DNA from: Cyanidioschyzon merolae
Lineage: Eukaryota
Length of the DNA stretch: 64,000 bases
Strand: one strand, 5' to 3'
NCBI GenBank assembly: GCA_000091205.1
Contig: AP006490.2
In this document: positions 1-64,000 of the stretch, in pieces
How the letters are laid out: every line of letters begins with the position of its first letter
Position numbering within the stretch: position 1 is the first letter of the stretch
Notes under the pieces: model-generated
Database searches by the model: none
What the model was told of the DNA's origin: nothing
Seen by the model: only the letters and a program-made list of their open reading frames with translations
Program-made: the position numbers and the translations under genes

Positions 1-1
1 A

Positions 2-847
2 GAGCGGCTCGCTCGCGAATGGCAGATAGCGCGCGCCGGCCTGCGAGCGGCGGTCGCCCAGGCACGTCTGGAGGTCGAGGCTGCGCTGCGCGATGCTGCC
101 TCGAGATCCATTGCGAGTTTGCGGTACTTTACCCACTGGCATCGTCAGCGTGAGGATGAAGCACTCGCTCCTCACCATGATCTTGCAGCGATGATGACCT
201 CACGGGATGCTTCGAAGGAAACTAGCGCCGAACTCGATCCGAGCTCGACTGCAGGTCGTTCTGCTCCAGAAGAGACGGCGCTCGTTCGGGAACTCGAGCA
301 GCAATTGATCGCGACGAAACTGGCACATGCCGAATCCGAGGACAAACTCGAGGAGCTTCGACGTGCGCTTCGAGAGATGCAAGGTCGTTTGCTTCGCGAG
401 CAGCAGCGGACCGTACAGCTCGCGCAAGAGCTTTCGCAACTCCACGGGCAGCAGGTTGTCACGGCAACGCCAGCGGCAACAGCAGCAGTAGCGGATGCGC
501 TACATCATCGCACGACGGGTAGTACGCAAAGCAACGCTGCCGAACTGGTTTCAGGCGCATCAGAAAGTAGACTGTGGAGGCGGTTCTCTGCATTAGATGA
601 GACGCGCACCATCGACACGACTGCCGCGCGAGAGCAGCACGCTCATAGAGAAGGTGCCAATGAAGCTACTGATGCTGCTGCTCGCCGTCGCGCGTTCTCT
701 GTATCGAACGACGCGTCGCTAGCGAGCGGCGCTGGCGACGTATCAGCCACTCAACGACGCTCTGTAGAGCATGCGCGTTCTCGGCGTTTTTTCTGGAATC
801 GACGTCATCGAGCGAACAGCCACACAGAGCCTTCTTCATATGGGTAA
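2..847 (+). CDS. Coiled-coil protein, 5'-partial. The frame is open from the window edge through the annotated Met at 119.
   Basis: Frame 2 has no stop from nt 2 to 847. Heptad-like Leu/Glu/Arg/Gln-rich sequence (ELEQQLIATKLAHAESEDKLEELRRALREMQGRLLREQQ). No recognisable enzymatic motif. Confidence 0.5.
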   Translation, partial: ERLAREWQIARAGLRAAVAQARLEVEAALRDAASRSIASLRYFTHWHRQREDEALAPHHDLAAMMTSRDASKETSAELDPSSTAGRSAPEETALVRELEQQLIATKLAHAESEDKLEELRRALREMQGRLLREQQRTVQLAQELSQLHGQQVVTATPAATAAVADALHHRTTGSTQSNAAELVSGASESRLWRRFSALDETRTIDTTAAREQHAHREGANEATDAAARRRAFSVSNDASLASGAGDVSATQRRSVEHARSRRFFWNRRHRANSHTEPSSYG

Positions 848-1220
848 AAAGGAAACGCGCATCGTGCAGTTCCGGATGAGATTGGCAAGCCGCCCCCGCA
901 CCTGGACGCGTAACGTACGTGGTGCCGCTGCCGCCGCCGCAACAGCAGCAGCGAGCATGCCCTGAATACGCTACGCATCGCTCCGAATCAGAAAAAGAAC
1001 AGAAATGGACCACGAATTACCGGTTAGAGAATCGTATCTTTCCTGCTATACGGTTCGCGTTGACCGGTTATTCGAAATTTTACGTTCTAGGCGGAATGCT
1101 CCGCTAGCAGGACGAGTCTGCCAGGATAATGTTTCGTGCTCCCGCCAGCGACAGGTGATGTAGCGAGACATGAACAACTCGTCCGCAACGCTCTTTATTC
1201 TGCGACTAGGGACAGTTAAG

Positions 1221-1775
1221 GTGCGTATGGGCGCCGCCCATGTTGCAATTATCTCCTAGCATATCGCTTCGCGCTGCCTGCAGCAGCGCGTCTGCCTGCA
1301 CAGCTTGCAGGCTCCGAAAATGATAAAGAATCCCGACTCCGTATCAGGTGAAGCGTTCCTCGATCCGACGCTCTCATTGGTATGGCAAAGCCGCTCTGTC
1401 TCTGTGCTGCATCCGTGCCAGAGGCATTGGCGCTATTGCTGGTGCTCAAAACAGGTACTCTGCGCAAGACGGAACGCACGGAACGACCATTATCTCTGAG
1501 GGGCATTGTGCATACTGGAACTCGGACGTAGTGCTACGCATGACAGACGCTTTCACCAGCACCGATATCCATCACGTAACCTGGAGCTCCTTACACAAAT
1601 ATATCAACGTTCTGTCGATCGAAATCGATATTCTCTCAGTATCTCCGAGAGGATGGATGGGTAATGGACCTTGAACATACCGCGAAGCATGACAGGCGCT
1701 TTCACGGACACCGATACTCATCACGGAACCTCGAGTTCCAAATCCAAATATATCAACGTTCTTTCATGTAAGAAA
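1221..1775 (+). repeat. Dispersed repeat family R1, copy 1. Its ~85-bp 3' module is tandemly duplicated (~1540-1612 and ~1689-1762).
   Basis: Alignable by eye to 42489-42885. Shared blocks: ..atgggcg(c/t)cgccc.., ..tagcatatcgcttcgcgctg.., ..cagcttgcaggctcc.., ..gggtaatgga(c/a)cttga.., ..gacgctttc.. . Confidence 0.6.
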
Positions 1776-1794
1776 CAGGATCGCCCCCGAATCG

Positions 1795-1846
1795 ATGATG
1801 ATAATGATGATGATGACGTGCAGCCCGCCGCCGCCGCCGCCGAAGA
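1795..1846. repeat. Simple-sequence tract: (GAT/ATG)n followed by (GCC)n.
   Basis: gatgatgataatgatgatgatgacg, then gcccgccgccgccgccgccg, read directly. Confidence 0.8.
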
Positions 1847-1995
1847 TCTCTGCACCCAGATGCCGTAGGGCAGCTGCCTGGAGGCAAAGATTTCAAATGC
1901 CCAGGAGCCTGTTCTGGAGGCCGTCGTGCCTGTTAACGCCGCTTCCTGGACGGTGTTCCGCGGTGACCCTAGCATCCAAGTTGGGAACACCAGCA

Positions 1996-3342
1996 ATGCA
2001 ATGGGGAAAGTTCATAGATGCGTTCGGGAAACCGATTGAGAGAACTTCGGCGAAAGCAGTTGTTGAGGAGCCGTTTTCCACGGCGAGGCGCAGTGCAACC
2101 GTAGCGGCTGAGGCGAGTCCAGAGGCAGCGGGCCGTGGAGGAGCTTTCGACGAAGCCCTGAAACTTGTTCAGGACCTCGAAGACCAGAACGAGTGTTTCG
2201 ATGGCTCCAAAGTTGAGCAACTGTGGTTTTTGCTGCGTACAGGCATACTGGATAGGTGTAAATACGCACTAGATTCGGAGACGTCCTCGAGCTGTGGCGG
2301 GCTCAACGCCTCGGGACAGTGCCCGTATTGCCAAAGCCTTGACGCTATCCGGCCAGACTGGGAGAGGTTTTCAGCTTTGTTTCGTCAACTTTCGTTTGGA
2401 AGCAGTGCTGGAAGGTGCACAAATGACACTGCGTCACCGATGAGTGTCACGAGTTGCCGTGCACCGTCGAACATGCAACAGGTGCTTCGTGATTCAAACG
2501 ATGTTCACGACGCAAGCACCGAACTACAAGAACGACTCGAAAGTTTGTTGCTATATCGCGACGTTTTTCTCGCCCACGCAACGCAGGTCGTTCGCGCCCG
2601 CCTTGAAGAGCGGGCGGCATTGCAAGAGGCGATCGCTGGCAAACGCGACCTCATCACAAAGTTGCGGAAGCGAATTGCTGAGATCCAGCGATTGGGTTTG
2701 CCTCGGGAACCGCAAGTTCCTCTGACAATGCCAAAAAACGAGGGCACGCCTCGCGATGCGCATGAAGCGACTGCCTCGCCTGTCGCACTAGACGAGTCCA
2801 TCGACGACGCAGGCGTTGCCGGGAACAAGTCCCCAGCAATCGGTACAGGACCTCTGCCGATGATGCATAACGAGCTGACACTTTCAAATGATGATGCCCT
2901 GTCGTCCGGAGCGTTCTCGTTATCTTCAGCTCGTTCGGGTTTTGTGAGCGAACATGTGCGGGTCGCGAAAACGACCCACGGCGACAAGGTGTCTTCAGTG
3001 GCAGAAATCACGGCGTTGAACAATCTCGCGAACGTTGCTCTACAGCGCCTGCTGGGCTCCGAATCCCCGAGCGCCGCCCCGACTGCGGTGGTATGCGGAA
3101 CCTCACCGCATGCATTCAACGCAGTCAGCGCGGATGTGTTACCAGTGCGGAATGTGCTCAGGGCATTCACCCGACACCCCGAAGGCGTACCCATCTCCGA
3201 GCTGCCAGCAATGATGCTCCGAGAGACCGGCGATCCCGTGGTAGCAAATGAGATCGTGGAGTCGCTTTTGAACGCTTGCGTCCTGGAATACGATGAAAAC
3301 TACACCAGCGTACGACTTTTTTCTGAATTTCATCTGGGGTAG
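1996..3342 (+). CDS. Hypothetical protein with a coiled-coil middle region.
   Basis: Long ORF. The first ATG after a low-complexity leader is at 1996 (MQWGKFIDAFGK). The track's earlier start at 1795 (MMIMMMM) lies inside the microsatellite. No diagnostic motif recognised. Confidence 0.45.
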   Translation: MQWGKFIDAFGKPIERTSAKAVVEEPFSTARRSATVAAEASPEAAGRGGAFDEALKLVQDLEDQNECFDGSKVEQLWFLLRTGILDRCKYALDSETSSSCGGLNASGQCPYCQSLDAIRPDWERFSALFRQLSFGSSAGRCTNDTASPMSVTSCRAPSNMQQVLRDSNDVHDASTELQERLESLLLYRDVFLAHATQVVRARLEERAALQEAIAGKRDLITKLRKRIAEIQRLGLPREPQVPLTMPKNEGTPRDAHEATASPVALDESIDDAGVAGNKSPAIGTGPLPMMHNELTLSNDDALSSGAFSLSSARSGFVSEHVRVAKTTHGDKVSSVAEITALNNLANVALQRLLGSESPSAAPTAVVCGTSPHAFNAVSADVLPVRNVLRAFTRHPEGVPISELPAMMLRETGDPVVANEIVESLLNACVLEYDENYTSVRLFSEFHLG

Positions 3343-4113
3343 TATGCGGACACCCAGGCTCCCCGGTTATTCCCGAACCGATTTGTTTACGAGATAGGAT
3401 CGATGTATCGATCCAGGGATCCCCCGATGCGCGTTGGTGATCGGCTGCCAGCGAAGCGATCACCGATCTGTTCCAGAGCTCTCGGAATGATGCCTTGCCT
3501 CGTGCGGCCGACCTCCCGGGGAAGAGCTTGTTTCACGCGCACCCATACCCACGGACGACTTCTCCAATGTCAAAGACAGGCCTGAGCTAGATTCACAACT
3601 CAAGTGTGGTGTTCGATTGGCATTCGCGATCACCTGCAGCGTTGGAGAGGTGCGCTCGCCCAGGACATATCGCCCGTTTTGCGTGCAAGTATCGATTAGC
3701 TGGGAACTGCTCCTGCAGAACGCGGAAAACGGCCGCCAGTAACGCATTTATTTGTTGCAAATTCCGCTTGTTCAGAGACTCATTCGGGACTATGCTCCGA
3801 ATCCCTTGTATCCAGGACGAATTCGGTGGCTGTATCTACTTACAAGATTCACTCTAGAAATCGCTGAAACGTGCGCAAGAATGACGCTGCCCGACACGCA
3901 AGTCGAGCGCAAGGCGAGCATTCTTCCGTAGACAAGCAGCAACGCCCGGCATCCGTCGCGCGCGTTACCACAGCATCCGATAAGCAGGTCAGTTGCTACG
4001 CGAGCATTTCGTCATTGGCGTGCAGTATCCACCTGCAAGCGTCAAGCGGATAGCGAAGCGTCATGTTGGGGATCCGCATAGCGACGATACCACACTGCTT
4101 GCTTCTGGTTTCT

Positions 4114-5364
4114 TCAGATTTGCAGGAAAGGATGTTCCAGCACTTGCACCGCTGCTGGACGACGAGCTTCGCAGTAGTCCAGAAGCCTCTGAACCAGATC
4201 GATGGCCTGTTCTATCACGTCCTGATCCACGTCGTTGTTCCAGCATCGATGAATTCGAGCAGCTATGTTATCAGAGCCGTGGGGAGACGACACGCTCTCG
4301 GTATGCGATGCTGGTGCAAGCGGCTGCTGCTTGAAGCACTCTGGCGGATTCCCCAGCAGGTCGAACACCGTCTTCAGCGATCGTAATTCACTCATCGCCG
4401 TGCCAGTGCCGCAATCGAATACCGGCTCACCGGCCTGGCGAAATAGCAGCTCGAGAAGCACACATCCAGCTGCCCAAATGTCACTCGACGGGAGCCGCCG
4501 CGTCTCCCCGAAATAGAGCTCCGGTGATCGCATTGGCGCATAAGTCAAGGTCGGTGACGAGGCCCCATCTGCGTCAGTGTTCGCACTGCATCTGCGCAGC
4601 AACGAATAGTCGCAGAGGAAAAAAGTCTCCGCTTGGGGTAGGCGACCAGCTTGGAGCGACAAGCCAAGCGCTTCCGGATCCACCCGCGACAACACGTGAT
4701 CCAGTCGAATGTCACGATGGACGAATCCATGCGCGTGCAGATGTGCCAGTGCGCTGAACAGTGCCCGACACACCACCCGAATGAGCCGCAGCCATAGCGA
4801 ATCTGATACAAGATTCTGATCTCTTTGGAAGAGATGAGCAAGTGGATAGCCCCGCTCCATAACGAGTGCCAAATCCGGCTCGACGCCTTCAGATCCCAAT
4901 CCAGCTTCATTCGCTTCTTCTGGGAAACTCCATGGCAACCAAGCAATGCATTGCACCAGATTTGGATGCGGTGGTATCTGCGAGACGAGTTCTCGCTCCC
5001 GTTCAGCATAGTCGATTGGCGCCGCGTTGGATGACGGTGCATTCCATAAACGCCAACGTTCCAGTTCATGGTTACGCGCAAAAGGATAACGGTGCAGTCG
5101 TTTTATAACGAACTGGCTGTCGGAAGCTCTCGAGACAGCCAACCAGACTTCACCATAACTCCCTTGACCTAGCAACTCGACGAGCTTAAACGTAGCAGGC
5201 GAAGCGAACGGCACGTCCAGGCTGGAGGCACGCGGCGTTGCCGGCAGTGATCCGGGTTGCACGGCCTCTTCGGAAGGATGCTCCTCCGCATGTCTTTCCG
5301 CAAACATGGTTTCTGAATCATATTCATTGCAATCGGTAAACTCTTGGCCTCCTTTGCTTGCCAT
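4114..5364 (-). CDS. Divergent Ser/Thr protein-kinase-like protein, possibly a pseudokinase.
   Basis: Glycine loop LGQGSYGEV, the FVIKRL lysine and an HRD motif are present. The catalytic loop reads HRDIRLDH (K->R, N->H) and DFG is replaced by DYS. The track start at 5475 is a TTG codon; the first ATG is MASKGG at 5364. Confidence 0.7.
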   Translation of the reverse strand: MASKGGQEFTDCNEYDSETMFAERHAEEHPSEEAVQPGSLPATPRASSLDVPFASPATFKLVELLGQGSYGEVWLAVSRASDSQFVIKRLHRYPFARNHELERWRLWNAPSSNAAPIDYAERERELVSQIPPHPNLVQCIAWLPWSFPEEANEAGLGSEGVEPDLALVMERGYPLAHLFQRDQNLVSDSLWLRLIRVVCRALFSALAHLHAHGFVHRDIRLDHVLSRVDPEALGLSLQAGRLPQAETFFLCDYSLLRRCSANTDADGASSPTLTYAPMRSPELYFGETRRLPSSDIWAAGCVLLELLFRQAGEPVFDCGTGTAMSELRSLKTVFDLLGNPPECFKQQPLAPASHTESVSSPHGSDNIAARIHRCWNNDVDQDVIEQAIDLVQRLLDYCEARRPAAVQVLEHPFLQI

Positions 5365-5794
5365 GACACCAGTGTCGGGCTGTGCATGAAGGTTTCTTCC
5401 GCGGAGAAGACGCCTGCTCGCCCCAGCTCTTGTTCCGCAGCGCTCAAAGTCCAGCAAACCGCGCCTTTGTGTCAAAGCGCTTCTCTATCCTAGAAGTAAG
5501 GACCCCGCTTCGCGATGTTGAACGTCATCAAGGCTCACTCCGTCTTCCGTAACGCTGCAGCGCCGTGTCGCAGCGGCACGGCAGTTGCCAACCCGTCCGC
5601 TGCCGTGCGGAACGCGTCGGCGTTGATCCTCCGCTCAATAGCATCGTACCTGTTCAGGAAACGAACGAACGCTACATACCAGGTCAGCGGTGCGCTCAGA
5701 ACACGTCGAGTGGGGCGAGTTTGCAATCAAGAACAAGGCTCTCGCTGTTCGTAAAAGTGCTTTTTTACCACCGGCACAGTGCATTAGACCGCTC

Positions 5795-7030
5795 ATGTTC
5801 GCTCTTGTACCCGAGTGGGCGACGCGGAGCCGTTTACGCTTCTGTGGCTGGGTTTCGAGACCAAAACGTAAACCATTCGACGCCCAAGTTCATATAGAAA
5901 GGATCAGAAGTACCACAATATCCCCTACGCGTACTGTACGACGTCGACAGATACAGAGGGTTTCGCTTCGAGCGCTCGCTGGTCGAAACCAACCATCAAA
6001 AGACGCGCCTTCTGCGGAAACTGGAGGCGTCTTACCGCTGGCGACCAGTGCCGTGTCGGACATCTGGGAACTTGACTTTTACTCGCGTCCAGTTGTTGGT
6101 GCGGATGGCAAACGTTTATGGGAGCTCGTTGTTTGCGACCGGGATGGGAGCTTTGTGCACGTCGAGGCTTTCCCCAACAACATGGTCAACTCACGTGAAC
6201 TAGCGCGTGCCGTGAAAACACTTATCGAAGAGTCGAGCGTCAGACCACGAATCATCCGATTCTTCCGAGCTCAGATGCGTAACATGATTCAGATCGCCAT
6301 GCAGAATATCTCTGGGGTCGAGACGCGACCAAGCCGCCGAACGTATGCGCTCTTTCTAGCCCTCGCGTACCGCGAACGGAACGTATACCCGCGCTTACCA
6401 GGTTATGAAGGTAAGTCGATTGGAATCGGTAATCGCAGTGGTACACGGGGTGCGGAGCTCTCGCTCGCTGAGAGCATTGGGAATATGCTGAAAACGCCGG
6501 TGGATCTGAAGGTGGCGGCACGCTTGCCCGATGAGCTCCAGGGGGATCGTTTCGCTTTCGTAACCATCCTCCTGAGGGATGTGACGCAGATGAATGCAGC
6601 CGGCTTTGGTGAACTATGTCCAGTGTCTCTATCTGCTGAAAGCATGAACTTGGATATCCAGATGCGGACGTCTGGCAATGCGGGGTCAACGCAGAGCGCT
6701 GCCCTGGACCTGGGAGCCCCGAGCCCGGAAACACTGGTTCCTGGGGTGGTGATTTACAGTCGTCGGGCACTGCCGCTCGCAGCGTGGTTTAGTGGTACGG
6801 AACTTGCCTACATCATTGCAGATGAGCAGCAAAAAGAGATATATCTAGAGTGCGGCCTCGACGCGGCGTATCTCTTTGCCCGAATCCAGCCGAGTCTCGA
6901 GGCAGAAGCGCGGGCGTTTAACGAGGCGAAGAAAGCTGCTCGCGGTTTGCATTTCCTGGCGATCCAAGAGAAACCCGATGATGAGGATGTGTGTGGATTT
7001 TGGCTGCTGCGTGATGTAGCCTATCTCTAG
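5795..7030 (+). CDS. TAB2: Tab2/ATAB2-family (DUF1092) RNA-binding protein with an N-terminal organellar transit-like extension.
   Basis: Family hallmarks: WELDFYSRPV..DGKRLWELVVCD, FPNN, IRFFRAQM, RALPLAAW, GLHFLAIQ, DVCGFWLL. The track start at 5690 is GTG; the first ATG at 5795 gives MFALVPEW... followed by an Arg/Ser-rich leader. Confidence 0.85.
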   Translation: MFALVPEWATRSRLRFCGWVSRPKRKPFDAQVHIERIRSTTISPTRTVRRRQIQRVSLRALAGRNQPSKDAPSAETGGVLPLATSAVSDIWELDFYSRPVVGADGKRLWELVVCDRDGSFVHVEAFPNNMVNSRELARAVKTLIEESSVRPRIIRFFRAQMRNMIQIAMQNISGVETRPSRRTYALFLALAYRERNVYPRLPGYEGKSIGIGNRSGTRGAELSLAESIGNMLKTPVDLKVAARLPDELQGDRFAFVTILLRDVTQMNAAGFGELCPVSLSAESMNLDIQMRTSGNAGSTQSAALDLGAPSPETLVPGVVIYSRRALPLAAWFSGTELAYIIADEQQKEIYLECGLDAAYLFARIQPSLEAEARAFNEAKKAARGLHFLAIQEKPDDEDVCGFWLLRDVAYL

Positions 7031-7849
7031 TGCCGGACGGGGGCTGTTTTTTGTTCCACCCGTGGACACCAGGAATAGATTCCGCAACAGGTTGCGCTTG
7101 CGATAGCGCGGAGGCATTCGATAGCTTTATCTCGTGACGCTGATTCAAACAGTGGTTTCGGGGGCGGGACAACAAAGTCGTATGGGTGCGCCTGAAGCGT
7201 ACCCAGGGTTTCCCCGGGTACGCTTCACGAATTGGCGCTTCTGTAGCCGGTGGTTGCACTCGGAGCTAGCCAAAGTCGCGGACAAGGGTGCGTTCCCGAA
7301 AAACCAGCGATCGCCATTGTCGATGAATCCGCGGGCATATTACCGAGAACAAAACCTCGACGATGCAGAGGTGCTCCTTCTATGGGTATAGAAAAAGTGT
7401 CGTCCGGTGATAGATGTTCCATGCATTCGACTTGCATTCTGGCCTCTGTCGTTGCAATGAGACGGAAAACACTGGTTGTCCGAGCAGCGGCGCTACCCTG
7501 CCAGGATTTCCATGTAAAGCCTGACTGTGGTTCCGAATTCAGGGAATACTGCAGAAACAAGGATCATCGCCTTTGGTCTCATCCCACGATTGGCAATCGC
7601 TTGTTTCCCCGAAACCGAAGACATGCTGTTTGCAAGCCAGAACCCTCGGGTAAATGTCCATGGTCGTGGCAAGCCTGGCGGCAAAGGTGCTGAGGCAGGC
7701 ATCCCTTGAAGCAAGGCCCTTGTAAGCATCGTGATGCAGCATGCTTGACGCCTCTGTTTGTCGTCAAGGTCGGTTCCGTCGGAAACGTTTGGTGCGTCCA
7801 CGTGCGAGGGCACGACATCCGTGTCGGATTCAGGTGGGAAACTGAACTA

Positions 7850-8110
7850 CTGGCTCTGTTCCAGCACTTTGATTTCTTTCGAACTTTATGATAGATGCAT
7901 AGTCTTGGCATTTGCAGTTCAGTGGCAGACGCTCACAGATTCATTCGTTTTTTACGGAATTTCGGTCGTCACTTTGGCGTGGTTTCTGCGACGGTTCGCT
8001 GCTGCAATTCGATACGTCACAGGAATCAAGGTGATTCGCAACGCCGTCGAACAAGCGTTCATAGCGTAACCGGTATCATTATAGAACCCATGTGTGCGAG
8101 GCCCCACGCT
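7850..8110 (+). repeat. Dispersed repeat family R2, copy 1.
   Basis: Alignable to 18940-19185 (+) and, in part, to 45150-45270 (-). Shared blocks: ..gattcattcg.., ..gctg(c/g)aattcg(a/g)tacg.., ..ggaatc(a/g)a(g/t)gtgat.. . Confidence 0.55.
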
Positions 8111-10853
8111 TCTATGTTGCTAATGTATAGGTTGCTAAAAAAAGCGCATTCATCGAACTCTTAATCTTCTTGTTTGAAGGAAGTTCATGAACCGAGTAAT
8201 TCGCGCGGCTTCATTGACGTGGACAGATGCTCGGTGTGGTCCAGTGACAATTCCTTCACCAGCTCTTACAGAAAGTTCACTGAAGTTAACATTCCGACTG
8301 AAGGATTTTCTTCAAAGGACGAATCCGCTGGAATTTTATGGCCATCGAAGAAACGGCATTCAATACCAGCGTGATACCTCTTACAGGATATGCTCGTGAA
8401 GGCTCCTGCCTCCCCTGTGTCCCTGGACAAGGGTCTCGAACTTGATTCATCGCAGCGAGCGTTTCCAAGGGAAAGCGCGTCACCGCTTTGCCAGACGGTA
8501 GATGAGACGGACTGAAAATGGCCGACTTGTTCTCCAGTCTTGATTTCCCTTCCTGTTCTCATTTCGTCACCGATTACATCGCGTTCTGCTGTACCCTTAT
8601 CGAACGGAACAACGCGCGCTTGCGCGTGCAGCGGTGAGCACGCTAACCAGTGTCATCGCCCAGATGAAGTACGTGGTCCCCGGGGTACGGCAACGGGTGC
8701 GGAAACCGAACAACGCATTCAGGTCAGTATCCTGGACCAAAAAAGGAAGTGTAGCAAGGTTTGAAGCGTGCATTTACACCCGAAATGTCGGGCCTCCAAC
8801 CAGGTGGTGTTCTGAGCTTACGGAAGCATCTGACCACAGCCATGTGTTACCCTTACAAAATGCGCTTCGTGACTGTTTACAAAGGAGATGCATCGGCAAA
8901 CGAAGTGTAGATGCAGCTTTTGCATCCGCATCGGACCCATGGTCGAGCGTTGGAATCGTCGAAATCGACATTTATCGCTGTGATCAACGTCTTACGACAA
9001 CTGATAACATCGCTGGGGATGCCTACGAAATTGAGGTATTCAAAGCCCGACACAAGAGACAAAATGGAAGCAGTCGCAGCAAATCCCGCAAAGGCTAGTT
9101 ATTCATTGCAATCGGATGTGATCCAGGCCTTAGAGAGGACGCCTGCGTCACAGGACCCATCCTGTTTTCTTCTGACACGAATGTTGGCAAGCGTTAATTC
9201 ATACGAGCAGCGCTCCCGCGGATTATTGGATCCAGCACATCCCGTTGGCTGCTCGTTTGTGTATCTGGCACAAGGGCATGTGTCGAAAGCGTTGGTCGCG
9301 CGAGGGACTCAACTTGCGTGCTTCCGACTGAAACCAGGGGCGGCAGCCGTACCGAAATGCAGCCTCTCTTCTCAGACGGGCGGTTGGTTGTGCATTTGCG
9401 CACGACGATGCACTCGTGGGCGTCTGGGCCGAATCCAGCACGCTTCGTGGGGCGACGAATTCCTTCTGGCTACCGCGGCATCGCTCTAAAGCTTTGGAAA
9501 AGTAGCATTGCTGACTCTGTTATATGGTCATGCATGAACACTTGCAGCTTCGGCACTAGGTTGAGGACTCCAATTGCGGTATGACTTGCATTGTGAACTC
9601 CGCTGGACCTTGAAGAGCTTTATGTTGCATAAATCGTCTTATATCCAGGGACAGATGCGCGCCGATCCAGTCGATGACCTCTCGTACAGCTCCCTCCTTT
9701 CAAGCAGATTGCACCGGGATCTGGGGGCAACGTCCGGATAGATTTGGAGGAACCGTCCTCGTTCCTCGCGCTGCCCAAAACATCGACCGAACCGTCAAGT
9801 CTCTGCTCACAGAGGAATACCGGTCTTCAGATGGTGAAAAGCGGAAGCGGAACCATGCGTACCCCGACGGCCGGCTTCGGGTGCGTACCAGTGGGAGTCC
9901 GCCTCGTTCCATCGATCCGACGTCGTGATCTGGTGCTCTATACAACAACCAAACTGATCTGCTCCAAGTGTGTCCGCATAGAATCAGTTGTGTCTCGGTG
10001 AACAGAACACGTTTGCTTCAGCACTTTGTTTCCATTGTGCGGTACGGTGTCGACGCGAATACGCCACCAGTCTCTGCACAAGGAGCGCCAATCCTGCCAC
10101 GCAGTAGGAAACGCATGCCAGGCATCGCAGCAAAGCCGGCGCATGCGTATCATTTTCTGTTGGACGGCACCCGCGGATCCAGGTTGTCGAGCGCACAGTG
10201 ACTGGGCATCTTGCCAACTGGGCCGTTCATTCTGCACAAGTTTTCTACGAGGCCGCATCTCGTTCGAGACGGATTTCAGCCCGGCATTGCTGCTTCTTCT
10301 CGACAGAATGAAGCTCGGTGTACCACACCGCTGTTCCACGTCGTTGCCCAGACGGTACCTCCATGGTTGCCGCGATTCTTCGACGAGTTATCGTCCAGCT
10401 GTGGGTTCCGCGAAAAGCGCACGCCAGAAACTAGTCCTCTTCGCGCTATGCGTTCTGATGCATAGCATGCAACCAGTTACGGCTTCCGCATTCAAAGTTT
10501 CCCGTTCATTCCGAGGATCTCGTACAATCACAGTACCGCTCAGCCGATGGAAGCACACGAAGAAGCTTCTGCATGGTGCACCCATGCAGAGGCAGTCCGG
10601 ATGAGGAACTCAGCGAGTTTCGGGATCCTACACCGTGTGCTTGTGACGGCATCATGTCAGGTGGCGCGCTGTTGGCGCTGCCGCCCATTCACCAGAAAAC
10701 GAATGGCCAGCATGGAACGGATTTCGACGCACGGGCTGTAGACGATCTGTTGCCATAGATGCGCTAATGTTAGTACTGTTTCCGTAAAAGCGCTGTTAGA
10801 GACTGGTTACCCTTCGTAGAGGAGCAAGACGCTGCGAGGCTTTGGGCTGACTT

Positions 10854-11897
10854 ATGGCTCATGTCTCTGAAGGGTCTTTCGATGCGGACCAGATTAACCA
10901 GATACGGCTCTCGGTGAGTCGCCCCACGAGCAGCGAGTGGAGTCAGGTGCACCTGCTCCGCGAGCGCTTAGAGCGAGCCAGCCTGCTCGTAGATCCGGTC
11001 ATACGGCGTTGGGCGACTGATCGATGTCTACGTCGTTATCTGAGAGCGCGAAGTCACAACTTAGATCGCGCTCTTGACATGATTCGCCGGTCTATTCAGT
11101 GGCGACTGGAGTACCACCCGGAGCAGCGGTTTTGTCGAGCGTGCAAGGCGAACCCGCGCTCGCACACGTATCGTCGGGTAGGTCGCACGTTGACGGGACA
11201 ACCCGTGATGTTCTCGACCTTTGTCGGCGTCGAGAACTATGATCCAGCGGATAACATTGAGCACCTCTCCTCTGGAATTGAGCACGCAGTTGGTGTCAAC
11301 GCAAGATGGCCCGATCTAGACCCTTTCCCCGAAACCTATGTATGGGTTTTGGATTTCGCTGGCTTTCATGCAAGACACTTGAGTCCCGGAGTTGGGCGAG
11401 CGAGTTTGGCACTGTTCAGTGATCACTATCCTGAGCGGTTGCAGCTCGCAATAATTCATGATGCTCCGGCGATTTTTCGCGGACTTTGGTTCGCATTGAA
11501 ACCATTTATCGATCGGCAAACATGCAAAAAAATCCTTTTCATCCGACGAGCACATGCTGCAAAGTTGTTCGAGAGAATCTTTCCGCCAGAGCTCTGTGAA
11601 TGGCTCGAGAAAGAGCTGCGCGAGGTTCGCGACAAACGTGTCGCCCGTGAGAAGCAGTGGTGGCGTGAATGGTGTCCTGCCTGGGACGACGACAAGAAAC
11701 CGCTCTCGGAGCTTTTCCCAGGAGTGGTTATACCTGAAAAGGGCCCTCTCGAAGGCAACTCGCGTTGCACGCAGTGGATCCGCATGGGCGCCGTCGACGA
11801 TGCGATGGAAGTCAGCAAGAATTCCGATGAAACATTCTATGATGCAATGGAAAACGACTTTGGGTCTAGTACGTTCGCGAGGCATCACGCGGCTTGA
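10854..11897 (+). CDS. SEC14/CRAL-TRIO domain phosphatidylinositol-transfer-like protein.
   Basis: CRAL-TRIO signature region: VLDFAGFHARHLSPGVGRASLALFSDHYPERLQLAIIHDAPAIFRGLWFALKPFIDRQTCKKILFI. ATG at 10854. Confidence 0.75.
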   Translation: MAHVSEGSFDADQINQIRLSVSRPTSSEWSQVHLLRERLERASLLVDPVIRRWATDRCLRRYLRARSHNLDRALDMIRRSIQWRLEYHPEQRFCRACKANPRSHTYRRVGRTLTGQPVMFSTFVGVENYDPADNIEHLSSGIEHAVGVNARWPDLDPFPETYVWVLDFAGFHARHLSPGVGRASLALFSDHYPERLQLAIIHDAPAIFRGLWFALKPFIDRQTCKKILFIRRAHAAKLFERIFPPELCEWLEKELREVRDKRVAREKQWWREWCPAWDDDKKPLSELFPGVVIPEKGPLEGNSRCTQWIRMGAVDDAMEVSKNSDETFYDAMENDFGSSTFARHHAA

Positions 11898-13241
11898 CGG
11901 TTCCGTACGAGTTCCTGTTCTAGAATGGGTACTTGCTTTGGCCTTGGAAGGTTGTCCGCGAATCACTGCGTGTGGAATGGAATCTCGAAACCGCAGGAAG
12001 CCCGACGCATGAGCCCGCGCGATGGGATACTGGACGCCGTATCGAGGATGAATGCCCTTACGGAATCCCGCGTTTTAATCGGAAACCTCTCTTCTGTGAA
12101 TTAAGTCGAATGAGTGAAATACGTGAACGAAAAAGAGCATTCGATTTGCAAAGGATACGTGCAACGTTCCCCGAAAGCCGACGACTGGAGGTCGCTCGTG
12201 GGAGGGTGCTCGTCCGCCTCGACAGGACGATGCGCATCAGCGGTGCTAGTGAGGCTCTCCATTCGTGTGCGAGCGTTCTTTCTCGCGATACGACGCTGCG
12301 CTGTGGAAGGATGCCCCGTCAGAGTGCGCATCTACTCGAGGGCAGGCCACGGAATACAGCACCTCACGAGCAAAGACACGGACTCGCGCTAACGAGTCCA
12401 AATAAAACTCGCTTCGTGCAAATATCACGAATTGGCAACTGTTTTGGAGGCATGACGATGCACGAAGTGGATCTATCTATCGCTGAACCACAGGATTCTC
12501 TGATACTTTAAATGAGGGCGGAAGCAGTGCGGTTTGACGGTCTCGTAAGCGAACTCCTCTAGCTCTGGTCAACTGGCAACTCGTAAACTGTTCGCATACA
12601 CATGCGTCCCTGTAAGTCATGGACTTTACATCCTGACGCAACCTATACGTTTTATGCGTCAACATAGGAGCAGTCCTCATACCGGTAATGATACCTATTC
12701 TAGGATGCTTCTGCAGCTTCAGTCGGCGCTCGAACAAGGCCGGGTACGAGAAAACGCGGATATCGTTCGAGGCGACGCATTCTACTGCAAGATGCTCGAT
12801 GCATGTGCACTGGGCGTTCTTGGTTCGCTCGGAAACGTATCGAAAAGCCTTGCTCTGCGAATTATCTCGCGACGGTGAGAACACCATCATCAGATCGACA
12901 TCGATCCTGCTAAATGATTTCCCAGCGGAATGCTCGCTCGGAGACCGCTGCTGGTTTCGAGCGTAACCGTTCAATGTTTGAGCACGGACCCAGAGAAAGG
13001 GTTTACAGGACGCTGACACGATAGTCTAGAGAGCTACGTCGCCGAGCGATGGAGCACCCAGCGGGGCGTCTTCATTCGTTCTCATGAAAATCTCATAGAG
13101 GACTAGCGACTTTTGCAGTGTGTGCAACCCATGCATGCGTCAGTACCCTCATTTGCAACCAGAAACGAATCGTTCATCGAGCACCAGTCTATGTGGGATG
13201 CGATCGCCTCTAGTGACGAGAAGGGATCAACCACTCTCTGC

Positions 13242-13688
13242 TCAGGGACCAGCGCGGCCAAGCTTTTCCTTGAGCACTCGCAAAAGTGGCTCAGCCTTGT
13301 CCGGCTCCAGTCGGGGCCCGCCACCGGGATGGCGGATCAAACCATCACCAGGTTTGCGCGGAATAATATGGATGTGCACGTGCGGCACAACCTGGCCGGC
13401 CTCCCGTCCGTTATTTACCAGTAGGTTGTATGAGGGTGCACCCACCGCCGCTTTGATCGCTTTTCCTAAGAGAGGCACTCGCGCGAAAACCGCGGACACC
13501 TCCTCGGGAGGCATCGTCTCGAGCACCTCGTGATGCGACCGCGGTACCAGTAACGTATGCCCCGAAGTTGCTGGAAACAGATCGAGAAACGCAGTACAAT
13601 TCTCGTCACTGAAAACCTTGTAGCATGGAAGCTCACCACTAATGATTTTACAAAAGATGCAGTCTTGTGCTGGGTCTGACGAGGCCAT
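13242..13688 (-). CDS. HINT: HIT-family (HINT-like) histidine-triad nucleotide-binding protein.
   Basis: CIFCKIISGE.. and the histidine triad HVHIHIIPR. The likely start is MASSDPAQDCIFCKII at 13688; the track ORF extends upstream to 13850. Confidence 0.8.
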   Translation of the reverse strand: MASSDPAQDCIFCKIISGELPCYKVFSDENCTAFLDLFPATSGHTLLVPRSHHEVLETMPPEEVSAVFARVPLLGKAIKAAVGAPSYNLLVNNGREAGQVVPHVHIHIIPRKPGDGLIRHPGGGPRLEPDKAEPLLRVLKEKLGRAGP

Positions 13689-13900
13689 CCTCAGCGAGCG
13701 TCGTGAACTTGGCTCCGGAGTACCACAGCGCACCGGCCGCCTGCAAGTGAAAAGATATTGCTTCCGTGCGCACCTGCTCGCCAACTTCCCGATAGCGAGA
13801 CTTGACGCGGTCCAAGCGGGTAGTGCGCTCCTCTGCAGCGAAACAAACATAGAACCACAGTCGAACGACCCCGACCGTGTACAGTAGTGACAAACACGCC

Positions 13901-16040
13901 CTAGACAAGAAGTCGCGAACTGGCGTACAGACGCCTCCCCGTCTGTTTGGACCGGCCCCCTACTACTGCTTCCATTTTTTTCTCATATAGTTCGACTTTG
14001 AGAGGTTGTCCAACAAAGTCCTCTCTTGTCAGCTCTGGATGTCTCTGCTCCAGCACCGCACATTTCCTTATATCGATAGCGGCATTAAAATCTCGATTTA
14101 CAAACTCCATCCGTTTCTTGCTATCATTCGTTGTACTAACCAGCGCAAGTAGCCCTCGCACTTTCGCTCTCCTTCCCATTCGCTCTTCCTTCAGCGCACC
14201 CTACTTTGCTATGTCCTCAGGGCTCCGCTGGCACTTTTCCATCTCGACCCTCTGAAGTGTACAACCCAGCTCGTGGTGTGTATACGATGTTCGAAATTCA
14301 TCTATCGGCATTGTACCAAAACGCCATGCGCACTCCTTATACGTTCTCGTCGTTGGAGCTGGCGTAGTTCCTTTTTGGGTCTTCCATCGCCCTGCTCCGT
14401 ACGCTACTACGAGCCATTGACTCTCATCCTCCTTCATGGCGCTCAACTTATTGAAAAAGTTGGCGAACGCCCGCTGCTTCCCACCGTACAGATTCATTTG
14501 CAGACGAGCCCACCGGGGCTTGGTATACTTCCCCCACAGTGCATCCCAACGAGCAACGCGAACTTCCATGACTTTCCGAAAAGCTGTAAAGTCCGCCCCG
14601 CGACTCGTCACCTCGCTCAAAGCTTCCAGGTGATCCTTCATTCCTGCATTCCATGTCTCGATTTTTTCCTCGCATTGATTATAAAGGATTCTCGGTAATG
14701 TCTCTATCTTTAGAACTGAAAAAGACACATGTCTTTCTGACGTAAGTTGCCGTCAGTACCATCTTCCGCACGCTTCGGTGCTGTGATGGTTATGATATTT
14801 GTGTTTCCGGGGTCTGCGTCAACGATAAACTCGTAATCCTCTACCTCTTGCGTCGCAGGATCCTCCTCTTTCTCATCTTCATGCTTCGCCGAAGGCAAAG
14901 CCGAGGGCGGAACATGGCGATCCGCCTTCAGCCGCCCATAGTGTACACACAAGGCTACTCCATCGGTTTCGATCATCCTAACGAAGAACATCTGCTTGCT
15001 CACTTTCAGAAGTTTGAAACTGAAGATGTTCTTCCAGTACGTCTCCCGATTTTCGCCGGTGAACTCCTCCCTGCTAACATTGAACTCCGGACTGATCTCC
15101 ACCATGATGCCATAGAGGACTCTGGAGTCGATAGTCACAAAATGCGACTTGATATTGCACATTGGAAACATGTTGCAGCGCTTTCCCATTAGGAAAGCCT
15201 TCCGTCTCTCCCACTCTTCATTTTTTCCTCACTCAGCTTCACCTCTGCCTTGCGTTCGAGCTGTCGGTCCAGAAACACGAAATAGAGCAGGATGACTTGA
15301 TACCATCTTTTTTCATCAATTTTCAACTCTGATACCTTGTCTGTTGGATTCGGTAGCCCCAGTACCGCACGATGCTCTTGTATAACCGCACGGATCGCGG
15401 AAGCTTCATTCGTACTCCCTTTTGACGCCTTCTTGTCGACGAATTCGACCTCATCTTCATGCTTGCGATCGTACGTGATGCCATTGATAATCGCCCATTT
15501 TCCACTGCGAGAGATGCCCGGGTAGAGTGCAAACACGGCGTGTAACATGAAACGTTCGAGGTTCACTGTCAAATGGTTCTTCAGGTTTGTGATGTACTTC
15601 ATCGCCCCATAGCGGTAAATATCCCGGTCACCCCTGTATCGAGTACTCTCGAACCTGTAAAAGGGATGTGTTTCGTGCAAGGCATGCACTAGCATATCTT
15701 CCCTCCGCGTTTCTTCTCTACAAAGCATCGGGTGACGAATACAGGTCTTGTCGAAAAACTCGTCTGGAATCTCGACTGGTTTGACGTCCGTCACTTCGCG
15801 ATACATTTCCCTCGCCAAATGCATCAGTCCTGACGACGCCTTGAAAATACTCTCGGAGTACGAGTCGACACGTTTTTTGATAGCGTCTCGCAACTTTTCC
15901 CTGTAGGGATCCTTGATATGTTTGAGAAGACAGGTTTTCACCACCATCTTGTGGTACGGTCGTCTTTCTTGCAGCCTTCGACGTAGGGCCTCCCAATTTC
16001 GGTCCTTCTTCTTCTCCTCCTTTTCCTCTGGACTCGGCAC
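13901..16040 (-). pseudogene. Fanzor/TnpB-like RuvC nuclease gene, broken.
   Basis: Four collinear ORF pieces: 15189-16040, 14710-15189, 14201-14728 and 13901-14179. Motifs present: RuvC-I ([15 protein letters not shown]), an E-x-TS segment ([15 protein letters not shown]...EMEKC) and RuvC-III (FVNRDFNAAIDI). The ATG start is lost (cagtg where copy B has atggcg). There is a 1-nt deletion at 15189 relative to copy B (ctaatggg-aaag vs ctaatggggaag), and a second break at 14710-14728. Confidence 0.7.
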
Positions 16041-16343
16041 TGTTTTTTTTTCTGCCAGCCGGTTACCCTGGGCCTCCAGGATCGTCGACTTGGATTTTCA
16101 TATCTTTCCTTTTTTTCGTTTTTTTGAACAAGAACGCTCTTTGAACGCTTCTGTTATATACTGCGAAAAATCAATCGAATATTTTTACTTGAGGTTTGAA
16201 GCACAATCGAACTGAAAGACTGTACGTTGCTATGACCTGAGCAAAAATACAACTTTTACAGTAGATCTACACGCTAGAGATCAGGATCACGTTTCGCTTC
16301 CATGACGGAATACGCGTCTTGTCTCATGCCTGCCCGATCTACG

Positions 16344-16373
16344 AGGTGCGCTCGCTGAGCGCGTTGCGCGCAC
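16344..16373 (-). other. Boundary hairpin at the left end of element A.
   Basis: ggtgcgc / gcgcacc 7-bp stems around a 16-nt loop. The 3' arm (gcgcacctc) is the first sequence shared with copy B. Confidence 0.45.
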
Positions 16374-16796
16374 CGCGCGAGACGCCTCACCGATCGATGA
16401 AGGACACGTGTCCGACGTCGCTTCGGCACATTCGTGTTCGCATCGCGCTGCAGCGGAAATCAGCTGTCTTAGATTGGAAACTCACGTATCTAGCGCCGAT
16501 TCGCGCGTAGCGCGCCGTTGAGCTCGCACCGGCGGCCGTCGTCGCCGCCGCCGGCCGCCGGTGCCGGCCGCCGTAAAGCGCCTCTGCGCGCCAACGATTC
16601 GCGTATCGCCAGGACGTATCGTTGTGGCTTGTCTGCGGTCGGTTGCAGTTCGTACTGTGGTGGCGCAAACGTCGTCGGAAGTGTCTTTGGAGCTGAGTTT
16701 GTTGTGCGCGCGGCGAGCTCACAGTTCCCGCAGCAAAAAGTTACTCTTGCCGGTTAGTAACAGTTTTCCGACGTCGTCTTCTTGAGACCTTTTCCG

Positions 16797-18689
16797 ATGC
16801 AGGAACGGAATAGGGAGAGCGCAAAGGAGCAGTCAGCTGGCGAACCAGCACAGCAGGTGGACATGTGGGCGTCACTGATGGGATCCAGCCCGATTCTTAA
16901 ACTCGAAAAATTGAACAACGTCATGATGGAGGTTCCTCCTTGCGTCGGCTCGCTAGGAATTGAGCGTTGGTACGGACAGGACGCGCGCTACTCGAAGGAC
17001 GCTAGTGCAGGCGTCGGTGCGAACGAAGAGCAGGCGCCCGACACAAGCCGAGACTGCTCGTTTGATGAGACACTTTCCGTGTCCAGTAGCTCGACAAGCG
17101 CAGTGACAGGCGCACCCACTCTGAATACTGATAACAGAGTAGACGCACCGTTTGTCCCTGGAACAACGGCAGGCACGAGCGCGCTCCGGTTTGTGTGCCC
17201 GCGTTGCGAGCGCTCTTTCTCGTCCGCATCACACTTGCGTCGGCACACTCGCGACGTACACCAGAACGTGAGAAAGCACGGCTGTGATTTGTGCGGCATG
17301 GCCTTCAAACGACGACAACACTTGACTTCGCACTATGAGGCGTGTGCCCGCCGGTTGAGGTATCCGATGCGGCCGGATCAAAATGCATGTTTGGTAGGGA
17401 CACACCCGTCGCATGCACCGGCTGGGGTCATACAGGAGCATGGGCCCCAGCATGACGTCGCTTGCAGGACATCTGATGTGATGTTGACTGATGCGGAACG
17501 GTTCCTACCGCCGCTGAATCCAGTTGACAGTGCCCATCGACGATGTGTTCGAGGGCCAGCGGCAGCCGCTGCCGCCCCTGTGGCCTCGGAACGTCGCAGC
17601 CGTTTGCAGAAACGCGAGAAGGCGCATAGTTGTAGTGATCTGCTGCTACTCGATCAGGCGGAGCGCAATGCCGCGAAACTGTATGCGGAGTCCCGACCCC
17701 CTGCGGATTGGTTCTCAGAACTTCATAGTTCATCGCTGGCCTCGAGCGCGGCCTCAAATGAAACCGTTCTGATGGGTGAAGTCGAGTGTACCGGCGGCAA
17801 ACGCGGTAAGGGACTAGAATCTTGCTACGGCGTGCCGGGCTCCACCCTCGAGGATCGGCTAAGCTTCTTTACGAATAATTCTTCCGGGACAGGCTCGTAT
17901 CCAGACTGGCTGGCAGGATTCCGAGATGCCTCCAGTGAGGTAATGCGCGCTCGCAGTGCCTCGGATCCGAGCACCTGCATGCCGCCTCAGGATGCCCGTC
18001 GAGCAGTGACGCTGTCGCAGGCAGCACCTCATGCACAAGGCGCTGCTCTCGACACTACACTTCGAGCATCAAGGTCAGATTCCCGAGAATCCGCTGATCC
18101 GGAAATGTTGCGGATCCTGGATTCTTATGCCCGATATGTTTGTATATCGAAACTTTTTGAAGATACCGTGACCAAGTTGCGTGGCACTGATACCGGATCG
18201 GACGCAAAGTCGACAGCGGCGGCATCATCTGCAGCGAAGATGCAGCCTCCGATGCTGGATGAGCTGTACGCTATCATCTCGGAGGGTTCGCATCTGGCCC
18301 CTGATTCGGCAAGTTGTCCACATCATCAGAGCATGCCCGTGAGCTCGACCGCACCAACTGGTGCCACCACCAATGCGGCAGCTCCAAAACGGGGCGAATC
18401 GCTTCATGCTGACGCTTTAATGGCACCTGCACCACTCCCCACCAACCTCTACACCCATATTCCATCGGACACCTGTGGTGATGAGCGCTGCTGGCGAGAT
18501 GAATCGATGCGATTTCATGTTGGTGAACGCTCAGGGCGCTCGAGACCTTATCGTGAATGCCCCCAGGGCGTATCGGCAATGAACAGTGCGGGCTCAAGTG
18601 GTCGCAGCAGAGCGCCTTCTGCCATGAAGAATCGAGGGCCACCCCAGACTGGAGCATCTGGAGACGAATCCGGGTCCGGAGGGCTTTGA
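16797..18689 (+). CDS. C2H2 zinc-finger protein with long Ser/Ala-rich low-complexity regions.
   Basis: Two tandem C2H2 fingers: FVCPRCERSFSSASHLRRHTRDVH and HGCDLCGMAFKRRQHLTSHYEAC. The track start at 16782 is TTG; the first ATG is at 16797 (MQERNRES). Confidence 0.7.
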   Translation: MQERNRESAKEQSAGEPAQQVDMWASLMGSSPILKLEKLNNVMMEVPPCVGSLGIERWYGQDARYSKDASAGVGANEEQAPDTSRDCSFDETLSVSSSSTSAVTGAPTLNTDNRVDAPFVPGTTAGTSALRFVCPRCERSFSSASHLRRHTRDVHQNVRKHGCDLCGMAFKRRQHLTSHYEACARRLRYPMRPDQNACLVGTHPSHAPAGVIQEHGPQHDVACRTSDVMLTDAERFLPPLNPVDSAHRRCVRGPAAAAAAPVASERRSRLQKREKAHSCSDLLLLDQAERNAAKLYAESRPPADWFSELHSSSLASSAASNETVLMGEVECTGGKRGKGLESCYGVPGSTLEDRLSFFTNNSSGTGSYPDWLAGFRDASSEVMRARSASDPSTCMPPQDARRAVTLSQAAPHAQGAALDTTLRASRSDSRESADPEMLRILDSYARYVCISKLFEDTVTKLRGTDTGSDAKSTAAASSAAKMQPPMLDELYAIISEGSHLAPDSASCPHHQSMPVSSTAPTGATTNAAAPKRGESLHADALMAPAPLPTNLYTHIPSDTCGDERCWRDESMRFHVGERSGRSRPYRECPQGVSAMNSAGSSGRSRAPSAMKNRGPPQTGASGDESGSGGL

Positions 18690-18939
18690 ATAGAACAAGT
18701 GAAGTCTACGACAAGGAACATTATTATTTGGCGCGCAGCATTCCTGGCGCCCACATGTGCTCAATTTACGTGCGTACGCACTTGCCAGTGTGCAGGCGTA
18801 TGCGTCCATCATACCATTGCGTGCGGAAGCGCTACTTGGCAGCCTTGAATGCAACCTAAAATTCCTCCGATGGGCTGGCATGTTTGCTCACGCTCTATCC
18901 GTAGTAGATTCGATTCGAACGCGGGCCCGCACGCATTGT

Positions 18940-19185
18940 TGCTGCCTGTCGATTTTCTCCCCGAACTTTTCTTAAATGGTCAGCCTCGACATTTGAAGAG
19001 CAGCAAGAAAGGCACACGGATTCATTCGTACACTTAGGATTTGTGATCGTGTTTTTGGAGTGGCTCGTTCGATTGAATACTGCTGGAATTCGGTACGCTA
19101 CCGGAATCGATGGTAGTCGCACCAGACTCGAACAAGGGTCCGTAAAATAACCGATATTACCATTGGATTCCCATGTTCTCGAGTG
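18940..19185 (+). repeat. Dispersed repeat family R2, copy 2.
   Basis: Aligns to 7850-8110 (see that entry). Confidence 0.55.
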
Positions 19186-20181
19186 TGTTGTTCTTTTCTC
19201 CTTGCGTGTCGCATACCCGAGTCACGCATTTATCAAGTTTTTGATTTTTACGTTTTACGGCAACTCGGGCACGCAGTCACTCGCGCTACTGGAATGACGA
19301 GGAAATCAACGCAAATGCGCTCCTTGACGACGTGTACACCAGCCCATATCGAAAGATCACTATATTCATCGCACCGAGCAATGCATTCCGTTCAAATCGA
19401 AAATGCTCCTTTTCTTTATGGCATTCGACCAAACGCGATCCGAAGGCAGCGCGACACGTACGACCAGATATGCGCTCAGAGGTTCCAGATTCTTCGATTT
19501 CCATGGAAAGGCTCTTGGATTCGCACTTTAGTCATCGTTGCAACCGTTCCGAGTCGGAGGTGCGTCGCTTCTTTGCATCAAGGGAACGTTAACGGATCCA
19601 TGTTTTTCGAGTTACGCTCCCGTCTGGATTTCCGTTCGTTGGACCTGTTTCATCATGGACAACATCGCATTTAGCATATCCTCTTCTGCTCGTTGCCCCG
19701 TTCGTTCATGAGTGCGGCTCAAGTTACTGGCGAAAGGCACATTGCTCGTCTCGTGCGTCTCGTGCCCTTGATCAGCGCCTCTTTTGCTTCGATGCTCCTA
19801 CTGTCGCTTCGATGAATCCAGGATGCCTCGGCGTGGGCGCCCGCTCTCCCCCGTTGCGATCAAACAAGACATGCCCAATTCGAGGCAATGGTACAGACTA
19901 TCTGGAGATGCGTTAGGAAAATGTGGAAATATCTCTTCTTCGTGGGATACGAAACAGCTTGCGAGAAGCAGAAGCACCATCGTTTCCGTGGGCGACGTCT
20001 TCGCAAGCGGCAAGTCCATCTTCACCTCGGCGCCTCCGTCTACGGTCGATATTTAACGCATACTTGTCATGCTCACCCTACCCTCCGTGCTGAAAGGGTT
20101 CCTACGACGCGCCGCTCGTGAAGAGCTCCCTGACGCCATAGCAGATGATGACCGAGTCGTTGACCGCTCTACTCTACGTCA

Positions 20182-20469
20182 TCAATTCCTACAAGCATCT
20201 GTGGATTCTAGCGCTGGCATAGTACAGGTTCGCAAAGTTTTTCTGGCCAAGTACTTGTCTGCGTCGTCCAGGCTGCACTGAGCCGCCAAGAGTACGAGGT
20301 CCTCGACACTCGCAAAGCCGTTAACCAGAGAACCCGAGGTGCGCGCGATGTCGACGAAAGCACGGAGCAGATGCTTCGTATCCGACAAGTGCTCGAGCCG
20401 GGCAAGCGCATAAACTGCCTTCGGTGGCAATAACGCTTCAACGAAGCTCCCCATTTTTCCAGCGCGCAC
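20182..20469 (-). CDS. Possible small protein-coding gene (MGSFVEALLPPKAVYALARLEHLSDTKHLL...). Unassigned.
   Basis: A 95-aa ORF with a protein-like, non-repetitive composition in an otherwise gene-free 3-kb stretch. No motif recognised. Confidence 0.2.
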   Translation of the reverse strand: MRAGKMGSFVEALLPPKAVYALARLEHLSDTKHLLRAFVDIARTSGSLVNGFASVEDLVLLAAQCSLDDADKYLARKTLRTCTMPALESTDACRN

Positions 20470-22050
20470 GACAGCCTCGAATTACGCGGACTAGATATTG
20501 AAGTGAGAGCATTGCTGGAGCGTGTTGCAAACAAGTACGTGTTCTCGGACGCGGGCAATGTGTTCCGGCAAAAGCGAGTACATCCCGAATCATTCGTTCA
20601 TGATCGCAGTGCCGGATAGTGGCTATGATTAGAGCTCCTCGTTCGAGGGCGCACCCACGAGATGAGGTTCTCGCTGGAAGTCGTCTCGTCTGAAAGTGGC
20701 GACGTTGTCCAGGAGCGACGCGTACAAATCTTTCGAAACGCTCCATGATATCTATGCTGCCCGTACCCCATTGTTTCCCTGGTATATACCTGGTGTGACT
20801 AGGCCGTGCCTCCGTTGACAAACAAGCGATACATAGCTTTTTATTATAGCTTGTTCGTCTCTTTTCTTCATGCATGCAGCACCATTTTTGACGCGAAAAT
20901 TCCATGACTTGCACAAAACAGGTGCCGACGAACCAGGCGGCCTCTGTCGCGGCGCCAAAAACAACGAGCACCAGTTCATCTCGCGGACGATCCGAGTTAC
21001 CGAAACGTTCCCATTTGCTCTGCATCCGTTCTTCATGCCGCGAAACTGTTCTAAATCAAATGGATTCATGGAGAATAAGTTGGATTGCTTAAGCTGAAGC
21101 TTGTTGTTTTTTTGGTATTTCTCGAACAAAAGAAGATGCTTCATCTTCAACATGTCATAAAGCATGTACTCGGCGGAAAATCCAGACTAGAGACGACGTC
21201 GAGAAAATTCGATCTGTGCACACTTCTGTTGCCCAAAGTACTGACGAACGCTGGTCTGGGAGCGATTGCTGCGATGATGCGGGTTCTCAGTCCCATTTCC
21301 ATCCAAACAGAAAAGACGAACGCCTCTGGCAGCATGTCCCTTGTGAGGTGCCACGCTGCTGTTGTGGAATGCCATTTCGTGGATGGACGCAAGACTAAAG
21401 GCATTTGTCTTTCAACTTAATCTATGATCCTTCATGAGAAGATCAGTGACCCTGCGGCATGAGCTTGTGAGCAAGTCGTACAGGGATAATGTCGAGTTTT
21501 TCTCGCCGTCAATTCAGCGGCGCCAATTGCTAAGTCGTCGAGTTGTCTCGAAACAGAGAGGGTTGAAAGTTTGACAAACGCGTGATTTGGCCATGCTAAA
21601 TGTAAGAAATGGAGAAGAGAATAGGCCAGCATGAATGCATTGGATCATGATACCAGTTATTTTACGTATACTTGATCGTGCGCGTTGCGAACCATCTTGT
21701 TGATGGTAACGTAACGAATGCCATCATCAAAGAGTCGAAGAAGCCACTCCATAGACACGCCCGAGAATCCTAAAACCAAATGTGAGCCTCCAGCCTATAC
21801 TGTTGTTCTTCGCATGTCGAGGCTGCACATTCAGATCAACGTTCAGAAACATATCGAAAGGCACGCGCAGAGTAACCAGTCAAGTTTTCGGTATCAAGTC
21901 TGACACAGGTGTCGCTCGCGAGCGGCCGACACTGTGCAGCCGGCGTCCGCCACGCTGGTTTAGCGTCGCTCTTCCCGCGACTTGGTCAGAATCTCTGCGG
22001 GAGACGACTGGGATCCACGAGAAGCAGACGGACTCGAAGTCTTTATCCAT

Positions 22051-25000
22051 ATGGGGGCTAGCTGGGAGGATACGCCAGCTGCGTCTAGAATAGAATCAAA
22101 CTTTCACGAGTGGATCGAGTTACAGTACGCCGCTGCTGGTTCGACAGAAGCGGCAGCGCCAGCGCGGCAAACCATCGAAGCCTTGGTTCGTAGCGCTATC
22201 TCTTTAGATGGGTTGCACGCTCGACATCCGAGCAGCACTCGATCTAAACTATTTTATGCTTGGATAACGGATCGCTTGGCACGTGCGCTTGCTGCTGCCT
22301 GGCAGCGCTCGTCCACGGAAAGCACTGCGGGGCTAGCAGTGTTGCCTACGACGTTTCGTGAAGCTCGTTCGCGATTTCCAAGTAGCGATGCTTTCATTGA
22401 GACTTGCTTACTTGTCTCACAAGCTGTGCTTCGTTTGAGTTGCGCTCAACCCGATCTCCCTGGATCGGAGCTGTTGGCCGGAGAGCGGGGCGCGTCTTTG
22501 GCACTGCTAGCCCAGACCGTCCTTGACGAGCTCTTCAGCTTGAAGTTTGAACAGTGCGGATGGCTTCGCTGGAGGCGTTTGCTTCAAAAAAATCGCTGGT
22601 GGATTCTTTTGTTCTTATCCAAAAGTGAAGCTTCCGTTCTACAACAATTTGGTGAAGCTGTAACGCGGGCACTCAAACGCACTCCTGGACAGTCATGGGG
22701 CGCGCTGACGCTTCTGCTGCGCACACTGCTTCCGAGTCGTTCACGGACATGCACCAAGATGACGCAGACGGATTGTCGTGCTCGTGCTGGACGCATAGCT
22801 CCGGGCTCGATTGCCGCGCTCCAGCAGCTGTTGGAATACCATGTGCTACCCGTGCTGCCGAGGGCATTGTGTAGCGAGTCGCTGGCTGTGCAACGCGCCG
22901 CGGTGCGGGTTGTGCGGCTGAGCACCACAATTGCTGCCCATAGCGGCGCCGGTGCCGAGAGCAAACCGTTCACGTGGCATGCCGTGCTGTTGGAGCAGCT
23001 CCAATCCACGCACGGGGCTCGCGCACAGCCCGTGATTTGTGCGCTGCGAGCGCTCACGCTCGCAAACTCCGCTGGTACAGATGCCGGTTTGGCAGCGACG
23101 TGTGCCGCCGACGCGATGAACGCACTGCTTGGTTGGCTCGCCGCTGAGACGGATCCACCAACGCGCGTTGTTGCTGTTCGTTGCCTCGCATCCTATGTCG
23201 CTGTGGCATCTTCGCGGGCCCTGATCGATGCTGCACAACGACGCAAGCTCGAGCATGCCTACAGCGATGCATTCGGCATGAGGCAACAGCTGGACAGTGC
23301 CCCTGAGTTTCCGACGGCTCCCTACATTGCCGCCGAACTGCTCGCATGGGCACGTATGGATCTCGATCTTCGTCATAGGCGCCTGCGTTCGACAAACGCC
23401 TCAGAGAGCCCAACCACAAGGCCAAAAGAGAGACGTACCGCCGCAACTGGAGCGGTTGCAGCTCCATGCTCAGAAGAACACAAGGAACGAACAAGAAAAC
23501 TTCAGAAGCAGCCTTTACTAGCCGTATGTGCATATGCGAGCAGCATCGAGTCCGAAGCGGATCGCCTAACCGTGATCGAGCCTACCGAGCTCGCTGAAAT
23601 GCTAACGCTGTTGCAGCATGTGCAACGAACGCTAGCGCCGGATGATGGCATGGCGATCTTGACTGGCGGCAGCCGGATCGGCGCAGCGGCACTCGCAACG
23701 TGTCCAGTGGATGCGTGCGATGCGTGCGATGTTGCACGCACATGCGTGATCGCTGCACGCATGTTGTATCGGTGGTGCGTGCGTAGCGTCACGACGCCTG
23801 CGTTGCTGCAAGCGTTTGCGAACGTTTGGTTGGCGTTCTCAACACTAGACCTGCGCGTCTTTACGCCCAAAAACGTGACGGCGGATACACATGCTGCGCC
23901 TGTGGAAAACTCGAAGGAGAACTGGTTGCATGTGCGGGAAGTTGCTAGACTCGCTCGGTTGGAGTTGAGAGCCACAGATCGCGTCGACGTTGCTGAAGCG
24001 CTGTGGTCAGCATTGCGTTCAAAGTTTGTTCCCAGCTTGCTGGATCGTCTCGAACAGATCTGCATTGCTGTCCCGCGGTACGCAGAGTACACGAATGCCG
24101 CGGGTGTCTCGTATTGGCCCGTATACTCGACACGCCGGGGCTGGCTACGGGGGTTTCGGAAGCGTTTCGCGGCACTGATTGCTTCGATGCCCCTTGATGT
24201 ACAGTCGCCAAACGCTATAGCTAGTGCACTGATGTTCATGGTGCACCCTTTGGCGACGAGGCAAGCACGACGTCGCTACGAGGCTTTCACACAGTGGCAC
24301 ATGCCAGAGGCGCCGCTCTCTACGCTGCTTCGGGAGATGAGTAGCGTTGCCGACACGCTGGGCCGCGCTCCTCACACTGCTATTGCCGAGTTCTCAATTG
24401 ATGCCCTCGGTTTATTGCGTGCATCGATACGAACCTGGGGCTGGCTCTTGATTGAAATCGGACTGAAGCACTTTCCCGATTTGTATAGTCTCTCAACGAA
24501 TGTGTTCGAGACGTTCGTGTTGCCAGCGCTGACGGAAATCTGGCGCGAATCATGGACAGCTGACGACTTGCGGCTGGTGCACGACGCGATGCCGTCACCG
24601 CCACAGCCGCCACAGGAACCTGTTCGCAAACCGCCACGAGATCGCAATCCTGCTGATGGAATTTCAAGCAATCGCACGAAGCAGGAGCAACAAGCTGAGC
24701 GTGATCGCTACCAGACCGCAATGATTCGCTATGAAGAGCTATTAAGCATTTATCGCGAGAAGGAGCGTCGACGCGAGCATCTGTTGCAGCAGCAGCGCGC
24801 GTTGCATGACGCTTTAGCAGGAATCTGGGCCGGATGGTGCGAAATGCTGACAACGCTCCGTTTATCAGAGTTCGGCTCTGAGCTCTGCGATCTGTTCTTG
24901 CTTTCGATGGAGGTACTGCATCGCGTCACGAAGCACCTTGATAGGAATCGGGCTCGGGAGGTTTGGATGGCGCTGCTCCGGTCGGTGCAGCGCTTGGTGC

Positions 25001-28000
25001 ATTCCAGTCCGATGGCAGCCGAGGACAGTGCGCAGAACGCTCGGCAGCGAATGCTGGCCGCAGTGCTCAGCGTACCGCTTCACGCGGACGCCGTGGTAGA
25101 ACATCACGCGCTCAGTGGTGGCATCCCTGCGTTGCCTCGATACCCGTTGGATTTCATCCGTGGAGCGCTCCCGATTGTTCTCGCGTCGATGCAGAGCACT
25201 TTGCGCACAACCGAAAACCAAGTCCTCACGCTCGCTCCCTGGTTGTTCCTGGCGGAGAGCATCGCACTCGAGCCGCGAACTAGCCGCGCAGCGCTACCTG
25301 TCCTCCTGCCTCTCTACAAATTGGTGACCGACGAGATCGATCACGGGCCGATGAACGATCTGTTGGTCTCGTGCGTATGGCGATCTTTCGGGCTCACTGT
25401 TCTGCTCTGCTTCCTGACCGGGCAATGCGGCCTCGAATCAGTGGAAACAGAGACCAGAGAGGATCTCGAAAGCATGCTCTGGAAGCAGAGTCGATGCTGG
25501 CGTCGAGCGATGCGCTCTGACAGGGCCTCTGCAGAAGAGCGGTGTGCGGCATCACCGAGAACCGCGTTTGAACCGCTCCCGCCAGAGATCGAGAGCCGGC
25601 TTCTCGCGGAACTCCGCGGCCTGCCGGGGCCTGCGGGAGCCTCACCTCCCAGTGATGATGATGATGATGATGATCCGATTGCGGCAGCGGAGACATCCGC
25701 TAGCTTTTGCCGCTGGCGCGATGTCCTGTGTCGGGCGCTGCCGTTTCCCTGGTCGAGTCAAGGGCTACTCATTCATCGCTCGATTCTGGAGCTTTTGCCT
25801 GGAGTCCTCGGCACGAACGCCTCCGTTCGTTCCGTATGCGTGTTCTTGGCAGAGCAAATTCCCGCAGAGTGGCGACGGCACAGTCTCGCCTGGAGGCTCA
25901 CGCTGACGCTCGCGAGTCACGATCGCGTCCAGGAGGTAGCTTGGAAAGCGCAGCAGCTTCTCGAGCAACCTATTCACGACGTCAGTATGCTGGCGCCATG
26001 GCTGGAGCATCCTCACGCGTTCCTTCGACAGGCAGCCGCCGATGGCATCGCGGATAGCGTGGTACGCGCTGCCGACCCGCTTGCACTATTGCGTCAGTGG
26101 CTCCCTGTATGGTTTGCGCGTTTTCCCAAGCCAGTATCCATCGACCCGAGAGCGTCACCTGGTGCTCCGCGGAAACGCCCCGAGCAGGTCATGCACGCAT
26201 CAGAGCAGTTCTTTGGCGAAGGTTTGTCGCAGGTGCTTATCGCTCTGGCTACGCGAGACGAACGTCCCGTCAGTGCGGACCTACTGCCCATGATATTCAC
26301 GTTTCTCTGTGCTCGCGGTTGGCTGCATCTAGCAGCCTCTGTACGTCAGCGTCTGCGACAAGCTGCGATTTGTTTCATTGAGCAGCACGGATCCGTCGCT
26401 GTGCACACGTTACTGGCTTTCCTCAGCAGCGCTCTGGAAAATCCTCCAGCAGATCTCGAAATTACCCTGCAAGATCTGCGACAAGAAAACATTGTGATCG
26501 CTCTAGGCATGCTGGCGCTCCATATTCCGTCCCACGAGCCAGCGCTTTTGGGAGACGTCGGTGCTCGGCTCGCGCGCGTGGCATTGGCGACGCCCGCCGC
26601 AGACGTCCAGCAGGCAGCTGCGGATGTGCTCGCGCGACTGATTCCCAAATGGATGATCATCGATGATGCGACAGTGCGCGAGCGTATTGAAAGCTGGTTT
26701 GAGTGTGCTCTGAGCTCAGGGAGCTACGGCGAACGCCGGGGTGCTGCACTGCTCTGGGCGGCTGCGCAGAGCGCAACCACTGGAGCAGCAGCACCAGCAG
26801 CAACGTCCTGGAGCGGCTCTCTGCCAGCACAACGGATCCGCAGGATTCTTGCTGATCGCGATGCTCCTCTGGAGGCACGTCTGGGGGCGCTGACGCTGCT
26901 GGAAGCGCTCGCGATGCGCCTGGAATCCGCATACGAACCCATCGGTGTGGAGATGTTACCGCTGCTGTTGCAGGCTTCGGGTGATACCATGACGAGCGTG
27001 CGTCAAGCCAGCGCTGACGCATCCCGCGCATTCATGCGCCATCTGAGTAAGGCACGAATGTCGGCGGTGCTCGATTCACTCATTGGACAACTTGATCAGA
27101 CTGGTGCTGCATGGCGAACCCGCATGGCCGCTCTCGACATGCTCGGCAGCATGGCGGACATGGGTCCCGAGCAACTCTCCCAGGCACTCCCGGAAATCGT
27201 GCCTCGTCTGGTGACAGCACTCACTGATGTACATCCGCGAGTGCAGGAAACCGCTTCGCTAGCGCTTTCTCGCATGGCTGAATTGGCGATGCAGGTCCCA
27301 GCAGAGGAACTCGAAACTGAGAATGACAACGCGAAGCTGCAGCAGGCACTTGCTCGTTCCTTGTCAAAGCGTCTCGTGCAAGCATTGAGTCACCCTGAAC
27401 AGTACCTGCTCCCCGTGCTTCACGAGTTGCGGCGAGAGCTGCAACGGACCCTCATGCTGAGCGGCATTCGTGGCGGAGGTTCAAGTGCTTCCGTCCTACT
27501 TTTGGATGCACTGCTGCTGCCGCTACTCCGCCGGGCGCTCTCACATCGCCAACTCTCGGTACGCGAGGGCGGCCTTGATGTGCTCCTCGAGCGTATGCGG
27601 ACCAGTGATCGGTGCGCAGGCTATCGAGGCAGCAAGGCATACGATGCACTGTCATTTTCGTGGACACTAGCGCAGCTCGAGCAGGATGTTGTGTCGGTGA
27701 TCTTACGAGACCCGTCACCAGAGCAGAGGCACAGGGCAGCCCTGGCTCTCCGCGAGCTCATGCGTCCGCTTTCGTCTGCCGCAGACGCTACGCCTTGGCA
27801 GCGAGCGACCAGGGATTGCGCTGCGCTGGACGCAGTGGCCGGCGATGTCAGCGAGCGTGCGAGCACCACATGCGACACCGCGGAGCGTTCTGGGGTGCTC
27901 GTCTCCGCTCGGGATTCGACGGGTCGGATCGCGTCGCCGCCTGACCCTGGTGTATTTCTAGCAAGTCTCTGGGATCGACTCGTTGCGGAGCTATTCTCGG

Positions 28001-31000
28001 AACGCAATGCGTTTACGGAGCGAAGCGGTGCTGCTGAGGCCCTGGCAAGTCTCGCCAGTCTCTGGTGGCGAGGCACAGGAAACGAAGTGCGCACAGGGAC
28101 TGTTGCTGATGAGCAAACGCCAGTACCGCCCCCGCAAGCCGGTCATGTGGCAGCGCGACACGGTGAGCGTCAGCGCTACGAAGCATTTTTGAGGCCGCTT
28201 GTTTGGGATGCACTCGAATCCGGTGCTCCTTCGGGCAGTTCGTCGAGTATCCGACGCGAGAGTGCGCTGTTGTTCGTTGGCGCTTTGGCGCGTCACGGCA
28301 TTCCGGAACACACTTCGCTCTGGCGAGCTGTTCTCGGCTCTCTGCACGATGCCCAGGAGCCTGTGCGACAAGCGGCGCTCAGTGCAGGCGCGGCACTGAT
28401 TCACGCAGCACTGCAGGAGACTGCACGTTCAGAAGCGACCGGGTACAGTGCTCGGGAGCTGCCGTCGCCGGGGACGTCCTCGCACGATGCGCAGCAGATC
28501 GCTCGTCGCGGAACGCACGGGTTGGAGCACTGGTTCGAGGCTCCCTGCTGGCAAGCACTGGAGCAAGGTCTCCTCGCAAGTCACTGGCGGGAACGATGGG
28601 CATGCCTGGAACTCGGCGACCAAGCCGGTCGTTGTACCGAGCTGCTTGTCACAGGTGACGTCATCGCGCAGGCACCAGCAACGTTGCTTGTGGCGGGCGT
28701 GCAGGCGGGTACTTCGGACGCCGCCCTCTCCATCAGCGTTTCGCAAGCGAATGGCGTTACGACGAAAGCGCGCATCCCGAGCCAAGAACCCGGTACCGCA
28801 TTCGCAGACATCGGCGACTTGGTGTTCAGGTCCCGACCCGGGTTCGTCGCTCGCCTCTACATCCTGCGCTTTGATCCGAGCACCACTGTGCAGAGCCGCG
28901 CAAACGCACTCTGGAAGAAATGGGTACTGAACCCGGCGCGCATGCTACATGCGCTTGCATCCTCGATACTGGACATTGCGCTGGTGGGTTTCCAATCCGC
29001 TTCGCGCAGCAGTACTGCGGTCACGGGTGACGAAGATTTGATGCAGGCGCTGCAAGGCGCGCTCGCGGATCTCTGCGGCAAACTCGGCACGAATGTGACC
29101 GCTCGTGCACTGGACGCGCTACAGCATCTGATTATCGATGATGGCAGCAGAGAGGGCACTGTCGGTGCTACGGCTGCAGCGCATGCGCTTGTCCAGATCG
29201 TTGAGGCGCTGCCCTATACCGTGCGCGAGCAGCTGGGTGATCCGCATCTGCTCCAAGTTGCGCGCCATTGCCTGGAGCAGGACTCGGAGGCATTCGAGCC
29301 GGTTCGGCAGGCGGGCGGAACGCTTTTATCGCTGCTGGTACCTGTCGTCGGCGAGCGACGCGTGCTGGATCATTTGGTGTTGCCGCTGTGGGAGCGCTTT
29401 GAGCGCGCAACGCCGATCGGGGCCACTGCTGCCGTCGCGCATTGCAACGTGACACAAAGTAGCGCATCGACTACCACGAGCGTGCCGCCTCTCGGTGATG
29501 CCGCTCGCGGTCTGGTGCAGGCGCTGAGCCTTGCGGGTCTGGGCGTGCGGCTGCAGACGCTCCTTGTGCCCCGTTGGCTTGACGCCGGGCGTTGGGATGC
29601 ACTCGCTGCGCTGATCGCTCTGTTGGACACGGCACTCGCTCCAAACCTGATTCCGGTTGCGCTGAGTCGCCTCTTTGAAACCCCAAGCGCAGCGCAACGG
29701 GACCTCGTCTCAGACGAGACGATTTCGACAGTGTTCGGCTCCGAGGCGTCGACGAAAGCGGCAGAGGCTCTGGCGCGATACATGCCAACCGCCGTGGTTA
29801 CATTCGCACAGGACGAGTTGGCGTCTGCAGACGTCACCAGACGACGCCGAGCGATAACCCTGCTGCGGTTCATTTTCGTCGACAATCCCGTGGACGCGCT
29901 CAGTAGCCAGCGCTTGATCGAGTCGACAAGTCAGACGCGCATCAGCGACATATTTGCGCGACTCGTTCGCGCACTGGCCGACACGGACGACTTTATTGTC
30001 CAGCAAGCTGCCCAGGTATTCCAGTATAGCGTCGCACGAGTCGCTCCGGGGGCGCGCGTCGCAGCAGTCGCACCGGTGCGCGAAGCGCTGCGCGCACTAG
30101 GCGGCGGCACTGGAGAGCCCGGCGCTGGTACCCCGGTTCGTGGACTCTGCTTGGAGCCGTACAACGTGCTCGGCATTTCGCCTGTGCTGAGTTTATACCA
30201 GCACGCGCTGAGCGACCCAGAGACGCGACCGGAAACCCAGGAGCAGGCGGCACTGGGCATTGCCGAGTTGGTTCAGCAGGTGCCGCCGGCCGTCGCGCAG
30301 CCGCATGCGCTGCGCCTCATGGGACTTGCGATCCGCCTGTTATCGGACCGACAGACGCACTGGCCAGTGACGGTGGCACTGTTGAAAGCGCTCACGGCGT
30401 TTTGGGTGCAGGCAGCGAGAAGCGCTCGAGCGTTGGCCCCCGCGCTCCAAAGTGTTCTGCTGCGATACTTGCGCGACTCGCAACGCATGGTGCGACACGC
30501 CAGCGCCGAGGCGTTCGTTTGGTTGGTACTCGAGCATCCGCGCCCCGAGACAGCGCTCTCGGAACTAGCACGACTCGCCCAGAGTCAGGACGTGAATGCA
30601 ACCCAGCGTTTGGTGGCGATGGAGTGCCTCGCCAAGCTGCTGCGTGTCGCTGCAGAACGACGCAGCCGCGCACCATCACATCGTGATCCGGTTGAGCAGT
30701 CGCCGATCGCGACGCCACTCGAACAAGTGCTCAGGTCCTCGGGTGTGTGGCCGCAGCGCTTGCAGGAGACCGTGCGTGCCGCACTGGGGTCGGCGCTGGA
30801 CGCGGAGCGCCTCTGTGCTGCCCAGTTACTGGCGGCCGTGCATCGGTACTGGTTCGAGGATGTCGAGGTGCGGCACCAGTGTGTTCAGATGGCTGTGACG
30901 CTGGACACTGGTCGAGAGCAATCCAAGAGTGCCGTCGCCTGCCAGCATGGCCAGCTACTTGCGCTGCAGACAATGCTTGCCGACGGGGATCTAGCCTGGA

Positions 31001-31488
31001 GTCCCAAGCAATTGGCAGATATCGACGCACAGGCACGACGTTATCTAACCAGTGAGGCAGCACCGCTGCGCAAAGCAGCGATCCAGGTCATTGCCGCACT
31101 TGCGCTGCATACAGAAGAGAGCACCCAACATCAACAGTGGACGCGTCTGGTGGTAGAGCGTCTCCATGAAGACACGTTTTCGGAGGTGCGCGAAGCAGCA
31201 CTCCAGGCGCTTGGTACTGTTGGAACGCTGGACACGGTATTGCCGCTGTTGCTGCAATGGTCGTATAGGCGCAGTGGAGAACGCGCACCCTCGCTTCGCA
31301 CTGCCGCCATTGAGGCGCTCCAACAACGACTCGTCGACGACTTGATGGCCGCAGTGCGCTGGGATGTGCTGCGTCAGGCGCAGCAGCTCATTAGGGGGAG
31401 CGGTGAACCCGATGCAAGCTCCCAGAGTGATTGGCTGGAGCGACTCGCGCTCAACACGGTGGCAAGCAAGAGCCTCACGAATCGCTAA
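22051..31488 (+). CDS. GCN1: GCN1 (eIF2-alpha kinase activator / ribosome-collision sensor), giant HEAT-repeat protein.
   Basis: The eEF3-like region matches GCN1: WRTRMAALDMLGSMADMGPEQLSQALPEIVPRLVTALTDVHPRVQ, and FTERSGAAEALASLASLW (compare DRSGAAQGLAEV in human). Helical repeats run throughout. The track start at 21982 is TTG; the first ATG is at 22051. Confidence 0.85.
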   Translation: MGASWEDTPAASRIESNFHEWIELQYAAAGSTEAAAPARQTIEALVRSAISLDGLHARHPSSTRSKLFYAWITDRLARALAAAWQRSSTESTAGLAVLPTTFREARSRFPSSDAFIETCLLVSQAVLRLSCAQPDLPGSELLAGERGASLALLAQTVLDELFSLKFEQCGWLRWRRLLQKNRWWILLFLSKSEASVLQQFGEAVTRALKRTPGQSWGALTLLLRTLLPSRSRTCTKMTQTDCRARAGRIAPGSIAALQQLLEYHVLPVLPRALCSESLAVQRAAVRVVRLSTTIAAHSGAGAESKPFTWHAVLLEQLQSTHGARAQPVICALRALTLANSAGTDAGLAATCAADAMNALLGWLAAETDPPTRVVAVRCLASYVAVASSRALIDAAQRRKLEHAYSDAFGMRQQLDSAPEFPTAPYIAAELLAWARMDLDLRHRRLRSTNASESPTTRPKERRTAATGAVAAPCSEEHKERTRKLQKQPLLAVCAYASSIESEADRLTVIEPTELAEMLTLLQHVQRTLAPDDGMAILTGGSRIGAAALATCPVDACDACDVARTCVIAARMLYRWCVRSVTTPALLQAFANVWLAFSTLDLRVFTPKNVTADTHAAPVENSKENWLHVREVARLARLELRATDRVDVAEALWSALRSKFVPSLLDRLEQICIAVPRYAEYTNAAGVSYWPVYSTRRGWLRGFRKRFAALIASMPLDVQSPNAIASALMFMVHPLATRQARRRYEAFTQWHMPEAPLSTLLREMSSVADTLGRAPHTAIAEFSIDALGLLRASIRTWGWLLIEIGLKHFPDLYSLSTNVFETFVLPALTEIWRESWTADDLRLVHDAMPSPPQPPQEPVRKPPRDRNPADGISSNRTKQEQQAERDRYQTAMIRYEELLSIYREKERRREHLLQQQRALHDALAGIWAGWCEMLTTLRLSEFGSELCDLFLLSMEVLHRVTKHLDRNRAREVWMALLRSVQRLVHSSPMAAEDSAQNARQRMLAAVLSVPLHADAVVEHHALSGGIPALPRYPLDFIRGALPIVLASMQSTLRTTENQVLTLAPWLFLAESIALEPRTSRAALPVLLPLYKLVTDEIDHGPMNDLLVSCVWRSFGLTVLLCFLTGQCGLESVETETREDLESMLWKQSRCWRRAMRSDRASAEERCAASPRTAFEPLPPEIESRLLAELRGLPGPAGASPPSDDDDDDDPIAAAETSASFCRWRDVLCRALPFPWSSQGLLIHRSILELLPGVLGTNASVRSVCVFLAEQIPAEWRRHSLAWRLTLTLASHDRVQEVAWKAQQLLEQPIHDVSMLAPWLEHPHAFLRQAAADGIADSVVRAADPLALLRQWLPVWFARFPKPVSIDPRASPGAPRKRPEQVMHASEQFFGEGLSQVLIALATRDERPVSADLLPMIFTFLCARGWLHLAASVRQRLRQAAICFIEQHGSVAVHTLLAFLSSALENPPADLEITLQDLRQENIVIALGMLALHIPSHEPALLGDVGARLARVALATPAADVQQAAADVLARLIPKWMIIDDATVRERIESWFECALSSGSYGERRGAALLWAAAQSATTGAAAPAATSWSGSLPAQRIRRILADRDAPLEARLGALTLLEALAMRLESAYEPIGVEMLPLLLQASGDTMTSVRQASADASRAFMRHLSKARMSAVLDSLIGQLDQTGAAWRTRMAALDMLGSMADMGPEQLSQALPEIVPRLVTALTDVHPRVQETASLALSRMAELAMQVPAEELETENDNAKLQQALARSLSKRLVQALSHPEQYLLPVLHELRRELQRTLMLSGIRGGGSSASVLLLDALLLPLLRRALSHRQLSVREGGLDVLLERMRTSDRCAGYRGSKAYDALSFSWTLAQLEQDVVSVILRDPSPEQRHRAALALRELMRPLSSAADATPWQRATRDCAALDAVAGDVSERASTTCDTAERSGVLVSARDSTGRIASPPDPGVFLASLWDRLVAELFSERNAFTERSGAAEALASLASLWWRGTGNEVRTGTVADEQTPVPPPQAGHVAARHGERQRYEAFLRPLVWDALESGAPSGSSSSIRRESALLFVGALARHGIPEHTSLWRAVLGSLHDAQEPVRQAALSAGAALIHAALQETARSEATGYSARELPSPGTSSHDAQQIARRGTHGLEHWFEAPCWQALEQGLLASHWRERWACLELGDQAGRCTELLVTGDVIAQAPATLLVAGVQAGTSDAALSISVSQANGVTTKARIPSQEPGTAFADIGDLVFRSRPGFVARLYILRFDPSTTVQSRANALWKKWVLNPARMLHALASSILDIALVGFQSASRSSTAVTGDEDLMQALQGALADLCGKLGTNVTARALDALQHLIIDDGSREGTVGATAAAHALVQIVEALPYTVREQLGDPHLLQVARHCLEQDSEAFEPVRQAGGTLLSLLVPVVGERRVLDHLVLPLWERFERATPIGATAAVAHCNVTQSSASTTTSVPPLGDAARGLVQALSLAGLGVRLQTLLVPRWLDAGRWDALAALIALLDTALAPNLIPVALSRLFETPSAAQRDLVSDETISTVFGSEASTKAAEALARYMPTAVVTFAQDELASADVTRRRRAITLLRFIFVDNPVDALSSQRLIESTSQTRISDIFARLVRALADTDDFIVQQAAQVFQYSVARVAPGARVAAVAPVREALRALGGGTGEPGAGTPVRGLCLEPYNVLGISPVLSLYQHALSDPETRPETQEQAALGIAELVQQVPPAVAQPHALRLMGLAIRLLSDRQTHWPVTVALLKALTAFWVQAARSARALAPALQSVLLRYLRDSQRMVRHASAEAFVWLVLEHPRPETALSELARLAQSQDVNATQRLVAMECLAKLLRVAAERRSRAPSHRDPVEQSPIATPLEQVLRSSGVWPQRLQETVRAALGSALDAERLCAAQLLAAVHRYWFEDVEVRHQCVQMAVTLDTGREQSKSAVACQHGQLLALQTMLADGDLAWSPKQLADIDAQARRYLTSEAAPLRKAAIQVIAALALHTEESTQHQQWTRLVVERLHEDTFSEVREAALQALGTVGTLDTVLPLLLQWSYRRSGERAPSLRTAAIEALQQRLVDDLMAAVRWDVLRQAQQLIRGSGEPDASSQSDWLERLALNTVASKSLTNR

Positions 31489-31866
31489 CCTCGCGCATGT
31501 TCGCTGCTGTATTCATTTGTCGAGCATTTTGGTGAACGAGACGATGATGCGGTATTCGCATACTTGGGCAAATGCTAGCGTTGAGGCGCGCGCCGCATTC
31601 CCGAACGAACACACTGGCGTCCTCAGGTATTCTCGATCATCGTCAGGTCGTGCGTTCCAAACGGGCGCTGCGCCTGGAAGGAGCACCCGCGTTCACGCCT
31701 GGAGTATTCATGCGGACGCAACGCGGAGACGGAACGGCTTTGCCTTGTCCGTGTGGGCGTCCAGAGCATGGCCGCCGTTGATGCGGCGCGCACCTGCGCT
31801 TCTGCTGCTTGTGGAAAGCATGCACGCCCTGCATGGATTCGCGGTCGATGCGTAACGTGCCTGCAC

Positions 31867-34800
31867 TCACGAGGCACTCCAGGCGTCCTCATCGTCGTCG
31901 TCGTCGTTGTCGTCGTCTTCGAGCGCTGATTCATCCGATGTGATGGCACTCTGGGGCGCGTTTTCCTCATCATCGGACTCGTCATCGATTTCGGTATCTT
32001 CGTCCAAGTCGGCTGCGACCCGCCGCTGCGCTTCAGAATCCTCTTCAACTGAAGATGCCGATGCTGCTGACGTCGAAGACGATGAAGCAGAAGATGCCGG
32101 TGGCTTCATCTCGCTACTCTGTGGCGCCTTGCGGGAAGCGCGTTGCATCGCCTCATGAACTCTCTGTCGTTTGGCAGAGGCTCGATGTCGACGACGACCG
32201 CCAGGCGCACTGGAACCCGCGTCGTCTCGCTGCTCAAGACGCTGTGCCAAGTCCGCTTCGAGTTCAAGGGCCCATGCAGCAAGCATATCGTCCTGACCCC
32301 GTCGATAACCGTGCTTCTCGGGGTTGCGCACAAAGTCTGGAATTTCGTGCTCCTCAAGCAGCGGCGGATAGTATTGCGACAGGTCTTGTAAGATGGGATC
32401 GTGAGAATCGACGCCCCAGAGTCGCGCCAAGTACTCCCGATCTATCTGACAGAATATTTCGTACTCTTCATCGCTACGGGCCAGCAGACGATTGATCTCT
32501 TCGAGCGTGTGAATACGCGCTCCCCGGCGTCGACCAGGATTCGCAGCAGCATCACCATCATCACCATCATCCTCATCATCTTCTTCTTCGACTTCGTTCA
32601 TGGCAGACTCGCGTATTAAATGCCGTAAAAACGCTTCACGATCGCTGTCTTTTGCCTCTTGATGAAACATGCCCGCCCGAATGATTTTCTGCTCCAAGTC
32701 CAGTTTCAGTTCGGCCTTGTCGAGGACGTGCTGCTCGACACTGCGCGCTGTGACGATACGCAGCACGCGTACTGCTTTCTTCTGACCGATACGATGGGCC
32801 CGATCCTGGGCCTGTATATCCATCTGGGGATTCCAGTCCGAATCGAAGAGAATAACCGTGTCGGCTGTTTGGAGATTGACGCCCAAACCACCAGCCCGGG
32901 TGGTCAACAGGAACACGTTGTATTTTGTACCTGGTCGGTTGAATTCCTGGACCAGCTCACGTCGCTCGTCGGCAGTGGTCAGTCCCTGCAGACGCAGGAA
33001 TGGAATATTGCGTGCTCTAAGGAGGCGCTCTTGCAAATCCATAATCCGCGTCATCTGATTGAAGATCAGGACCCTGTGGCCAGTGCGAAGGAGTTTCTGG
33101 ATACAGGAATCGAGGATTTGGAACTTGCCGGAGGCCCGCACGAGTTCGTTCACGCCGCCTTTTTCGTACTCGGGGTGGAAGAGGTACGGGTGGTTCACGA
33201 TCTTTCGCAACTGCATCTTGCTATTGCTGAGACGATCGTGGCGATGACGGCCGCTCTTGTCGGTGAACACCACGCGTTCATGACGGATTAACTGGCGATA
33301 GACGAGCCGTTGCCAAGCACTCATGTCGCAGAGAAAGAGCACTTCGCGCTTCTCCGGCAACTTTTCGCCTCCGCGAAGAATTTCGTTCTTAAGTCGTCGT
33401 AACAAGAACGGACGCAGCACCTTGTGCAGCCGGTTGATAATAAGAAGCGACTCCTCCTCGGTGAGCTCCAGATGTTCACCGGGCATCGTTGCGAACGGCG
33501 CATTGAACCAAGCCTCGAATGTGTCACAGGAGGAGAAAATCTGCGGCAGCAGGAAATTCAGCAGGGACCACAGTTCGGAAAGTGAATTGTGCAGCGGCGT
33601 TCCGGTTAAGAGCAACCTATTTCGTGAACGATACTTTTGACCCAGCACTTGGGCAAGTTTGCTCGCAGCGTTTTTGATGCGATGACCCTCGTCGACAATG
33701 ATATAAGACCAGATGATTTTGGAGAGGGCGGCTCGAGCGCGCAGTGCATACTCGTACGTTGTGAGCAGGATATGGAACGGAAAGCGCCCCGATGCGTCGC
33801 GCACGAAAAGCTCATTCGCTAGACGTCGTCGAGCGGTTCGATCGCCCTTGAAAACCGACACCTTGAGTGAAGGTGCCCAATGCGCCAGCTCGCTCTCCCA
33901 GTTGCTCACCGTCGAGAGCGGGACAACGATCAAAAAGGGGCCCTCATCCTGCTTGAACTCGATGAGATGACACAGAAGCGCAATGGTTTGAACAGTTTTG
34001 CCGAGGCCCATTTCGTCCGCAAGAACGCCATTCAAACGATTGTTGTACAGCGAGAGCAACCATTCGACCCCAACCAACTGGTAGTGTTTCAGCTCGCCAC
34101 CAGTTAGGAGCGAAGACTGATTCAGCACACGTTCTCGAACGCGATGCGCAAGTTCGTAGTAGCTATCAGCGGCTCGCTGGCCGGCCATGCTCGACGACGA
34201 CAACGACAACGACGACGCAGGGTCAGCAGCATCCGCTGCACGATCCGTCAAAACAGAACGATTCTCGCTTACAATGGCTCCGAGCTGCCGCAAATAGTCG
34301 TCGGTTTGTTCCAGAATCAATTTCAATCGTTCATTCTTTGTATTCTGCACCAGTGCACGATACGCCTCTTCGTTGTTCTCGCGAAGCGCCTGAATCCGTC
34401 GCCGTTCCTCTTCGCGTTCGCGTCGTTGATCAGACCTTTCGCGTTCCTCAAAAAAGCGGTGAATCTCGCGATTCAAACGTAGACGATTCCTCGTTTTCTC
34501 TTCCCGAAAGAACGCACGGAATGACGTTGCGTATTCTTCAACCGCTCGCCACATGGAGAGCGTGTGACGGCGTTGCTCGCGCTCGTCTGCTTCGCGAGCC
34601 CGTCGTTCCTCGCGTTCATAGCGGGCCAGCTCGCTGCGTATCCGTTTTTTCGAGAGACGGCCATGGCTACTGGCATTCGATCCGCGTGCTTCGGTACCTG
34701 CTTCGAGAATACGCTCCCGAATTCGCTGCTGGAGGCGGAGCAAGCGAAGCATGGCATGGCGTATCCGCACGTGCACATAGGTGCGCACCAGATGTTCGGG

Positions 34801-35865
34801 AATTGGGGCTGCGTCTTGTGTATACGCTGCCCGGAATTCACTTTCCAGGGCATGCAAAATGGTATCCAGCGCTCGTCGTGCTTCATTGAGGCGATGATGA
34901 ACTTCTCGGTCGCGCTCTCTGCATACCAGAATCGGATCGAGCGGGGGTGGTCGCGAGAGCTCGACTCCCTGTGCATTCATCACCTTGCCAACGGGTAGCC
35001 ATCGTTCTCCGGAGCATTGCGCACACACCTGCTCCGTATACTGCGCCTCTGATGATGCAAGGGCGGCCTCAGCTGCGTAAAGCTCTTCCCATTTCGGAAA
35101 TTCGCTCTGACATTGCTGTTCGATTTCGGTCATAACCTGTAAGCATTCTTCTGTGGAAGGCATCCGGGTGCCGTCCGGGAAGCGTCCACAAATCAGTCCG
35201 GTTACCATCGCCCGACGGAGTACGGCTGGTAGTACAGCGCCTGTTCGACGGAACACAGCACGAGGATGCCTTCCAGCGGCGGTGGCAGCTCGAGCTGCAG
35301 CCTCTGCGAGACGCAGGTAACGTTGCGCTTGTAGCTGCAGCTGAAGCGCCTTCAGCTGCGGAAAGGTAAACGCTCCATGACGCTTAACGCATGCCTGAGC
35401 CGCCAGTAAGCGCAGTACTGTTTGATAAGGCCGGTGATACTGCAAGAGCAGTTGTCGCTGATCAGGCCCCTCGTCTGCCGAAGCATGGATTGTTTTCGCG
35501 ACCTGTTCGTTCGTGGGGGGTTTCGGTACGGCGCGAACGAAAGCAGCAAGTGAAAGTAGCGCGTGAAGCTGGTCAGCGTTGAGCGGCCGCCTTCGCCACA
35601 CGACTGTGGCCTCCGACTTTCGAGAGCCGGCCGCCAGCGACAATCCGGCTTGCACTTCCTCCAGCTTCTGCGCTGGTGCAGCAGTCGTAGATTCGTCAGT
35701 CTGAAACTTAGTACTGACCTGTGGTTTCCCGTCCTCAGCGCACTCGTGATTCGTGCCTTGTTCCTGGTTCCCCAGGGGTTTCGTGGCCGGCTCCGCAGCT
35801 GCATTCGCCTGCCATACAGGTTGTACGTCCCGCTGCGAGCCAGAGCTACTTGGTGTCGCCTGCAT
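31867..35865 (-). CDS. SNF2-family chromatin-remodelling ATPase, Snf2/Brahma-like, with no bromodomain.
   Basis: DEXH lobe: LKHYQLVGVEWLLSLYNNRLNGVLADEMGLGKTVQTIALL. Helicase-C lobe: QTADTVILFDSDWNPQMDIQAQDRAHRIGQKK. No long inter-lobe insert, which argues against INO80/SWR1. Pre-ATPase LILEQTDDYLRQL motif. Arg/Glu-rich, HSA-like N-terminal region. Acidic C-terminus. Confidence 0.8.
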   Translation of the reverse strand: MQATPSSSGSQRDVQPVWQANAAAEPATKPLGNQEQGTNHECAEDGKPQVSTKFQTDESTTAAPAQKLEEVQAGLSLAAGSRKSEATVVWRRRPLNADQLHALLSLAAFVRAVPKPPTNEQVAKTIHASADEGPDQRQLLLQYHRPYQTVLRLLAAQACVKRHGAFTFPQLKALQLQLQAQRYLRLAEAAARAATAAGRHPRAVFRRTGAVLPAVLRRAMVTGLICGRFPDGTRMPSTEECLQVMTEIEQQCQSEFPKWEELYAAEAALASSEAQYTEQVCAQCSGERWLPVGKVMNAQGVELSRPPPLDPILVCRERDREVHHRLNEARRALDTILHALESEFRAAYTQDAAPIPEHLVRTYVHVRIRHAMLRLLRLQQRIRERILEAGTEARGSNASSHGRLSKKRIRSELARYEREERRAREADEREQRRHTLSMWRAVEEYATSFRAFFREEKTRNRLRLNREIHRFFEERERSDQRREREEERRRIQALRENNEEAYRALVQNTKNERLKLILEQTDDYLRQLGAIVSENRSVLTDRAADAADPASSLSLSSSSMAGQRAADSYYELAHRVRERVLNQSSLLTGGELKHYQLVGVEWLLSLYNNRLNGVLADEMGLGKTVQTIALLCHLIEFKQDEGPFLIVVPLSTVSNWESELAHWAPSLKVSVFKGDRTARRRLANELFVRDASGRFPFHILLTTYEYALRARAALSKIIWSYIIVDEGHRIKNAASKLAQVLGQKYRSRNRLLLTGTPLHNSLSELWSLLNFLLPQIFSSCDTFEAWFNAPFATMPGEHLELTEEESLLIINRLHKVLRPFLLRRLKNEILRGGEKLPEKREVLFLCDMSAWQRLVYRQLIRHERVVFTDKSGRHRHDRLSNSKMQLRKIVNHPYLFHPEYEKGGVNELVRASGKFQILDSCIQKLLRTGHRVLIFNQMTRIMDLQERLLRARNIPFLRLQGLTTADERRELVQEFNRPGTKYNVFLLTTRAGGLGVNLQTADTVILFDSDWNPQMDIQAQDRAHRIGQKKAVRVLRIVTARSVEQHVLDKAELKLDLEQKIIRAGMFHQEAKDSDREAFLRHLIRESAMNEVEEEDDEDDGDDGDAAANPGRRRGARIHTLEEINRLLARSDEEYEIFCQIDREYLARLWGVDSHDPILQDLSQYYPPLLEEHEIPDFVRNPEKHGYRRGQDDMLAAWALELEADLAQRLEQRDDAGSSAPGGRRRHRASAKRQRVHEAMQRASRKAPQSSEMKPPASSASSSSTSAASASSVEEDSEAQRRVAADLDEDTEIDDESDDEENAPQSAITSDESALEDDDNDDDDDEDAWSAS

Positions 35866-37074
35866 GCGACACCGTCAGCCTCGTCCACAACCTGGTTACA
35901 AGTCAATAGCCGCACAAGTCGCAATGTGATCGCCACCACCCCGCTCAATGGAAGCACAGTCAAAAGCAGAATAGCGCTCTGCGAAGACGGCAGGCACTCG
36001 TGCCGAACACTGACATGCGCTGTGCCGTCGTTGCCGCGATCGCCGTGCACTGTGATGGACACGTGTTGCCGGTGCGTCTGCGCCAGTGCACTGCTTTCTT
36101 TTCATGACAACATGGTTATATGGATCATAGATTCCAGTTTGCGGTTTGGATAATGGTAATCAAGAAAGCGTCCGTTATGATACACTTTACTTCCAAGTTC
36201 CATCTCTCATGCTTCCTCTGGGATACACTGGTCATTTCGTACGTTCTATCGTGTGCCAAGTGCCTGTCTTGCTGTACCCGTAATAGCAGATATGAAGCCG
36301 GAGCAGATGCATGACGAAGACAGAGCGGCTTTTGCTATATTACTGAGGGCATCGGAACGAGGAACGCTTGATCTGACACGGAGTCGGCGCTCATAATCAT
36401 TCTAGGAACGAGCAAGTTGTGCTGATAGCCTTACTGCCCGCAGCAGCTCGAGGCGATGGTAGAGGAGTCCACTGCGACCAGGGCGATACCCAGACGCAGC
36501 CAAACCGCCCCTGGTTCCAGAATGAATTGCGTGTCGGACGAGTTGCTGCTCAGGTCTATTCACAGCACTAGGTACTGGGAAGGTCAGGAAGCACTGGTCT
36601 GGCAGACTCGTCCGGCTCGCAGGACACGCCGCCTGGAAGGGACACGATCGACAATTCGGAAACCTGTTCCCTTTTTTAAAGTTTATCGTTGAGAGGGAGA
36701 GAAATTGTTATTTCGTTGCTACCTAGACGCTACTCTCTGTTCTTTGTTCCATATAGTGCGGTCGATACACGCACCTCCATATCTGGGAGGCGTGAGAAAC
36801 GAAGCGCATCTGGCCGTTGAAGGGAAACGTGATACTAAACATGCGCGTGTTATTCTAGCGTAGAAGTTGTATTTGCGTTGAAGTCGTAGCAAAGTATAGT
36901 TTTTCAGTTAAATTGTGTTTCAACCCTCAGCTTAGTGTCTTCAAGTGATTTTCGCGGTTTATAGCAGAAGCGTTCAAGGTGCGTTCTATTTCAAAAAATA
37001 AAAAAATATGGAAAAGGATGTGGAAGATTCTGGAGCACAGGTAGCGCCGGCGGCAAGGAAAAAAAAGATAAAAA

Positions 37075-39573
37075 ATGGCGGAGCAAAGAGGATCAGGAGA
37101 AGACGAAGAAGCTGCACGCGGGCGACAGTACGACGAGATCGTGACGAAAGCCTGTCTCTTTCAACATATCAAGGCTCCCTGCATGCAAAAGTTGCGAGAC
37201 GTCATCAGAAATTGTGTCGATTCATACCCCGGCAGTGTTCGTAACGCTTCTTTAGGACTGATGCATATTCCGAGGGAGAGATATCGCGATGTGACGGACA
37301 TCAGAACAGTTGAGGTTTCGGAAGAGTTTTTCGACAAGACCCTAATTCGTCACCTGATACTTGGCACAGGGGAAACGTCGACGAAAAATGAGCTCGTGCA
37401 TGCCCTCCACGAAAACTTCGCCGAATACGGCTGAAACTGTACTCGGTATCGGGATGACTCGCCTATTTACTGCTACGGAGCGATGAAGTGCCTCACGAAC
37501 CTGTAGAGCCACGTGATCGTGAACCTCAAACGCTTCATGGTACGCTCCGTCTTTGCACTGTACCCGGGACTGTTTCGCAAACGAATATGGGCGATTACCA
37601 ATGGAATCACGAACGATCGACAGGATGAAGATGAGATCGAATTCGTCGACAAGAAGACATCACGCAGAAGAAAGGATGAAGCTTCTGTAATCCGTGCGGC
37701 TATACAAGAGCACCGTGCGGTACTGAGGCTGGCGAATCCAGCAGACAAGATATCAGAGTTGAAAAAAGATACTGAAAGATACGAACGCATCGTCCTGTGG
37801 TATTTCGTATTTCTGGACCAAGAGCTCGAACGCAAGGCAGAGGTGAAGCTGAGTGTAGAGACAAATGAAGCGTGGGAGAGACGGAAGGCTGTCCTAATGG
37901 GGAAGCGCTTCGACGTGGTTCCAATGTGCAATAACAAGTCACATTTTGTGACTATTGACTCCACAGTCCTTCATGGCATCATGAAGGAGATCTGTCCAGA
38001 GTTCGATGCTAGCATGGAGGAGTTCTCCGGTGAAAACCGGGAGACGTACTGGAAGAATATCTTCGATTTCAAACGTCTCAAAGTGAGCAAACAAAAGGTT
38101 TTCACTGGGTTGATCGAAACCGATGGAGTAGCCTCGTGTATACACTATCGGCGGTTGAAGAAAGATCGGCCAGTTCCGCCCTCGGCTGCGCCCGTGACGA
38201 AGGATGAAGAAAACAAAGAGGAGGATCATGTGATGCAGGAGGTGGAGGATTACGATATTGTCGTTGACATGACGAAGCATGAAAAAAAGGAGGCGGCTGG
38301 TCCGGCGACTCAGGAGGTAGAGGATAACGGCTTTATCGTTGGCGCTGCGAAGCATGAAGATGAGAAGGAGGCGGATCTCACGACGCAAGTGGTGGAGAAT
38401 AACGACTTTGTCGTTGGCGCGACGAAGCAGGAAGGTGAGAAGGAGGCGGGTCCTGCGACGCAGCAGGTGCATGAGAAGCGCGTTGTCGTTGGCGCGACGA
38501 AGCATGAAGAAAAGAAGGAGGCGTATCCTGCGACGCAGAAAGTGCAAGATAACGACTTTGTCGTTGGCGCGGACCCCGGTAACACAAATGTCATAACCAT
38601 CGCTGCACCGAAGCGTGCGGAAGATGGTACTGGTGGTAACTTTTGTTAGAGAGACATGCGTCTGTTGAGGTTCTCGAGAGCGAGATACTATTGAGAATCG
38701 GGAATCATGAATGCGAGGAAGAAAATCGAGACGTGGAATGCAGGAATGAAAGATCACCTGGAAGCTTTGAGCGAGGTGACGAGCCGCGGGACGGACTTTG
38801 AAGCTTTTCGGAAATTCATGGAAGTTCGCATTGCTCACTGGGATGCGCTGTGGGAAGAATATACAAAGTCCCGCTGGGCTCGTTTGTGAATGAATTTGTA
38901 TTGTGGTAAGCGGCGGGCGTTCGCGAATTTTTTCAATGAGTTGAGCGCCCTCAAAGAGGATCAAAGTCAAGGGGTCGTAGTAGCGTATGGGGAAGGGCGC
39001 TGGGCGCCCAAGAAAGGGACTATGCCAGCTCCGACGACGAGGGTGTACAAAGAGTGCGCAAGGCGTTTCGTTACAATACCTGTAGACGAGTTCCCAACAT
39101 CGTATACACACCATGAACTGGGATGTACACTTCAGAGAGTGGAGATGGAAAAGTGCCAACGGAGCCCTGAGGAATTTGCAAAGTACGGACCGGTGACGGA
39201 GGAGCAAATGGAAAGGAGAGCGAAAGTGCGAGGATTGCTTGCATTGGTAAGTACAACGAATGACGGCAAGAAACGTATGGAGTTCGTGAACTGTAATTTT
39301 AACGCCGCAATCAGTATAAGCGGATGTGCGGTGCTGGAGGAAAGACCTCGAAAGTCCACAAGAGTGAACTTTGTTGGACAATCGCTCAAAGTAGAATTAT
39401 ATGAGACAAGATTGGAAGCAGTAGTAGGTGGCCGGTCCAATAAGACGGGGAGGCGTCTGCACGTCAGTCGAAGACTTTTCGTCCAGGGCGGGCTTCTCGC
39501 CACTACTGTACACCGCCGGCGACAACGTTTTTCTTTTGAAAGACGTTTGCTGTTGCCGGTGACGGCTGCGTAA
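37075..39573 (+). pseudogene. Fanzor/TnpB-like RuvC nuclease gene, broken.
   Basis: Pieces: 37075-37434, 37513-38649, 38707-38889 and 38890-39573. Ruv[17 protein letters not shown] and E-x-TS ([15 protein letters not shown]) are present. RuvC-III reads [12 protein letters not shown], so the catalytic Asp is replaced. There is a frameshift plus stop at 37434-37513 where copy A is intact, and a stop between 38649 and 38707. The native stop is lost. Confidence 0.7.
38236..38580 (+). repeat. 4.5 x 75-bp in-frame tandem repeat inside Fanzor copy B.
   Basis: 25-aa units (..[26 protein letters not shown]..), each re-duplicating the beta-strand that precedes the RuvC-I DPGNTN motif. Copy A has a single unit. 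Confidence 0.75.
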
Positions 39574-39637
39574 AGCTTTCAGGGAATCACAGAAGAGGGC
39601 TTGCTTTGGTGCTGTGCAACCACGTTCTAGATCGTGA

Positions 39638-41431
<1,794 letters not shown>

Positions 41432-41808
41432 AACTGAAAGGTATCGCTACGGGCCGGGGTTCGCAACGCGTCCATGGCACACGAGTTTGCCCCCACAGCA
41501 CGTCTGTCGAAGAGACGCGTTCGCAGGTTACTGTCCAAGCGCACAGATGCCGCAACTGGGGGCGCTGCCCGACACGACCGCTCGCCGCACAGCACCGAAA
41601 TGAGGGTTTGTGCGGGGTCAGCGCTCGATTGCGAGTGTGTCCCAACGCTCGTACCGCACTGGTCTACAAGTGCGTCACTCGTTCTCCTCGAGGCCGAGAC
41701 GGAAAAAGGAGTCCGAGATCATCAGTGGTCCTTGATCGTACCCAATGATCTAACCGTCTGCATCTATGTCAAAGTAACTCGTTTTGTCTCGAGGATGTTT
41801 CAAGAAGT

Positions 41809-42003
41809 TCAGAACACCTCGGGAGGCTGCTGAGTCGGCAACAGCCCAAAGCGCTTCTTCAGCGTGACCCGCTGCTTCGAGAACTTGTCATCTGGACTGA
41901 ACCGTGCCGGATGCGCCGATACAGTCGGCTCTTGGCACTTGGGACATAACTTTTGCAGTGTGTACCCGTGCTTTGGATCTTTTGAACACTTCATCAAGTA
42001 CAT
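41809..42003 (-). CDS. NOP10: H/ACA snoRNP protein NOP10.
   Basis: [58 protein letters not shown] matches NOP10 (..[10 protein letters not shown](K/Y)[13 protein letters not shown]..). ATG at 42003; the track ORF extends further upstream. Confidence 0.8.
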
Positions 42004-42488
42004 GGTATCGCCCAGCTGCCACGAACGATGGAGGCTAGCGCGTCCTCGTTTTGGGTAGCGCGCGTGCGCTGCGCGGCCGCGTCGACATGCGACACGCTCC
42101 TGCCACGAGTTGATCAAAAGCCTCGCTCTAGGTACCTCAAAAAGCTTTTGCGGACCGCAAGACGTGCAGCGACGCAGCGCCTGTAATCCAAGATCGATAG
42201 GCTGGAAGTCTTCAAGGAGAAGCTGAAGCCGGCAGCATGCGGCCGGTCAAAGAAAGGCCCGGAGGCGTCTCTAAGTGCGTATTCATGTACATTCAATAAC
42301 GTACCATAAACGTCAAAGGAAGGGAAGACCTTTCCATATTGTCGAAAGTTTACCGCCTAGGCGGAAGGTCCGCGAGCCGGACGAGTGTGCTGCGCTAGTG
42401 CTTTATCCTTCCTCCAGTGGCAGGTGCTGTGGCGAGACCTGCACAGCTCGTCTGCAACGCATTTCATTCTGGGACTAGACACAGTAAA

Positions 42489-42885
42489 GCCGCATATGGG
42501 CGTCGCCCTGGTCGCAGTGGACTCTTAGCATATCGCTTCGCGCTGTAGCAGGCAGTACGTCTGCATGTACAGCTTGCAGGCTCCCAGAATGATTACGTAC
42601 CCCGACCCCGTGTCGCATGAACCAAGCATCGAACCGACGCCCGCAGTGGTACGGAAAAGCCGTTCTGTCTCCGTGCAGCACCTGATTCAGCGGTACAAGC
42701 GCCAAGGCGGGTGTTCACGGCAGGCAGTCGGCGCACGATAGAACGTACGAAACGACCAGTATACTCGGGAGGAAGTATGGGTAATGGAACTTGATGGTAG
42801 GTGCTTCATCGTGGACGCTTTCCCGAGAGCCATGATACATTCCGAATTCTGGGATCCGTGGTCAATGTAAACGTTTTGCCATCTG
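42489..42885 (+). repeat. Dispersed repeat family R1, copy 2.
   Basis: Aligns to 1221-1775 (see that entry). Confidence 0.6.
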
Positions 42886-44101
42886 AAGCAAATGGTGTTG
42901 ATTGTTCTTCCTGAGCCTACCATACCGCGCGGTACCAGGGCGCTGCACTGTAGATGCCTGAGTTTGGCTGGTGCCTCGCGAGTGGACGCGTGTAAGGTCG
43001 CTCGCTTCGCTGGTTGCCGCTCGGCATGGACTGCTACAGACGTTGCGGCAAATGGATCGATCCGGTGAAGAGCAGCGATGATCGTTGGGGATTTTGAAGA
43101 CACATCTATGATTAGAATCGTAAGGAGATAAAGCATCTGAAAAATGGCTGGGAGTATGCTCCATTCATCGATCGTGTGTGGTGGCAGGTATTTTGTGCAG
43201 CGAGGTGAGCGCGCGTCATCAGCCTAGAACTTGCACCGGGGAGCGTTCAAGTCCGATGCATTCTGAACAGAGCCGGGGGCTTGTCACCTCCGTCGGTCGA
43301 GTTATTGATGAGCACGATACGCGTAAATGCGCTGCGAATCGCCTTCGGATCCTTGCTTGACCTTCGCAGCTGCCACCAATATCCGCTCTAAGGCAAGTCC
43401 GACGCTGGCATTCCAGAAAAGCAATGCGAGCTTATTGGGCAGCGATCCTGGCCCCGCGTATCTCCTCGCGCTATGCCTGTTAGCAATCCTAGACTGGCAT
43501 TCCAGCAAAGTTTCATACATTCACTGAGTACGAGTTGGGGGCCTCGCGCATCGGTGCCTTCCCGGCATCGTAACCACTGCCACGAGAACGACAGCTGCCT
43601 TGCGCCGATGCCCGCGACGAACGTCGAAGCTGTTGCGTGTCTGTCGGAAGCTTATATTGATGTATCCAGCGCTGTGGCAAGTGTCTGGGCTAGGCTCGAA
43701 GTTCGTGGGGTCACAGAAGCGGGTGCAAATGCCAGGAGCCGTCACTGCCGTTTCTCAGCGGAGCGACTCGAACCTGCTTCCGCAAATAGCGCCCATTGCC
43801 TAGCACGGCACATCGCTACGCATGCAATCGACTGGTGAAGATGGGCCTCTCGACAGGCTATGTGCTCGCTGACGATGATTTCAGAGGCCTCGAAAAATTA
43901 GCGTTGAAGGACGACAGGGAAGCATACTTGCCTAGGGCAAGCAGCATACTGTGGATAGGGACGGAGCAACTGAATCCGTTTCTCTGGTGCATCCCGGAGA
44001 CAAGCAGGTAGGCAACCAGCCAGGCGTTTAGGTAGGTATTTAAGCAGACATGCAGAGACACATACACTCTGATGCACTCGTATCCGATTCAAATGGTACG
44101 A

Positions 44102-44866
44102 ATCCACTAACTTGGACGAAGGCAATAAAGTTTGATTCTCTTATCACTGTCATAAATACTAGCCTTCATGGACGATTTATGCGACTGCTTCGATTCACGC
44201 GCTCCTAGCTCCGGCTTTGAGTACGCTGGCCTCCCTGCCTGCCTATCCAACTCCGTTGCAAATAGTCACAGCATGTTGGTGGCAGCGTTCAATTACCGAT
44301 GCTGATGCTTCCAGATGTTTTCGACGCATTTCACGCACAGGCAGTACCCAGCATCTGCGCTTCGCTTGCCATTGTGATCTTCATTTCGTTCAGCGTCGGT
44401 GCGCCGGTCGAAGCGACGACGCTCGGCCTTGGTCAGGTGTTCCCGGACGTCGACAATGCTCCGTCTCCCGAGATCCACGCTGTGGCACATGAAGGTTCGC
44501 TTCATGATCCGGGATATGCGCATCACTGGGGCAGAGGACGCTGCTCGATGCCCCGCCTCGTTACCTAACTCGGTGCATCACCGACATAGGATTACCGGCT
44601 TCATCTGAGCGACCCGTCGATGGTTTGGCGTCGCCATTCTACGGAGGATTTCTGGAACACGATGATTTGCATGACGGAACGAGTACCGGACGGCAGTCCA
44701 GGTTGGGTACGAAATTTCCAGAGATTCCGATCCTTCTGGGCATTGCTGGAGCACAGCGGATATGCCGTCGCGAGTCTACACGAATGCTGCAACGACTCAA
44801 GTGTGGTCCTTGTACCCTTTGCCACGGAAACCGAAGAGACGGCATCCTCTTGGTGCATATCCTGTG
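44102..44866 (+). repeat. R3: 765-bp direct repeat, copy 1.
   Basis: About 98% identical to 47807-48570, with only a handful of substitutions and one indel seen by eye. No TG..CA termini. Confidence 0.85.
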
Positions 44867-45149
44867 ACAGGTAACCTGTGGATGCTGTCGGATGTCGCCA
44901 CATGGGTTGCCACGAAATGAGCAGGGATTTATACATCGAACCGAACCGATCACGTGACGTGGCAAGTGGAGCAAACTTCTGGCTTGAGCATACCCCCCAA
45001 TTCGTGAACGACGGACGTCGAGGTTTTTCTCTTCGCCGGCCCAGCTGCGGGAATACCTGCGCCCACGACTTGCCTCGAAATAGAAAGAACGAAACCATGG
45101 AGAATGCCTCATTGGGGCATGAAACACGTAACGATAGGAAAAGAGTCCA

Positions 45150-45270
45150 GGCCTGCACGTATGTACTGGATCGTGGTATCCATTGCTTGGCGAACGCGTG
45201 TTCAAAGCAGTCGGGAATCATCTTGATTCCGGTGACGTAAAGAGTTCCAGCGGCGCAACATCGAAGCAGC
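45150..45270 (-). repeat. R2-family fragment in inverted orientation.
   Basis: Its reverse complement aligns to the 7985-8100 core (..ggaatcaag(a/g)tgattc.., ..gaacacgcgttc..). Confidence 0.4.
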
Positions 45271-45669
45271 CGTTCGCAAATGAACACCGAGCGTCCCTGA
45301 TTTACACATAGGAATCCCTAAGCCCCTACTGTCGTCGTTCCAGTATCGATACTACACAACGAAACAAAAAGTGCGGCAAATATCGCGAGGCACAACCTGG
45401 GCAAGCAGTTCCGGGCACGTTCGGCATCGGATACGTGTGTCCACCCTCTAATAGAGACATTTATGAACATTAGAGACATGAAACGGAACGCCACGCGCCC
45501 GGCGCATTCGAACGCGCGAATCTGCGTCAGCGGCGCACGCGCATCGCACACAGCCGTTGCGCATGGCGGTGTGCGCTGGCCTGGTGCAGCGGCATCGTGA
45601 ACGCCTGCTTCCATACGCTATCGGGCGCTGGACGCTCCTGCCCACTACAGGGACGCTGGACTGTAACTC

Positions 45670-46914
45670 ATGGGACTCTCGACGATAGATGCCGACGTTC
45701 TTCGGTCGTACACGGAGGTTGTCGAAGCAGCAGCGCCGGCAAGCGAACGAAAGGCCGGATTTCTGGTTCAACAGCACGGGGCGCTCGGTGATGGCGGAGA
45801 CGCTTCGCAACCCGCTGGTGGCGCCACTGAGGCTGGCGCTGCCAACAGCGAGGGCGACGCAGGCTCCAACGTTGACATGTTTTATTTCGAGCACGCGCTA
45901 GCGACAGCGATATCCAGCCAGCAGCAACACAGCGCTGGCGGCGGTGGCGGTGGCGGTGGCGCCCCAGACCCGTCTACGGTGCATACCACTGGCTCTGCGA
46001 CCACAACTGAAGGCGTGTCAAACCTCACCAGGCTTGTAGTCGAGGAACAAAAGACACTCGATCTTTTCCACAAACTCAAGTTTAACTGGCTCGAACTGCA
46101 GACAAAACAGTACTTCCTCGAGGTTCTTCTAGGCTGCCCCAAGGGCGTGACACCGAACGATCTTTGTCCATCGGACGCCGCCATTGCCGAACTTGAAATA
46201 TCATCTGCTCAAGCGAAGCAGGAGCTCAAAAAAATCAAGCAGCAGACGAAAAATTTGCACGAACAAATGGAATCACTCTGCACAGAGCTGGCTCGAGCCC
46301 ACGGGATATACCTAGCGTCGTTCAACGAATGCAGAACGGCCGTTGAGGATCTCTGCGCTCGCGTTCAGGAGCGAGCGTATCGAGATCAACTTGTCGAGCG
46401 TGATGCAGAATTAGCGTCACTGCGGCAGCAGGAAGCTGAGATGCTCGCCAAAAAAGCCAAGCTCGAGTGGGAGACGCGACCCCTCGAACAGAGCATCGAT
46501 GCATTGCGAGAAGAAATCGCAGCTACCGAGACGCGACTTGAAAGTGGTAATTCAGCGAGCGAAAAAGAGCCAGACGCCGCATTGCGAGCGCGCTACCAGG
46601 CCATGGTTGCGTGGTATCAAGCCATGATCCCATTGCTCGAGTCTATATCTGGCATTCGAATCGAGCGCTTTGAGACTGATCGCCTAGTGATCAGCATGGA
46701 ACACGCTGTTTCCGACCAAAAACAACAGGCCGTGCTCGATCTCATTCCCGGTTCGTGCTTGATATCTCGGATCACGTTGGAACCGCCACCGTCGCCAACA
46801 AGTGGACTCGACGCCGCCGAAATAGAGACACTTCTTCGCCGTGCGAACGAAACGAACGACATGGGCTGGTTGATTCGCACCCTTCAACAACGACTCTACT
46901 TGTGCGCCCGCTAG
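45670..46914 (+). CDS. Hypothetical coiled-coil protein with a poly-Gly tract; possibly a kinetochore Spc24/Spc25-like architecture.
   Basis: A 414-aa ORF with a clean ATG. Disordered N-terminal region, a central coiled coil, and a globular C-terminal ~120 aa. No diagnostic motif. Confidence 0.45.
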   Translation: MGLSTIDADVLRSYTEVVEAAAPASERKAGFLVQQHGALGDGGDASQPAGGATEAGAANSEGDAGSNVDMFYFEHALATAISSQQQHSAGGGGGGGGAPDPSTVHTTGSATTTEGVSNLTRLVVEEQKTLDLFHKLKFNWLELQTKQYFLEVLLGCPKGVTPNDLCPSDAAIAELEISSAQAKQELKKIKQQTKNLHEQMESLCTELARAHGIYLASFNECRTAVEDLCARVQERAYRDQLVERDAELASLRQQEAEMLAKKAKLEWETRPLEQSIDALREEIAATETRLESGNSASEKEPDAALRARYQAMVAWYQAMIPLLESISGIRIERFETDRLVISMEHAVSDQKQQAVLDLIPGSCLISRITLEPPPSPTSGLDAAEIETLLRRANETNDMGWLIRTLQQRLYLCAR

Positions 46915-47042
46915 GTTCCAACAGCCGACTTTGAGCGCCGCGAACGCCTCCCTGGGCACGCGACGTCGCACTCCGTTTAAAGACACAAAGCTGCGCATCC
47001 GTTTCCGTAAGGCACGCTATGCCTCCTTGCCACTGGCGTTGC

Positions 47043-47453
47043 TCAGGGATCAGGTTCACAGCGCAGTACAGCCTGTACAAGTGCGTCAACGGCGGTCGCG
47101 AGTCGCTCTGCGGTTCGTGCCCTGTCGGCGTTTATGAGTTGCTCCGCTTTCTCTTGCAGCTTTTGACCTAATCCTTCCGTTGTACCAGCTAGTTCAGCCT
47201 GCATCTGTCGAAAACTCGCTTCCTTCCGTTCACGATAGGCAGCAATGTCTTTCTCGGCCTCAGACACGGCTAGACGCAAACGGTCCTCGCGCTCTTTTCG
47301 AGCAAGCTGGATACGCTCTGCAGCTTCCGCCTCGGCCTGGAGCAACAGACGAACGGTATCGGCCGTCTTGTTGGCTTCGGGACCCAAGCCCCCGTCCATC
47401 TTCAGTCCGGTGCGCTCTTTACTCATCAGCTGCGTAACGTGCGCACTCCACAC
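47043..47453 (-). CDS. VMA10: V-type ATPase subunit G.
   Basis: RLLLQAEAEAAERIQLARKEREDRLRLAVSEAEKDIAAYRERKEASFRQMQ... is the typical V-ATPase G helix. The true start is likely an internal Met (MDGG.. at ~47399). Confidence 0.8.
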   Translation of the reverse strand: MWSAHVTQLMSKERTGLKMDGGLGPEANKTADTVRLLLQAEAEAAERIQLARKEREDRLRLAVSEAEKDIAAYRERKEASFRQMQAELAGTTEGLGQKLQEKAEQLINADRARTAERLATAVDALVQAVLRCEPDP

Positions 47454-47806
47454 GAAGCAGCGCCAAAACCAGTGTGCGCGCTCTCTCCCTGTTGAGGACG
47501 CTTTGGGTACGCGGTGCTTGACACACCCTCCAGGGAGCGATGCGCCGCGGCTCTGCTGAAACTTGAGTACGCTCCGTAGCCGACCGTGTGCCTGAGCCTA
47601 AACGGCCACGTTAAGTGCTTCCCCTTGTGAGAGAGTAGCCGTTGTCGGCAACTCAGAACGCCCTAGAGCCACACGAGACTAGCCAGTGGGGTTCACGAAC
47701 GTCGTCGAGACGGTTGCGGCGGCGTTGCCGGTGACGCGTGCAGCCTTGCCGCGGAGCGCACCTGCGGCGTAACACACACCGATGTGAGCAAGTGCCATAA
47801 AACGGA

Positions 47807-48570
47807 TCCACTAACTTGGACGAAGGCAATAAAGTTTGATTCTCTTATCACTGTCATAAATACTAGCCTTCATGGACGATTTATGCGACTGCTTCGATTC
47901 ACGCGCTCCTAGCTCCGGCTTTGAGTACGCTGGCCTCCCTGCCTGCCTATCCAACTCCGTTGCAAATAGTCACAGCATGTTGGTGGCAGCGTTCAATTAC
48001 CGATGCTGATGCTTCCAGATGTTTTCGACGCATTTCACGCACAGGCAGTACCCAGCATCTGCGCTTCGCTTGCCATTGTGATCTTCATTTCGTTCAGCGT
48101 CGGTGCGCCGGTCGAAACGATGACGCTCGGCCTTGGTCAGGTGTTCCCGGACGTCGACAATGCTCCGTCTCCCGAGATCCACGCTGTGGCACATGAAGGT
48201 TCGCTTCATGATCCGGGATATGCGCATCACTGGGGCAGAGGACGCTGCTCGATGCCCCGCCTCGTTACCTAACTCGGTGCATCACCGACATAGGATTACC
48301 GGCTTCATCTGAGCGACCCGTCGATGGTTTGGCGTTGCCATTCTACGGAGGATTTCTGGAACACGATGATTTGCATGACGGAACGAGTACCGGACGGCAG
48401 TCCAGGTTGGGTACGAAATTTCCAGAGATTCCGATCCTTCTGGGCATTGCTGGAGCACAGCGGATATGCCGTCGCGAGTCTACGCGAATGCTGCAACGAC
48501 TCAAGTGTGGTCCTTGTACCCTTTGCCACGGAAACCGAAGAGACGGCATCCTCTTGGTGCATATCCTGTG
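47807..48570 (+). repeat. R3: 765-bp direct repeat, copy 2.
   Basis: See 44102-44866. Confidence 0.85.
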
Positions 48571-48749
48571 GCAGATGCGCACGCCGCGCAACGGCGATAC
48601 CGCGGCTACTGTAAGCTGTCACTGCGCTAGAGTGCAGCTCGCAGGAGCTTCTGGGGAACGCTGTGCGTCGCTTTTTCCCATGATCAAGTCGTTTTCGTAG
48701 TGGTTCCTCGACTAAGAATAGGCTGCATCTAGCGAGAACGCTCTCTAGG

Positions 48750-49871
48750 ATGCCCGTCATCTCGCTGGGACGCATCGAAGACGCGCATGAAAAAGGTGTC
48801 TGGGCGATAACGAAGCTTGGTAACGGTAGGTTTTTGTCCGGAGGACTTGACGGGGCGTTGAAGCTCTGGCAGTTAGGGGCGCAGGAGCGAGGTCCGGTGG
48901 ACGCTGCGCCCGCTGCCTCAGCACAGGAAGGCGACACCGCTACCAGTACGTCCGCTGGAGATGAGGTAGCTGAGTTGGTTGCACACTGGCCTCAAGCGCA
49001 TCATTTGGCAGTCACGAGCCTTGATTCAGTGCCGGCACAAAATCTAGCAGTTTCCACCGGATTCGACGGCCGCATCCGAGTGTGGAAGCTCGACGCTACG
49101 ACTCCAGAGCAGGCAGCGCTCAGCGAGCACCAACTGAACCCGCTGGAGGCGTTCCAGGTAGCCGTATCCGCGGGTGCAGACTCTGTGGCGATAGGCGGGG
49201 ACGTGTTCGCGGGAGCTTCTCAGCCGCAACGCATATGTCTTGCCGCTCTCTATAGACTGCCTCTGCTCGAGAAAGCGCATAGTCTAGAAGTTGAACGCGA
49301 CGCTCGTCTCGAGCAGTATCGCTTCACGACCTGCGTGCGCTTTGCCGCATCCGCGGCTACAACCGCACCAGCGAACATGCTACTTTGTGGAGGTAACAAT
49401 GGCACGCTTGTGGCTGTGGACATCAACACGGAAGCATGGGACTGTGTGACGCTTGCGTCTGATCATCAAAGCGGCGCAAGCGTTTCAGAAATCAAGTCAA
49501 GTGGATTACCTGTTCGGGCGCTTGCGCAAACCAAGAAAGAGCCATCGATCGTATTTTGTGCTAGCGAAGACGAATGCATCCATGTCGTGGATTGGCGTAT
49601 GTGCGAAGAGGCGAGCATCTTTGCGACGGCCGGCTCGGGGCCGCTCTTCGCGGTAACAGTCACCGAGGAGGAGCCGGTGTTAGTCTTTGCAGCGGGTGCT
49701 GATGGGCAAGTTCGAGCCTACGATCGGCGCAGTGGAGAATGCGTCTACACGCAAAATGCTGAGACGCGCAAAGCGATATGGTCGCTGGAATCGATCGACC
49801 GCGAGGGTCTCGGTGCTCCGCGTATCGTGCTTGGTGGTGATGACGGATACCTTGAGGTTTTGAAGGCCTGA
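48750..49871 (+). CDS. SKI8: WD40-repeat protein, SKI8/WDR61-like.
   Basis: The N-terminus EDAHEKGVWAITKLGNGRFLSGGLDGALKLWQL parallels WDR61 EQAHDDAIWSVAW..GSLDDLVKVWKW. Repeated ..RVWKLD.. and ..VRAYDRR.. WD units. Confidence 0.6.
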   Translation: MPVISLGRIEDAHEKGVWAITKLGNGRFLSGGLDGALKLWQLGAQERGPVDAAPAASAQEGDTATSTSAGDEVAELVAHWPQAHHLAVTSLDSVPAQNLAVSTGFDGRIRVWKLDATTPEQAALSEHQLNPLEAFQVAVSAGADSVAIGGDVFAGASQPQRICLAALYRLPLLEKAHSLEVERDARLEQYRFTTCVRFAASAATTAPANMLLCGGNNGTLVAVDINTEAWDCVTLASDHQSGASVSEIKSSGLPVRALAQTKKEPSIVFCASEDECIHVVDWRMCEEASIFATAGSGPLFAVTVTEEEPVLVFAAGADGQVRAYDRRSGECVYTQNAETRKAIWSLESIDREGLGAPRIVLGGDDGYLEVLKA

Positions 49872-50597
49872 ACCAAGCGTTGTGAGCCCGAGGCATGCTT
49901 TCCGTTGTTTTTCATCCGTTATTGTCTATCTACGCATACACAACTGCTACAGACGAGCGGCAAGACGCAACGAACAAATCCTTCGTTCGGATGCATCCGC
50001 GGCCATAGTATGGAAATGTTAGGCATTTTTGCGCAACGAGATGGATACTCGAGCGTTGATCGACCGCGAAGAGCTTGTAGGTCGCTGCACAGTGCGGCGA
50101 TCGTTATCTAGCTGAAGCAGGGGGTTCTTTGTTTCTTTCCAGTCTGACACTGGGTGGGAACACGCGTTGCCGACCATGATCTAAGCACGCGTATCATGCA
50201 CTGGACGCTGTGGACGCTGCAGTAGAGCAGTGCCTGACTTGGCGGCAAGACAGCTGCTCTCCAGACTTGAAGCCTCTCAACGGCGTTGCACATGCGACAA
50301 GCGCTTGTGTGGACGCCGACGCCACTCGCCCGTGACGTCTGGAACGCAGCCCGCCGGCGGACGGAACTACGAGAACTGTTCTCTATCCGCAGCGTCGCAT
50401 CTCTCGTGTTGACGTCAGCGCATCCTACGCTGTGGGGATTAGGCCATCGATTGCCCTTCGTGGTTACTTTCGTTATACGTTGCCATGATCAGATGCAAGG
50501 ATGTAGGGCTGGTTCAGCGGCAGTTCCGTGTTGCAGCAGACTTTGCAGCAAGTCCGGCACCGGGTGCCGCATGGATACACATGGCGGGCGGCGCTGG

Positions 50598-50790
50598 TGT
50601 CGACTGCGGCTGCTGGGCACCCTGGATCATGAGGTCGCGTTCGAGTGGTAGCGCATTGACGCTGCTCAAGTCCGTGGCGCTCAACATGGACGATAATGGG
50701 AGCACCCTGGATCATGAGGTCGCGTTCGGGTGCCAGCTCATTGACGCAGCTCAAGCCCGTGGCGCTCAACATGGACGATGATGACGAAGC
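50598..50790. repeat. Two units of a ~95-bp tandem repeat.
   Basis: The unit caccctggatcatgaggtcgcgttcg(a/g)gtg..cattgacgc.gctcaag.ccgtggcgctcaacatggacgat is read twice. Confidence 0.7.
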
Positions 50791-51609
50791 AGGCTTCAGG
50801 CACGCTCTGCTTCTGGTGTGTTGCAGATGGGGAACGACCCGCCTCTGTCTACCAGTGCGCTTGCTTTTTGGTGTACACGGCATTCGTTAGCAACATGGAA
50901 GGAAACGAAGCGGGCTTCAGCAAGCTAAACACATATTCCCCAGCTTTTGATTCTGTATCCTGATTCGAGGTAAACGACGGGAGCGTTTGTCGCTTCCCCA
51001 GAAGCATGCCTTCGTTGAGACTCGTGACGGGCTTGTTGAACCTTTCGAGTCTACAACTCAATAATGAATCGAAAACGATGCTGCCGAATTCTTTGTTGTT
51101 TGCATCATGGATCAGTGTGCATGCTTTGCGACACTACCATTTATCGAAACATTTCCCTGCAGCATTGATACTCGTTTCCCGGGATACTGTCGATCCACGC
51201 GGTCGCTGCTCGACAGCATCGCGCGCTTCGTCTCTAGAACAAGGGTTACGTTTTCGCTAGCTACTGGTCAACAGTCGGGTGTCTGGGACCAGCTACAGGT
51301 CGTGCTTAGTGACCAATCTGGTAAAATTGGTGGCACCAGTTCTTGAACCGGGAACGGAACCAGCTGCAGACCCTTGTGCTGGGCGTGGCTCCGGACACAT
51401 ACGCACCTTTCAGAGGCAGGCGGGTGAGTCTCTTCCCAACAGTCGCTTCTCCTCGCTTTGTGTGGTTTAAAAACAAATAGTACGGTTCATGCCGCGGAAT
51501 TGAAGCTTGCCAAAGCAAGGGGACGGTTCCGTATTCACTCGGTGTCTGGCAACTGTACCGCTTCCGTGGCGAGGACGTTCTTTCGTAACTGCTGCTACTA
51601 GAAAAGCAG

Positions 51610-52218
51610 ATGCTCGATGCGGACTTTGGGTTATGGTTGCTCCTGCTCGCCTTTTTCCATATTTCCGAGGGTTTGTTTGCCTATGTTAAGCACGGAAAGC
51701 GCCCATCAGGGCGCTCTTTCCTGTTTTCCGCTCCGTACATGCTAGCGTTGGCATTGGCGACTGCGGAGCACCTGCTCATGGGGCATTGCCTATGGGCGCG
51801 GTCCCAGAGCACTGGCGGTTCCTCCCTGGCATCTCTTCTCGTCATCAAGGACCACAATCGCTCTGTAGGACTTGCTCTCTGCATTCTCGGTGAAACGATA
51901 CGAAAAACGAGCATTTTGACTCTGGGTGACGCCTTTACGCATGAGATCGCGGTGAAGCAGCGAGCGAGTCATCGGCTCCAGACGCGTGGCCTATACGCCG
52001 TTTGTAGACACCCAGCGTACACTGGTTGGCTGCTCTGGCTTGTGGGCACCCAGATCCTCCTGCGGAACGTGGTATGCGGCATTGCGTTACCATGTATAGC
52101 CTGGAATTTCTTCCGCCAGCGCATTTCTTTTGAAGAGGATCATCTGGAGCGATTTTTTGGGGATGCTTATCGGGAATATCGTGCGAAAACCTTCTCAGGC
52201 ATCCCGGGAATCCCATGA
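51610..52218 (+). CDS. ICMT: Protein-S-isoprenylcysteine O-methyltransferase (ICMT/Ste14 family).
   Basis: Multi-pass hydrophobic protein with the C-terminal motif RHPAYTGWLLW...FEEDHLERFFGDAYREYRAKTFSGIPGIP. Confidence 0.8.
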   Translation: MLDADFGLWLLLLAFFHISEGLFAYVKHGKRPSGRSFLFSAPYMLALALATAEHLLMGHCLWARSQSTGGSSLASLLVIKDHNRSVGLALCILGETIRKTSILTLGDAFTHEIAVKQRASHRLQTRGLYAVCRHPAYTGWLLWLVGTQILLRNVVCGIALPCIAWNFFRQRISFEEDHLERFFGDAYREYRAKTFSGIPGIP

Positions 52219-53751
52219 GCACATTCGCATCTACGAGATGCAATGCCTCTCTCTAGATGGTGCTCCGACTGTTCTAGCACACGATGCTGTGCGTTCGGGG
52301 GCATCTACGCGTTGCTGCGAGCCGAGCAAGTGTTACTCTGCACGATAAATGAAATCACACCACTCACGGCATTGCGTAGAGGTTCATCTTCTTGGTAGCA
52401 CGGCTGCTTCTGTTCTGGAGTGCACATTCTATTCGCGACTTTTTTCCGCTGATTTCCCACAGCGCTGCCCAGCCAAATGCGTCGGCGTTTGGAGCTTCTC
52501 CGGAAGCAACGCTTCAGCAGCATTCGAATCGCTACATGTGAAGTGGGCCAGCCAGCAAGCGACCTTTGAGCAGCATCCTATGCAATATCACCGGTGTGTT
52601 TGTCTGCGCGTCTACGCGCCCAATGAAGGATTTCACTCGCTTCACCATTCCTATGCTGCGACAACGAATATCGACACTGCCATATGCACCAGACGCTGAA
52701 CGAAATTGGTGCATCACGATATCTCATCTAGAGCCCGCGTCCATAGCGCAGCCCGGAGTGAGCGGCCAGGCTTCTGTTGTACGGCTCGAGCGGATACAAC
52801 GCATTCCCCAAGACACTCGAAAAGTCCGCGTTCCTCTTCGGATTCTTCCTAGAGAACGCACGAGACGACCTTTGGGATACGTCATACACCAGCAGGTATT
52901 GACGTGAATGCAGCGAGCGCTTTAGAGATCATCACGTGGTCGCTGGGGTCGCCTTTGCGTCGGAGCAGCCTGGTCAGCCGTCGGAGTTCCAGACTTGCGC
53001 TTGCGTGAAGCGTGACCTGTTGCGTTGCCAGGCTGCACAAGCGCAACACGAAGCAGAGCACCAGCACCGGATGAAGATACGTGCAGACGGGGAGTGCGGG
53101 GGCCCCGAACACCCGTGCCCACATATTGGGCCGTACGGAGCGCTACGAGATAACCCCACAGCGTTGCCGCAAGCAATGGGGGTGCAATCTTTCAGTGGGC
53201 GCGCCCCCCAGTTCTCGACGCACCAGGAGCCTTCAAGTTCCACGTTAGAGTGCTTTCGTGGAACATTACAAAACCACTTGAACACGGATGCACAGCAAAA
53301 CCCAATAAAACCAACTATTCATCCAAGTCCAGAAGCACAGACCTTGCACGATCTCGGAGTTTCCTGGCGTTTCCCGGCCCTGTCATCCCTGAGCTGTCAC
53401 CTTTCAAGCAACGTTCTCAAGTTGTCAGCGAAGGGCTGCCTCAAGAGCACTTTGCTATCACTTCGCTTCCACCAACTCTACACAAATACCTCTAACTGCT
53501 TCCGTCGAGCCAAGCGAGTGTGCTGCGTGCTCACCGTTGGAAGGCACAACGGCCAGTCGGCGGTGTTACCCTGCAGCAACCGGCACACACAAAAACCCTT
53601 ACCCGAGGGGGTTTTCGGGCCAGCCTCAGGTCAGTCACCGCTCAGCGAAACCCAGAGACACCAGTGAGCTCCTGGTGTCGAAAGCTGTCGTTCTGGGATA
53701 CCATTTCCGCACCGTTCCACCCTGAGGCTGCCTCGTGTTCAGGCGTAGCTT

Positions 53752-56541
53752 GTGCGTAGACGCGGGCGGATGCCAGCCCGACGTTGCGACTCGGTTGCCT
53801 TGTCGCCGCAACCGTTCTGGAGCGTACGTGCTGCCCGTGTTGACACGTCGCCTGGTGGCAAGCCGCTGTGGATGGGCGCTTTTTGTGACCACTATCTGGT
53901 ACTGGTTATCCACGGGGTTGGTGACCAATATGCGGATAACAACTTTATCACCAGTCTTGAGCGCTGCACAGAGGCACTGGCTCGCCTCATCGAGCGGCAG
54001 TCCAAACGCATTCGCGAACAGCTGCGGAGCACTAGTCAAGCACGTGGTTGCTTCGCGGATGCGTTACTGGAAAATTGGCCAAGCGTCGACGTGCGCTGTA
54101 TAGAGTGGCACTCGAAACTCCAGTACAAGCACGGTTGGAACCACATGGTCGAGCGCGTCACCCCAGCGGGTATTGAGGAAGTTCGTCGGATCATGCGTGA
54201 GACTTTCGGCGATATTGCGCTCTTCATGTCACCCAAATGGCACCAGGTGATCATGGAAGAAGTTGTTCGTGAGCTAACGCTAGCATACGAGCGGAAACGG
54301 GAGCAAGTTCGGCAGGCAGTGTCGCTGGACGGAGCTGTTCCGAGCGTTCGCGTTGCACTGCTGTGTCATTCGCTTGGGGCCCTGATCGGCTTCGACTTGA
54401 TTCGGCTCGGCTATGCGCTCCCGTTTCAGGTAGAGCATGTGTTTTTGTGTGGGTCCCCACTCGGAGCGTATTTGTCCTTGTTGCCAAACGGAGAGCAACT
54501 CGCCCGCAAGTACCTGCTCGATCTCTGGATAGAGCGGCAACGAGACGAGGACGTCGTTGGAAAAGCCACTCCGGCCGAGCGCTTCGCATCGAATACGCAG
54601 ATGCGATTACGCTCAGGCAGGGCAGATCGAACCGGTATCCGGCATACACGGGAACATGTCGATGGGTATGCCGCTTCTTCTCGGAATGCTGCCGCTGCCG
54701 GTGCGACGCTTCAACCACGGTTCTATAATCTGTTTCATCCGTTGGATCCGGCGGCGTTTCGCCTCGAGCCGTGGCTTGATCCATCCATGGCGCTGCAGGA
54801 GAGCGTGGAACTACCGCTCCCGTTGGAGTTGGAGCGATTGCTCAGCAGTCGGGCTCCTGCACAGGTGCCGGCAGCACCGCGAATGCAAACCGCCGCCACC
54901 GCCTTTACCACAACCAGCGCCATGACTGCGCCTACTGCTACCAACGCTGCAACGTTGCCGAAAGGCATCGACGCTTGCCCTGAGCAACAGCCGCCTCGGT
55001 ATGCACCGTGCGCTGCCAGCGCACTATCCGTTGAGGGTCCCGCTGCGTCTGCTGGCGACGATATGAGTGCGTCCTCCATTCCTGATGATGTCGATGCGCA
55101 GAGCACGGGCTCCTTCTCTTCCGCGGAGGTGTTGACGAGAGCGTCCTCGACACGGCGATCGCTATCTTCGCCGCGGCTCTCTCAACTCGGAGGCGAAGGC
55201 ACTTATCGAGATGATCCGTTCGCCACCACTGGACTCGGTGCCGCCCTACGAGGCAGAACCGCTGTTGGTCTCAGTCGATCGAGCTCGAATCCCGAGTTTA
55301 CCGTTCCGCTCACCGCTGCGGAGACGGATCTGCCGGCGAAGGACTCCGTACCTGCCGAAAGTCTGGATCCGGATAGGATGGGTTGTACTTGCGGGGAAGC
55401 TCACTCGCTCGACAGAAAACGGTTGCAATGTGCGATTCGAACTTGCACTCGTCGGGGCGCCAAGACAGGGCGTTCAGAGCAAGCGAAACAGGTAGAGTTA
55501 CCAGGCACGCAATTCCCGGATTCCGTTCAGGACTGGTGTCGTCCGTACCGCGAACCAGAATTCTCCCTAGACGATACCCGGGTGTACAAGCGGCCGCACG
55601 GGAATCCCGAGGTGGGGTGTTATTTTCGGCGTGTCGATTACGTCGTCCACGATCCGCAGGTCGCCCGCTCGGGACGCGTCTGGCAGTTTGTGCAGTGCCT
55701 TCGCTCCCATGCGTGTTATTGGACAAGTGATGAGGTTGCCTCGTTCGTGGTGGGCATCCTCTATGACTGTCTTCGACAGCCGCGGGCACGACTCAATGAA
55801 ATGGGCGCCTTGATGGGTACCGACCTCGGCTCCATGGCGTCCGCACAACGCTTCGGCAACGGACATGCTCGTTTCTGCACAGATGCCGTGCCTGATGCAG
55901 TCGCCAGTCTCGCAGATGGTCGTGACGCTAACGCACCTGCAGCGAATCGAGAAACGGATACCAGTGCACCAAGCGGGAACGGCATGCTCGCCCGAAGGCG
56001 TGCATCGCCGGCTCGGCGAAGTGCTTCGGCAGCTTCACTGGATCCTGCACAACGGAAACCTGAGTGCTGCCAACAGTGCATCCCTGGCGCCAGTACCGTT
56101 GCATTCACGTCGGTCGGTCGCCCCGGCGAGTTATTGACTGTGAGCACCAAAAACTCAGTTCGCAGCAGGAACGGTGCAGGGCATCGCGCGAGCGTTTCCC
56201 CAACAAATAGCGCATACGCTAAGCATGGGTCACCGGACCCCGACGAGAATCATGATCATCATACGGGTCAATTTCGGCTTCTACACGAGGTCTCATCCTT
56301 GTCACCGGCACCAACTGTGGGATTTCTCGTGGGTGACTCGGCGCCGCGCCCTTTGCGTATGATTAGTGACCTGCTGGAAAAACTTGTCACAGAGGGCCGT
56401 TGGGTCGCAGCGCTCATGCTTGTTTCTGGGGCATTTATTATGAGCTGTGGCCTTGTGGCCTTGATTCTGGCGCTTCTATTACGTAGCCTCTATGTGACAC
56501 TTTTTCTGAAGCAAAAACATCCACTGGGCTTCTTGTCATGA
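53752..56541 (+). CDS. DDHD-domain phospholipase A1-like protein with a C-terminal TM segment.
   Basis: Lipase-type LLCHSLGALIGFDL and the DDHD signature YNLFHPLDPAAFRLEPWL. Long disordered Ser/Ala-rich middle region. C-terminal hydrophobic helix. The start may be the internal Met at ~53872. Confidence 0.65.
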   Translation: MRRRGRMPARRCDSVALSPQPFWSVRAARVDTSPGGKPLWMGAFCDHYLVLVIHGVGDQYADNNFITSLERCTEALARLIERQSKRIREQLRSTSQARGCFADALLENWPSVDVRCIEWHSKLQYKHGWNHMVERVTPAGIEEVRRIMRETFGDIALFMSPKWHQVIMEEVVRELTLAYERKREQVRQAVSLDGAVPSVRVALLCHSLGALIGFDLIRLGYALPFQVEHVFLCGSPLGAYLSLLPNGEQLARKYLLDLWIERQRDEDVVGKATPAERFASNTQMRLRSGRADRTGIRHTREHVDGYAASSRNAAAAGATLQPRFYNLFHPLDPAAFRLEPWLDPSMALQESVELPLPLELERLLSSRAPAQVPAAPRMQTAATAFTTTSAMTAPTATNAATLPKGIDACPEQQPPRYAPCAASALSVEGPAASAGDDMSASSIPDDVDAQSTGSFSSAEVLTRASSTRRSLSSPRLSQLGGEGTYRDDPFATTGLGAALRGRTAVGLSRSSSNPEFTVPLTAAETDLPAKDSVPAESLDPDRMGCTCGEAHSLDRKRLQCAIRTCTRRGAKTGRSEQAKQVELPGTQFPDSVQDWCRPYREPEFSLDDTRVYKRPHGNPEVGCYFRRVDYVVHDPQVARSGRVWQFVQCLRSHACYWTSDEVASFVVGILYDCLRQPRARLNEMGALMGTDLGSMASAQRFGNGHARFCTDAVPDAVASLADGRDANAPAANRETDTSAPSGNGMLARRRASPARRSASAASLDPAQRKPECCQQCIPGASTVAFTSVGRPGELLTVSTKNSVRSRNGAGHRASVSPTNSAYAKHGSPDPDENHDHHTGQFRLLHEVSSLSPAPTVGFLVGDSAPRPLRMISDLLEKLVTEGRWVAALMLVSGAFIMSCGLVALILALLLRSLYVTLFLKQKHPLGFLS

Positions 56542-56758
56542 GCGAGTCCGCTGATTACCGGGTTTCAAGTCCCTAAAACACTACTGACGCGTCGATCGCT
56601 TGCCAGATATACGCACCTGGAACGAACGAACGCAAGTGATCAGCCGCAATCATCCAGCGCATTCTGGATGAAACTTCGCGCCTGCACCTCGACAGCGACA
56701 ACATGTTACACCGCGGGATATGTACACCGAAAGGCGCGCTCCGGTTCGCGGAAGCATT

Positions 56759-57514
56759 CTATCCGATTGCTCTTCGAGAGCGAGCCGGGTCCACAGATGG
56801 ATACGTGGCCGTCCAGGTCCAGTCTGCGGCAGCATCGATTGCGGTTCCGTCGGTATCCAGTTTGTCTCGCGTTCCTGCCGTCATTCGATCCGCGATCTTG
56901 CAGCGGCTGGGTGCGTCTTCAAGCGATGGCGCTGGGGCCCGCCACGCCTGCTCGATCGCGTCACACACGCCTTCAGCCGTCGACTCGCACCGTACACCGC
57001 CATGATGCAGGAAATGTGCATTGATCATCTTTAGGGATGCCGCCGCCCGCATCCACTCCACAATGGGTTCCCAGTAGCCGTCAACGTCAAATAGCACGAT
57101 GGGTTTATTGTGGAATCCGAGCTGACGCCATGACAAGACCTCGGCGAGCTCCTCGAGGGTCCCGAGGCCCCCGGGCAGCGCCACGAACGCGTCTGAATCG
57201 AGGTAGAGGCCACGTTTGCGCTCCGCCATGTTTGTGACGGTGCGCACGGATGGCAGTTCCGGGTGACAGTTATGGACACGAAAGATATCGAGTATGACGG
57301 CATCGACGCGACCACCAACGGACAGCGCACCTTCGGTGAGTTTCCCCATGAGGCCAAAGCGGCCGCCACCGTTGCGCTGCGACCAACCGCGCTTCGCAAT
57401 CGCGACACCTAGCTCGAATGCTGCCTGTTGGTAGTGTTCAGGGGCATTCGCAGACGACGACGCGTAACACGTTACAACGGGAGTGTCTCTGGGGGCGTCG
57501 GGGTTGCCCGCCAT
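56759..57514 (-). CDS. LOG: LOG-family (TIGR00730) cytokinin riboside 5'-monophosphate phosphoribohydrolase-like protein.
   Basis: VTCYASSSA..., GGGRFGLMG, and the PGGLGTLEELAEVLSWRQLGFHNKPIVLFDVDGYW signature. Start taken at MAGNPD (57514); the track ORF extends to 57721. Confidence 0.8.
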   Translation of the reverse strand: MAGNPDAPRDTPVVTCYASSSANAPEHYQQAAFELGVAIAKRGWSQRNGGGRFGLMGKLTEGALSVGGRVDAVILDIFRVHNCHPELPSVRTVTNMAERKRGLYLDSDAFVALPGGLGTLEELAEVLSWRQLGFHNKPIVLFDVDGYWEPIVEWMRAAASLKMINAHFLHHGGVRCESTAEGVCDAIEQAWRAPAPSLEDAPSRCKIADRMTAGTRDKLDTDGTAIDAAADWTWTATYPSVDPARSRRAIG

Positions 57515-58056
57515 GACGAAAAAAAAAGATCGCCAAGCGCGAGCCTCTTTTGTTCCCGTAAAGCGAGCACTATCGACGCCGATACCTGTCGCTTGGGCCC
57601 AGAACGGCTTTTCGAAAAGCCAGTGTATACATGCGGCCTTTCGGACCGTCCAAACACAGAAGCTTTCGCACTTGGAAGCGCGTTCAGGGGTACAGGCGTA
57701 CGGGAGCGTGCGCGCGCGCATCTTCGCCGGATACGCGCCTTTAACGATCCGTCATGAAAAACGGGCCAAAAGTGGTTGGTATAGTATAAAAAGAATATTT
57801 AGGGATGAAGTGGCCATAGAGCATGGATGACGGGTGTGTCGTTTGCGTGTGGCGCACGCGCGCATCGATCACGGAATGATCGCCATACCACCTCAATGCA
57901 TAACTCGATCCATATGCACGACTTGCTTTTCGCTGACTTGCAGACTCGGTGTGTCTCACCGGCACTCTCGAACAGAATAACACTTGCTTGAGGGTCACGC
58001 TTCTTCTCGTGTGGAGTTCGAGCTCCGTCATACGCGCCCTGGTCGAAGCAGTGTGA

Positions 58057-58920
58057 TTGACCGGAACTCGTGCAGCTCGTCAGCAATACCTGCACCCTGG
58101 GAGCATGTTTCAAGTCGTGCCAGCGATTCAGCGCCGAGTGCCTGGCCACCAAAGCGGCTACTCCTGGGCAACACGGCTCGAGGCGAGGCGCCGCCGCCAG
58201 CTTCGTGCTGGCCGTTTCACCATGCTGTGGCCGTTCGGTGCGCTGGAGAAGCGCCGGCGCGCGTTTGCCGAGCTCTTCACCAACCCGAACTTCCCGCCAA
58301 GCTGGCCGTACACTGCGTCCGATTTTGAGCGTCTCGATGAATCGCCGGATGAGTTGTTTTACACACAGCCGCGATTCGTGACCCATATTGATGACGACGC
58401 AATCGCTGCGCTCAAGTCGTTCTACGGGGAAACACTGCGTGATGGAACCGATCTGCTCGACTTGTGTTCGTCATGGATTTCGCACTTACCGGAGCAGTAT
58501 CGACCACGCCAGGTCGTTGGGCTCGGGTTAAACGATCTTGAATTGAAAAAGAACACTCGCTTGGACCGGTGGGTGGTTCAGAACCTGAACGAGAACCCGG
58601 TATTTCCGTTTGCGGATGATTCGTTTGATTACGTCACATGCGTGGTATCCGTCGACTACCTGACCAAGCCGTTACAAGTATTTCGCGAAATACGACGGGT
58701 ACTTCGTCCCGGAGGAATGGCCATCATTGCCCAGTCAAATCGATGTTTTATGCAGAAAGTGATTGCGATCTGGCTTTCCACGAATGACCTGGAGCACGCT
58801 TATATCATAGGATCCTATTTTCATTACGCCGGTGGTTTTGAGAACTTGCTAGCACGCGACATTTCACGGGGACGTGGCGACCCCATGTTCGTGGTCACCG
58901 CTACGAAGCAGAGGACATAG
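58057..58920 (+). CDS. Class-I SAM-dependent methyltransferase (Methyltransf_11-like).
   Basis: LDLCSSW...VVGLGLNDLEL...FDYVTCVVSVDYLTKPLQVFREIRRVLRPGGMAII. The start is uncertain (58057, or the internal Met at ~58222). Its 3' end overlaps the FKBP gene's 3' end by ~20 bp. Confidence 0.7.
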   Translation: MTGTRAARQQYLHPGSMFQVVPAIQRRVPGHQSGYSWATRLEARRRRQLRAGRFTMLWPFGALEKRRRAFAELFTNPNFPPSWPYTASDFERLDESPDELFYTQPRFVTHIDDDAIAALKSFYGETLRDGTDLLDLCSSWISHLPEQYRPRQVVGLGLNDLELKKNTRLDRWVVQNLNENPVFPFADDSFDYVTCVVSVDYLTKPLQVFREIRRVLRPGGMAIIAQSNRCFMQKVIAIWLSTNDLEHAYIIGSYFHYAGGFENLLARDISRGRGDPMFVVTATKQRT

Positions 58921-60754
58921 TTGCTGCTGGCGCTGCCGCTGACGAAGATGATGACGAAGGATGGCGCTTCGCGTCTCGGAACATGGACGCAAAGAAGGCC
59001 TTGTCGCGGCGATCCTGTTCGCGAAGAATGCGCTTCAGCTCCTGGAATTTGCGTTGCGCTGGTTCATTCCGAGGTTCGAGTTCCAGGATTCGCCGCAAGT
59101 CGCTCGCTGCTTCGTCGTAGTCGGCGCGAGCGATGTACGCGCACGCTCGTCGATACAGCGCCTTGGTTTGGGCGCTTTCGCGCTCGAGCACCTTGTTGCA
59201 ATGCTCTATGACCTTGTCAGGGCGCCGGCGTTTCTCGTACACAGCGGCAAGGTTGAGCCTTGCTGCCCGCATGAGTTCCGCAGCCTCTGCTTTGAGGTCA
59301 GCCGGCAGGTCTGCATCATAACTGAATGCATTCACAATAAAATCATAATGGGGCTCAGCTCGATCGTAGCGTTGCTCTTTGTACAGTTTGTTACCGATTT
59401 CCTTGTGGCGTCTGGCGGCCTCAATTTTCTCCTGCGGCGACATTTCATAGCTTTGCTTGCCGTTCGTGAAACCGCAAAGCTTCACGTGATAGCTCTTCGG
59501 CAACTCACTCTCTGGCGTTGCTGGATCAGCGTACTGCTTGCTATGGATAGTGACAACCGCCTCCGCGCCTTTCTTCATTTTTGCGAGTGCCATCTCGAGG
59601 CCCGTGCAAGCCATACTGCCGTCGCCGAGCGTGACCTCTTCCTCGATGCCGCCACCACTACCATCAATGACGATTCGGCACCGCGAATCGATCTCGTTGG
59701 GACGCTCCCAGCCTTCACCTTCCTCCAGCACCTTCACCGTTACCTGACCGTCTGCAAGACTCGTGGTGCGATGCCATTTTGCGAGCCGCAGCTCTATCAC
59801 CGCCGAATCGCTCGCGCCAAGTCCCAACGTTGTAAACTCCTGTGCATATTGTGGCGCACAGGTCAGCTCGACGACCTCGCCTTTCTTCATATCCCGGATT
59901 GCTCGCTCTACACAGCGCGGCACAGGCATGCCCTGGTAACTGGGGCGCATCTCCGTATCCCGTCGAACAGCAAAGATGAGTTCATGCTCAGCACTGTCCT
60001 GCACCGGTTCTCCGTTTCTCCGAACGAGTCTATAGAAGGTAACTGCCTCGTCTCCATCGCGCACGTGCTCCCATCCGCTACCCTCGCGGATCACTTTGCG
60101 AACGCAGCCACGATCGCCGAACAAGTCACGCACACTGTGCCAGGACAGAAGCTCGATCTCGAACTCGAGGGTAGCGTTCGGAGGGATTTTCGGCGGTGCG
60201 CCCGCCTCACCGTACGCATAAGAGGGTGCAATTTCGAAGACCGCAACTTCGCCCTTTGCCATCGATTTCACTGCGATATCCCATCCTTTGATGACGCTAC
60301 CGCTGTCGAGCGTGAACTCGAACGGCTCACCGCGCTCGCGTGAAGAGTCAAACTGGGTCCCGTCGGACTTGAGGCGACCTACGTAGTGCACGCAAACCTC
60401 GTCTCCAGACTCTGGGTGCTCCCACGACGTCTGGGAGCGCTTGATGACTCGTTTCAAAACGCCACCGTCGCCAGTAAGGTCCTTCTCCTTATCGTCCTTG
60501 AGCGGCTCCGCGTCATCCATGTCGTCGTCTATGCCGCCGCCAACGTTTTCGGGTGCGAGTTCGTCGAGACTCTCCCCGTCGCCTTTGAACTCGGACTCGT
60601 CAGCCGCTATCGGTGTTGGTTCAGGAAGGCCTGTCTCTGGCTCGGTGACTTTTTCCGTATCTTTTGTGGGCTCGCTCTGTGCTTGGTTCATGGCTTTGTT
60701 TGCAGTGTCCTGTCGCGTAGTTTTCCGAGACTTGCGAGAGCGCAGCGTTACCAT
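58901..60754 (-). CDS. FKBP62: Large FKBP-type peptidyl-prolyl isomerase with three FKBP domains plus a TPR domain (plant FKBP62/ROF1-like).
   Basis: Three FKBP-like modules (..GEPFEFTLDSGSVIKGWDIAVKSMAKGEVAVFEIAPSYAYG..; ..GDEAVTFYRL..; ..GEGWERPNEIDS..), then TPR repeats (AAVYEKRRRPDKVIEHCNKVLERESAQTKALYRRACAYIARADYDEAASDLRRILELEP). Confidence 0.85.
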   Translation of the reverse strand: MVTLRSRKSRKTTRQDTANKAMNQAQSEPTKDTEKVTEPETGLPEPTPIAADESEFKGDGESLDELAPENVGGGIDDDMDDAEPLKDDKEKDLTGDGGVLKRVIKRSQTSWEHPESGDEVCVHYVGRLKSDGTQFDSSRERGEPFEFTLDSGSVIKGWDIAVKSMAKGEVAVFEIAPSYAYGEAGAPPKIPPNATLEFEIELLSWHSVRDLFGDRGCVRKVIREGSGWEHVRDGDEAVTFYRLVRRNGEPVQDSAEHELIFAVRRDTEMRPSYQGMPVPRCVERAIRDMKKGEVVELTCAPQYAQEFTTLGLGASDSAVIELRLAKWHRTTSLADGQVTVKVLEEGEGWERPNEIDSRCRIVIDGSGGGIEEEVTLGDGSMACTGLEMALAKMKKGAEAVVTIHSKQYADPATPESELPKSYHVKLCGFTNGKQSYEMSPQEKIEAARRHKEIGNKLYKEQRYDRAEPHYDFIVNAFSYDADLPADLKAEAAELMRAARLNLAAVYEKRRRPDKVIEHCNKVLERESAQTKALYRRACAYIARADYDEAASDLRRILELEPRNEPAQRKFQELKRILREQDRRDKAFFASMFRDAKRHPSSSSSSAAAPAATMSSAS

Positions 60755-61204
60755 ACACTAGCGCAGACCCAATCCTGTTTCGTGTGAAGCCCAAATCTCG
60801 CACAGTGCTTGAGTGTATGCCACACGCTCCTTAGTGCCTTGTGCGAAAACGAGCTGCAAACAACCCGTATTAGATTGGCCTGGAACAACTGGCGGAGGCG
60901 ATCCGCATCGCACCCGGGTCAAGACGAACTTTCCAGAAGACACGCTAGGCGTGTTGTCGCCCTGAGGCGAAGGATCATTCACCTAGACTGTATAAATATG
61001 TATTTTTTAGTATATTATAGGTAAAAGAGGACGGACGACCAATGGTCCGTGTTACCTAGCATGTCGATCGCTCTGAGGTATTGCCCCGCAACCGGTCTCC
61101 ATCGTTGGATACGAGACAGGATTCACGCTGATCAAGCACGAGAGCGTAGTACAACTTCTCGGGTGCAGCATCCAAACGATAAAACTCTCGAATAGCTGAG
61201 ACAC

Positions 61205-61800
61205 AGCCGCTGCTGGGCCGCCGCACGGTGACAAATTTCGAACGCATGGCGTGGGCGTCCACGATCGTAGTCGTCTTTTAACTTTATTCTATTCCACGTT
61301 CAAGTGAGTGTAAACAGATGCTTTTCGCAGTTTATAGCGGATACATACAAAGTGCGTTCAAGTTCATAAACATATCCTCATCTTGCGGACCATCGGGCGA
61401 AGAATAGCAATTGACGAAGAAGAAGACGGGAGATACACGAGAAAAGGTATTCGCCTAACGGGACATGGCTGAGATTGTAGTGGCACAATGGGCACGAGTT
61501 CTGGCAATCCTTGCAATGATCAGTTGCGCCAAAGGCGAAAAACGCATGGAGTTCGTGAAGTGAGACTTCAACGCCGCCATCAATAGCAGACGATGTGCGA
61601 TACTGAAGACGAGACCAGAGGAGCTGACGCAATCATACCTCATGGGGCAGTCTCTCAAGCTCGAAGTCTAAAAGGAGAATCTGGAACCTATAGCGAGGGG
61701 CCGGTCAAACAAGGCTGGCAGACGTGTGCGCGTGGGTATTCATTAACAGCACATAGAAGTGGGTCATTTTTTGTTTCTCTGAACACATTGTATCTCTGTA
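61205..61800 (+). mobile_element. Internally deleted, non-autonomous derivative (copy C) of the Fanzor-like element: 5' leader fused to the 3' RuvC-III region and tail.
   Basis: 61320-61375 aligns to the A/B leader (gcttttcgcagtttatagcgg.. vs gattttcgcggtttatagcag..). 61540-61760 translates to KRMEFVK*DFNAAINSRRCAILK...MGQSLKLEV*KENLEPIARGRSNKAGRRV, homologous to the A/B C-termini but carrying stops. The conserved ..tctctgtacc.. tail follows. Confidence 0.6.
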
Positions 61801-62475
61801 CCGCAGTAATCGGCGCTTAAAAGCTCCGGTTCCTGCTGAGTGCATTCGCTTGCTGGCCGGCCGGCCAGCTCTGTGGTCCCATTATGAGCTACCCGACAAA
61901 CCCCTTGTCTCTTTGCATGTTTTCTATGTCCTTTCTAGCGGGAGCACGTTGTCTTGCCTACTTGTTGCAAGGACGCCTGCTCGCTCATACGGAGACTCTG
62001 GACGGAGGTGGGTCTGCATCTTCGGCCTCCGATCTCCTGTTTTTCATACGTCGTGGCATCATGGTCGACATTTTTAATGGCATCTCGTATTGCCGGACTT
62101 TTCCTTGGATCATGGGTTTCATTCAAGGCGCTGATCCCGTCGCTATCTGAGTCCATGTAGCCTGTATTCGCACAGGCACAGGTACAGGCGCAGCTCAGCA
62201 TAGCGCACACGCCAGCATCTTCGTGGCAGACAGAGAGACACCACCACCATTCATGGATTGTCTAACATCACTCGCGTTCGACAGCATCCAAGGCAAGCCA
62301 CGCCATGCGGCCGTGTCGTCGGCGTCGGTTTTCGTCGAGCGTGTATGCTATAACCGGAGTCGACATGTATCGAAATGTTCATTCATTCGGTTATCAATCC
62401 CACTTAACACCTGACCTTGCACAACACCAAGAATCAAGTTCTCATGTAGAGTCAAGGGGCCAGGTTCATGCTGTA

Positions 62476-62997
62476 TCATCGCAGCACGCGGCTCTCGCCA
62501 GTATTCAGAAGATTTCCATAACAGCGCCTGTAGAGGTCCACTTGACGCTCATAAAGTGCCGCAACAGCTGGATGTCGCAGGGCTTCGCGAAACTCGGCAG
62601 AACACAATTGTTCCAAGAAAAAAAGCGCAATCGGCTGGGACACGTGCTGCCGGTACGCCGGGTCCTGCCGCCAGCGCTGCAGAGTTGTGAGTCGTCTCTG
62701 CGCCACGACGTCGTCGAATCGACGCATCTGGCACAAATATGCCACATAAGACGGCGACGCAAGCGACTCTACCCAAGCAAGCTCCTCCAGAAAAGATGCC
62801 GCTGGCGGTATGCTCTCCAAAAACGACTCGTGCAAACCGCCCGAAGGCATCTCCTGTTGCTCCGTGTGTGCAACACCGGCAGCGGTGCTGGCGCTAGCGT
62901 CGGCACTGCCAACCAGCGAGGTGCTCTCCGAGCCCTCCCCCGCCTCGGGAGCAAGCTCCGCTGTCTTAGCTGCAAGTTTCCGTTTGCGTCCCGGCAT
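62476..62997 (-). CDS. MED31: Mediator complex subunit MED31/SOH1.
   Basis: FLEELAWVESLASPSYVAYLCQMRRFDDVVAQRRLTTLQRWRQDPAYRQHVSQPIALFFLEQLCSAEFREALR matches the MED31 core. Start taken at MPGRKRK (62997). Confidence 0.75.
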   Translation of the reverse strand: MPGRKRKLAAKTAELAPEAGEGSESTSLVGSADASASTAAGVAHTEQQEMPSGGLHESFLESIPPAASFLEELAWVESLASPSYVAYLCQMRRFDDVVAQRRLTTLQRWRQDPAYRQHVSQPIALFFLEQLCSAEFREALRHPAVAALYERQVDLYRRCYGNLLNTGESRVLR

Positions 62998-64000
62998 TGG
63001 TGCAGCGTATCGAGCGGTTTCCTCAAGCGCCCAACCGCCAAAGCTGGCAGGTACCGATACGAAACACGGAGTGTGTCCGCTATCGTCGGCTAAGCGTTGC
63101 GCTTCGCCACCAGTGATCGTCAGATCCCGTGCCAAACCCGCCCAACAAACGCTGCAGTCCAGGAAACAAAGACACAGACGCTGCAACTATTTCCCCTGAT
63201 CAACAGATCGTTCACATGAACTACCCGGAGTCACGAAAGCCGGGACAGCGATCCGCTGCGCACGCTCGAGCACGCCACCCGCGCACACATCGCAGGAGCG
63301 CGCGGACACGTGTCTGCGCTGCCTCGCAAACTGCGGCAGCCGCAACGGCCGTCAGCGCGATCTCCCGCGTCGATTCGCGAGCATTTGCCTTGCATCAGCG
63401 GCTGTGCTGCTGCTGCTGCTGCGCGCCGTCGCCGTGCACCGCCACGAGCAGCCAGCGCACGTCGCGTGCTGCGGCAGACGACGCACCTCGCGGGGCCAGC
63501 GCGCTCCATTCAGCAGCGAACACTGCGATTGGGGTCGCCTGAGCGCCTCCTGGAAGTGTGTGCTTCAGTGTTCCCTGGACTGGTGTCGTGCACCTGTGAT
63601 CACTTGGGTTCTCGGTGAGCTACTCGTTCGTAAATGGTTTTCGTTACATCTGCAGGTATAGCAGCCGCAAGGTCTGGGTGCTCTTGGTTCGGTGCCGCTC
63701 GTTCACCGGCTGCGTTGAGACGTACTGTGTGCAGTCGACGACCTCAGCAGCTGTTGGCGTCAGCGTACCCGGGCTCACGACCACCGCACGCCCACGAGGC
63801 TGTCCATCACGACGGTGCGCATCGGCCTGGCGAGCGAAAAGGTTTCGTACAGGAGATGCGGGTTGTCGCCATGCGCCTACACACGAAAGATCAGGCGCGA
63901 GAGGGGAAGCAGGAGGAGTCAGCACTGCCTATCACGGAATGGCGTCCGACGCGCGCCGACTTTTTGCAGTTTTTGGTGGACTCCAAGGCAGTCTATGATT

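Follow-up and report, generated by a model that had tools for sequence, protein, structure and literature searches.

Two loci of a cyanidiophycean red alga read as decayed CMe-1A Fanzor1 elements

Fanzor1 proteins are eukaryotic relatives of TnpB and Cas12 and have a split RuvC nuclease that is marked by a DPG motif, a relocated Glu residue (DEFRTS), and an RD-x-NAA motif. RNA-guided cleavage by Fanzors has been demonstrated (Jiang et al. 2023, PMC10530073), and a complex of SpuFz with omegaRNA and target DNA has been solved (8GKH). In these proteins, the catalytic Asp of RuvC-I forms part of DPG (Yoon et al. 2023, PMC10711439). The RuvC-II site is rearranged: an alternative Glu (DE-x-x-TS) is located just before the zinc-finger position, and the canonical Glu has an inert substitution (PMC10530073, PMC10711439). 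Between RuvC-II and RuvC-III, the Fanzor1 motif described in 2013 includes a C4 zinc finger (CxxC...CxxC), which "many" but not all Fanzors have (Yoon et al.). The Fanzor1 element CMe-1/CMe-1A was named in Cyanidioschyzon merolae by Bao & Jurka 2013 (Mob DNA 4:12, PMC3627910). It is ~3 kb long, is present in ~150 copies with ~80% identity to the consensus, lacks TIRs, and retains few intact ORFs (PMC3627910). The 5' 635 bp of CMe-1A correspond to TE-N2_CMe, which also has solo copies, and the class of the element was left "unknown" (PMC3627910).

Identity and decay of the two loci

The window, which is the whole 64,000-nucleotide stretch of DNA that was analysed, contains two loci, copies A and B, that are almost certainly decayed insertions of the CMe-1A Fanzor1 transposable element in the nuclear genome of a Cyanidiococcus-like cyanidiophycean red alga. 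Both copies share at least 80% identity with the CMe-1A consensus (3,169 bp, from PMC3627910 Additional file 2, used as the blastn query) over most of the consensus length: 85.3% over 2,485 bp for copy A, and 82.2% over 2,199 bp and 87.2% over 1,048 bp for copy B. The frame-corrected proteins share 78.7% (copy A, 713 aa) and 69.8% (copy B, 803 aa) identity with CMe-1 (734 aa), and both conceptual coding sequences are collinear with CMe-1 and have no introns. No convincing flanking inverted repeats were found at copies A and B or at close copies. The genes across the window are of eukaryotic and plastid-lineage types, and the encoded ATP synthase beta shares 98% identity with that of Cyanidiococcus yangmingshanensis. 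A sequence-only reading of this DNA had described chains of ORFs at 13.9-16.0 kb on the minus strand and 37.1-39.6 kb on the plus strand, both of which are present. It had taken them to encode the same ~700-aa protein at ~80-85% nucleotide identity, in agreement with a mean column identity of 82% between the copies across ~2.6 kb. The lower GC content that it described is likewise observed (0.493 in A and 0.496 in B vs 0.557 for the whole window). The extents that it gave are too small: copy A occupies 13855-16488 and copy B 36104-39561, the latter starting ~1 kb farther upstream.

Copy A (13855-16488, minus strand; consensus 660-3137 aligned to 16351-13877 at 85.3%) is a 5'-truncated remnant that consists of the Fanzor unit and the last ~150 bp of the 5' module of a second subfamily. 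This locus is also represented by the metagenomic L045, at 98% identity. Homology with six other copies reaches position 16488, and the partial 5' module is common to L013, L008, L076, L066, L016, and L051. Copy A lacks the TE-N2_CMe-type 5' module, and its different 5' module marks it as a sister subfamily that shares the same Fanzor unit. The occurrence of a second subfamily with a distinct 5' module is possibly new. The conceptual coding sequence (13901-16101, minus strand) extends from an ATG at 16101 to the native TAG at 13903-13901 and is a pseudogene. It is interrupted by a premature TAA codon at 16065, by premature stops at 14712 and 14706, by a TAG in place of a Tyr codon at 14203, and by two to three frameshifts, which lie after the TAA at 16065, near 15189-15225, and near 14662-14728. 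Of the lesions previously ascribed to copy A, the frameshift near 15189-15225 is thus present, and the ATG is not lost.

Copy B (36104-39561, plus strand) is a full-length, long-form CMe-1A at the locus designated L081, in which consensus 3-2190 aligns to 36104-38266 (82.2%) and consensus 2122-3169 aligns to 38498-39545 (87.2%). Its 5' non-coding module (36104 to ~36750, plus strand) corresponds by consensus alignment to TE-N2_CMe (consensus 1 to ~640) and has no match in Rfam. The conceptual coding sequence, also a pseudogene, spans 37008-39486 on the plus strand. A 14-nt deletion shifts the frame directly past the ATG at 37008, and one frame then contains five in-frame stops (TGA at 37432, TAG at 37504, TAG at 38647, TGA at 38692, and TGA at 38887). 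No frameshift is seen at 37434-37513, where a frameshift or stop had been proposed. The native stop has become CAG at 39484, and RuvC-III (39286-39318, plus strand) shows the change of NRD to NCN, by which the catalytic Asp is lost, both as described earlier. Copy B is longer than copy A due to a 75-bp (25-aa) coding tandem repeat of 5.0 copies (38196-38571, plus strand), which directly precedes the RuvC-I strand. In the AlphaFold model of the CMe-1-type relative P0001, the segment that matches this region is disordered (residues 378-470, pLDDT ~30). The variation in copy number of this repeat is possibly a new observation.

The broken frames bear out the earlier description of these elements as degenerate. 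The retention of a single frame for ~2.4 kb in copy B despite five stops might suggest that a functional protein is still made via stop-codon readthrough, recoding, or programmed frameshifting. The stops of copy B are, however, of two kinds (TGA and TAG), the host genes of the window have ordinary stops, and copy B also carries the 14-nt deletion past its ATG and lacks the RuvC-III Asp. Expression of copy A would need at least two frameshifts and readthrough of TAA and TAG, and the different lesions of the two copies fit independent decay. Continued expression is accordingly regarded as exceedingly improbable. Copies A and B are inert relics, intergenic and positioned just upstream of host genes, and are incapable of a nuclease role because each reading frame carries many lesions and because copy B also lacks the RuvC-III Asp.

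Three further remnants were found in the window. A solo TE-N2-like 5' module is located at 42302-42883 on the minus strand (consensus 2-581, 83.2%), in an arrangement that is repeated in L081, and a second, more diverged module is found at 1072-1584 on the minus strand (consensus 33-543, 78.9%). The third remnant (61292-61747, plus strand) is internally deleted and retains a short piece of the 5' coding sequence and the C-terminal end (consensus 810-889 and 2889-3088, 72-75%; tblastn to aa 647-728, 54%). These stretches should carry a CMe-1A relic annotation, including the ~1.1 kb that was missed earlier, the two solo modules, and the third remnant. As a discovery, these results carry little weight: the CMe-1A family had already been described in 2013, together with its placement in Fanzor1, its copy number, the absence of TIRs, and its decay, and work from 2023 onward has established what Fanzors do.

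Fanzor1 membership by profile, fold, and motifs

Single-sequence searches of the ORF pieces and corrected protein against Pfam, and of a single sequence against the PDB with phmmer, gave no match. A profile built from 47 relatives and searched against 177,635 PDB sequences matched Fanzor1 proteins solely: PpFz1 (9cf0, E = 4.4e-14), SpuFz1 (8gkh, E = 4.8e-11), and GtFz1 (9cer, E = 1.3e-3). In the profile alignment, the DPG, DEFRTS, and RD..A..N motifs are in register with those of solved Fanzor1 proteins. To compare folds, AlphaFold models of two relatives were used: P0044 (pLDDT 85.9; 30% identity to copy A) and P0001 (CMe-1-type, pLDDT 81.3; 66%). Membership by profile and fold thus rests on these relatives and not on the broken window sequences. 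With Foldseek, both models match Fanzor1 structures with E values of 1e-12 to 3e-18 over ~650-900 columns, and the target TM scores are 0.57-0.71 for SpuFz and 0.48-0.61 for PpFz and GtFz. The best seven matches of each model are Fanzor1 proteins. The sequence-only reading had preferred a Fanzor1-like protein to TnpB and had named profile searches and structure prediction as the means to check this. The single-sequence profile searches were empty; the 47-relative profile points to Fanzor1, and the only strong fold matches of P0001 and P0044 are Fanzor1 structures. The agreement at both levels supports the Fanzor reading.

That the elements are of bacterial TnpB (IS200/IS605/IS607) or Fanzor2 type, gained through recent horizontal transfer or as contamination, finds some support in a distant fold likeness to Cas12f, TnpB, and Fanzor2 and in a faint Cas12f1-like_TNB match of P0001 (E = 0.23). 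In the P0044 search, however, Cas12f, TnpB, and Fanzor2 are more than 10 orders of magnitude behind Fanzor1; for TnpB (8h1j, E = 1e-3) and Fanzor2 (9b0l, E = 1.5e-3), the difference exceeds 14 orders. In the P0001 search, Fanzor1 alone is found at E <= 1e-3, and TnpB and Fanzor2 structures miss this threshold. The protein is ~730 aa with the long N-terminal region of Fanzor1, its motifs are DPG and the alternative Glu where TnpB has D-hydrophobic-G and the canonical Glu (PMC10711439), and the copies are flanked by eukaryotic genes on one contig. A bacterial or Fanzor2-type origin is thus the least credible of the explanations weighed here. As a candidate, bacterial TnpB was rejected on account of the DPG, alternative Glu, and ~730-aa length of the protein and the absence of TnpA from the copies.

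The motifs are consistent with assignment to Fanzor1, and all of the RuvC-I, RuvC-II-type, and RuvC-III segments quoted in the sequence-only reading were located in both copies. RuvC-I is DADPGNTN in copy A (14797-14820, minus strand) and, by motif search, GADPGNTN in copy B (38566-38589, plus strand); the D-P-G residues are nearly invariant in the family alignments A2 and A3 (fixed, or conserved at 90% or more). The alternative Glu is present in IDEFRTS of copy A (14285-14305) and VDEFPTS of copy B (39082-39102), is at least 90% conserved, and is aligned with DEYKTS and DEFRTS of SpuFz1 and PpFz1. In the upstream VVAYGAGRW strand, a Gly would, by position, replace the Glu of TnpB. The RuvC-III consensus is NRDFNAAINI, in which R-D-x-N-A-A-x-N is nearly invariant (A2, A3). 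Copy A has an intact VNRDFNAAIDI (14069-14101, minus strand), and the Arg-Asp pair is absent from copy B as a result of the inactivating change to CN, identified by motif search.

The C4 zinc finger is not present. In copies A and B and in CMe-1, the sequence is YTHHELGC...VEMEKC, as had been described earlier. In copy A, YTHHELGC (14261-14284; 14261-14305 with IDEFRTS, minus strand) stands at the first-CxxC position of the zinc fingers of other Fanzors, and the corresponding segment of copy B lies at 39103-39126 (39082-39126 with VDEFPTS, plus strand). The wider clade consensus, SKVxxxDDSxLQ, is cysteine-free. The zinc finger is treated as a typical Fanzor1 feature that has been lost in the CMe-1 subclade. 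This lack is read as a loss because those who defined Fanzor1 included CMe-1 and because profile and fold agree. The absence of the C4 zinc finger from the CMe-1 family is possibly a new observation. The analysis also shows that an extensive clade of 5,499 clusters at 50% identity, for which Pfam offers only the label DUF8286, is zinc-finger-less Fanzor1.

Dispersal, element ends, and mobility

In hot-spring metagenomes, at least 514 related stretches were found, and 49 distinct copies with a full coding sequence are located at 31 independent loci between differing host genes. About 94% of the full-length copies are disrupted, and the longest ORFs are imperfect: those of L002 and L015 (722 aa) lack ~50 N-terminal and ~45 C-terminal residues, and in that of L027 (743 aa) the RDFNAA motif is missing. 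In the RuvC half, codon positions 1 and 2 are conserved at 0.93-0.96 vs 0.79 for position 3, and pairwise dN/dS is 0.17-0.46. This codon conservation and these ratios argue for a probable past function of the CMe-1-type protein. The dN/dS of ~0.4, as selection on protein, could also be expected of a host multigene family that arose from a domesticated Fanzor-derived gene by segmental duplication and is not a transposable element, and no transposase, TIR, or TSD is present at any close copy. Such a family is, however, very improbable. The copies number in the hundreds, are scattered among unrelated host genes, and share sharp boundaries whatever the flanks; the ~94% of broken copies, the solo 5' modules and deletion derivatives, the element GC below that of the host, and relatives within a Tc1/mariner-type element also stand against it.

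The decayed CMe-1A copies end in two hairpins past the stop codon. A small hairpin is found at the stop codon of copy B (GGGCGGGCTTCTCGCC, 39486-39501, plus strand), and in an RNAalifold analysis of 43 ends, one pair is GC in 19 sequences and CG in 14. The terminal hairpin stops exactly at the end of homology and so at the element boundary. In copy B, the long hairpin (39511-39561, plus strand; z = -5.0) has its last base at the end of element homology, 16 nt past the published consensus end, and copy A retains a remnant (13855-13879, minus strand; z = -1.9). Among 62 ends, 23 fold with z < -2, and the mean MFE is -20.9 kcal/mol for 3' ends vs -14.1 kcal/mol for the adjacent flank. The identity of the 3' non-coding tail across copies is 0.75. 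An Rfam search for a guide RNA gave no match, no excess synonymous-site conservation was seen at the 3' end of the ORF across copies, and no convincing 5' hairpin was found. A 3' end that is formed by a terminal hairpin reaching past the published consensus is possibly new, as are the T-rich 5' flanks.

The ancestral element was ~3 kb in length with three parts: a non-coding module at the 5' end, of which two or more versions exist; a single gene without introns that encoded a Fanzor1 of ~734 aa; and a 3' tail of ~75 nt that folds into two hairpins, the second being the end of the element. From homology to characterised Fanzors, the intact protein would be expected to bind a guide RNA transcribed from the 3' end of the element and to cut matching DNA, and such guide-directed cutting would aid persistence or spread of the element.

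No transposase, TIRs, or recognisable TSDs were found among the CMe-1A copies examined. A Tc1/mariner-type transposon was rejected, as TIRs, a TA duplication, and a DDE(D) transposase are absent at the window and close copies. Only the distant relative P0044 (metagenomic L001), which shares 30% identity with copy A across 92% of its length, sits between TIRs (41 nt) together with a DDE_3 transposase, and the signal for a TA target-site duplication there is ambiguous.

As a refinement, rather than a replacement, of the CMe-1A reading, the copies could be a Helitron2-like or IS200/605-like (HUH, single-strand) non-autonomous element with Fanzor1 as a passenger, for which the 3'-terminal hairpin and a T-rich insertion site would be the transposition signals. 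The lack of TIRs is consistent with this idea, as is the coincidence of the terminal hairpin with the end of homology. At 13 independent loci, pyrimidines make up 91%, and T alone 63%, of the 8 nt that precede the 5' end, and the 5' tip (GACAAAACGT) has a 10-bp inverted match to the region just before the 3' hairpins that is reached in 8 of 5,000 shuffles. The deletion derivatives L047 and L049 (1,597 bp) retain both ends, and nested or tandem insertions adjoin the 3' ends of other copies. The inverted match, however, is separated from the 3' end by ~65-80 nt vs 20-30 nt for Helitron2, overlaps coding sequence, and shows no co-variation in individual copies; the ~5 G.T wobbles in the 19-bp stem suit RNA more than DNA; and the 5' ends differ among copies, which carry two or more alternative modules. 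We know of no RepHel in the host of the CMe-1A copies. In Chlamydomonas, Helitron2 carriers of Fanzor1 have 3' hairpins, their TIRs are asymmetric, and their insertion sites follow TTTT (PMC3627910), but the class of CMe-1A was given as "unknown" by Bao & Jurka (PMC3627910). An HUH-type mobility is thus possible, though rather unlikely.

A more far-reaching proposal, which is doubtful, is that the few near-intact relatives represent a zinc-finger-less Fanzor1 lineage of thermo-acidophilic red algae with an active or recently active RNA-guided nuclease and a mobility that is HUH/Helitron2-like (hairpin- and T-run-dependent) and not DDE. Were the guide RNA to end in the sense-strand 3'-terminal hairpin, the guide would be the flank immediately beyond. 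If true, an unclassified mode of mobility and a potentially heat- and acid-adapted, structurally reduced Fanzor1 would join the known set. The terminal hairpin, the T-rich flank, and the modular 5' ends offer handles on how the element moved and bear on whether an intact copy could give a Fanzor from a thermo-acidophilic eukaryote.

Comparison with known systems

SpuFz1 (Spizellomyces punctatus; PDB 8GKH, 9CEU-9CEZ), PpFz1 (Parasitella), and GtFz1 (Guillardia) share the fold and the DPG, DE(F/Y)xTS, and RD motifs with the CMe-1 clade at a sequence identity of just ~13-16%. In contrast to this clade, all three have CxxC...CxxC zinc fingers, and SpuFz1 sits in an element with TIRs and a TA TSD, whereas CMe-1A copies have no TIRs. 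Bacterial TnpB of IS200/IS605 (ISDra2 TnpB, PDB 8H1J) is alike in RuvC core and OMEGA-type logic, and its elements are alike in the nuclease gene near the right end, the short conserved flank at the insertion, and the hairpin ends. The fold match is weak (E = 1e-3 for P0044), and TnpB has ~400 aa, D-hydrophobic-G, and a canonical Glu (PMC10711439), which precedes the zinc finger by ~50 residues; its elements have TnpA and a demonstrated omega-RNA. Among Tc1/mariner-borne Fanzor1 elements (for example PUl-1 of Pythium, PMC3627910, and metagenomic L001), P0044 of L001 belongs to the same zinc-finger-less subclade as the CMe-1A proteins, but the window and close CMe-1A copies lack a DDE gene and TIRs. 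The Helitron2 carriers CRe-1/2/3 of Chlamydomonas reinhardtii (PMC3627910) likewise have a Fanzor1 passenger, no conventional TIRs, a 3'-terminal hairpin, T-run insertion, and a short asymmetric inverted match. Verified Helitron ends share no sequence similarity with those of CMe-1A and differ in the spacing of the inverted match, and CRe genes have 5-10 exons vs one exon in CMe-1. Like CMe-1A as published (PMC3627910), copies A and B have no TIRs and a single-exon gene, copies are mostly broken, and solo TE-N2-like modules are found in the window. In contrast to the published account, the host resembles Cyanidiococcus and is not C. merolae 10D; copy A, together with 10 or more others, has another 5' module, a subfamily absent from that paper; the real 3' end lies ~8-18 nt farther than the consensus end, at the end of the hairpin; and the 75-bp coding repeat ranges from 1 to 5 units among copies.

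Relics of the CMe-1A Fanzor1 family

The window was compared with the published consensus DNA of the CMe-1A element family and with its protein, CMe-1 (PMC3627910). Copy A, on the minus strand, aligns at 16351-13877 with consensus 660-3137 (85.3% DNA and 78.7% protein identity). Copy B, on the plus strand, aligns in two parts, 36104-38266 with consensus 3-2190 (82.2% DNA identity) and 38498-39545 with consensus 2122-3169 (87.2%), and its whole protein is 69.8% identical. By this comparison, copies A and B are relics of the published CMe-1A Fanzor1 family. The family and its Fanzor1 assignment are already known: CMe-1A has ~150 copies (~80% identity each to a consensus of 3,169 bp), no TIRs, undetermined TSDs and an unknown class; its single-exon protein of 734 aa is intact in a few copies, and its 5' 635 bp constitute a separate element of ~70 copies, TE-N2_CMe (PMC3627910). 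What the present analysis contributes are modest leads, namely a terminal hairpin with a corrected 3' end, a T-rich flank, a second 5' module, a variable coding repeat and a DUF-labelled zinc-finger-less clade. The 3' hairpin and the other observations at the element ends go beyond the 2013 description (PMC3627910).

Both copies are longer than a sequence-only reading of the window had placed them. Copy B (36104-39561, +) is a full-length long form, in which a TE-N2-like module (36104 to ~36750, +) precedes the Fanzor unit. Copy A (13855-16488, -) has no TE-N2 module; its 5' side retains the final ~150 bp of another 5' module, common to six copies elsewhere at 80-85% identity, and copy A is therefore a 5'-truncated member of a second subfamily. 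About 40 nt past this truncated end lies a GC-rich, near-perfect palindrome (16526-16564; 19-nt arms, 89% complementary, 1-nt spacer), which is also present in L045, the metagenome locus corresponding to copy A.

The collinear chains of broken ORFs described in that reading are evident in the ORF lists (13.9-16.0 kb, -, and 37.1-39.6 kb, +) and in an alignment of the two copies (82% mean column identity across ~2.6 kb). Its quoted motifs were all found in the expected order and coordinates, and its lower GC content holds (0.49-0.50 in copies A and B vs 0.557 for the window). Upon three-frame translation, copy B occupies a single frame with in-frame stops and copy A shifts frame. Some lesions required revision. 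The ATG of copy A, read as lost, is present at 16101 and is followed by a TAA at 16065 and a frameshift. Of the frameshift/stop placed at 37434-37513 in copy B, the stops are real (37432, 37504 and three others) and the frameshift is not found there; a 14-nt deletion directly after the ATG at 37008 had been missed. Copy A thus carries 2-3 frameshifts and four premature stops, and copy B one frameshift and five stops, as well as the correctly predicted alteration of RuvC-III, which removes its Asp, and loss of the native stop codon. Because of these frameshifts and premature stops, compounded in copy B by the missing Asp and stop codon, both window copies are inert.

Three lesser relics share the window. 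Two are solo TE-N2_CMe-like modules, at 42302-42883 (-, consensus 2-581, 83%) and 1072-1584 (-, consensus 33-543, 79%), neither with Rfam similarity or obvious coding capacity. The third is an internally deleted Fanzor1 remnant at 61292-61747 (+), which joins consensus 810-889 to 2889-3088 (72-75%) and shows 54% identity to CMe-1 across its C-terminal 82 aa. The window also contains an uninterrupted ORF of 3,168 aa (21982-31488, +). The hairpin end of copy A (13855) is followed after 5 nt by the first ATG of a HIT-family ORF (13242-13850) on the same strand, and the end of copy B (39561) lies 80 nt before an ATP synthase beta ORF (39641), again on the same strand. This arrangement, which may be no more than a consequence of very short gaps between genes, is not universal, as the metagenome locus L002 differs.

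The host is, as judged from its genes, a cyanidiophycean red alga. Among the window's eukaryotic nuclear genes is one for a plastid-lineage Tab2/Atab2 protein, and the ATP synthase beta encoded in the window matches a metagenome protein at 100% identity and its Cyanidiococcus yangmingshanensis counterpart at 98%. These two genes argue against a trypanosomatid host, which the scarcity of introns and a GC content of ~55% had suggested. Exact-sequence look-ups gave no record for three host proteins. The window copies are 82-87% identical to the C. merolae-derived consensus, and the figure given for copies from C. merolae itself is ~80% (PMC3627910). Since these Cyanidiococcus-like copies are as close to the consensus as those of C. 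merolae, CMe-1A would either pre-date the Cyanidioschyzon/Cyanidiococcus split or have moved between the two genera.

A Fanzor1 protein lacking the zinc finger

The sequence-only reading had also proposed a Fanzor1-like protein, to be checked by profile searches and by an AlphaFold model. Single-sequence searches were empty: Pfam returned no family for eight ORF pieces or for the frame-corrected 713-aa protein, and phmmer found no match in the PDB. Detection came only via profiles and folds. A search of 5.8 billion proteins yielded 44 relatives, mostly fragments from JGI metagenomes that are 54-82% identical, together with P0044, an apparently intact 662-aa protein of 30% identity. A second protein search seeded with P0044 opened a diverse family, and in a 47-sequence alignment the D-P-G, the Glu of DEFRTS and R-D-x-N-x-A-x-N are nearly invariant. 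Compared with all PDB sequences, the profile of this alignment matched Fanzor1 alone, from Parasitella (E = 4.4e-14), Spizellomyces (E = 4.8e-11) and Guillardia (E = 1.3e-3), with the three RuvC motifs in register.

The predicted folds agree with the profile. Confident AlphaFold models of P0044 (pLDDT 85.9, pTM 0.79) and of the CMe-1-type protein P0001 (pLDDT 81.3, pTM 0.77) were compared with the PDB using Foldseek, and for both the top seven matches are Fanzor1 chains (E = 3e-18 to 3e-15 for P0044 and 1e-15 to 1e-12 for P0001; target TM <=0.71). Cas12f, Cas12h, TnpB and Fanzor2 trail at E >= 3e-6 for P0044, and nothing beyond Fanzor1 was found for P0001 at E <= 1e-3. Profile and fold support the proposed family. 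In the ancestral protein, the RuvC triad was of Fanzor type (DPG, alternative Glu, RD), the fold was that of Fanzor1, and the C4 zinc finger was absent. By analogy with characterised homologues, the protein may have been an RNA-guided DNA endonuclease that helped the element persist.

This protein belongs to a large clade of 5,499 representative clusters (50% identity) at E <= 1e-3 and 747 at E <= 1e-30, whose sole Pfam label is DUF8286. By profile and predicted fold, this DUF8286-labelled clade is Fanzor1 without the CxxC...CxxC zinc finger. The Volvox proteins VCa-1 and VCa-2 (PMC3627910) look similar.

Copies, selection and rearrangements across metagenomes

Of at least 514 related stretches in a metagenome scan, all from a few hot-spring sample series, 80 were taken as loci; L081 is the copy B locus. 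Among the loci listed, 49 distinct whole-CDS copies represent 31 independent loci. An ORF of >=700 aa is preserved in only three of the 49, all imperfect (best 722-743 aa), and none of these full-length copies is fully intact. Pairwise dN/dS is 0.17-0.46, window pseudogenes included, and in the RuvC half codon positions 1+2 are conserved at 0.93-0.96 vs ~0.79 for position 3. These values indicate purifying selection on the nuclease while the family diversified, and most of the divergence among copies arose before they died.

Just before RuvC-I, copy B contains 5.0 units (38196-38571, +) of a 75-bp coding repeat that is present once in the consensus. The encoded 25-aa unit is K/E-rich and predicted to be disordered (pLDDT ~30). 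At one locus seen in two samples, two units are present in L003 (8540-8620) and four in L004 (8426-8653); the repeat behaves as a coding minisatellite. Breakpoints of recurrent head-to-head inverted duplications of the element 3' third (L029:2438-4489, L036, L037, L044, L070, L078, L083) fall in this repeat region (consensus ~2093-2140).

Rearrangement extends to the 5' module. In several copies (L064:1660-2279/2303-4817, L082:1-619/643-3155 and the upstream regions of L033, L049 and L072), the TE-N2 module is inverted directly upstream of the Fanzor unit or is represented by just an inverted piece (consensus 84-271). The Fanzor unit therefore behaves as separable from the 5' module, and the two have repeatedly come to lie side by side. 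In L051 (1100-1206), L066 (923-1018) and L076 (1180-1374), a hairpin-end 3' fragment of another copy precedes the second-subfamily 5' module, which suggests tandem or nested insertion beside existing 3' ends.

Element ends, guide RNA and mobility

Across 71 distinct 3' ends, homology continues 8-18 nt beyond the published consensus and ends with the last base of a long CAC...GGTG hairpin, of which there are two sequence variants. From 43 3' ends, RNAalifold recovered just a small stop-codon hairpin, in which one pair covaries (GC in 19 sequences, CG in 14). The two variants of the long hairpin are out of register, and its folding was therefore assessed end by end: z is below -2 in 23 of 62 ends (z = -5.0 for copy B), and the mean MFE is -20.9 kcal/mol vs -14.1 for adjacent flank. 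By our reading of the folding, the 19-bp stem of the best copy includes ~5 G.T(U) wobbles, which work on the sense strand only.

Characterised Fanzors have their fRNA at the element 3' end, with a guide that extends into the flank (PMC10530073). The post-stop hairpins are the sole guide-RNA candidates in CMe-1A. A test for a scaffold overlapping the ORF end was negative: synonymous sites there have no extra conservation (codon position 3 stays level at ~0.8), and protein constraint accounts for the raised DNA identity toward the 3' end. The 3' tail is 0.75 identical between copies, and Rfam, at gathering and E-value thresholds, and a tRNA scan gave no match. As read from sequence, the guide-RNA case for CMe-1A is weak.

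At the 5' side, a pyrimidine/T-rich run (...TTTTC, ...TTTCTTTC, ...TTCTCTC) abuts both the long form and the solo TE-N2 module (for example window 36094-36103 and 42884-42893; L030:1500-1509; L046:1074-1083). The 8 nt upstream of the long form are 91% pyrimidine and 63% T at 13 independent loci vs a 23% T background. This run reflects a preference for certain insertion sites or, alternatively, an element extension of low conservation. A 10-bp inverted match, which recurs in 8 of 5,000 shuffles, connects the consensus 5' tip to the stop-codon region, and a TIR search around copies A and B returned nothing convincing.

A partner transposase was sought upstream of second-subfamily copies, where only a ~740-bp module of non-coding scale and fragments of other copies are present. 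At the metagenome loci examined, none of the close copies lies next to a transposase gene. In contrast, L001:304-3804 (ENA ERZ27280271 k141_1966962) is a compact ~3.5-kb element whose 41-nt TIRs enclose a DDE_3 (Tc1/mariner/IS630-type) transposase ORF and, overlapping it, the zinc-finger-less Fanzor1 P0044, the classic Fanzor1-in-mariner arrangement; a clear-cut TA TSD was not seen at L001. For CMe-1A itself, an HUH-type route, Helitron2- or IS200/605-like, is hypothesized by analogy: its hairpin, T-rich flank and inverted match are like the end traits of Fanzor1-carrying Helitron2 elements of Chlamydomonas (PMC3627910), and the likeness to IS200/605 ends is looser.

Follow-up and report, generated by a model that had tools for sequence, protein, structure and literature searches.

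CMe-1A is a family of Fanzor1 elements in Cyanidioschyzon merolae, with a consensus of ~3 kb and a Fanzor1 protein as its sole product (Bao and Jurka 2013, PMC3627910). The copy number in this genome is ~150, and each copy is ~80% identical to the consensus (PMC3627910). The family has no TIRs, its TSDs could not be determined, and over its first 635 bp it shares 95% identity with TE-N2_CMe, a repeat in its own right (PMC3627910). CMe-1A was described in 2013, before the RNA guidance of Fanzors was known. The description includes no 3' RNA structure, hairpins, or guide RNA, and it treats the role of Fanzor as unknown (Bao and Jurka 2013, PMC3627910). In the searchable literature, we found no interpretation of the non-coding parts of CMe-1A. 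The fRNAs of other Fanzors lie next to the right end of the element in the 3' non-coding region, and their structure conservation reaches into the ORF.

The closest systems described outside C. merolae share some of the features of CMe-1A and lack others. SpuFz1 of Spizellomyces punctatus and its omegaRNA resemble CMe-1A in the Fanzor1 fold (TM 0.70), in the variable flank that directly follows the tail, and in tails without an ORF, which are ghost loci there and, in CMe-1A, a single solo tail truncated at its 5' side (Saito et al. 2023, PMC10432273). Spu-1 elements carry inverted repeats of 30 nt, and a CA upstream of their left end is conserved, whereas CMe-1A has no inverted repeats, variable 5' modules, and a structured domain that starts ~65 nt into the ORF (PMC10432273). 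The fRNA of CrFNuc-1, found in a Chlamydomonas Helitron2, also belongs to an algal Fanzor1 and is a conserved structured RNA in the 3' UTR, with conservation upstream of the detected RNA and with extra fRNA copies that lack an ORF (Jiang et al. 2023, PMC10530073). The ends of the CrFNuc-1 element are those of a Helitron2, with asymmetric TIRs and short TSDs, and CMe-1A shows neither (PMC10530073). ISDra2 and other IS200/IS605 elements with TnpB have a RuvC nuclease gene and, behind it, a structured RNA that covers the end of the ORF and reaches as far as the right end, an arrangement also proposed for CMe-1A; subterminal hairpins and the lack of TIRs and TSDs are shared as well. CMe-1A, unlike these elements, has no TnpA (Y1) gene, a eukaryotic host, an NLS-like N-terminus, left and right hairpins that are unrelated, and no conserved 5' target motif that can be defined.

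Fanzor1 pseudogenes in the window

The window analyzed here is a stretch of 64,000 nucleotides from chromosome 8 (739,753 bp) of C. merolae 10D. Eight of its ORFs are identical, residue for residue, to annotated proteins from CMH186C to CMH199C in an exact protein look-up. C. merolae is a genetically tractable, thermo-acidophilic red alga with a GC-rich and intron-poor genome, and the GC content of the window is 0.557. Two segments, A and B, are strongly skewed and AT-richer than their surroundings.

Copies A and B are decayed, pseudogenised members of the published family CMe-1A (Table 1). BLAST of A against the window aligned A 16350-13871 (minus strand) with B 36770-39519 (plus strand) at 76-82% identity. 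B fits the published description, with a length of ~3 kb, a Fanzor1 ORF, and TE-N2 at its 5' side. The agreement with the family extends to the organism, the Fanzor1 protein as the only product, the divergence of the copies, and a 5' segment of ~635-656 bp that corresponds to TE-N2 and also occurs solo (PMC3627910). Copy A has the CMe-1A core and tail without the TE-N2 module. Unlike the described family, it carries a different 5' module in that place, so that its parts are an upstream module of 138 bp, the common core, and the tail.

Table 1. Positions of element copies and their parts in the window
Feature	Position	Strand	Basis
Copy A, CMe-1A-type Fanzor1 pseudogene	13844..16488	-	BLAST against B and 80 related loci
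Upstream module of A (family 1)	16351..16488	-	repeated in other loci
Hairpin in A, ggtgcgc, 16-nt loop, gcgcacc	16345..16374	-	read in A
Recurrent alpha-type hairpin, GCGCTC-(agc or ggt)-GAGCGC, start of common core	16348..16362	-	38-copy alignment
AT-rich leader of A, candidate promoter and 5' UTR	16102..16347	-	GC 0.40, 33-copy identity
Fanzor1 ORF remnant of A	13901..16101	-	translations, alignments, fold search
Candidate omega/fRNA scaffold of A	13844..13968	-	fold z = -3.12; tail-model match
Copy B, complete CMe-1A element, pseudogene	36095..39562	+	architecture fits Bao and Jurka 2013
TE-N2_CMe-like 5' module of B, 656 bp	36095..36750	+	65-72% identity over ~600-680 bp, ~30 loci and solo copies in the window
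Hairpin in B, gtgcg-gtcgataca-cgcac, variant of beta-type GCGCG-gtcgata-CGCGC	36756..36774	+	sequence and copy alignment
AT-rich leader of B	36775..37007	+	GC 0.40, 72% identity to leader of A
Five tandem 75-bp (25-aa) repeats in ORF of B, just upstream of RuvC-I	38196..38571	+	Tandem Repeats Finder
Candidate omega/fRNA scaffold of B	39419..39561	+	fold z = -4.07; 49-copy helix counts
Long-range (LR) helix of B	39419-39425 with 39502-39508	+	
H1 of B	39432-39437 with 39444-39449	+	
H2a of B	39450-39458 with 39472-39480	+	
H3 of B	39487-39492 with 39496-39501	+	
Terminal hairpin of B	39514-39561, conserved inner part 39525-39546	+	
Copy C, internally deleted derivative	61292..61743	+	leader fragment 61292-61370, C-terminal fragment 61534-61743
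Solo TE-N2_CMe-like element, no Fanzor gene attached	42303..42891	-	sequence comparison
Second solo TE-N2_CMe-like fragment	1085..1585	-	sequence comparison

Both insertions are old and fixed. Eight metagenome contigs of close relatives (L088-L095) carry copy A at the orthologous site, and four related metagenome contigs (L084-L087) carry copy B at the site orthologous to its own. The ORF of A has two frameshifts and at least three stops, and it ends in a TAG at 13903-13901 that is the consensus stop of the family. The ORF of B keeps a single frame with five in-frame stops; the consensus stop position (39484-39486) is CAG in B, which reads through. Since the ORFs are dead and the terminal hairpin of A has decayed, the features in the window are relics. 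The tail of B is still intact. For genome annotation, the copies in the window are ordinary dead repeats.

Related copies were collected with a protein search, which gave 66 relatives, and a metagenome scan, in which 80 loci were taken from at least 450 matches. The metagenome loci belong to organisms very close to strain 10D and are a sample of paralogous copies of this genome lineage, because orthologous sites carry the same A and B. The 5' edge was studied in 38 non-redundant copies, the conservation profile in 33 full-length copies, and the helices in 49 copies. From the loci and the window, 77 tails were extracted, representing 57 distinct sequences. No empty insertion site was found, as A and B occupy the same positions in the contigs of close relatives and a more distant relative was too diverged to align between genes. 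Viral contigs gave just one distant relative.

The Fanzor gene is the sole conserved reading frame in these elements of 2.6-3.5 kb, according to the ORF lists. The motifs DPGNTN, DEFRTS, and NRDFNAA can be read in the translations of both A and B; motifs of this type are the RuvC D/E/D motifs of TnpB and Fanzor. D484 (DPGNTN), E656 (DEFRTS), and D725 (NRDFNAA) are invariant in an alignment of 18 sequences with 21-79% identity. A Pfam scan of the repaired protein found no families and a PDB sequence search with the family profile gave no match; fold comparison alone succeeded. It was made with an AF2 model (pLDDT 76.7) of P0001, which at 752 aa is the longest ORF among the relatives and shares 66% identity with the copy-A protein after repair. 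In Foldseek, the top seven PDB matches of this model were all Fanzor1 proteins (SpuFz, PpFz, and GtFz; E 1e-15 to 5e-13). SpuFz was the best match (E 1e-15, TM 0.70), with Cas12 proteins next at E > 0.03. Protein sequence identity to SpuFz1 is only ~15%. By its modeled structure, the element protein is a Fanzor1 with a predicted WED/REC/RuvC/NUC fold. Its N-terminus is rich in Lys and Arg and is NLS-like. The tandem repeats in the ORF of B, which are extra relative to A, fall in a region of low confidence in the AF2 model. An ORF of more than 700 aa was present in only 2 of 33 related copies (L012 and L001), neither of which is fully intact, and almost every copy in the analysis, A and B among them, is a pseudogene. 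The consensus ORF has 757 codons in the consensus alignment.

Copy C retains a leader fragment and a C-terminal fragment of ~200 bp. The initial annotation stated that a ~70-nt segment past the stop codon was kept in A, B, and C. This is the case in A and B, but in C the homology stops before the tail motif. Copy C is without the last ~70 nt of the tail, and all C-like copies stop at 61737-61743. The tail motif pointed out in C at ~61794-61806 is past the end of homology of the C-like copies and is apparently a chance match.

The 5' side of the element and the leader

Hairpins had been noted at the start of the homology between A and B and interpreted as a conserved boundary of the element. 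Both hairpins are real: the one in A has a 7-bp stem and a 16-nt loop, with its coordinates given one nucleotide off, and the one in B has a 5-bp stem and a 9-nt loop exactly where it was placed. As had been observed, the BLAST alignment of A and B starts at 'cgcacctc' (16350 in A and 36770 in B), but across the family the homology starts 17-20 nt further upstream. Since the shared sequence of the 38 copies begins 17-20 nt upstream of cgcac, the 5' arms lie within it, and the reading of the differing 5' arms as compensatory changes was not confirmed. The core starts in one of two forms in the 38-copy alignment, alpha, which reads (C)AT-CGCGCTCGGTGAGCGCACCTGGGAGATC..., or beta, which reads ATAGCGCGGTCGATACGCGCACCTCCATATCTGG... 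Both types keep a GCGC/GCGC stem, with differences in the inner pairs and loops, and they represent only two lineages. The 7-bp pairing in A draws on the sequence of its upstream module. It is peculiar to A because other copies with the same module have two mismatches there (ggtgcac...gcgcaac). The 5' hairpin is weak, with a mean MFE of -7.2 kcal/mol compared to -5.9 kcal/mol for shuffled sequences, a gain of 1.3 (Wilcoxon p = 6e-4), and the folding energy showed no strand asymmetry.

The flanks upstream of the core are not unique and fall into about five repeated families. The module of A, termed family 1, is ~570 bp in other loci, and A holds a 138-bp piece of it that is 82-89% identical to loci L005, L019, L034, L039, L040, L052, L053, L063, and L081 as far as 16488. 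Past that position, the flank of A is unique. The TE-N2_CMe module of B lies before the hairpin and moves together with it. In two of the upstream families, the core is butted head-to-head against the left end of an inverted TE-N2. The hairpin lies behind repeated modules, 660 bp inside the element in B and 126 bp inside in A, and therefore marks a module junction rather than the end of a mobile unit. This speaks against an element end of the IS200/IS605 type, and no Y1 HUH transposase TnpA of that type was found in the element (ORF lists). Every core start is preceded by (C/A)AT or TAG. Outside the left end of TE-N2, no motif common to the flanks was found beyond a T-rich start. These sequence comparisons correct the picture of the element on its 5' side from a simple hairpin-bounded unit to a mosaic of modules. 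Most of what had been observed in A and B holds at the level of sequence, and the interpretation of a boundary hairpin as an IS200/IS605-type end does not hold as stated.

Between the hairpin and the family consensus ATG (16101-16099 in A and 37008 in B) lies a leader that had been described as AT-richer and ~280 bp long. It is indeed AT-richer, with a GC content of 0.40 compared to 0.50 in the ORF and 0.557 in the window, but its length is 246 nt in A and 233 nt in B. In A, TATATAA is found at 16160-16154, ~55 nt before the consensus ATG, and B has a degenerate TATA (tttatag) at 36958-36964. The leader is probably a promoter plus 5' UTR, with the promoter function suggested by its sequence.

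In the 33 full-length copies, the mean pairwise identity is 0.67-0.77 in the leader, 0.78-0.88 in the ORF, 0.72-0.73 after the stop codon, 0.64 in the terminal hairpin, and 0.29 beyond the element. A and B are 81% identical over the final 300 coding bases, compared to 72% over the leader and 62.5% over the tail. The non-coding ends are thus no better kept than the ORF, either between A and B or among the 33 copies. Identity at the three codon positions is.85-.88/.87-.91/.71-.78 in the RuvC half of the ORF, as under protein selection. In the last 144 nt of the ORF, the values are.78/.82/.76 and the periodicity is almost gone.

The 3' tail and its folded domain

The similarity of A and B past the stop codon was confirmed, with ...cactactgtacac... 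in common 3' of the stop codon of A. All copies have in common ...GGAGACGTTTCGTCTAG GGCGNGTTTCNCGCC ACTACTGTACACCGCTGG, then a terminal hairpin, and then unrelated flanks. The 57 distinct tails agree up to ...GGCGTT(T)G, after which identity drops from 0.64-0.73 to 0.29. This 3' boundary of conservation is sharp and is located ~60-70 nt past the consensus stop, at the edge of the element. An nhmmer model of the tail matched A at 13926-13840 and found no further tails in the window. Rfam gave no matches in the whole window. One 5'-truncated solo tail without an ORF was seen in L039, L040, and L081; these represent one duplicated insertion, and the solo tail was rejected as a ghost family.

The tails of A, B, and the consensus with the v1 hairpin (see below) fold into one two-domain shape in all three. 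The 142-nt tail of B folds at -63.8 kcal/mol (z = -4.07) on the sense strand and at -43.9 kcal/mol (z = -1.42) on the antisense strand. The tail of A folds at -52.2 kcal/mol (z = -3.12) sense and -34.0 kcal/mol antisense, and the v1 consensus tail at -57.5 kcal/mol (z = -3.77) sense. For A and B, the antisense tails are thus ~18-20 kcal/mol weaker than the sense tails. The first domain, which starts ~65 nt inside the ORF (consensus position 2482, with the stop at 2547), is enclosed by the LR helix, CAGUAGU/ACUACUG. Within it are three hairpins, H1 (CCGGUC/GACNGG), H2a (GAGGCGUCU/AGACGUUUC), and H3 (GGCGNG/CNCGCC). In A, the LR helix pairs CAGTAGT (13968-13962) with ACTACTG (13888-13882) around the three hairpins.

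This four-helix model (LR, H1, H2a, and H3) was read from individual folds and tested on the alignment of 49 copies. Across these copies, 83.4% of the positions in the model are paired, compared to 39-56% when the partners are slid. Pairs that changed on both sides numbered 13, compared to 6.2 +/- 1.6 expected (0 of 500 shuffles, which ignore kinship), and there were 40 pair types, compared to 34.8 expected (3 of 500 shuffles, which again ignore kinship). According to the tool, unconstrained related sequences rarely exceed these two measures. H2a and H3 alone showed the same trend as the full model. An alternative helix, H2b (AGACG/CGUCU), had no support in the copy alignment and was rejected. 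RNAalifold on a plain MAFFT alignment of the tails gave a 4-bp GGCG/CGCC stem only, with the two hairpin variants out of register.

The second domain is the terminal hairpin, which occurs in three variants: v1, CGTCGTTCGA-ctt-TCGAACGGCG; v2, (A/G)CGTTTTTC-tttt-GAAAG(A/G)CGT; and v3, a short form, CACGG...CCGTG. The stems of all three occupy the same position. The inner stems are paired at 80-93% in v1 and 93.7% in v2, with several G:U positions, and covariation within each variant was not significant. Of 49 terminal segments, 38 fold better on the sense strand than on the antisense strand (p = 2e-6), and G:U pairs account for 208 of the 1066 pairs. In A, the terminal hairpin has decayed (13880-13844), with the family v1 hairpin disrupted there, and the region after 13880 alone folds no better than shuffles (z = -0.2). 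A long imperfect inverted repeat had been reported in the tail of B, and it is real, spanning the whole of the terminal hairpin there. Its outer arms reach 19-20 bp in some copies and are only 53-58% paired across copies, and a test of each copy's own outer arms against the arms of other copies was negative. Because of the poor pairing and the negative arm test, this outer extension was rejected as a family feature.

A candidate guide RNA scaffold and its alternatives

The initial annotation had suggested that the 3' tail encodes an omega/fRNA scaffold. This suggestion survives as a candidate, given the conservation past the stop codon, the sharp end, the covariation support, and the folding on the sense strand. 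The CMe-1A tail matches known fRNAs in position, size, sharp boundary, and structure. We consider a candidate omega/fRNA scaffold at the 3' end of CMe-1A to be the best explanation and a reasonably probable one. In active ancestors, an mRNA was probably driven from the AT-rich leader, with the TATA-like box ~55 nt before the ATG. The scaffold of the Fanzor guide RNA (omegaRNA/fRNA) would be encoded in the final ~130-145 nt of the element. This stretch starts at GCAGTAGTAGG (39418 in B), where the ORF has a C-terminal extension under weak constraint, and runs to GGCGTTTG (about 39549 in B), which lies ~60-70 nt beyond the stop codon. The scaffold would have two parts, the LR-closed domain with its three hairpins and, at the element's right end, the terminal hairpin. 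By analogy to SpuFz1 and other Fanzors, the 14-21 nt of flank that come next would serve as the guide, and the RNP would cleave at matching sites. On the 5' side, the small GCGC...GCGC hairpin marks the junction of the core with differing modules, TE-N2_CMe in B and another in A.

The main rival to this explanation is that the terminal hairpins are DNA transposition signals. As subterminal palindromes at the left and right ends, they would be read on ssDNA by a trans-acting transposase, much like the ends of IS200/IS605 elements or the 3' hairpin of Helitrons, and they would not be, or not only be, part of a guide RNA. This would fit a family without TIRs or detectable TSDs (PMC3627910). The hairpins adjoin both edges of the shared core, the 5' hairpin folds alike on both strands, and the 3' end is fixed while the 5' extent is variable. 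However, neither the element nor its modules contain a Y1, RepHel, or other transposase gene (ORF lists), the left and right hairpins are unrelated in sequence, and the 3' end reads ...GGCGTTTG and not CTRR. Furthermore, the supported structure goes beyond one terminal hairpin, being a multi-helix domain of ~90 nt that extends into the ORF, with many G:U pairs and far better folding of the sense strand. We regard this explanation as rather unlikely. The two roles need not exclude each other and may coexist: in bacterial IS200/IS605 elements, the right-end hairpin region overlaps the omegaRNA, so a DNA signal and a guide RNA are not mutually exclusive. A Helitron, with RepHel and 5'-TC and 3'-CTRR ends, or a Helitron2, with asymmetric TIRs, was considered and rejected in view of the 3' end (...GGCGTTTG), the heterogeneous 5' ends, and the lack of a RepHel ORF.

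Another possible explanation, to which we give a low probability, is that the tail is an ordinary 3' UTR element of the mRNA with a role in termination, 3'-end processing, or stability and without guide function. Sense-strand specificity fits any role at the RNA level, the tail comes immediately after the consensus stop, and T5 and T4 runs are present in the v2 hairpin. Against a 3' UTR element, the structure starts ~65 nt inside the ORF, where the coding periodicity fades, the conservation stops exactly at the element boundary, and the corresponding region serves as guide RNA in all experimentally studied Fanzors. It is also improbable, in our judgment, that the tail has no function and that the similar ends reflect shared ancestry in a decaying repeat, with hairpins that arose by chance in GC-rich sequence. 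A and B are dead and their ends are less alike than their ORFs, the 5' hairpin of A is peculiar to A, the motif in copy C looks like a chance match, and the terminal-hairpin variants lack internal covariation, all of which would agree with simple decay. Chance, however, does not readily give pairs changed on both sides at about twice the expectation (0 of 500 shuffles), 83% pairing compared to 39-56% with slid partners, three different stems at a constant position, tail folds with z of -3 to -4 on one strand only, and a sharp boundary of conservation.

CMe-1A may even spread without a transposase, which is a speculative idea that we think is probably wrong. Cleavage by the Fanzor with its guide RNA at sites that match the flank would be followed by repair, in which the element is copied inward from its fixed 3' end over a variable distance. 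Such spread would account for a tail that is constant and ends sharply, for the occurrence of several different 5' modules, for the head-to-head pairs at the left ends of TE-N2, and for the fact that a family with only a Fanzor gene and ~150 copies has neither TIRs nor TSDs. The candidate scaffold is a testable RNA of ~130-145 nt plus guide for the Fanzor1 of a tractable alga, and it offers a handle on how a Fanzor-only element reached ~150 copies.

Relatives at 33-41% protein identity were also inspected. No seed for TIRs was found in them. Short similarities to the CMe-1A tail can be seen by eye in their tails, namely AAAAAGACGGGGAGG, GGCG-loop-CGCC, and CCAC(C)TAC..TAC. None of these tails was retrieved with a covariance model built on the CMe-1A domain, so the similarities across families are anecdotal. 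Three of these relatives adjoin a DDE_3 gene and end in ...GGAGTATA.

Derivatives and partial copies of CMe-1A

Copy C falls in a small subfamily of CMe-1A derivatives that have lost internal sequence, so that a leader fragment is fused to a C-terminal fragment. All of its members end about 70 nt before the normal 3' end and therefore have no terminal hairpin, the structure that forms part of the candidate omega/fRNA scaffold. Three related loci carry a 5'-truncated "solo tail" of ~100 nt that spans CGTCAGTTGGAGACG through to the terminal hairpin and is joined to unrelated repeated sequence. This tail is a single insertion carried by duplicated regions. TE-N2_CMe, the separate repeat that forms the 5' module of copy B, also has solo relatives, which share 68-70% identity with that module. 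Beside one of these solo repeats, a short stretch (42201-42286) matches the last part of the copy C fragment (61659-61743) at 72% identity.

Coordinates of features in the window and in related loci (L-numbers)
Feature	Location	Strand	Remark
HIT-family gene	window 13242-13850	-	mechanical ORF, 202 aa
Copy C subfamily	window 61292-61743	+	
Copy C subfamily	L063/L034 2330-2690		
Copy C subfamily	L019 7303-7672		
Copy C subfamily	L035 7476-7745		
Solo TE-N2_CMe-like repeat	window 42303-42891	-	no Fanzor gene
Solo TE-N2_CMe-like repeat	window 1085-1585	-	no Fanzor gene
Tandem array	window 38196-38571		5 x 75-bp unit (25 aa, acidic/Lys-rich); in copy B Fanzor ORF, directly upstream of RuvC-I motif
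Solo tail (~100 nt)	L039 2786-2888		
Solo tail	L040		
Solo tail	L081 about 890-1000		

Junctions and neighboring genes

Head-to-head Fanzor copies were found in L026 (2904/3588), L031 (1747/2431), and L004 (1641/2949). At these loci, an inverted TE-N2 module meets, with its left end, the 5' edge of one core, the CMe-1A part common to all copies. The position of this junction is nearly identical across several independent loci, which may reflect a site favored for insertion or recombination.

The start ATG of the 202-aa HIT-family ORF falls within the decayed terminal hairpin of copy A. At the equivalent place in related contigs the gene is called as 148 aa, which puts copy A about 150 bp upstream of it, in the same orientation.

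Among the distant relatives, L098, L099, and L100 (33% protein identity) are three insertions of one element, with a DDE_3 (Tc1/mariner-type) gene fragment immediately 5' of the Fanzor gene. Their sequence identity runs to ...CAGGAGTATA, approximately 180 nt past the stop codon, after which the flanks differ. The relative on a viral contig (L101) likewise ends in GGAGTATA.

Tandem repeats in the copy B ORF

The number of 75-bp units varies among family members, with about one in copy A, five in copy B, and more in the related protein P0009. The 25-aa repeat region is predicted to be disordered in the AF2 model.

Follow-up and report, generated by a model that had tools for sequence, protein, structure and literature searches.

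The window, a stretch of 64 000 nt on contig AP006490.2 of Cyanidioschyzon merolae, has a GC content of 55.7 % and holds long intron-less eukaryotic and plastid-related genes, with ATP synthase beta and HIT among the neighbours; Rfam and tRNA scans were both empty. Copies A and B of a transposable element lie within it, together with smaller related pieces (Table 1). BLAST of the window against itself aligned copy A (16350–13871, minus strand) with copy B (36770–39519, plus strand) at 76–82 % nucleotide identity, bearing out the inverted homologous pair announced in the preliminary description.

Table 1. Positions of the CMe-1 and TE-N2_CMe-like features in the window
Feature	Positions	Strand	Basis
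Copy B, decayed full-length CMe-1A (Fanzor1 transposon)	36104–39549	+	blastn against the published 3169 bp consensus
TE-N2_CMe-equivalent 5′ module of copy B, corresponding to the first ~635 bp of CMe-1A	36104–36740	+	Consensus positions 3–~640, 79.6 % identity
Remnant of the Fanzor1 ORF in copy B, 734 codons, ATG at 37008	37008–39486	+	Codon alignment to consensus ORF 906–3110
75 bp (25-codon) tandem repeat in copy B, five units, just upstream of RuvC-I	38196–38571	+	Tandem Repeats Finder
RuvC-I Asp (DPGNTN), kept in copy B	38572–38574	+	Codon alignment; column invariant in 86-sequence alignment
RuvC-II Glu (vDEFrTS), kept in copy B	39088–39090	+	Invariant column; aligns with lDEYKTS of SpuFz1
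RuvC-III motif (ten residues) in copy B	39289–39318	+	Codon alignment; consensus NRDFNAAINI
Non-coding 3′ tail of copy B	39487–39549	+	Intact terminal hairpin at about 39525–39546
Copy A, decayed CMe-1, structural variant without the N2 module	13846–16488	−	Consensus 660–3137 = 16351–13877, 85.3 % identity
Alternative 137 bp 5′ segment of copy A that the CMe-1A consensus lacks	16352–16488	−	Similarity to sequence upstream of other copies
Solo TE-N2_CMe-like copy	1072–1584	−	Consensus positions 33–543, 78.9 % identity
Solo TE-N2_CMe-like copy	42302–42883	−	Consensus positions 2–581, 83.2 % identity
Third CMe-1 relic, internally deleted, heavily decayed	61292–61733	+	Consensus 810–889 = 61292–61370 (75 %); 2889–3088 = 61534–61733 (72 %)

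When copy B was compared by blastn with the 3169 bp CMe-1A consensus, which encodes a 734 aa protein and was taken from the supplement of PMC3627910, positions 36104–39545 aligned with consensus positions 3–3169 at 82–87 % identity. The 3′ end (…GAAAGACGTTTG) is conserved and reaches about 39549. The bounds first given for the element, 36756–39575, had to be replaced: copy B runs from about 36104 to 39549 and copy A, whose decayed 3′ tail extends to about 13846, from there to about 16488. CMe-1A is a family of DNA transposons in the red alga C. merolae, for which Bao & Jurka (2013, Mob DNA 4:12, PMC3627910) report about 150 copies, each with some 80 % identity to the consensus; it is described as lacking TIRs and as having TE-N2_CMe as its first 635 bp, some of its copies are still intact, and CMe-1 was placed in Fanzor1 by the same authors (PMC3627910). 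By homology to the consensus at the level of about 80 % both copies belong to the family (82–87 % for copy B and 85 % for copy A), and the 5′ stretch of about 635 bp equal to TE-N2_CMe is present in copy B and missing from copy A. Since it lacks the TE-N2 5′ end, copy A is a structural variant of CMe-1 and not a strict CMe-1A. Copy B is a decayed member of a family catalogued in 2013, so that the finding is real but ordinary.

The two copies also differ in internal structure. Tandem Repeats Finder returned a period of 75, 5.0 copies and 75 % matches for 38196–38571 of copy B, a repeat that is present as one unit in the consensus and in copy A; the extra 300 bp of copy B are in frame, and the same expansion was found in the orthologue of copy B (L029). 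The 137 bp segment at the 5′ end of copy A matched sequence upstream of other copies (L028, L007, L026, L052 and L064) at 79–85 % identity, with the homology stopping at the same point, and consensus positions 646–687 are the start of about a third of 80 metagenome copies. TE-N2_CMe, a non-autonomous C. merolae repeat of about 635 bp with about 70 copies, and the Fanzor unit may have been fused or may share a 5′ end.

Interrupted reading frames and the RuvC residues

Neither copy has an uninterrupted frame. Copy B carries five in-frame stops, at 37432 (TGA), 37504 (TAG), 38647, 38692 and 38887 (TGA), its frame is also shifted by two indels in the Lys/Glu-rich N-terminal part (+2 at about 37067 and −1 at about 37118), and its terminal stop is gone through a TAG to CAG change at 39484–39486. 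Copy A is frameshifted in three places, by −5 at about 16048, by −1 at about 15228 and by −1 at 14666, and has four stops, at 16065, 14712, 14706 and 14203. The same short stretch is hit in both copies at differing codons, 38647/38692 in copy B as against 14712/14706 in copy A. Codon alignments located the frameshift that had been seen in copy A as a 1 bp deletion at about 15227–15230, a point at which copy B, as proposed, is continuous (..NEAWERRKAVLMGKRFDVVPMC..). The converse, that copy B is broken where copy A is open, holds for the interruption at 37432–37506, but the break placed at 37434–37513 is no indel and consists of two in-frame stops.

Introns or an alternative genetic code behind the stops were considered and rejected, as long ORFs nearby are free of internal stops under the standard code and the consensus ORF is open wherever the copies are interrupted. 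Decay driven by CpG or of a RIP-like kind was likewise rejected, the C-to-T rate being 0.141 at CpG and 0.130 elsewhere.

The catalytic triad of the consensus (D431, E603 in DEFRTS, and R671–D672) occupies columns that are invariant in the 86-sequence alignment; copy A reads D, E, D and copy B reads D, E, N. In copy A the RuvC-III motif is NRDFNAAIDI with GAT as the Asp codon, and in copy B Arg is replaced by Cys at 39292–39294 and Asp by Asn (AAT) at 39295–39297, so that the Asp/Asn difference described earlier is confirmed at the codon level. The orthologue of copy B has TGG (Trp) and AAC (Asn) at these two codons, which makes the D-to-N change common to both. In RuvC-II of copy B the Arg adjoining the motif Glu region (vDEFrTS) is Pro. 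Among 79 copies, D672 is N in seven, E in three and V in two, and substitutions in catalytic codons are spread over many dead copies. The further claim that copy B is catalytically dead at RuvC-III had to be withdrawn. The changed residue aligns with D606 of SpuFz1 and N658 of GtFz1; GtFz1 is active with a natural Asn at this position and the D606N variant of SpuFz1 is more active than the wild type (PMC11423790), and an Asp-to-Asn change at RuvC-III is therefore no sign of nuclease death in a Fanzor1. Copy B is dead through its destroyed reading frame, with five stops and two frameshifts, and not through its RuvC-III residue.

Orthologous loci, divergence and alternative readings

Independent JGI metagenome assemblies contain orthologous contigs at about 99 % identity. 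The orthologue of copy B is 99.2 % identical to it with no indels and shares four of the five stops and the D-to-N change, the TGA at 38887 being the only stop without a counterpart. The orthologues of copy A, from three samples (L083–L085), are 99.3 % identical, carry its frameshift near 15228 together with every one of its stops, and were called as an identical chain of ORF fragments. The lesions of both copies are thus real, and the statement that the breaks are not assembly artefacts stands, because these loci carry most of the same lesions. The idea that one or both copies are intact genes, and that their stops and frameshifts stem from errors in sequencing or assembly, has practically no chance of being right: a few lesions do lie in homopolymers (14666 of copy A in an A-run, about 37067 of copy B in an A-rich stretch) and L084 differs by a further 1 bp in length at 14667, but most lesions are base substitutions rather than homopolymer indels, and the recurrence of the copy B structure with its stops, and of the copy A frameshift with its stops, argues against error. 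Domestication of copy B as a nuclease-dead Fanzor, an RNA-guided DNA binder inactivated by D672N and kept for a role in the host, is in our view extremely improbable. The changes D672N and R671C fall inside the RuvC-III motif, the 3′ hairpin is intact and an orthologue is kept in a related strain; however, five in-frame stops and a frame-shifted start bar a full-length product, and the D-to-N change leaves Fanzor1 enzymes active. The comparison with the orthologue gives 18 nonsynonymous to 7 synonymous differences, with stops gained or lost between strains at 38887, 39002 and 39484, which fits neutral evolution, and divergence is higher inside the element (0.93 %) than in its flanks (0.6 %), which also argues against domestication. 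The differences between strains include a cluster at 39258–39356, for which gene conversion is a candidate explanation and in which the consensus-matching allele is that of the window in 14 cases, that of L029 in 11 and neither in 7.

The preliminary description had further taken copies A and B for paralogs that arose by duplication and then decayed independently. An inverted duplication within the region followed by pseudogene decay of both copies would account for two inverted elements about 20 kb apart at 76–82 % identity, and 70 derived sites are shared by the copies relative to the consensus (240 differences from the consensus are found in copy A only and 229 in copy B only). This sharing exceeds a rough hand estimate of about 10–15 coincident identical changes, and the excess points to some subfamily ancestry in common or to consensus errors. 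Against duplication, the identity of either copy to the consensus (85.9 % for copy A and 86.3 % for copy B) exceeds that between the two (79.4 %), and both belong to a dispersed family with about 150 copies; dozens of copies elsewhere are closer to each of them, A and B taking the 60th and 56th places of 84 when the relatives of the other are ranked; and homology is confined to the element, with no flank homology found between the copies and with unlike 5′ modules, N2 in copy B as opposed to the alternative segment in copy A. The dN/dS ratios obtained from codon alignments were 0.41 for consensus and copy A, 0.32 for consensus and copy B and 0.43 for copies A and B, while a neutral simulation of 200 runs, with a substitution spectrum from the non-coding sequence of the family itself, gave 0.76±0.10 with a minimum of 0.52. 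All 200 runs thus exceeded the A–B value, and about 12 stops would be expected at such divergence where 4–5 were observed. A dN/dS below the neutral range indicates that most of the divergence between the copies predates pseudogenization and was not accumulated after both were already dead, a misfit with duplication followed by decay, which we consider very unlikely. Of the earlier statement of independent decay after duplication, the independent acquisition of the disabling mutations stands; the duplication does not, the copies not being duplicates of each other and their divergence being mostly older than their decay.

The dN/dS values place most of the divergence in active lineages; neutral decay of a few percent came afterwards. 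Taken together, our results indicate that 36104–39549 is very probably a complete but dead CMe-1A, and that copy A, a structural variant whose 5′ end differs, inserted independently of it. In such a history, active CMe-1 lineages would have diversified while selection preserved the Fanzor1 protein, one lineage would have inserted at the A site and a different one at the B site, and each insert would then have drifted neutrally by a few percent, gaining stops, frameshifts and scattered missense changes (D672N and R671C among those in copy B). Copy B is no longer able to make the protein.

The encoded protein and the terminal hairpin

Fanzor1 is a eukaryotic TnpB-like RNA-guided RuvC endonuclease. 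The sole gene of CMe-1A, as judged from sequence, encodes a Fanzor1 protein: an 86-member family profile had three matches only in the PDB, all of them Fanzor1, namely PpFz1 (9cf0, E=3.2e-25), SpuFz1 (8gkh, E=1.7e-18) and GtFz1 (9cer, E=4.3e-15), and the CMe-1 motifs DPG, DEF(R)TS and RD.NAA aligned with the catalytic motifs of the solved Fanzor1 proteins. Searches of the PDB with a single sequence (phmmer) and with a 6-sequence profile gave no match, and in Pfam scans no family reached E≤0.01 for the repaired copy A protein, for the fragments of copy B or for distant homologues; the only precomputed Pfam label on the homologues is a weak DUF8286, and Pfam TNB reached E=0.23 only, across the RD.NAA segment. 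In the region between [TS][TS] and RD, where a C4 zinc ribbon (OrfB_Zn_ribbon / TNB) was looked for, both CxxC pairs are absent in CMe-1: the region reads a ten-residue stretch followed by …EKC…LALVSTTSDGKK, and the clade alignment has no conserved Cys column. An AlphaFold2 model of an intact homologue (P0045) from a 6-sequence alignment had a mean pLDDT of 45 and a pTM of 0.29, too poor for use.

The 3′ tail of copy B ends in a hairpin (ACGTTTTTC-TTTT-GAAAGACGT), which in the sequence of copy B and its orthologue folds at about −15.5 kcal/mol (z=−3.5). A terminal hairpin is kept in most copies, with at least three different stem sequences and a median z of −2.3 over 33 copies. Since the pairing register shifts from one hairpin variant to another, RNAalifold gave a weak consensus (−2.5 kcal/mol) over the terminal 190 nt in 31 copies, and hairpins were folded per sequence instead. 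Rfam gave no match for a putative omega-RNA. We infer that the hairpin of copy B is a candidate for the 3′ end of an ancestral omega-RNA scaffold or for a transposon-end hairpin. By analogy with characterized Fanzor1 proteins, the ancestral protein would have bound an omega-RNA transcribed from the element's 3′ end, which has the conserved hairpin just inside the boundary, and would then have cut DNA matching the flanking guide, favouring retention and spread of the element.

Implications and comparison with known systems

As a textbook decayed transposon copy, copy B has little discovery value. For annotation, the region is better masked as CMe-1A/TE-N2 repeats than recorded as a paralogous gene pair, and the conserved terminal hairpin could be used for omega-RNA mapping in a genetically tractable red alga. 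One of the 344 metagenome copies (L018) has a 733 aa ORF with an intact D-E-D triad, and the dN/dS values together with this possibly intact copy back an earlier remark that the old family long kept its Fanzor1 gene under selection. It is conceivable, if improbable, that CMe-1 is not extinct in natural Cyanidioschyzon populations and that dead copies such as B still matter; the reading draws on the L018 ORF, on diversification under purifying selection and on a 3′ hairpin kept through compensatory changes. If it were true, copy B, with its 3′ hairpin and 5′ N2 module intact, could provide a guide RNA, or an intact Fanzor1 could mobilize or target it in trans. On the same improbable reading, the two interchangeable 5′ modules (N2 and the 137 bp segment) might record a modular uptake of the Fanzor unit.

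The likeness to the CMe-1A consensus (82–87 % identity) extends over the whole length of copy B and over positions 660–3137 in copy A and includes a single intron-less ORF, the absence of TIRs and, in copy B, the TE-N2 5′ module. The copies differ from it by four additional 75 bp repeat units in copy B and by the 137 bp alternative 5′ segment in copy A, and both are dead, whereas some intact family members are reported in PMC3627910. The N2-equivalent part of the consensus is matched both by the first 635 bp or so of copy B and by the solo copies of the window; unlike copy B, TE-N2_CMe has no coding capacity. The CMe-1 family itself is not known to have a transposase, TSD or TIR.

With SpuFz1, GtFz1 and PpFz1 (8gkh, 9cer and 9cf0; Saito 2023, Xu 2024), Fanzor1 nucleases whose structure and biochemistry are characterized, the CMe-1 protein shares a homologous REC/WED/RuvC/TNB region in which the catalytic D, E and D/N are aligned, and by analogy an omega-RNA would be expected at the 3′ end of the element. 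It differs from them in its low sequence identity and in the lack of a four-Cys zinc ribbon in its clade, and no TIR-bearing host transposon is known for it. With TnpB of the IS200/IS605 and IS607 elements (OMEGA) the likeness lies in the split RuvC nuclease with its D-E-D triad and in a guide RNA that would be encoded at the end of the element, and the sub-terminal hairpins and the absence of TIRs and TSDs are of the IS200/IS605 type. In contrast to the TnpB elements, CMe-1 lacks TnpA, resides in a eukaryotic host and has in its consensus an N-terminal Lys/Arg-rich, NLS-like stretch, and its direct Pfam matches to TnpB domains are below threshold.

CMe-1A elements in the window

Comparison of the window with itself revealed two inverted copies, 13871-16350 (-) and 36770-39519 (+), with 76-82% nucleotide identity (copies A and B). 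The repaired protein was not directly recognized by Pfam or PDB, and a homologue search retrieved 53 proteins, nearly all from JGI metagenomes, with DUF8286 as the best label. Bao & Jurka (2013, PMC3627910) described CMe-1A as a Fanzor1 family of the red alga Cyanidioschyzon merolae, with some 150 copies, all roughly 80% identical to a consensus about 3 kb in length, without TIRs and with TSDs undetermined, and whose 5' 635 bp correspond to another repeat, TE-N2_CMe; the supplement provides a consensus of 3169 bp and a protein of 734 aa. We compared the 3169-bp consensus with the window by BLAST and found five matching features. Since B matched consensus positions 3-3169, it is a full-length CMe-1A element, which starts about 650 bp farther upstream than the span of 36756-39575 assigned to it in the preliminary description. 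B and A thus belong to a repeat family that is already described. The internally deleted relic must be either older than A and B or further decayed, and a short partial TE-N2_CMe-like copy at 1637-1731 adjoins the solo copy at 1072-1584.

Matches of the CMe-1A consensus in the window
Feature	Position	Strand	Consensus positions	Identity
Copy B, full length	36104-39545	+	3-3169	82-87%
Copy A	16351-13877	-	660-3137	85%
Solo N2-like copy	1072-1584	-	33-543	79%
Solo N2-like copy	42302-42883	-	2-581	83%
Third relic, internally deleted	61292-61370 + 61534-61733	+	810-889 + 2889-3088	72-75%

The genes around the copies are long intron-free ORFs (55.7% GC) of the ordinary nuclear kind expected in a photosynthetic eukaryote, consistent with C. 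merolae, and include those for mitochondrial ATP synthase beta, HIT, a C2H2 protein, Tab2, Sos7, WD40, FKBP-TPR and DDHD. The ORF with the kinetochore Sos7 domain (45670-46914) is flanked by a 773-bp direct repeat (44098-44870 and 47802-48574, 99.2% identity), a far younger duplication than the CMe-1 copies, which may be LTR-like or segmental.

Lesions and relationship of copies A and B

The sequence statements of the preliminary description were examined by six-frame translation and codon-anchored alignment. B is uninterrupted at ..NEAWERRKAVLMGKRFDVVPMC.., where A is frameshifted by the loss of one base at about 15228. The converse claim, that B is broken where A is open, also held (37432-37506), although the breaks, placed at 37434-37513 in the preliminary description, are stop codons at 37432 and 37504 and not indels. 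Three further in-frame stops (38647, 38692 and 38887) bring the total in B to five, its terminal stop is changed to CAG at 39484, and two indels in the Lys/Glu-rich N-terminus (+2 at about 37067 and -1 at about 37118) put the ATG at 37008 in a different frame from the ORF body. A carries three frameshifts (about 16048, about 15228 and 14666) and four stops (16065, 14712, 14706 and 14203). Upstream of RuvC-I, a 25-codon repeat is present in one to at least five units among copies, always in frame, and also in the homologous proteins P0001, P0007 and P0009. In B, this 75-bp repeat forms a 300-bp in-frame expansion of five units (38196-38571), which are only 75% alike and whose expansion is therefore old; it was probably tolerated in active proteins.

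To determine whether the lesions were consensus errors that concealed two intact copies, independent assemblies were used in place of reads, and the lesions recurred in the orthologues. The orthologous locus of B in a different assembly (L029) is 99.2% identical overall (99.0-99.8% in the flanks), with no indels; of the five stops it lacks only that at 38887 (CGA instead of TGA), and it has both the repeat in five units and the change from Asp to Asn (encoded by AAC, as compared with AAT in B). Three A orthologues from other samples (L083-L085, 99.3% identity) contain the frameshift near 15228, all the A stops and the same chain of ORF fragments; within the ORF remnant they differ from A by indels only in the A-rich N-terminal stretch and the A-run at 14667, with two more 1-bp differences upstream of the ATG. 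The different stops and frameshifts of A and B are thus real, and their decay was independent, as had been proposed. Coding-frame differences between B and L029 comprise 18 nonsynonymous and 7 synonymous changes, together with one gain, one loss and one reversion of a stop, and the locus is now evolving neutrally. Of the 32 B-L029 differences, 11 are concentrated in a stretch of about 100 bp that includes RuvC-III (39258-39356), as compared with about 1% elsewhere; consensus-matching alleles are mixed between the two there, and gene conversion by another copy is one possible source.

The description of B as a duplicate of A was not borne out, with five concordant lines of evidence against it. 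In a three-way alignment, A and B were 85.9% and 86.3% identical to the consensus, respectively, and 79.4% to each other; 240 of the differences were found in A alone and 229 in B alone, and only 70 were common to both. Among 84 related copies (80 metagenome loci and others), B ranked 60th in nearness to A and A ranked 56th to B, while the nearest non-orthologous relative of each was the consensus. Homology between them ends at the element ends, and their 5' ends differ, with the N2 module in B and a 137-bp segment (16352-16488) in A. This segment, which replaces the TE-N2 module and is not in the published consensus, was also found upstream of CMe-1 bodies in five copies (L028, L007, L026, L052 and L064), and about one-third of the 80 metagenome copies begin at consensus positions 646-687, suggesting two or more alternative left ends for the Fanzor unit.

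Selection and the RuvC-III position

The dN/dS values were 0.41 (consensus-A), 0.32 (consensus-B) and 0.43 (A-B), the last of which also counts against duplication. A neutral simulation (200 runs, using the substitution spectrum of the family's own non-coding sites) gave 0.76±0.10 (lowest value, 0.52) and predicted about 12 stops at this divergence, as compared with the 4-5 observed. Given the low dN/dS and the few stops, most divergence arose in lineages still encoding a selected protein, and post-insertion drift accounts for only a few percent. In agreement with this, some CMe-1A copies are reported to encode an intact Fanzor1 (PMC3627910), and a metagenome locus (L018, Ga0080006_1163603, element about 38-3106) contains an ORF of 733 aa whose catalytic positions are occupied by D, E, R and D; an environmental population may thus carry an intact CMe-1 Fanzor1 gene. 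Another locus, L001, has a 722-aa ORF. In the non-coding columns of the 84 copies there was no CpG excess (C-to-T 0.141 at CpG vs 0.130 elsewhere) and nothing to indicate that methylation-driven or RIP-like mutation had acted on the repeats.

Translation and codon-anchored alignment confirmed that the RuvC-III Asp is kept in A (NRDFNAAIDI) and is Asn in B, but the claim that B is catalytically dead at this site is not supported. The CMe-1 RD Asp column aligns to an Asn of GtFz1 (N658) and to chain residue 1000 of 8gkh, counted along the printed alignment, which we take to be SpuFz1 D606, provided that about 394 residues are contributed by the N-terminal MBP tag (an estimated offset). The third catalytic position of GtFz1, an active enzyme, is Asn by nature, the D606N variant of SpuFz1 cleaves better than the wild type, and N658D GtFz1 is less active than its wild type (Xu et al. 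2024, PMC11423790). Since the change in B lies at exactly this position, it cannot be read as inactivating. Among 79 copies, the third catalytic codon encodes N in seven, E in three and V in two, the remaining two catalytic codons show similar substitution rates, and at one locus samples differ in having D or N (L030 vs L043). In B, the substitution is among many neutral ones in a gene that stops had already destroyed; the adjacent R671C (consensus numbering) and a change of R to P in DEFRTS have probably done more damage.

The 3' tail and comparison with Fanzor1 systems

The omega-RNA bound by Fanzor1 comes from the transposon 3' end, in some cases extending into the last part of the ORF, and its guide is supplied by the flank (Saito 2023); the ancestral CMe-1 Fanzor1 would likewise have used an omega-RNA from the element 3' end and a flank guide. 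Two hairpins, a GC hairpin and a terminal one, lie within the 60-65 nt past the CMe-1 stop codon, together with a conserved ACTACTGTACAC box; the terminal hairpin is followed by GCGTTTG where the element ends. The terminal stems occur in at least three versions with paired changes (CGTTTTTC/GAAAGACG, CGTTCGA/TCGAACG and GTTCTAC/GTAGAAC), and of 33 non-redundant copies, most had a hairpin that folded better than its shuffled counterparts (median z = -2.3). These stem versions come from the 3' tails of copies L001-L082 and of B (39487-39549), in which the hairpin is intact; in A it is decayed. RNAalifold gave a weak consensus structure for the CMe-1 3' ends, which had no matches in Rfam. The hairpin is compatible with either of two candidates, an end hairpin like those of IS200/IS605 or the 3' end of an omega-RNA scaffold.

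Searching 1.8 billion representatives with a profile yielded 3175 relatives, and an alignment of 86 of them contained invariant D (DPG), E (DEFRTS) and R-D (RD.NAA) columns. Against PDB, the 86-sequence profile matched only three entries, all Fanzor1: PpFz1 (3e-25), SpuFz1 (2e-18) and GtFz1 (4e-15). In contrast to the Fanzor1 motif of Bao & Jurka, the CMe-1 clade lacks the four-Cys zinc ribbon; its DPG, DEFRTS and RD.NAA motifs align to the catalytic residues of all three enzymes.

Follow-up and report, generated by a model that had tools for sequence, protein, structure and literature searches.

A ~530-bp element at about 61257-61785 (plus strand) in a 64,000-nucleotide stretch of Cyanidioschyzon merolae DNA (the window) joins the leader of a Fanzor1 gene to its RuvC-III-encoding 3′ end with the interior missing, as the initial annotation of this DNA had claimed, and the same junction recurs in short copies at many unlinked loci. 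We conclude that this element, copy C, is very probably an inert and fixed insertion of a multi-copy, non-autonomous transposon family that would have arisen once by internal deletion of a Fanzor1 element, been copied to many unlinked sites in trans, and decayed neutrally thereafter. The Fanzor1 family concerned, CMe-1A, has already been published, and the short subfamily is an ordinary derivative of a conventional kind; we found no description of it in the accessible literature.

Copy C and its full-length relatives

Of the window's ten long ORFs, nine match C. merolae 10D proteins of chromosome 8 exactly (BAM79846 to BAM79863, CMH genes). Copy C lies in a 1,550-bp divergent intergenic region between a gene for an FKBP-type peptidyl-prolyl isomerase (58901-60754, minus strand) and an ORF at 62305-63093; its flanks (60755-61254 and 61791-62304) are single-copy sequence, so it does not sit within a larger repeat. 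Its extent was read from anchored end stacks and from information content, which at the 3′ end falls to background ~12 nt past the start of the last stem arm and so places the end at ~61785. The initial annotation had drawn the locus too widely, at 61205-61800. All three orthologous strain contigs (L016, L019, and L020) contain copy C, collinear and at 99.1-99.8% identity, the same as for the unique flanks; the comparison with an empty site in related strains, which had been proposed as a check, found every site occupied and no insertion polymorphism among these three close contigs. About 300 bp upstream of copy C, a strain-variable patch (60841-60954) contains the palindrome gacacgctaggcgtgt; contigs L014, L015, L017, L018, and L019, from several samples, break there, and L020 is only 96.2% identical over 60755-61254 versus ~99% elsewhere.

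The window also contains two full-length copies. Copy B (36104-39545, plus strand) is a complete CMe-1A Fanzor1 pseudogene including a 5′ TE-N2_CMe module (36104-36689); by blastn it covers positions 3-3169 of the 3169-bp CMe-1A consensus at 82-87% identity, and it has 5 in-frame stops and a 75-bp tandem expansion. Copy A (13860-16488, minus strand) is a frameshifted Fanzor1 CMe-1 element in which an alternative 5′ extension takes the place of TE-N2_CMe; in a self-comparison of the window, A (16350-13871, minus strand) and B (36770-39519) are 76-82% identical. Copy C is homologous to both. In blastn searches of the window, its leader (61319-61370) matches A and B at 78-79% identity (E 1e-4 and 3e-6, the match to B being to 36946-36997 at 79%), and its tail matches B (61534-61616 to 39265-39347, 76%, E 4e-11) and A (61540-61728 to 14116-13928, 67%, E 5e-10); leader and tail matches are collinear, share one strand, and stand well above chance. 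Against the published CMe-1A consensus, blastn aligns 61292-61370 with 810-889 (75%) and 61534-61733 with 2889-3088 (72%, E 2e-27). The leader strings quoted in the initial annotation are both present, gcttttcgcagtttatagcgg at 61319-61339 and gttcaagttcataaaca at 61357-61373, as is the quoted translation (frame 2 of 61200-61820 reads ...GEKRMEFVK*DFNAAINSRRCAIL...).

Profile searches with nhmmer and alignment of the copies divide copy C into four segments and one private deletion. An HMM of the short family (619 positions, built from 19 copies with copy C and its orthologues excluded) matches copy C twice, HMM 11-112 to 61270-61369 (E 2e-10, 32 bits) and HMM 195-617 to 61369-61786 (E 7e-105, 345 bits). 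The identity between copy C and the family consensus is 78.8%. Scored with a profile built from six full-length copies (2728 positions), copy C reaches just 94+24 bits, versus 345+32 bits with the short-family profile. The 5′ leader segment (61262-61373, plus strand) corresponds to the Fanzor gene 5′ UTR (CMe-1A consensus ~788-889; full-length profile 130-242, E 6e-9, and blastn). The two short-family matches abut at 61369 with HMM 113-194 skipped, marking a private 82-bp deletion (61369..61370) that takes out the Fanzor ATG and first codons and is visible as a gap in an alignment of 20 short copies. A GAA/AAG-rich remnant of the N-terminal coding region (61374-61490, plus strand) then runs into the family-wide deletion junction (~61466-61490), ungapped against GACGGGACGATGACGAGACTGTAGTGGCACAGAGGGCACGAGTTC, the junction-spanning block common to all 20 short copies, with which copy C aligns without a length gap. 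The tail (61491-61737, plus strand; full-length profile 2418-2667, E 7e-30) comprises the last ~85 Fanzor codons including the RuvC-III motif, translated as KRMEFVK*DFNAAIN, and is followed by a 3′ terminal module of the short-family type (61738-61785, plus strand), identified by alignment to the family module and with its hairpins eroded. The interior loss proposed in the initial annotation is therefore real, but it is not a single loss of ~1.9 kb: it consists of a family-wide deletion of ~1.75 kb and the 82 bp private to copy C. Likewise, of the two ends said to be retained, the leader and the coding 3′ end are there, but the CMe-1A 5′ terminus and its last ~85 bp are not.

The tail frame of copy C contains four in-frame stops over HMM 287-610 (slightly beyond 61491-61737 at both sides): the last motif has become K*DFNAAIN, with R changed to a stop, and three further stops accompany it. 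The Fanzor1 motif D...[TS][TS]xx-Zn finger-x(5,50)-RD is readable in copy A, copy B, and an intact relative (P0001) as DADPGNTN ... NRDFNAAI; copy C does not match the full motif and keeps only its last element, interrupted by stops, and is thus a non-coding derivative rather than a Fanzor gene. We also considered ATGGCTGAG at 61466 as a retained Fanzor start codon with the deletion right after it, but the 20-copy alignment and the published CMe-1 protein rule against this: the true ATG falls in the 82 bp lost from copy C, and ATGGCTGAG is part of the conserved junction block.

The repaired copy A protein has 44 homologues, almost all in JGI metagenomes, including the intact 752-aa ORF of P0001 in a metagenome contig bearing the same element family. 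A profile search of the PDB with the Fanzor protein gave a sole match, to the S. punctatus Fanzor1 (8GKH), at a non-significant E of 1.3, and a single-sequence PDB search gave none; Pfam searches with ORF pieces and intact homologues returned nothing beyond a weak DUF8286 annotation; an AlphaFold2 model of P0001 from a 7-sequence alignment was unusable (mean pLDDT 32.7); and no relatives of the protein were found in the viral contigs scanned. The 75-bp tandem repeat in the Fanzor ORF (B 38198-38572) encodes acidic/lysine-rich units, of which there is one in A, about five in B, and several in L001 and P0010.

CMe-1A has been described as a ~3-kb C. merolae Fanzor1 element with ~150 copies, ~80% identical to the consensus and some of them intact (Bao & Jurka 2013, Mob DNA 4:12, PMC3627910); its 5′ 635 bp constitute a separate short element, TE-N2_CMe, with ~70 copies, and the study reports TIRs for neither element and leaves the TSDs of CMe-1A undefined (PMC3627910). 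A ~600-bp repeat in the window (1060-1599, 36118-36689, and 42303-42867) corresponds to the first ~640 bp of the CMe-1A consensus and is therefore TE-N2_CMe. The pieces at 1060-1599 and 42303-42867 are solo (both plus strand), and there are also a partial tandem piece at 1637-1748 (plus strand) and a fragment at 31672-31761 (minus strand); in many metagenome loci TE-N2_CMe precedes a full-length Fanzor unit by ~70 bp, oriented as in CMe-1A. Other repeats in the window include a 773-bp direct repeat (44098-44870 and 47802-48574, 99.2% identical and 3.7 kb apart, overlapping minus-strand ORFs) that suggests a recent local duplication with no connection to the Fanzor elements; a weak ~200-bp repeat (7880-8076, 18962-19157, and 21650-21831, also L001:12515-12723; 66-68%) that may be an old repeat family; and two ~82-bp tandem units, 91% identical, at 50617-50783.

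Copies, junction, and ends of the short family

Scanning metagenomes with aligned C-terminal sequences (~95 residues, the translation of copy C first) returned 80 loci, two of which (L019 and L020) are orthologues of copy C itself. A scan with the full-length profile found the architecture of leader joined to tail to be recurrent across loci. Twenty short loci are distinct by their flanks, and their alignment contains one uninterrupted junction block in which the only length variation is a 3-nt insertion in one copy. The initial annotation had suggested a search for further short copies with the same leader-to-tail junction; the short-family HMM finds them, with a single junction-spanning match at each of 23 distinct loci in 1.2 Mb of Cyanidioschyzon metagenome contigs (copies of 554-638 bp), 22 of these loci belonging to metagenome strains that are 98.6-99.4% identical to 10D where their contigs overlap the window. 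The flanks of the 23 loci are mutually unrelated, and the ORFs adjoining short copies match C. merolae 10D proteins, at 90% identity or more and in part perfectly, from at least six chromosomes (records of 1.28, 1.23, 0.91, 0.54, 1.62, and 0.81 Mb, the window's own chromosome being 0.74 Mb). That the element spread in its short form, and not through duplication of larger segments, was also claimed at the outset; this is more than a single locus can prove, but the many copies in the related contigs support it. Since the two halves of copy C are homologous to A and B and the copies have one junction in common, the element is neither a juxtaposition of unrelated halves nor one of a set of random deletions, each with its own junction. 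Copy C is the only complete short copy within the window; an isolated 99-bp tail fragment of the short type (42199-42297, plus strand; HMM 488-585, nhmmer E 2e-16; blastn to 61659-61743 of copy C) directly abuts the solo TE-N2_CMe at 42303 and may be a nested or truncated insertion.

Individual short copies are 72-81% identical to the 619-bp consensus and on average 65% identical to one another, a star-like divergence of the kind left by an old burst of copying and subsequent decay. Copy C, with its four stops, eroded hairpins, and private deletion, is typical of them. Conservation is almost flat along the element. A neighbour-joining tree of the tails separates the two groups: the short copies spread out as a bush of long branches, and A and B fall into a tight CMe-1A cluster away from it. 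Coding capacity has been lost: 19 of the 20 short copies contain stops or frameshifts, and their substitution fractions by codon position (0.19/0.20/0.23) come close to neutrality. In the consensus, the tail can be read through 108 codons without a stop, indicating that the founder's tail was still a reading frame; consensus-to-consensus differences between the short family and CMe-1A are distributed 23/15/27 over the three codon positions (of 93 each), a distribution that says nothing either way.

In terms of the CMe-1A consensus, the short family consists of ~788-1070 (5′ UTR, ATG at ~905, and the first ~55 codons) joined to ~2806/2835-3084 (the last ~85-95 codons), the deletion of ~1.75 kb running from ~1051-1071 to ~2806-2835. 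Both breakpoints lie in similar sequence of the CMe-1A consensus, a microhomology of the type AGTACG(A/G)...ATGG...AAAG, which limits the placement of the junction to a precision of ~20 nt. The consensus tail frame reads ...DDDETVV-AQRARVRGILALV...KRMEFVNRDFNAAINI..., and the translation suggests that ...YDEMVV was fused in frame to ...RRAKVRG...; the fusion is putative because the consensus as emitted shifts frame in an AAG/GAA run, leaving the ATG frame different from the tail frame, a shift upstream of the junction that we attribute to variable length of this microsatellite.

At the 3′ end, the last ~85 bp of CMe-1A are replaced in the short family by a different hairpin module of ~55-60 bp, which in the consensus contains two hairpins, GGGTAT/ATACCC and a 14-bp terminal stem ATGGTCGTGAAAC...GTTTCACTGACCAT. 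The same 3′ module ends the full-length copies L055/L080 and L030/L040, and the decayed copies L055 and L030, taken singly, reach 76-80% identity with the short consensus, as an ordinary short member does, whereas the undecayed CMe-1A consensus reaches just 77%. Because the 3′ module is common to them and L055 and L030 are as close as short members, the likeliest parent, judged by these comparisons, would be a sister full-length subfamily of the L055/L080, L030/L040 type, and not of the A/B type.

The 5′ end is less uniform. CMe-1A opens with the TE-N2_CMe module, ~770 bp upstream of the first position homologous to copy C; the short family does not have this module. Most short copies, including copy C, start near position ~130 of the profile and two start at positions 4 and 33; in six others (L022:15650-16030, L054, L068, L026, L098, and L025) an unrelated conserved 5′ module of at least 300 bp, which is not TE-N2_CMe, replaces the first ~90 bp of the usual leader (22 matches to it were found in the loci and none in the window). 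This heterogeneity means that the short family does not simply keep the parental 5′ terminus, and the 5′ modules of this Fanzor1 family appear to be exchangeable. A second 5′ extension of ~140 bp stands in place of TE-N2_CMe in a subset of full-length copies, namely copy A (at 16350-16488) and those of L004, L028, L032, L045, L056, L059, and L072, and is also found on one short copy, L070:11598-12331. No TIRs were noticed by eye in the anchored end stacks of the short copies, whose ends are placed within a few bases in copies ~21% diverged from the consensus, and no Helitron-like terminus or CTRR-like end was seen in the 3′ stacks. The initial description of copy C as MITE-like holds loosely, in that the family is short, non-autonomous, and multi-copy, but the family is probably not one of MITEs in the strict sense.

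Origin and spread

The history that we favour would run as follows: i) an element of the CMe-1 lineage lost ~1.75 kb once, apparently joining about codon 55 in frame to the last ~105 codons; ii) the resulting ~0.6-kb unit would have kept the 5′ UTR/leader, the ORF start, the RuvC-III-encoding 3′ end, and the hairpin-rich 3′ terminus; iii) this unit would have been copied to many unlinked sites by the machinery of full-length elements acting in trans, since it encodes nothing functional and its amplification needed functions supplied from elsewhere; and iv) all short copies would since have decayed neutrally. The retained leader and hairpin-rich 3′ end would then be candidate cis-acting sites, possibly the sequences required for mobilisation.

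The same structures could in principle have arisen without any mobilisation of the short form, if full-length copies had independently lost the same interval by microhomology-mediated deletion between the similar sequences at the two breakpoints. The microhomology fits such a recurrent hotspot deletion, and for this reason the junction alone does not decide against it; but the short copies share many substitutions that distinguish them from CMe-1A (the two consensus sequences are only 77-80% identical), most end in a common, distinct type of 3′ module, they group apart in star-like fashion, and six combine the same junction with a different 5′ module, all of which makes recurrent deletion very improbable. 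Harder still to credit is a purely local event, in which a full-length insertion at this site was deleted in place and has no connection to the other short copies: copy C is indeed alone of its kind in the window and is only 67-79% identical to A and B, but it matches an independently built short-family profile across the junction (E 7e-105) and has the family-specific 3′ module. A SINE-like retroposon was considered as well, on account of the variable 5′ and constant 3′ ends, and rejected on both head and tail: ARAGORN found no tRNA-like sequence in the window and Rfam returned no match in 60900-62100, and the short family ends in a hairpin module, not in a poly(A) or simple-repeat tail.

A single-origin deletion derivative spread in trans could also have had a function, and here a further mechanism would be added to the favoured history rather than replace it. 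The short family might be a guide-RNA-only satellite, which kept the promoter/leader and the 3′ end that encodes an omegaRNA/fRNA and whose maintenance or spread would have depended on the guides that it supplied in trans to the Fanzor nuclease of full-length copies. The guide RNA (fRNA) of characterised Fanzors is encoded in non-coding sequence at the 3′ side, next to the right end, and twenty extra stand-alone fRNA copies are reported from Chlamydomonas (PMC10530073), so that a guide-only role is conceivable for the ancestral short element. The short consensus keeps the last ~330 nt; its last 90 nt, which with an upstream stem form three hairpins, fold at -33.7 kcal/mol (z -3.4), with none of 200 shuffles as stable, and the terminal stem contains G-U pairs on the sense strand. 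Against this, RNAalifold found no conserved structure among 19 short tails (-0.31 kcal/mol) and weak local stems only among 32 CMe-1A tails; pairing within the hairpins is intact in 65-79% of cells (terminal stem, 70%), near the ~0.7 that we estimate roughly for neutrality from two arms each decaying ~21% independently; conservation stays almost level from end to end; the hairpins of copy C are eroded, the equivalent 90 nt having a z of -0.5; and a search of 60900-62100 against Rfam was empty up to E 1. On balance we regard a guide-only role as unlikely.

Relation to known elements, and meaning

The closest comparison is with CMe-1A itself, an element of the same genome and lineage. Copy C and the short consensus match ~788-1070 and ~2806/2835-3084 of CMe-1A at 72-80% identity, and both families have a similar identity, ~80%, to their own consensus; copy C differs in the absence of the ~1.75-kb interior, of TE-N2_CMe, and of the first ~125 bp of the Fanzor unit, and in its ~55-60-bp hairpin end. 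The ~20% by which the two consensus sequences diverge likewise speaks for a sister subfamily, and against the CMe-1A master, as the parent. TE-N2_CMe is likewise a short, multi-copy, non-coding relative of a Fanzor1 element in the same genome, but it represents the 5′ terminal module that is absent from copy C, whereas copy C is leader and tail. The 5′-truncated, non-autonomous Fanzor1 elements CRe-1, CRe-2, and CRe-3 of Chlamydomonas, and the stand-alone fRNA copies of that alga, resemble the short family: they derive from Fanzor, carry internal deletions and subterminal hairpins, and vary at the 5′ end while the 3′ end is conserved (PMC3627910, PMC10530073). The combination of a constant 3′ and a variable 5′ end recalls the 3′-anchored pattern of Helitron2-associated Chlamydomonas Fanzor elements (PMC3627910); the CRe elements, however, share termini with Helitron2, some of them with TSDs, whereas no Helitron-like end was seen in the 3′ stacks of the C. 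merolae short family.

MITEs are defined by TIRs and TSDs, and PATEs, which derive from bacterial IS200/IS605 elements, keep subterminal hairpins. All of these and the short family are short, non-coding, multi-copy, and presumed to be mobilised in trans; in contrast to PATEs, no Y1 (TnpA) transposase is associated with the short family, which is MITE-like only loosely.

For copy C itself little follows beyond the advice to mask it as a repeat: a fixed relic, it lies in a divergent promoter region and is decaying neutrally. At the level of the family, the Fanzor1 elements of C. merolae, whose genome is described in the literature as mobile-element-poor, gain a second short non-autonomous partner beside TE-N2_CMe. 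If the short unit was indeed amplified in trans, ~290 bp of leader and N-terminal coding sequence together with a ~330-bp 3′ end bearing terminal hairpins would have been enough, which narrows where the cis-acting sites and guide RNA of an unclassified Fanzor transposon may be sought. C. merolae is a fully sequenced alga with a 16.5-Mb genome, widely used for gene targeting by homologous recombination, and were the guide-only satellite to prove true, it would be a ready-made organism in which to ask what a transposon gains from its Fanzor.
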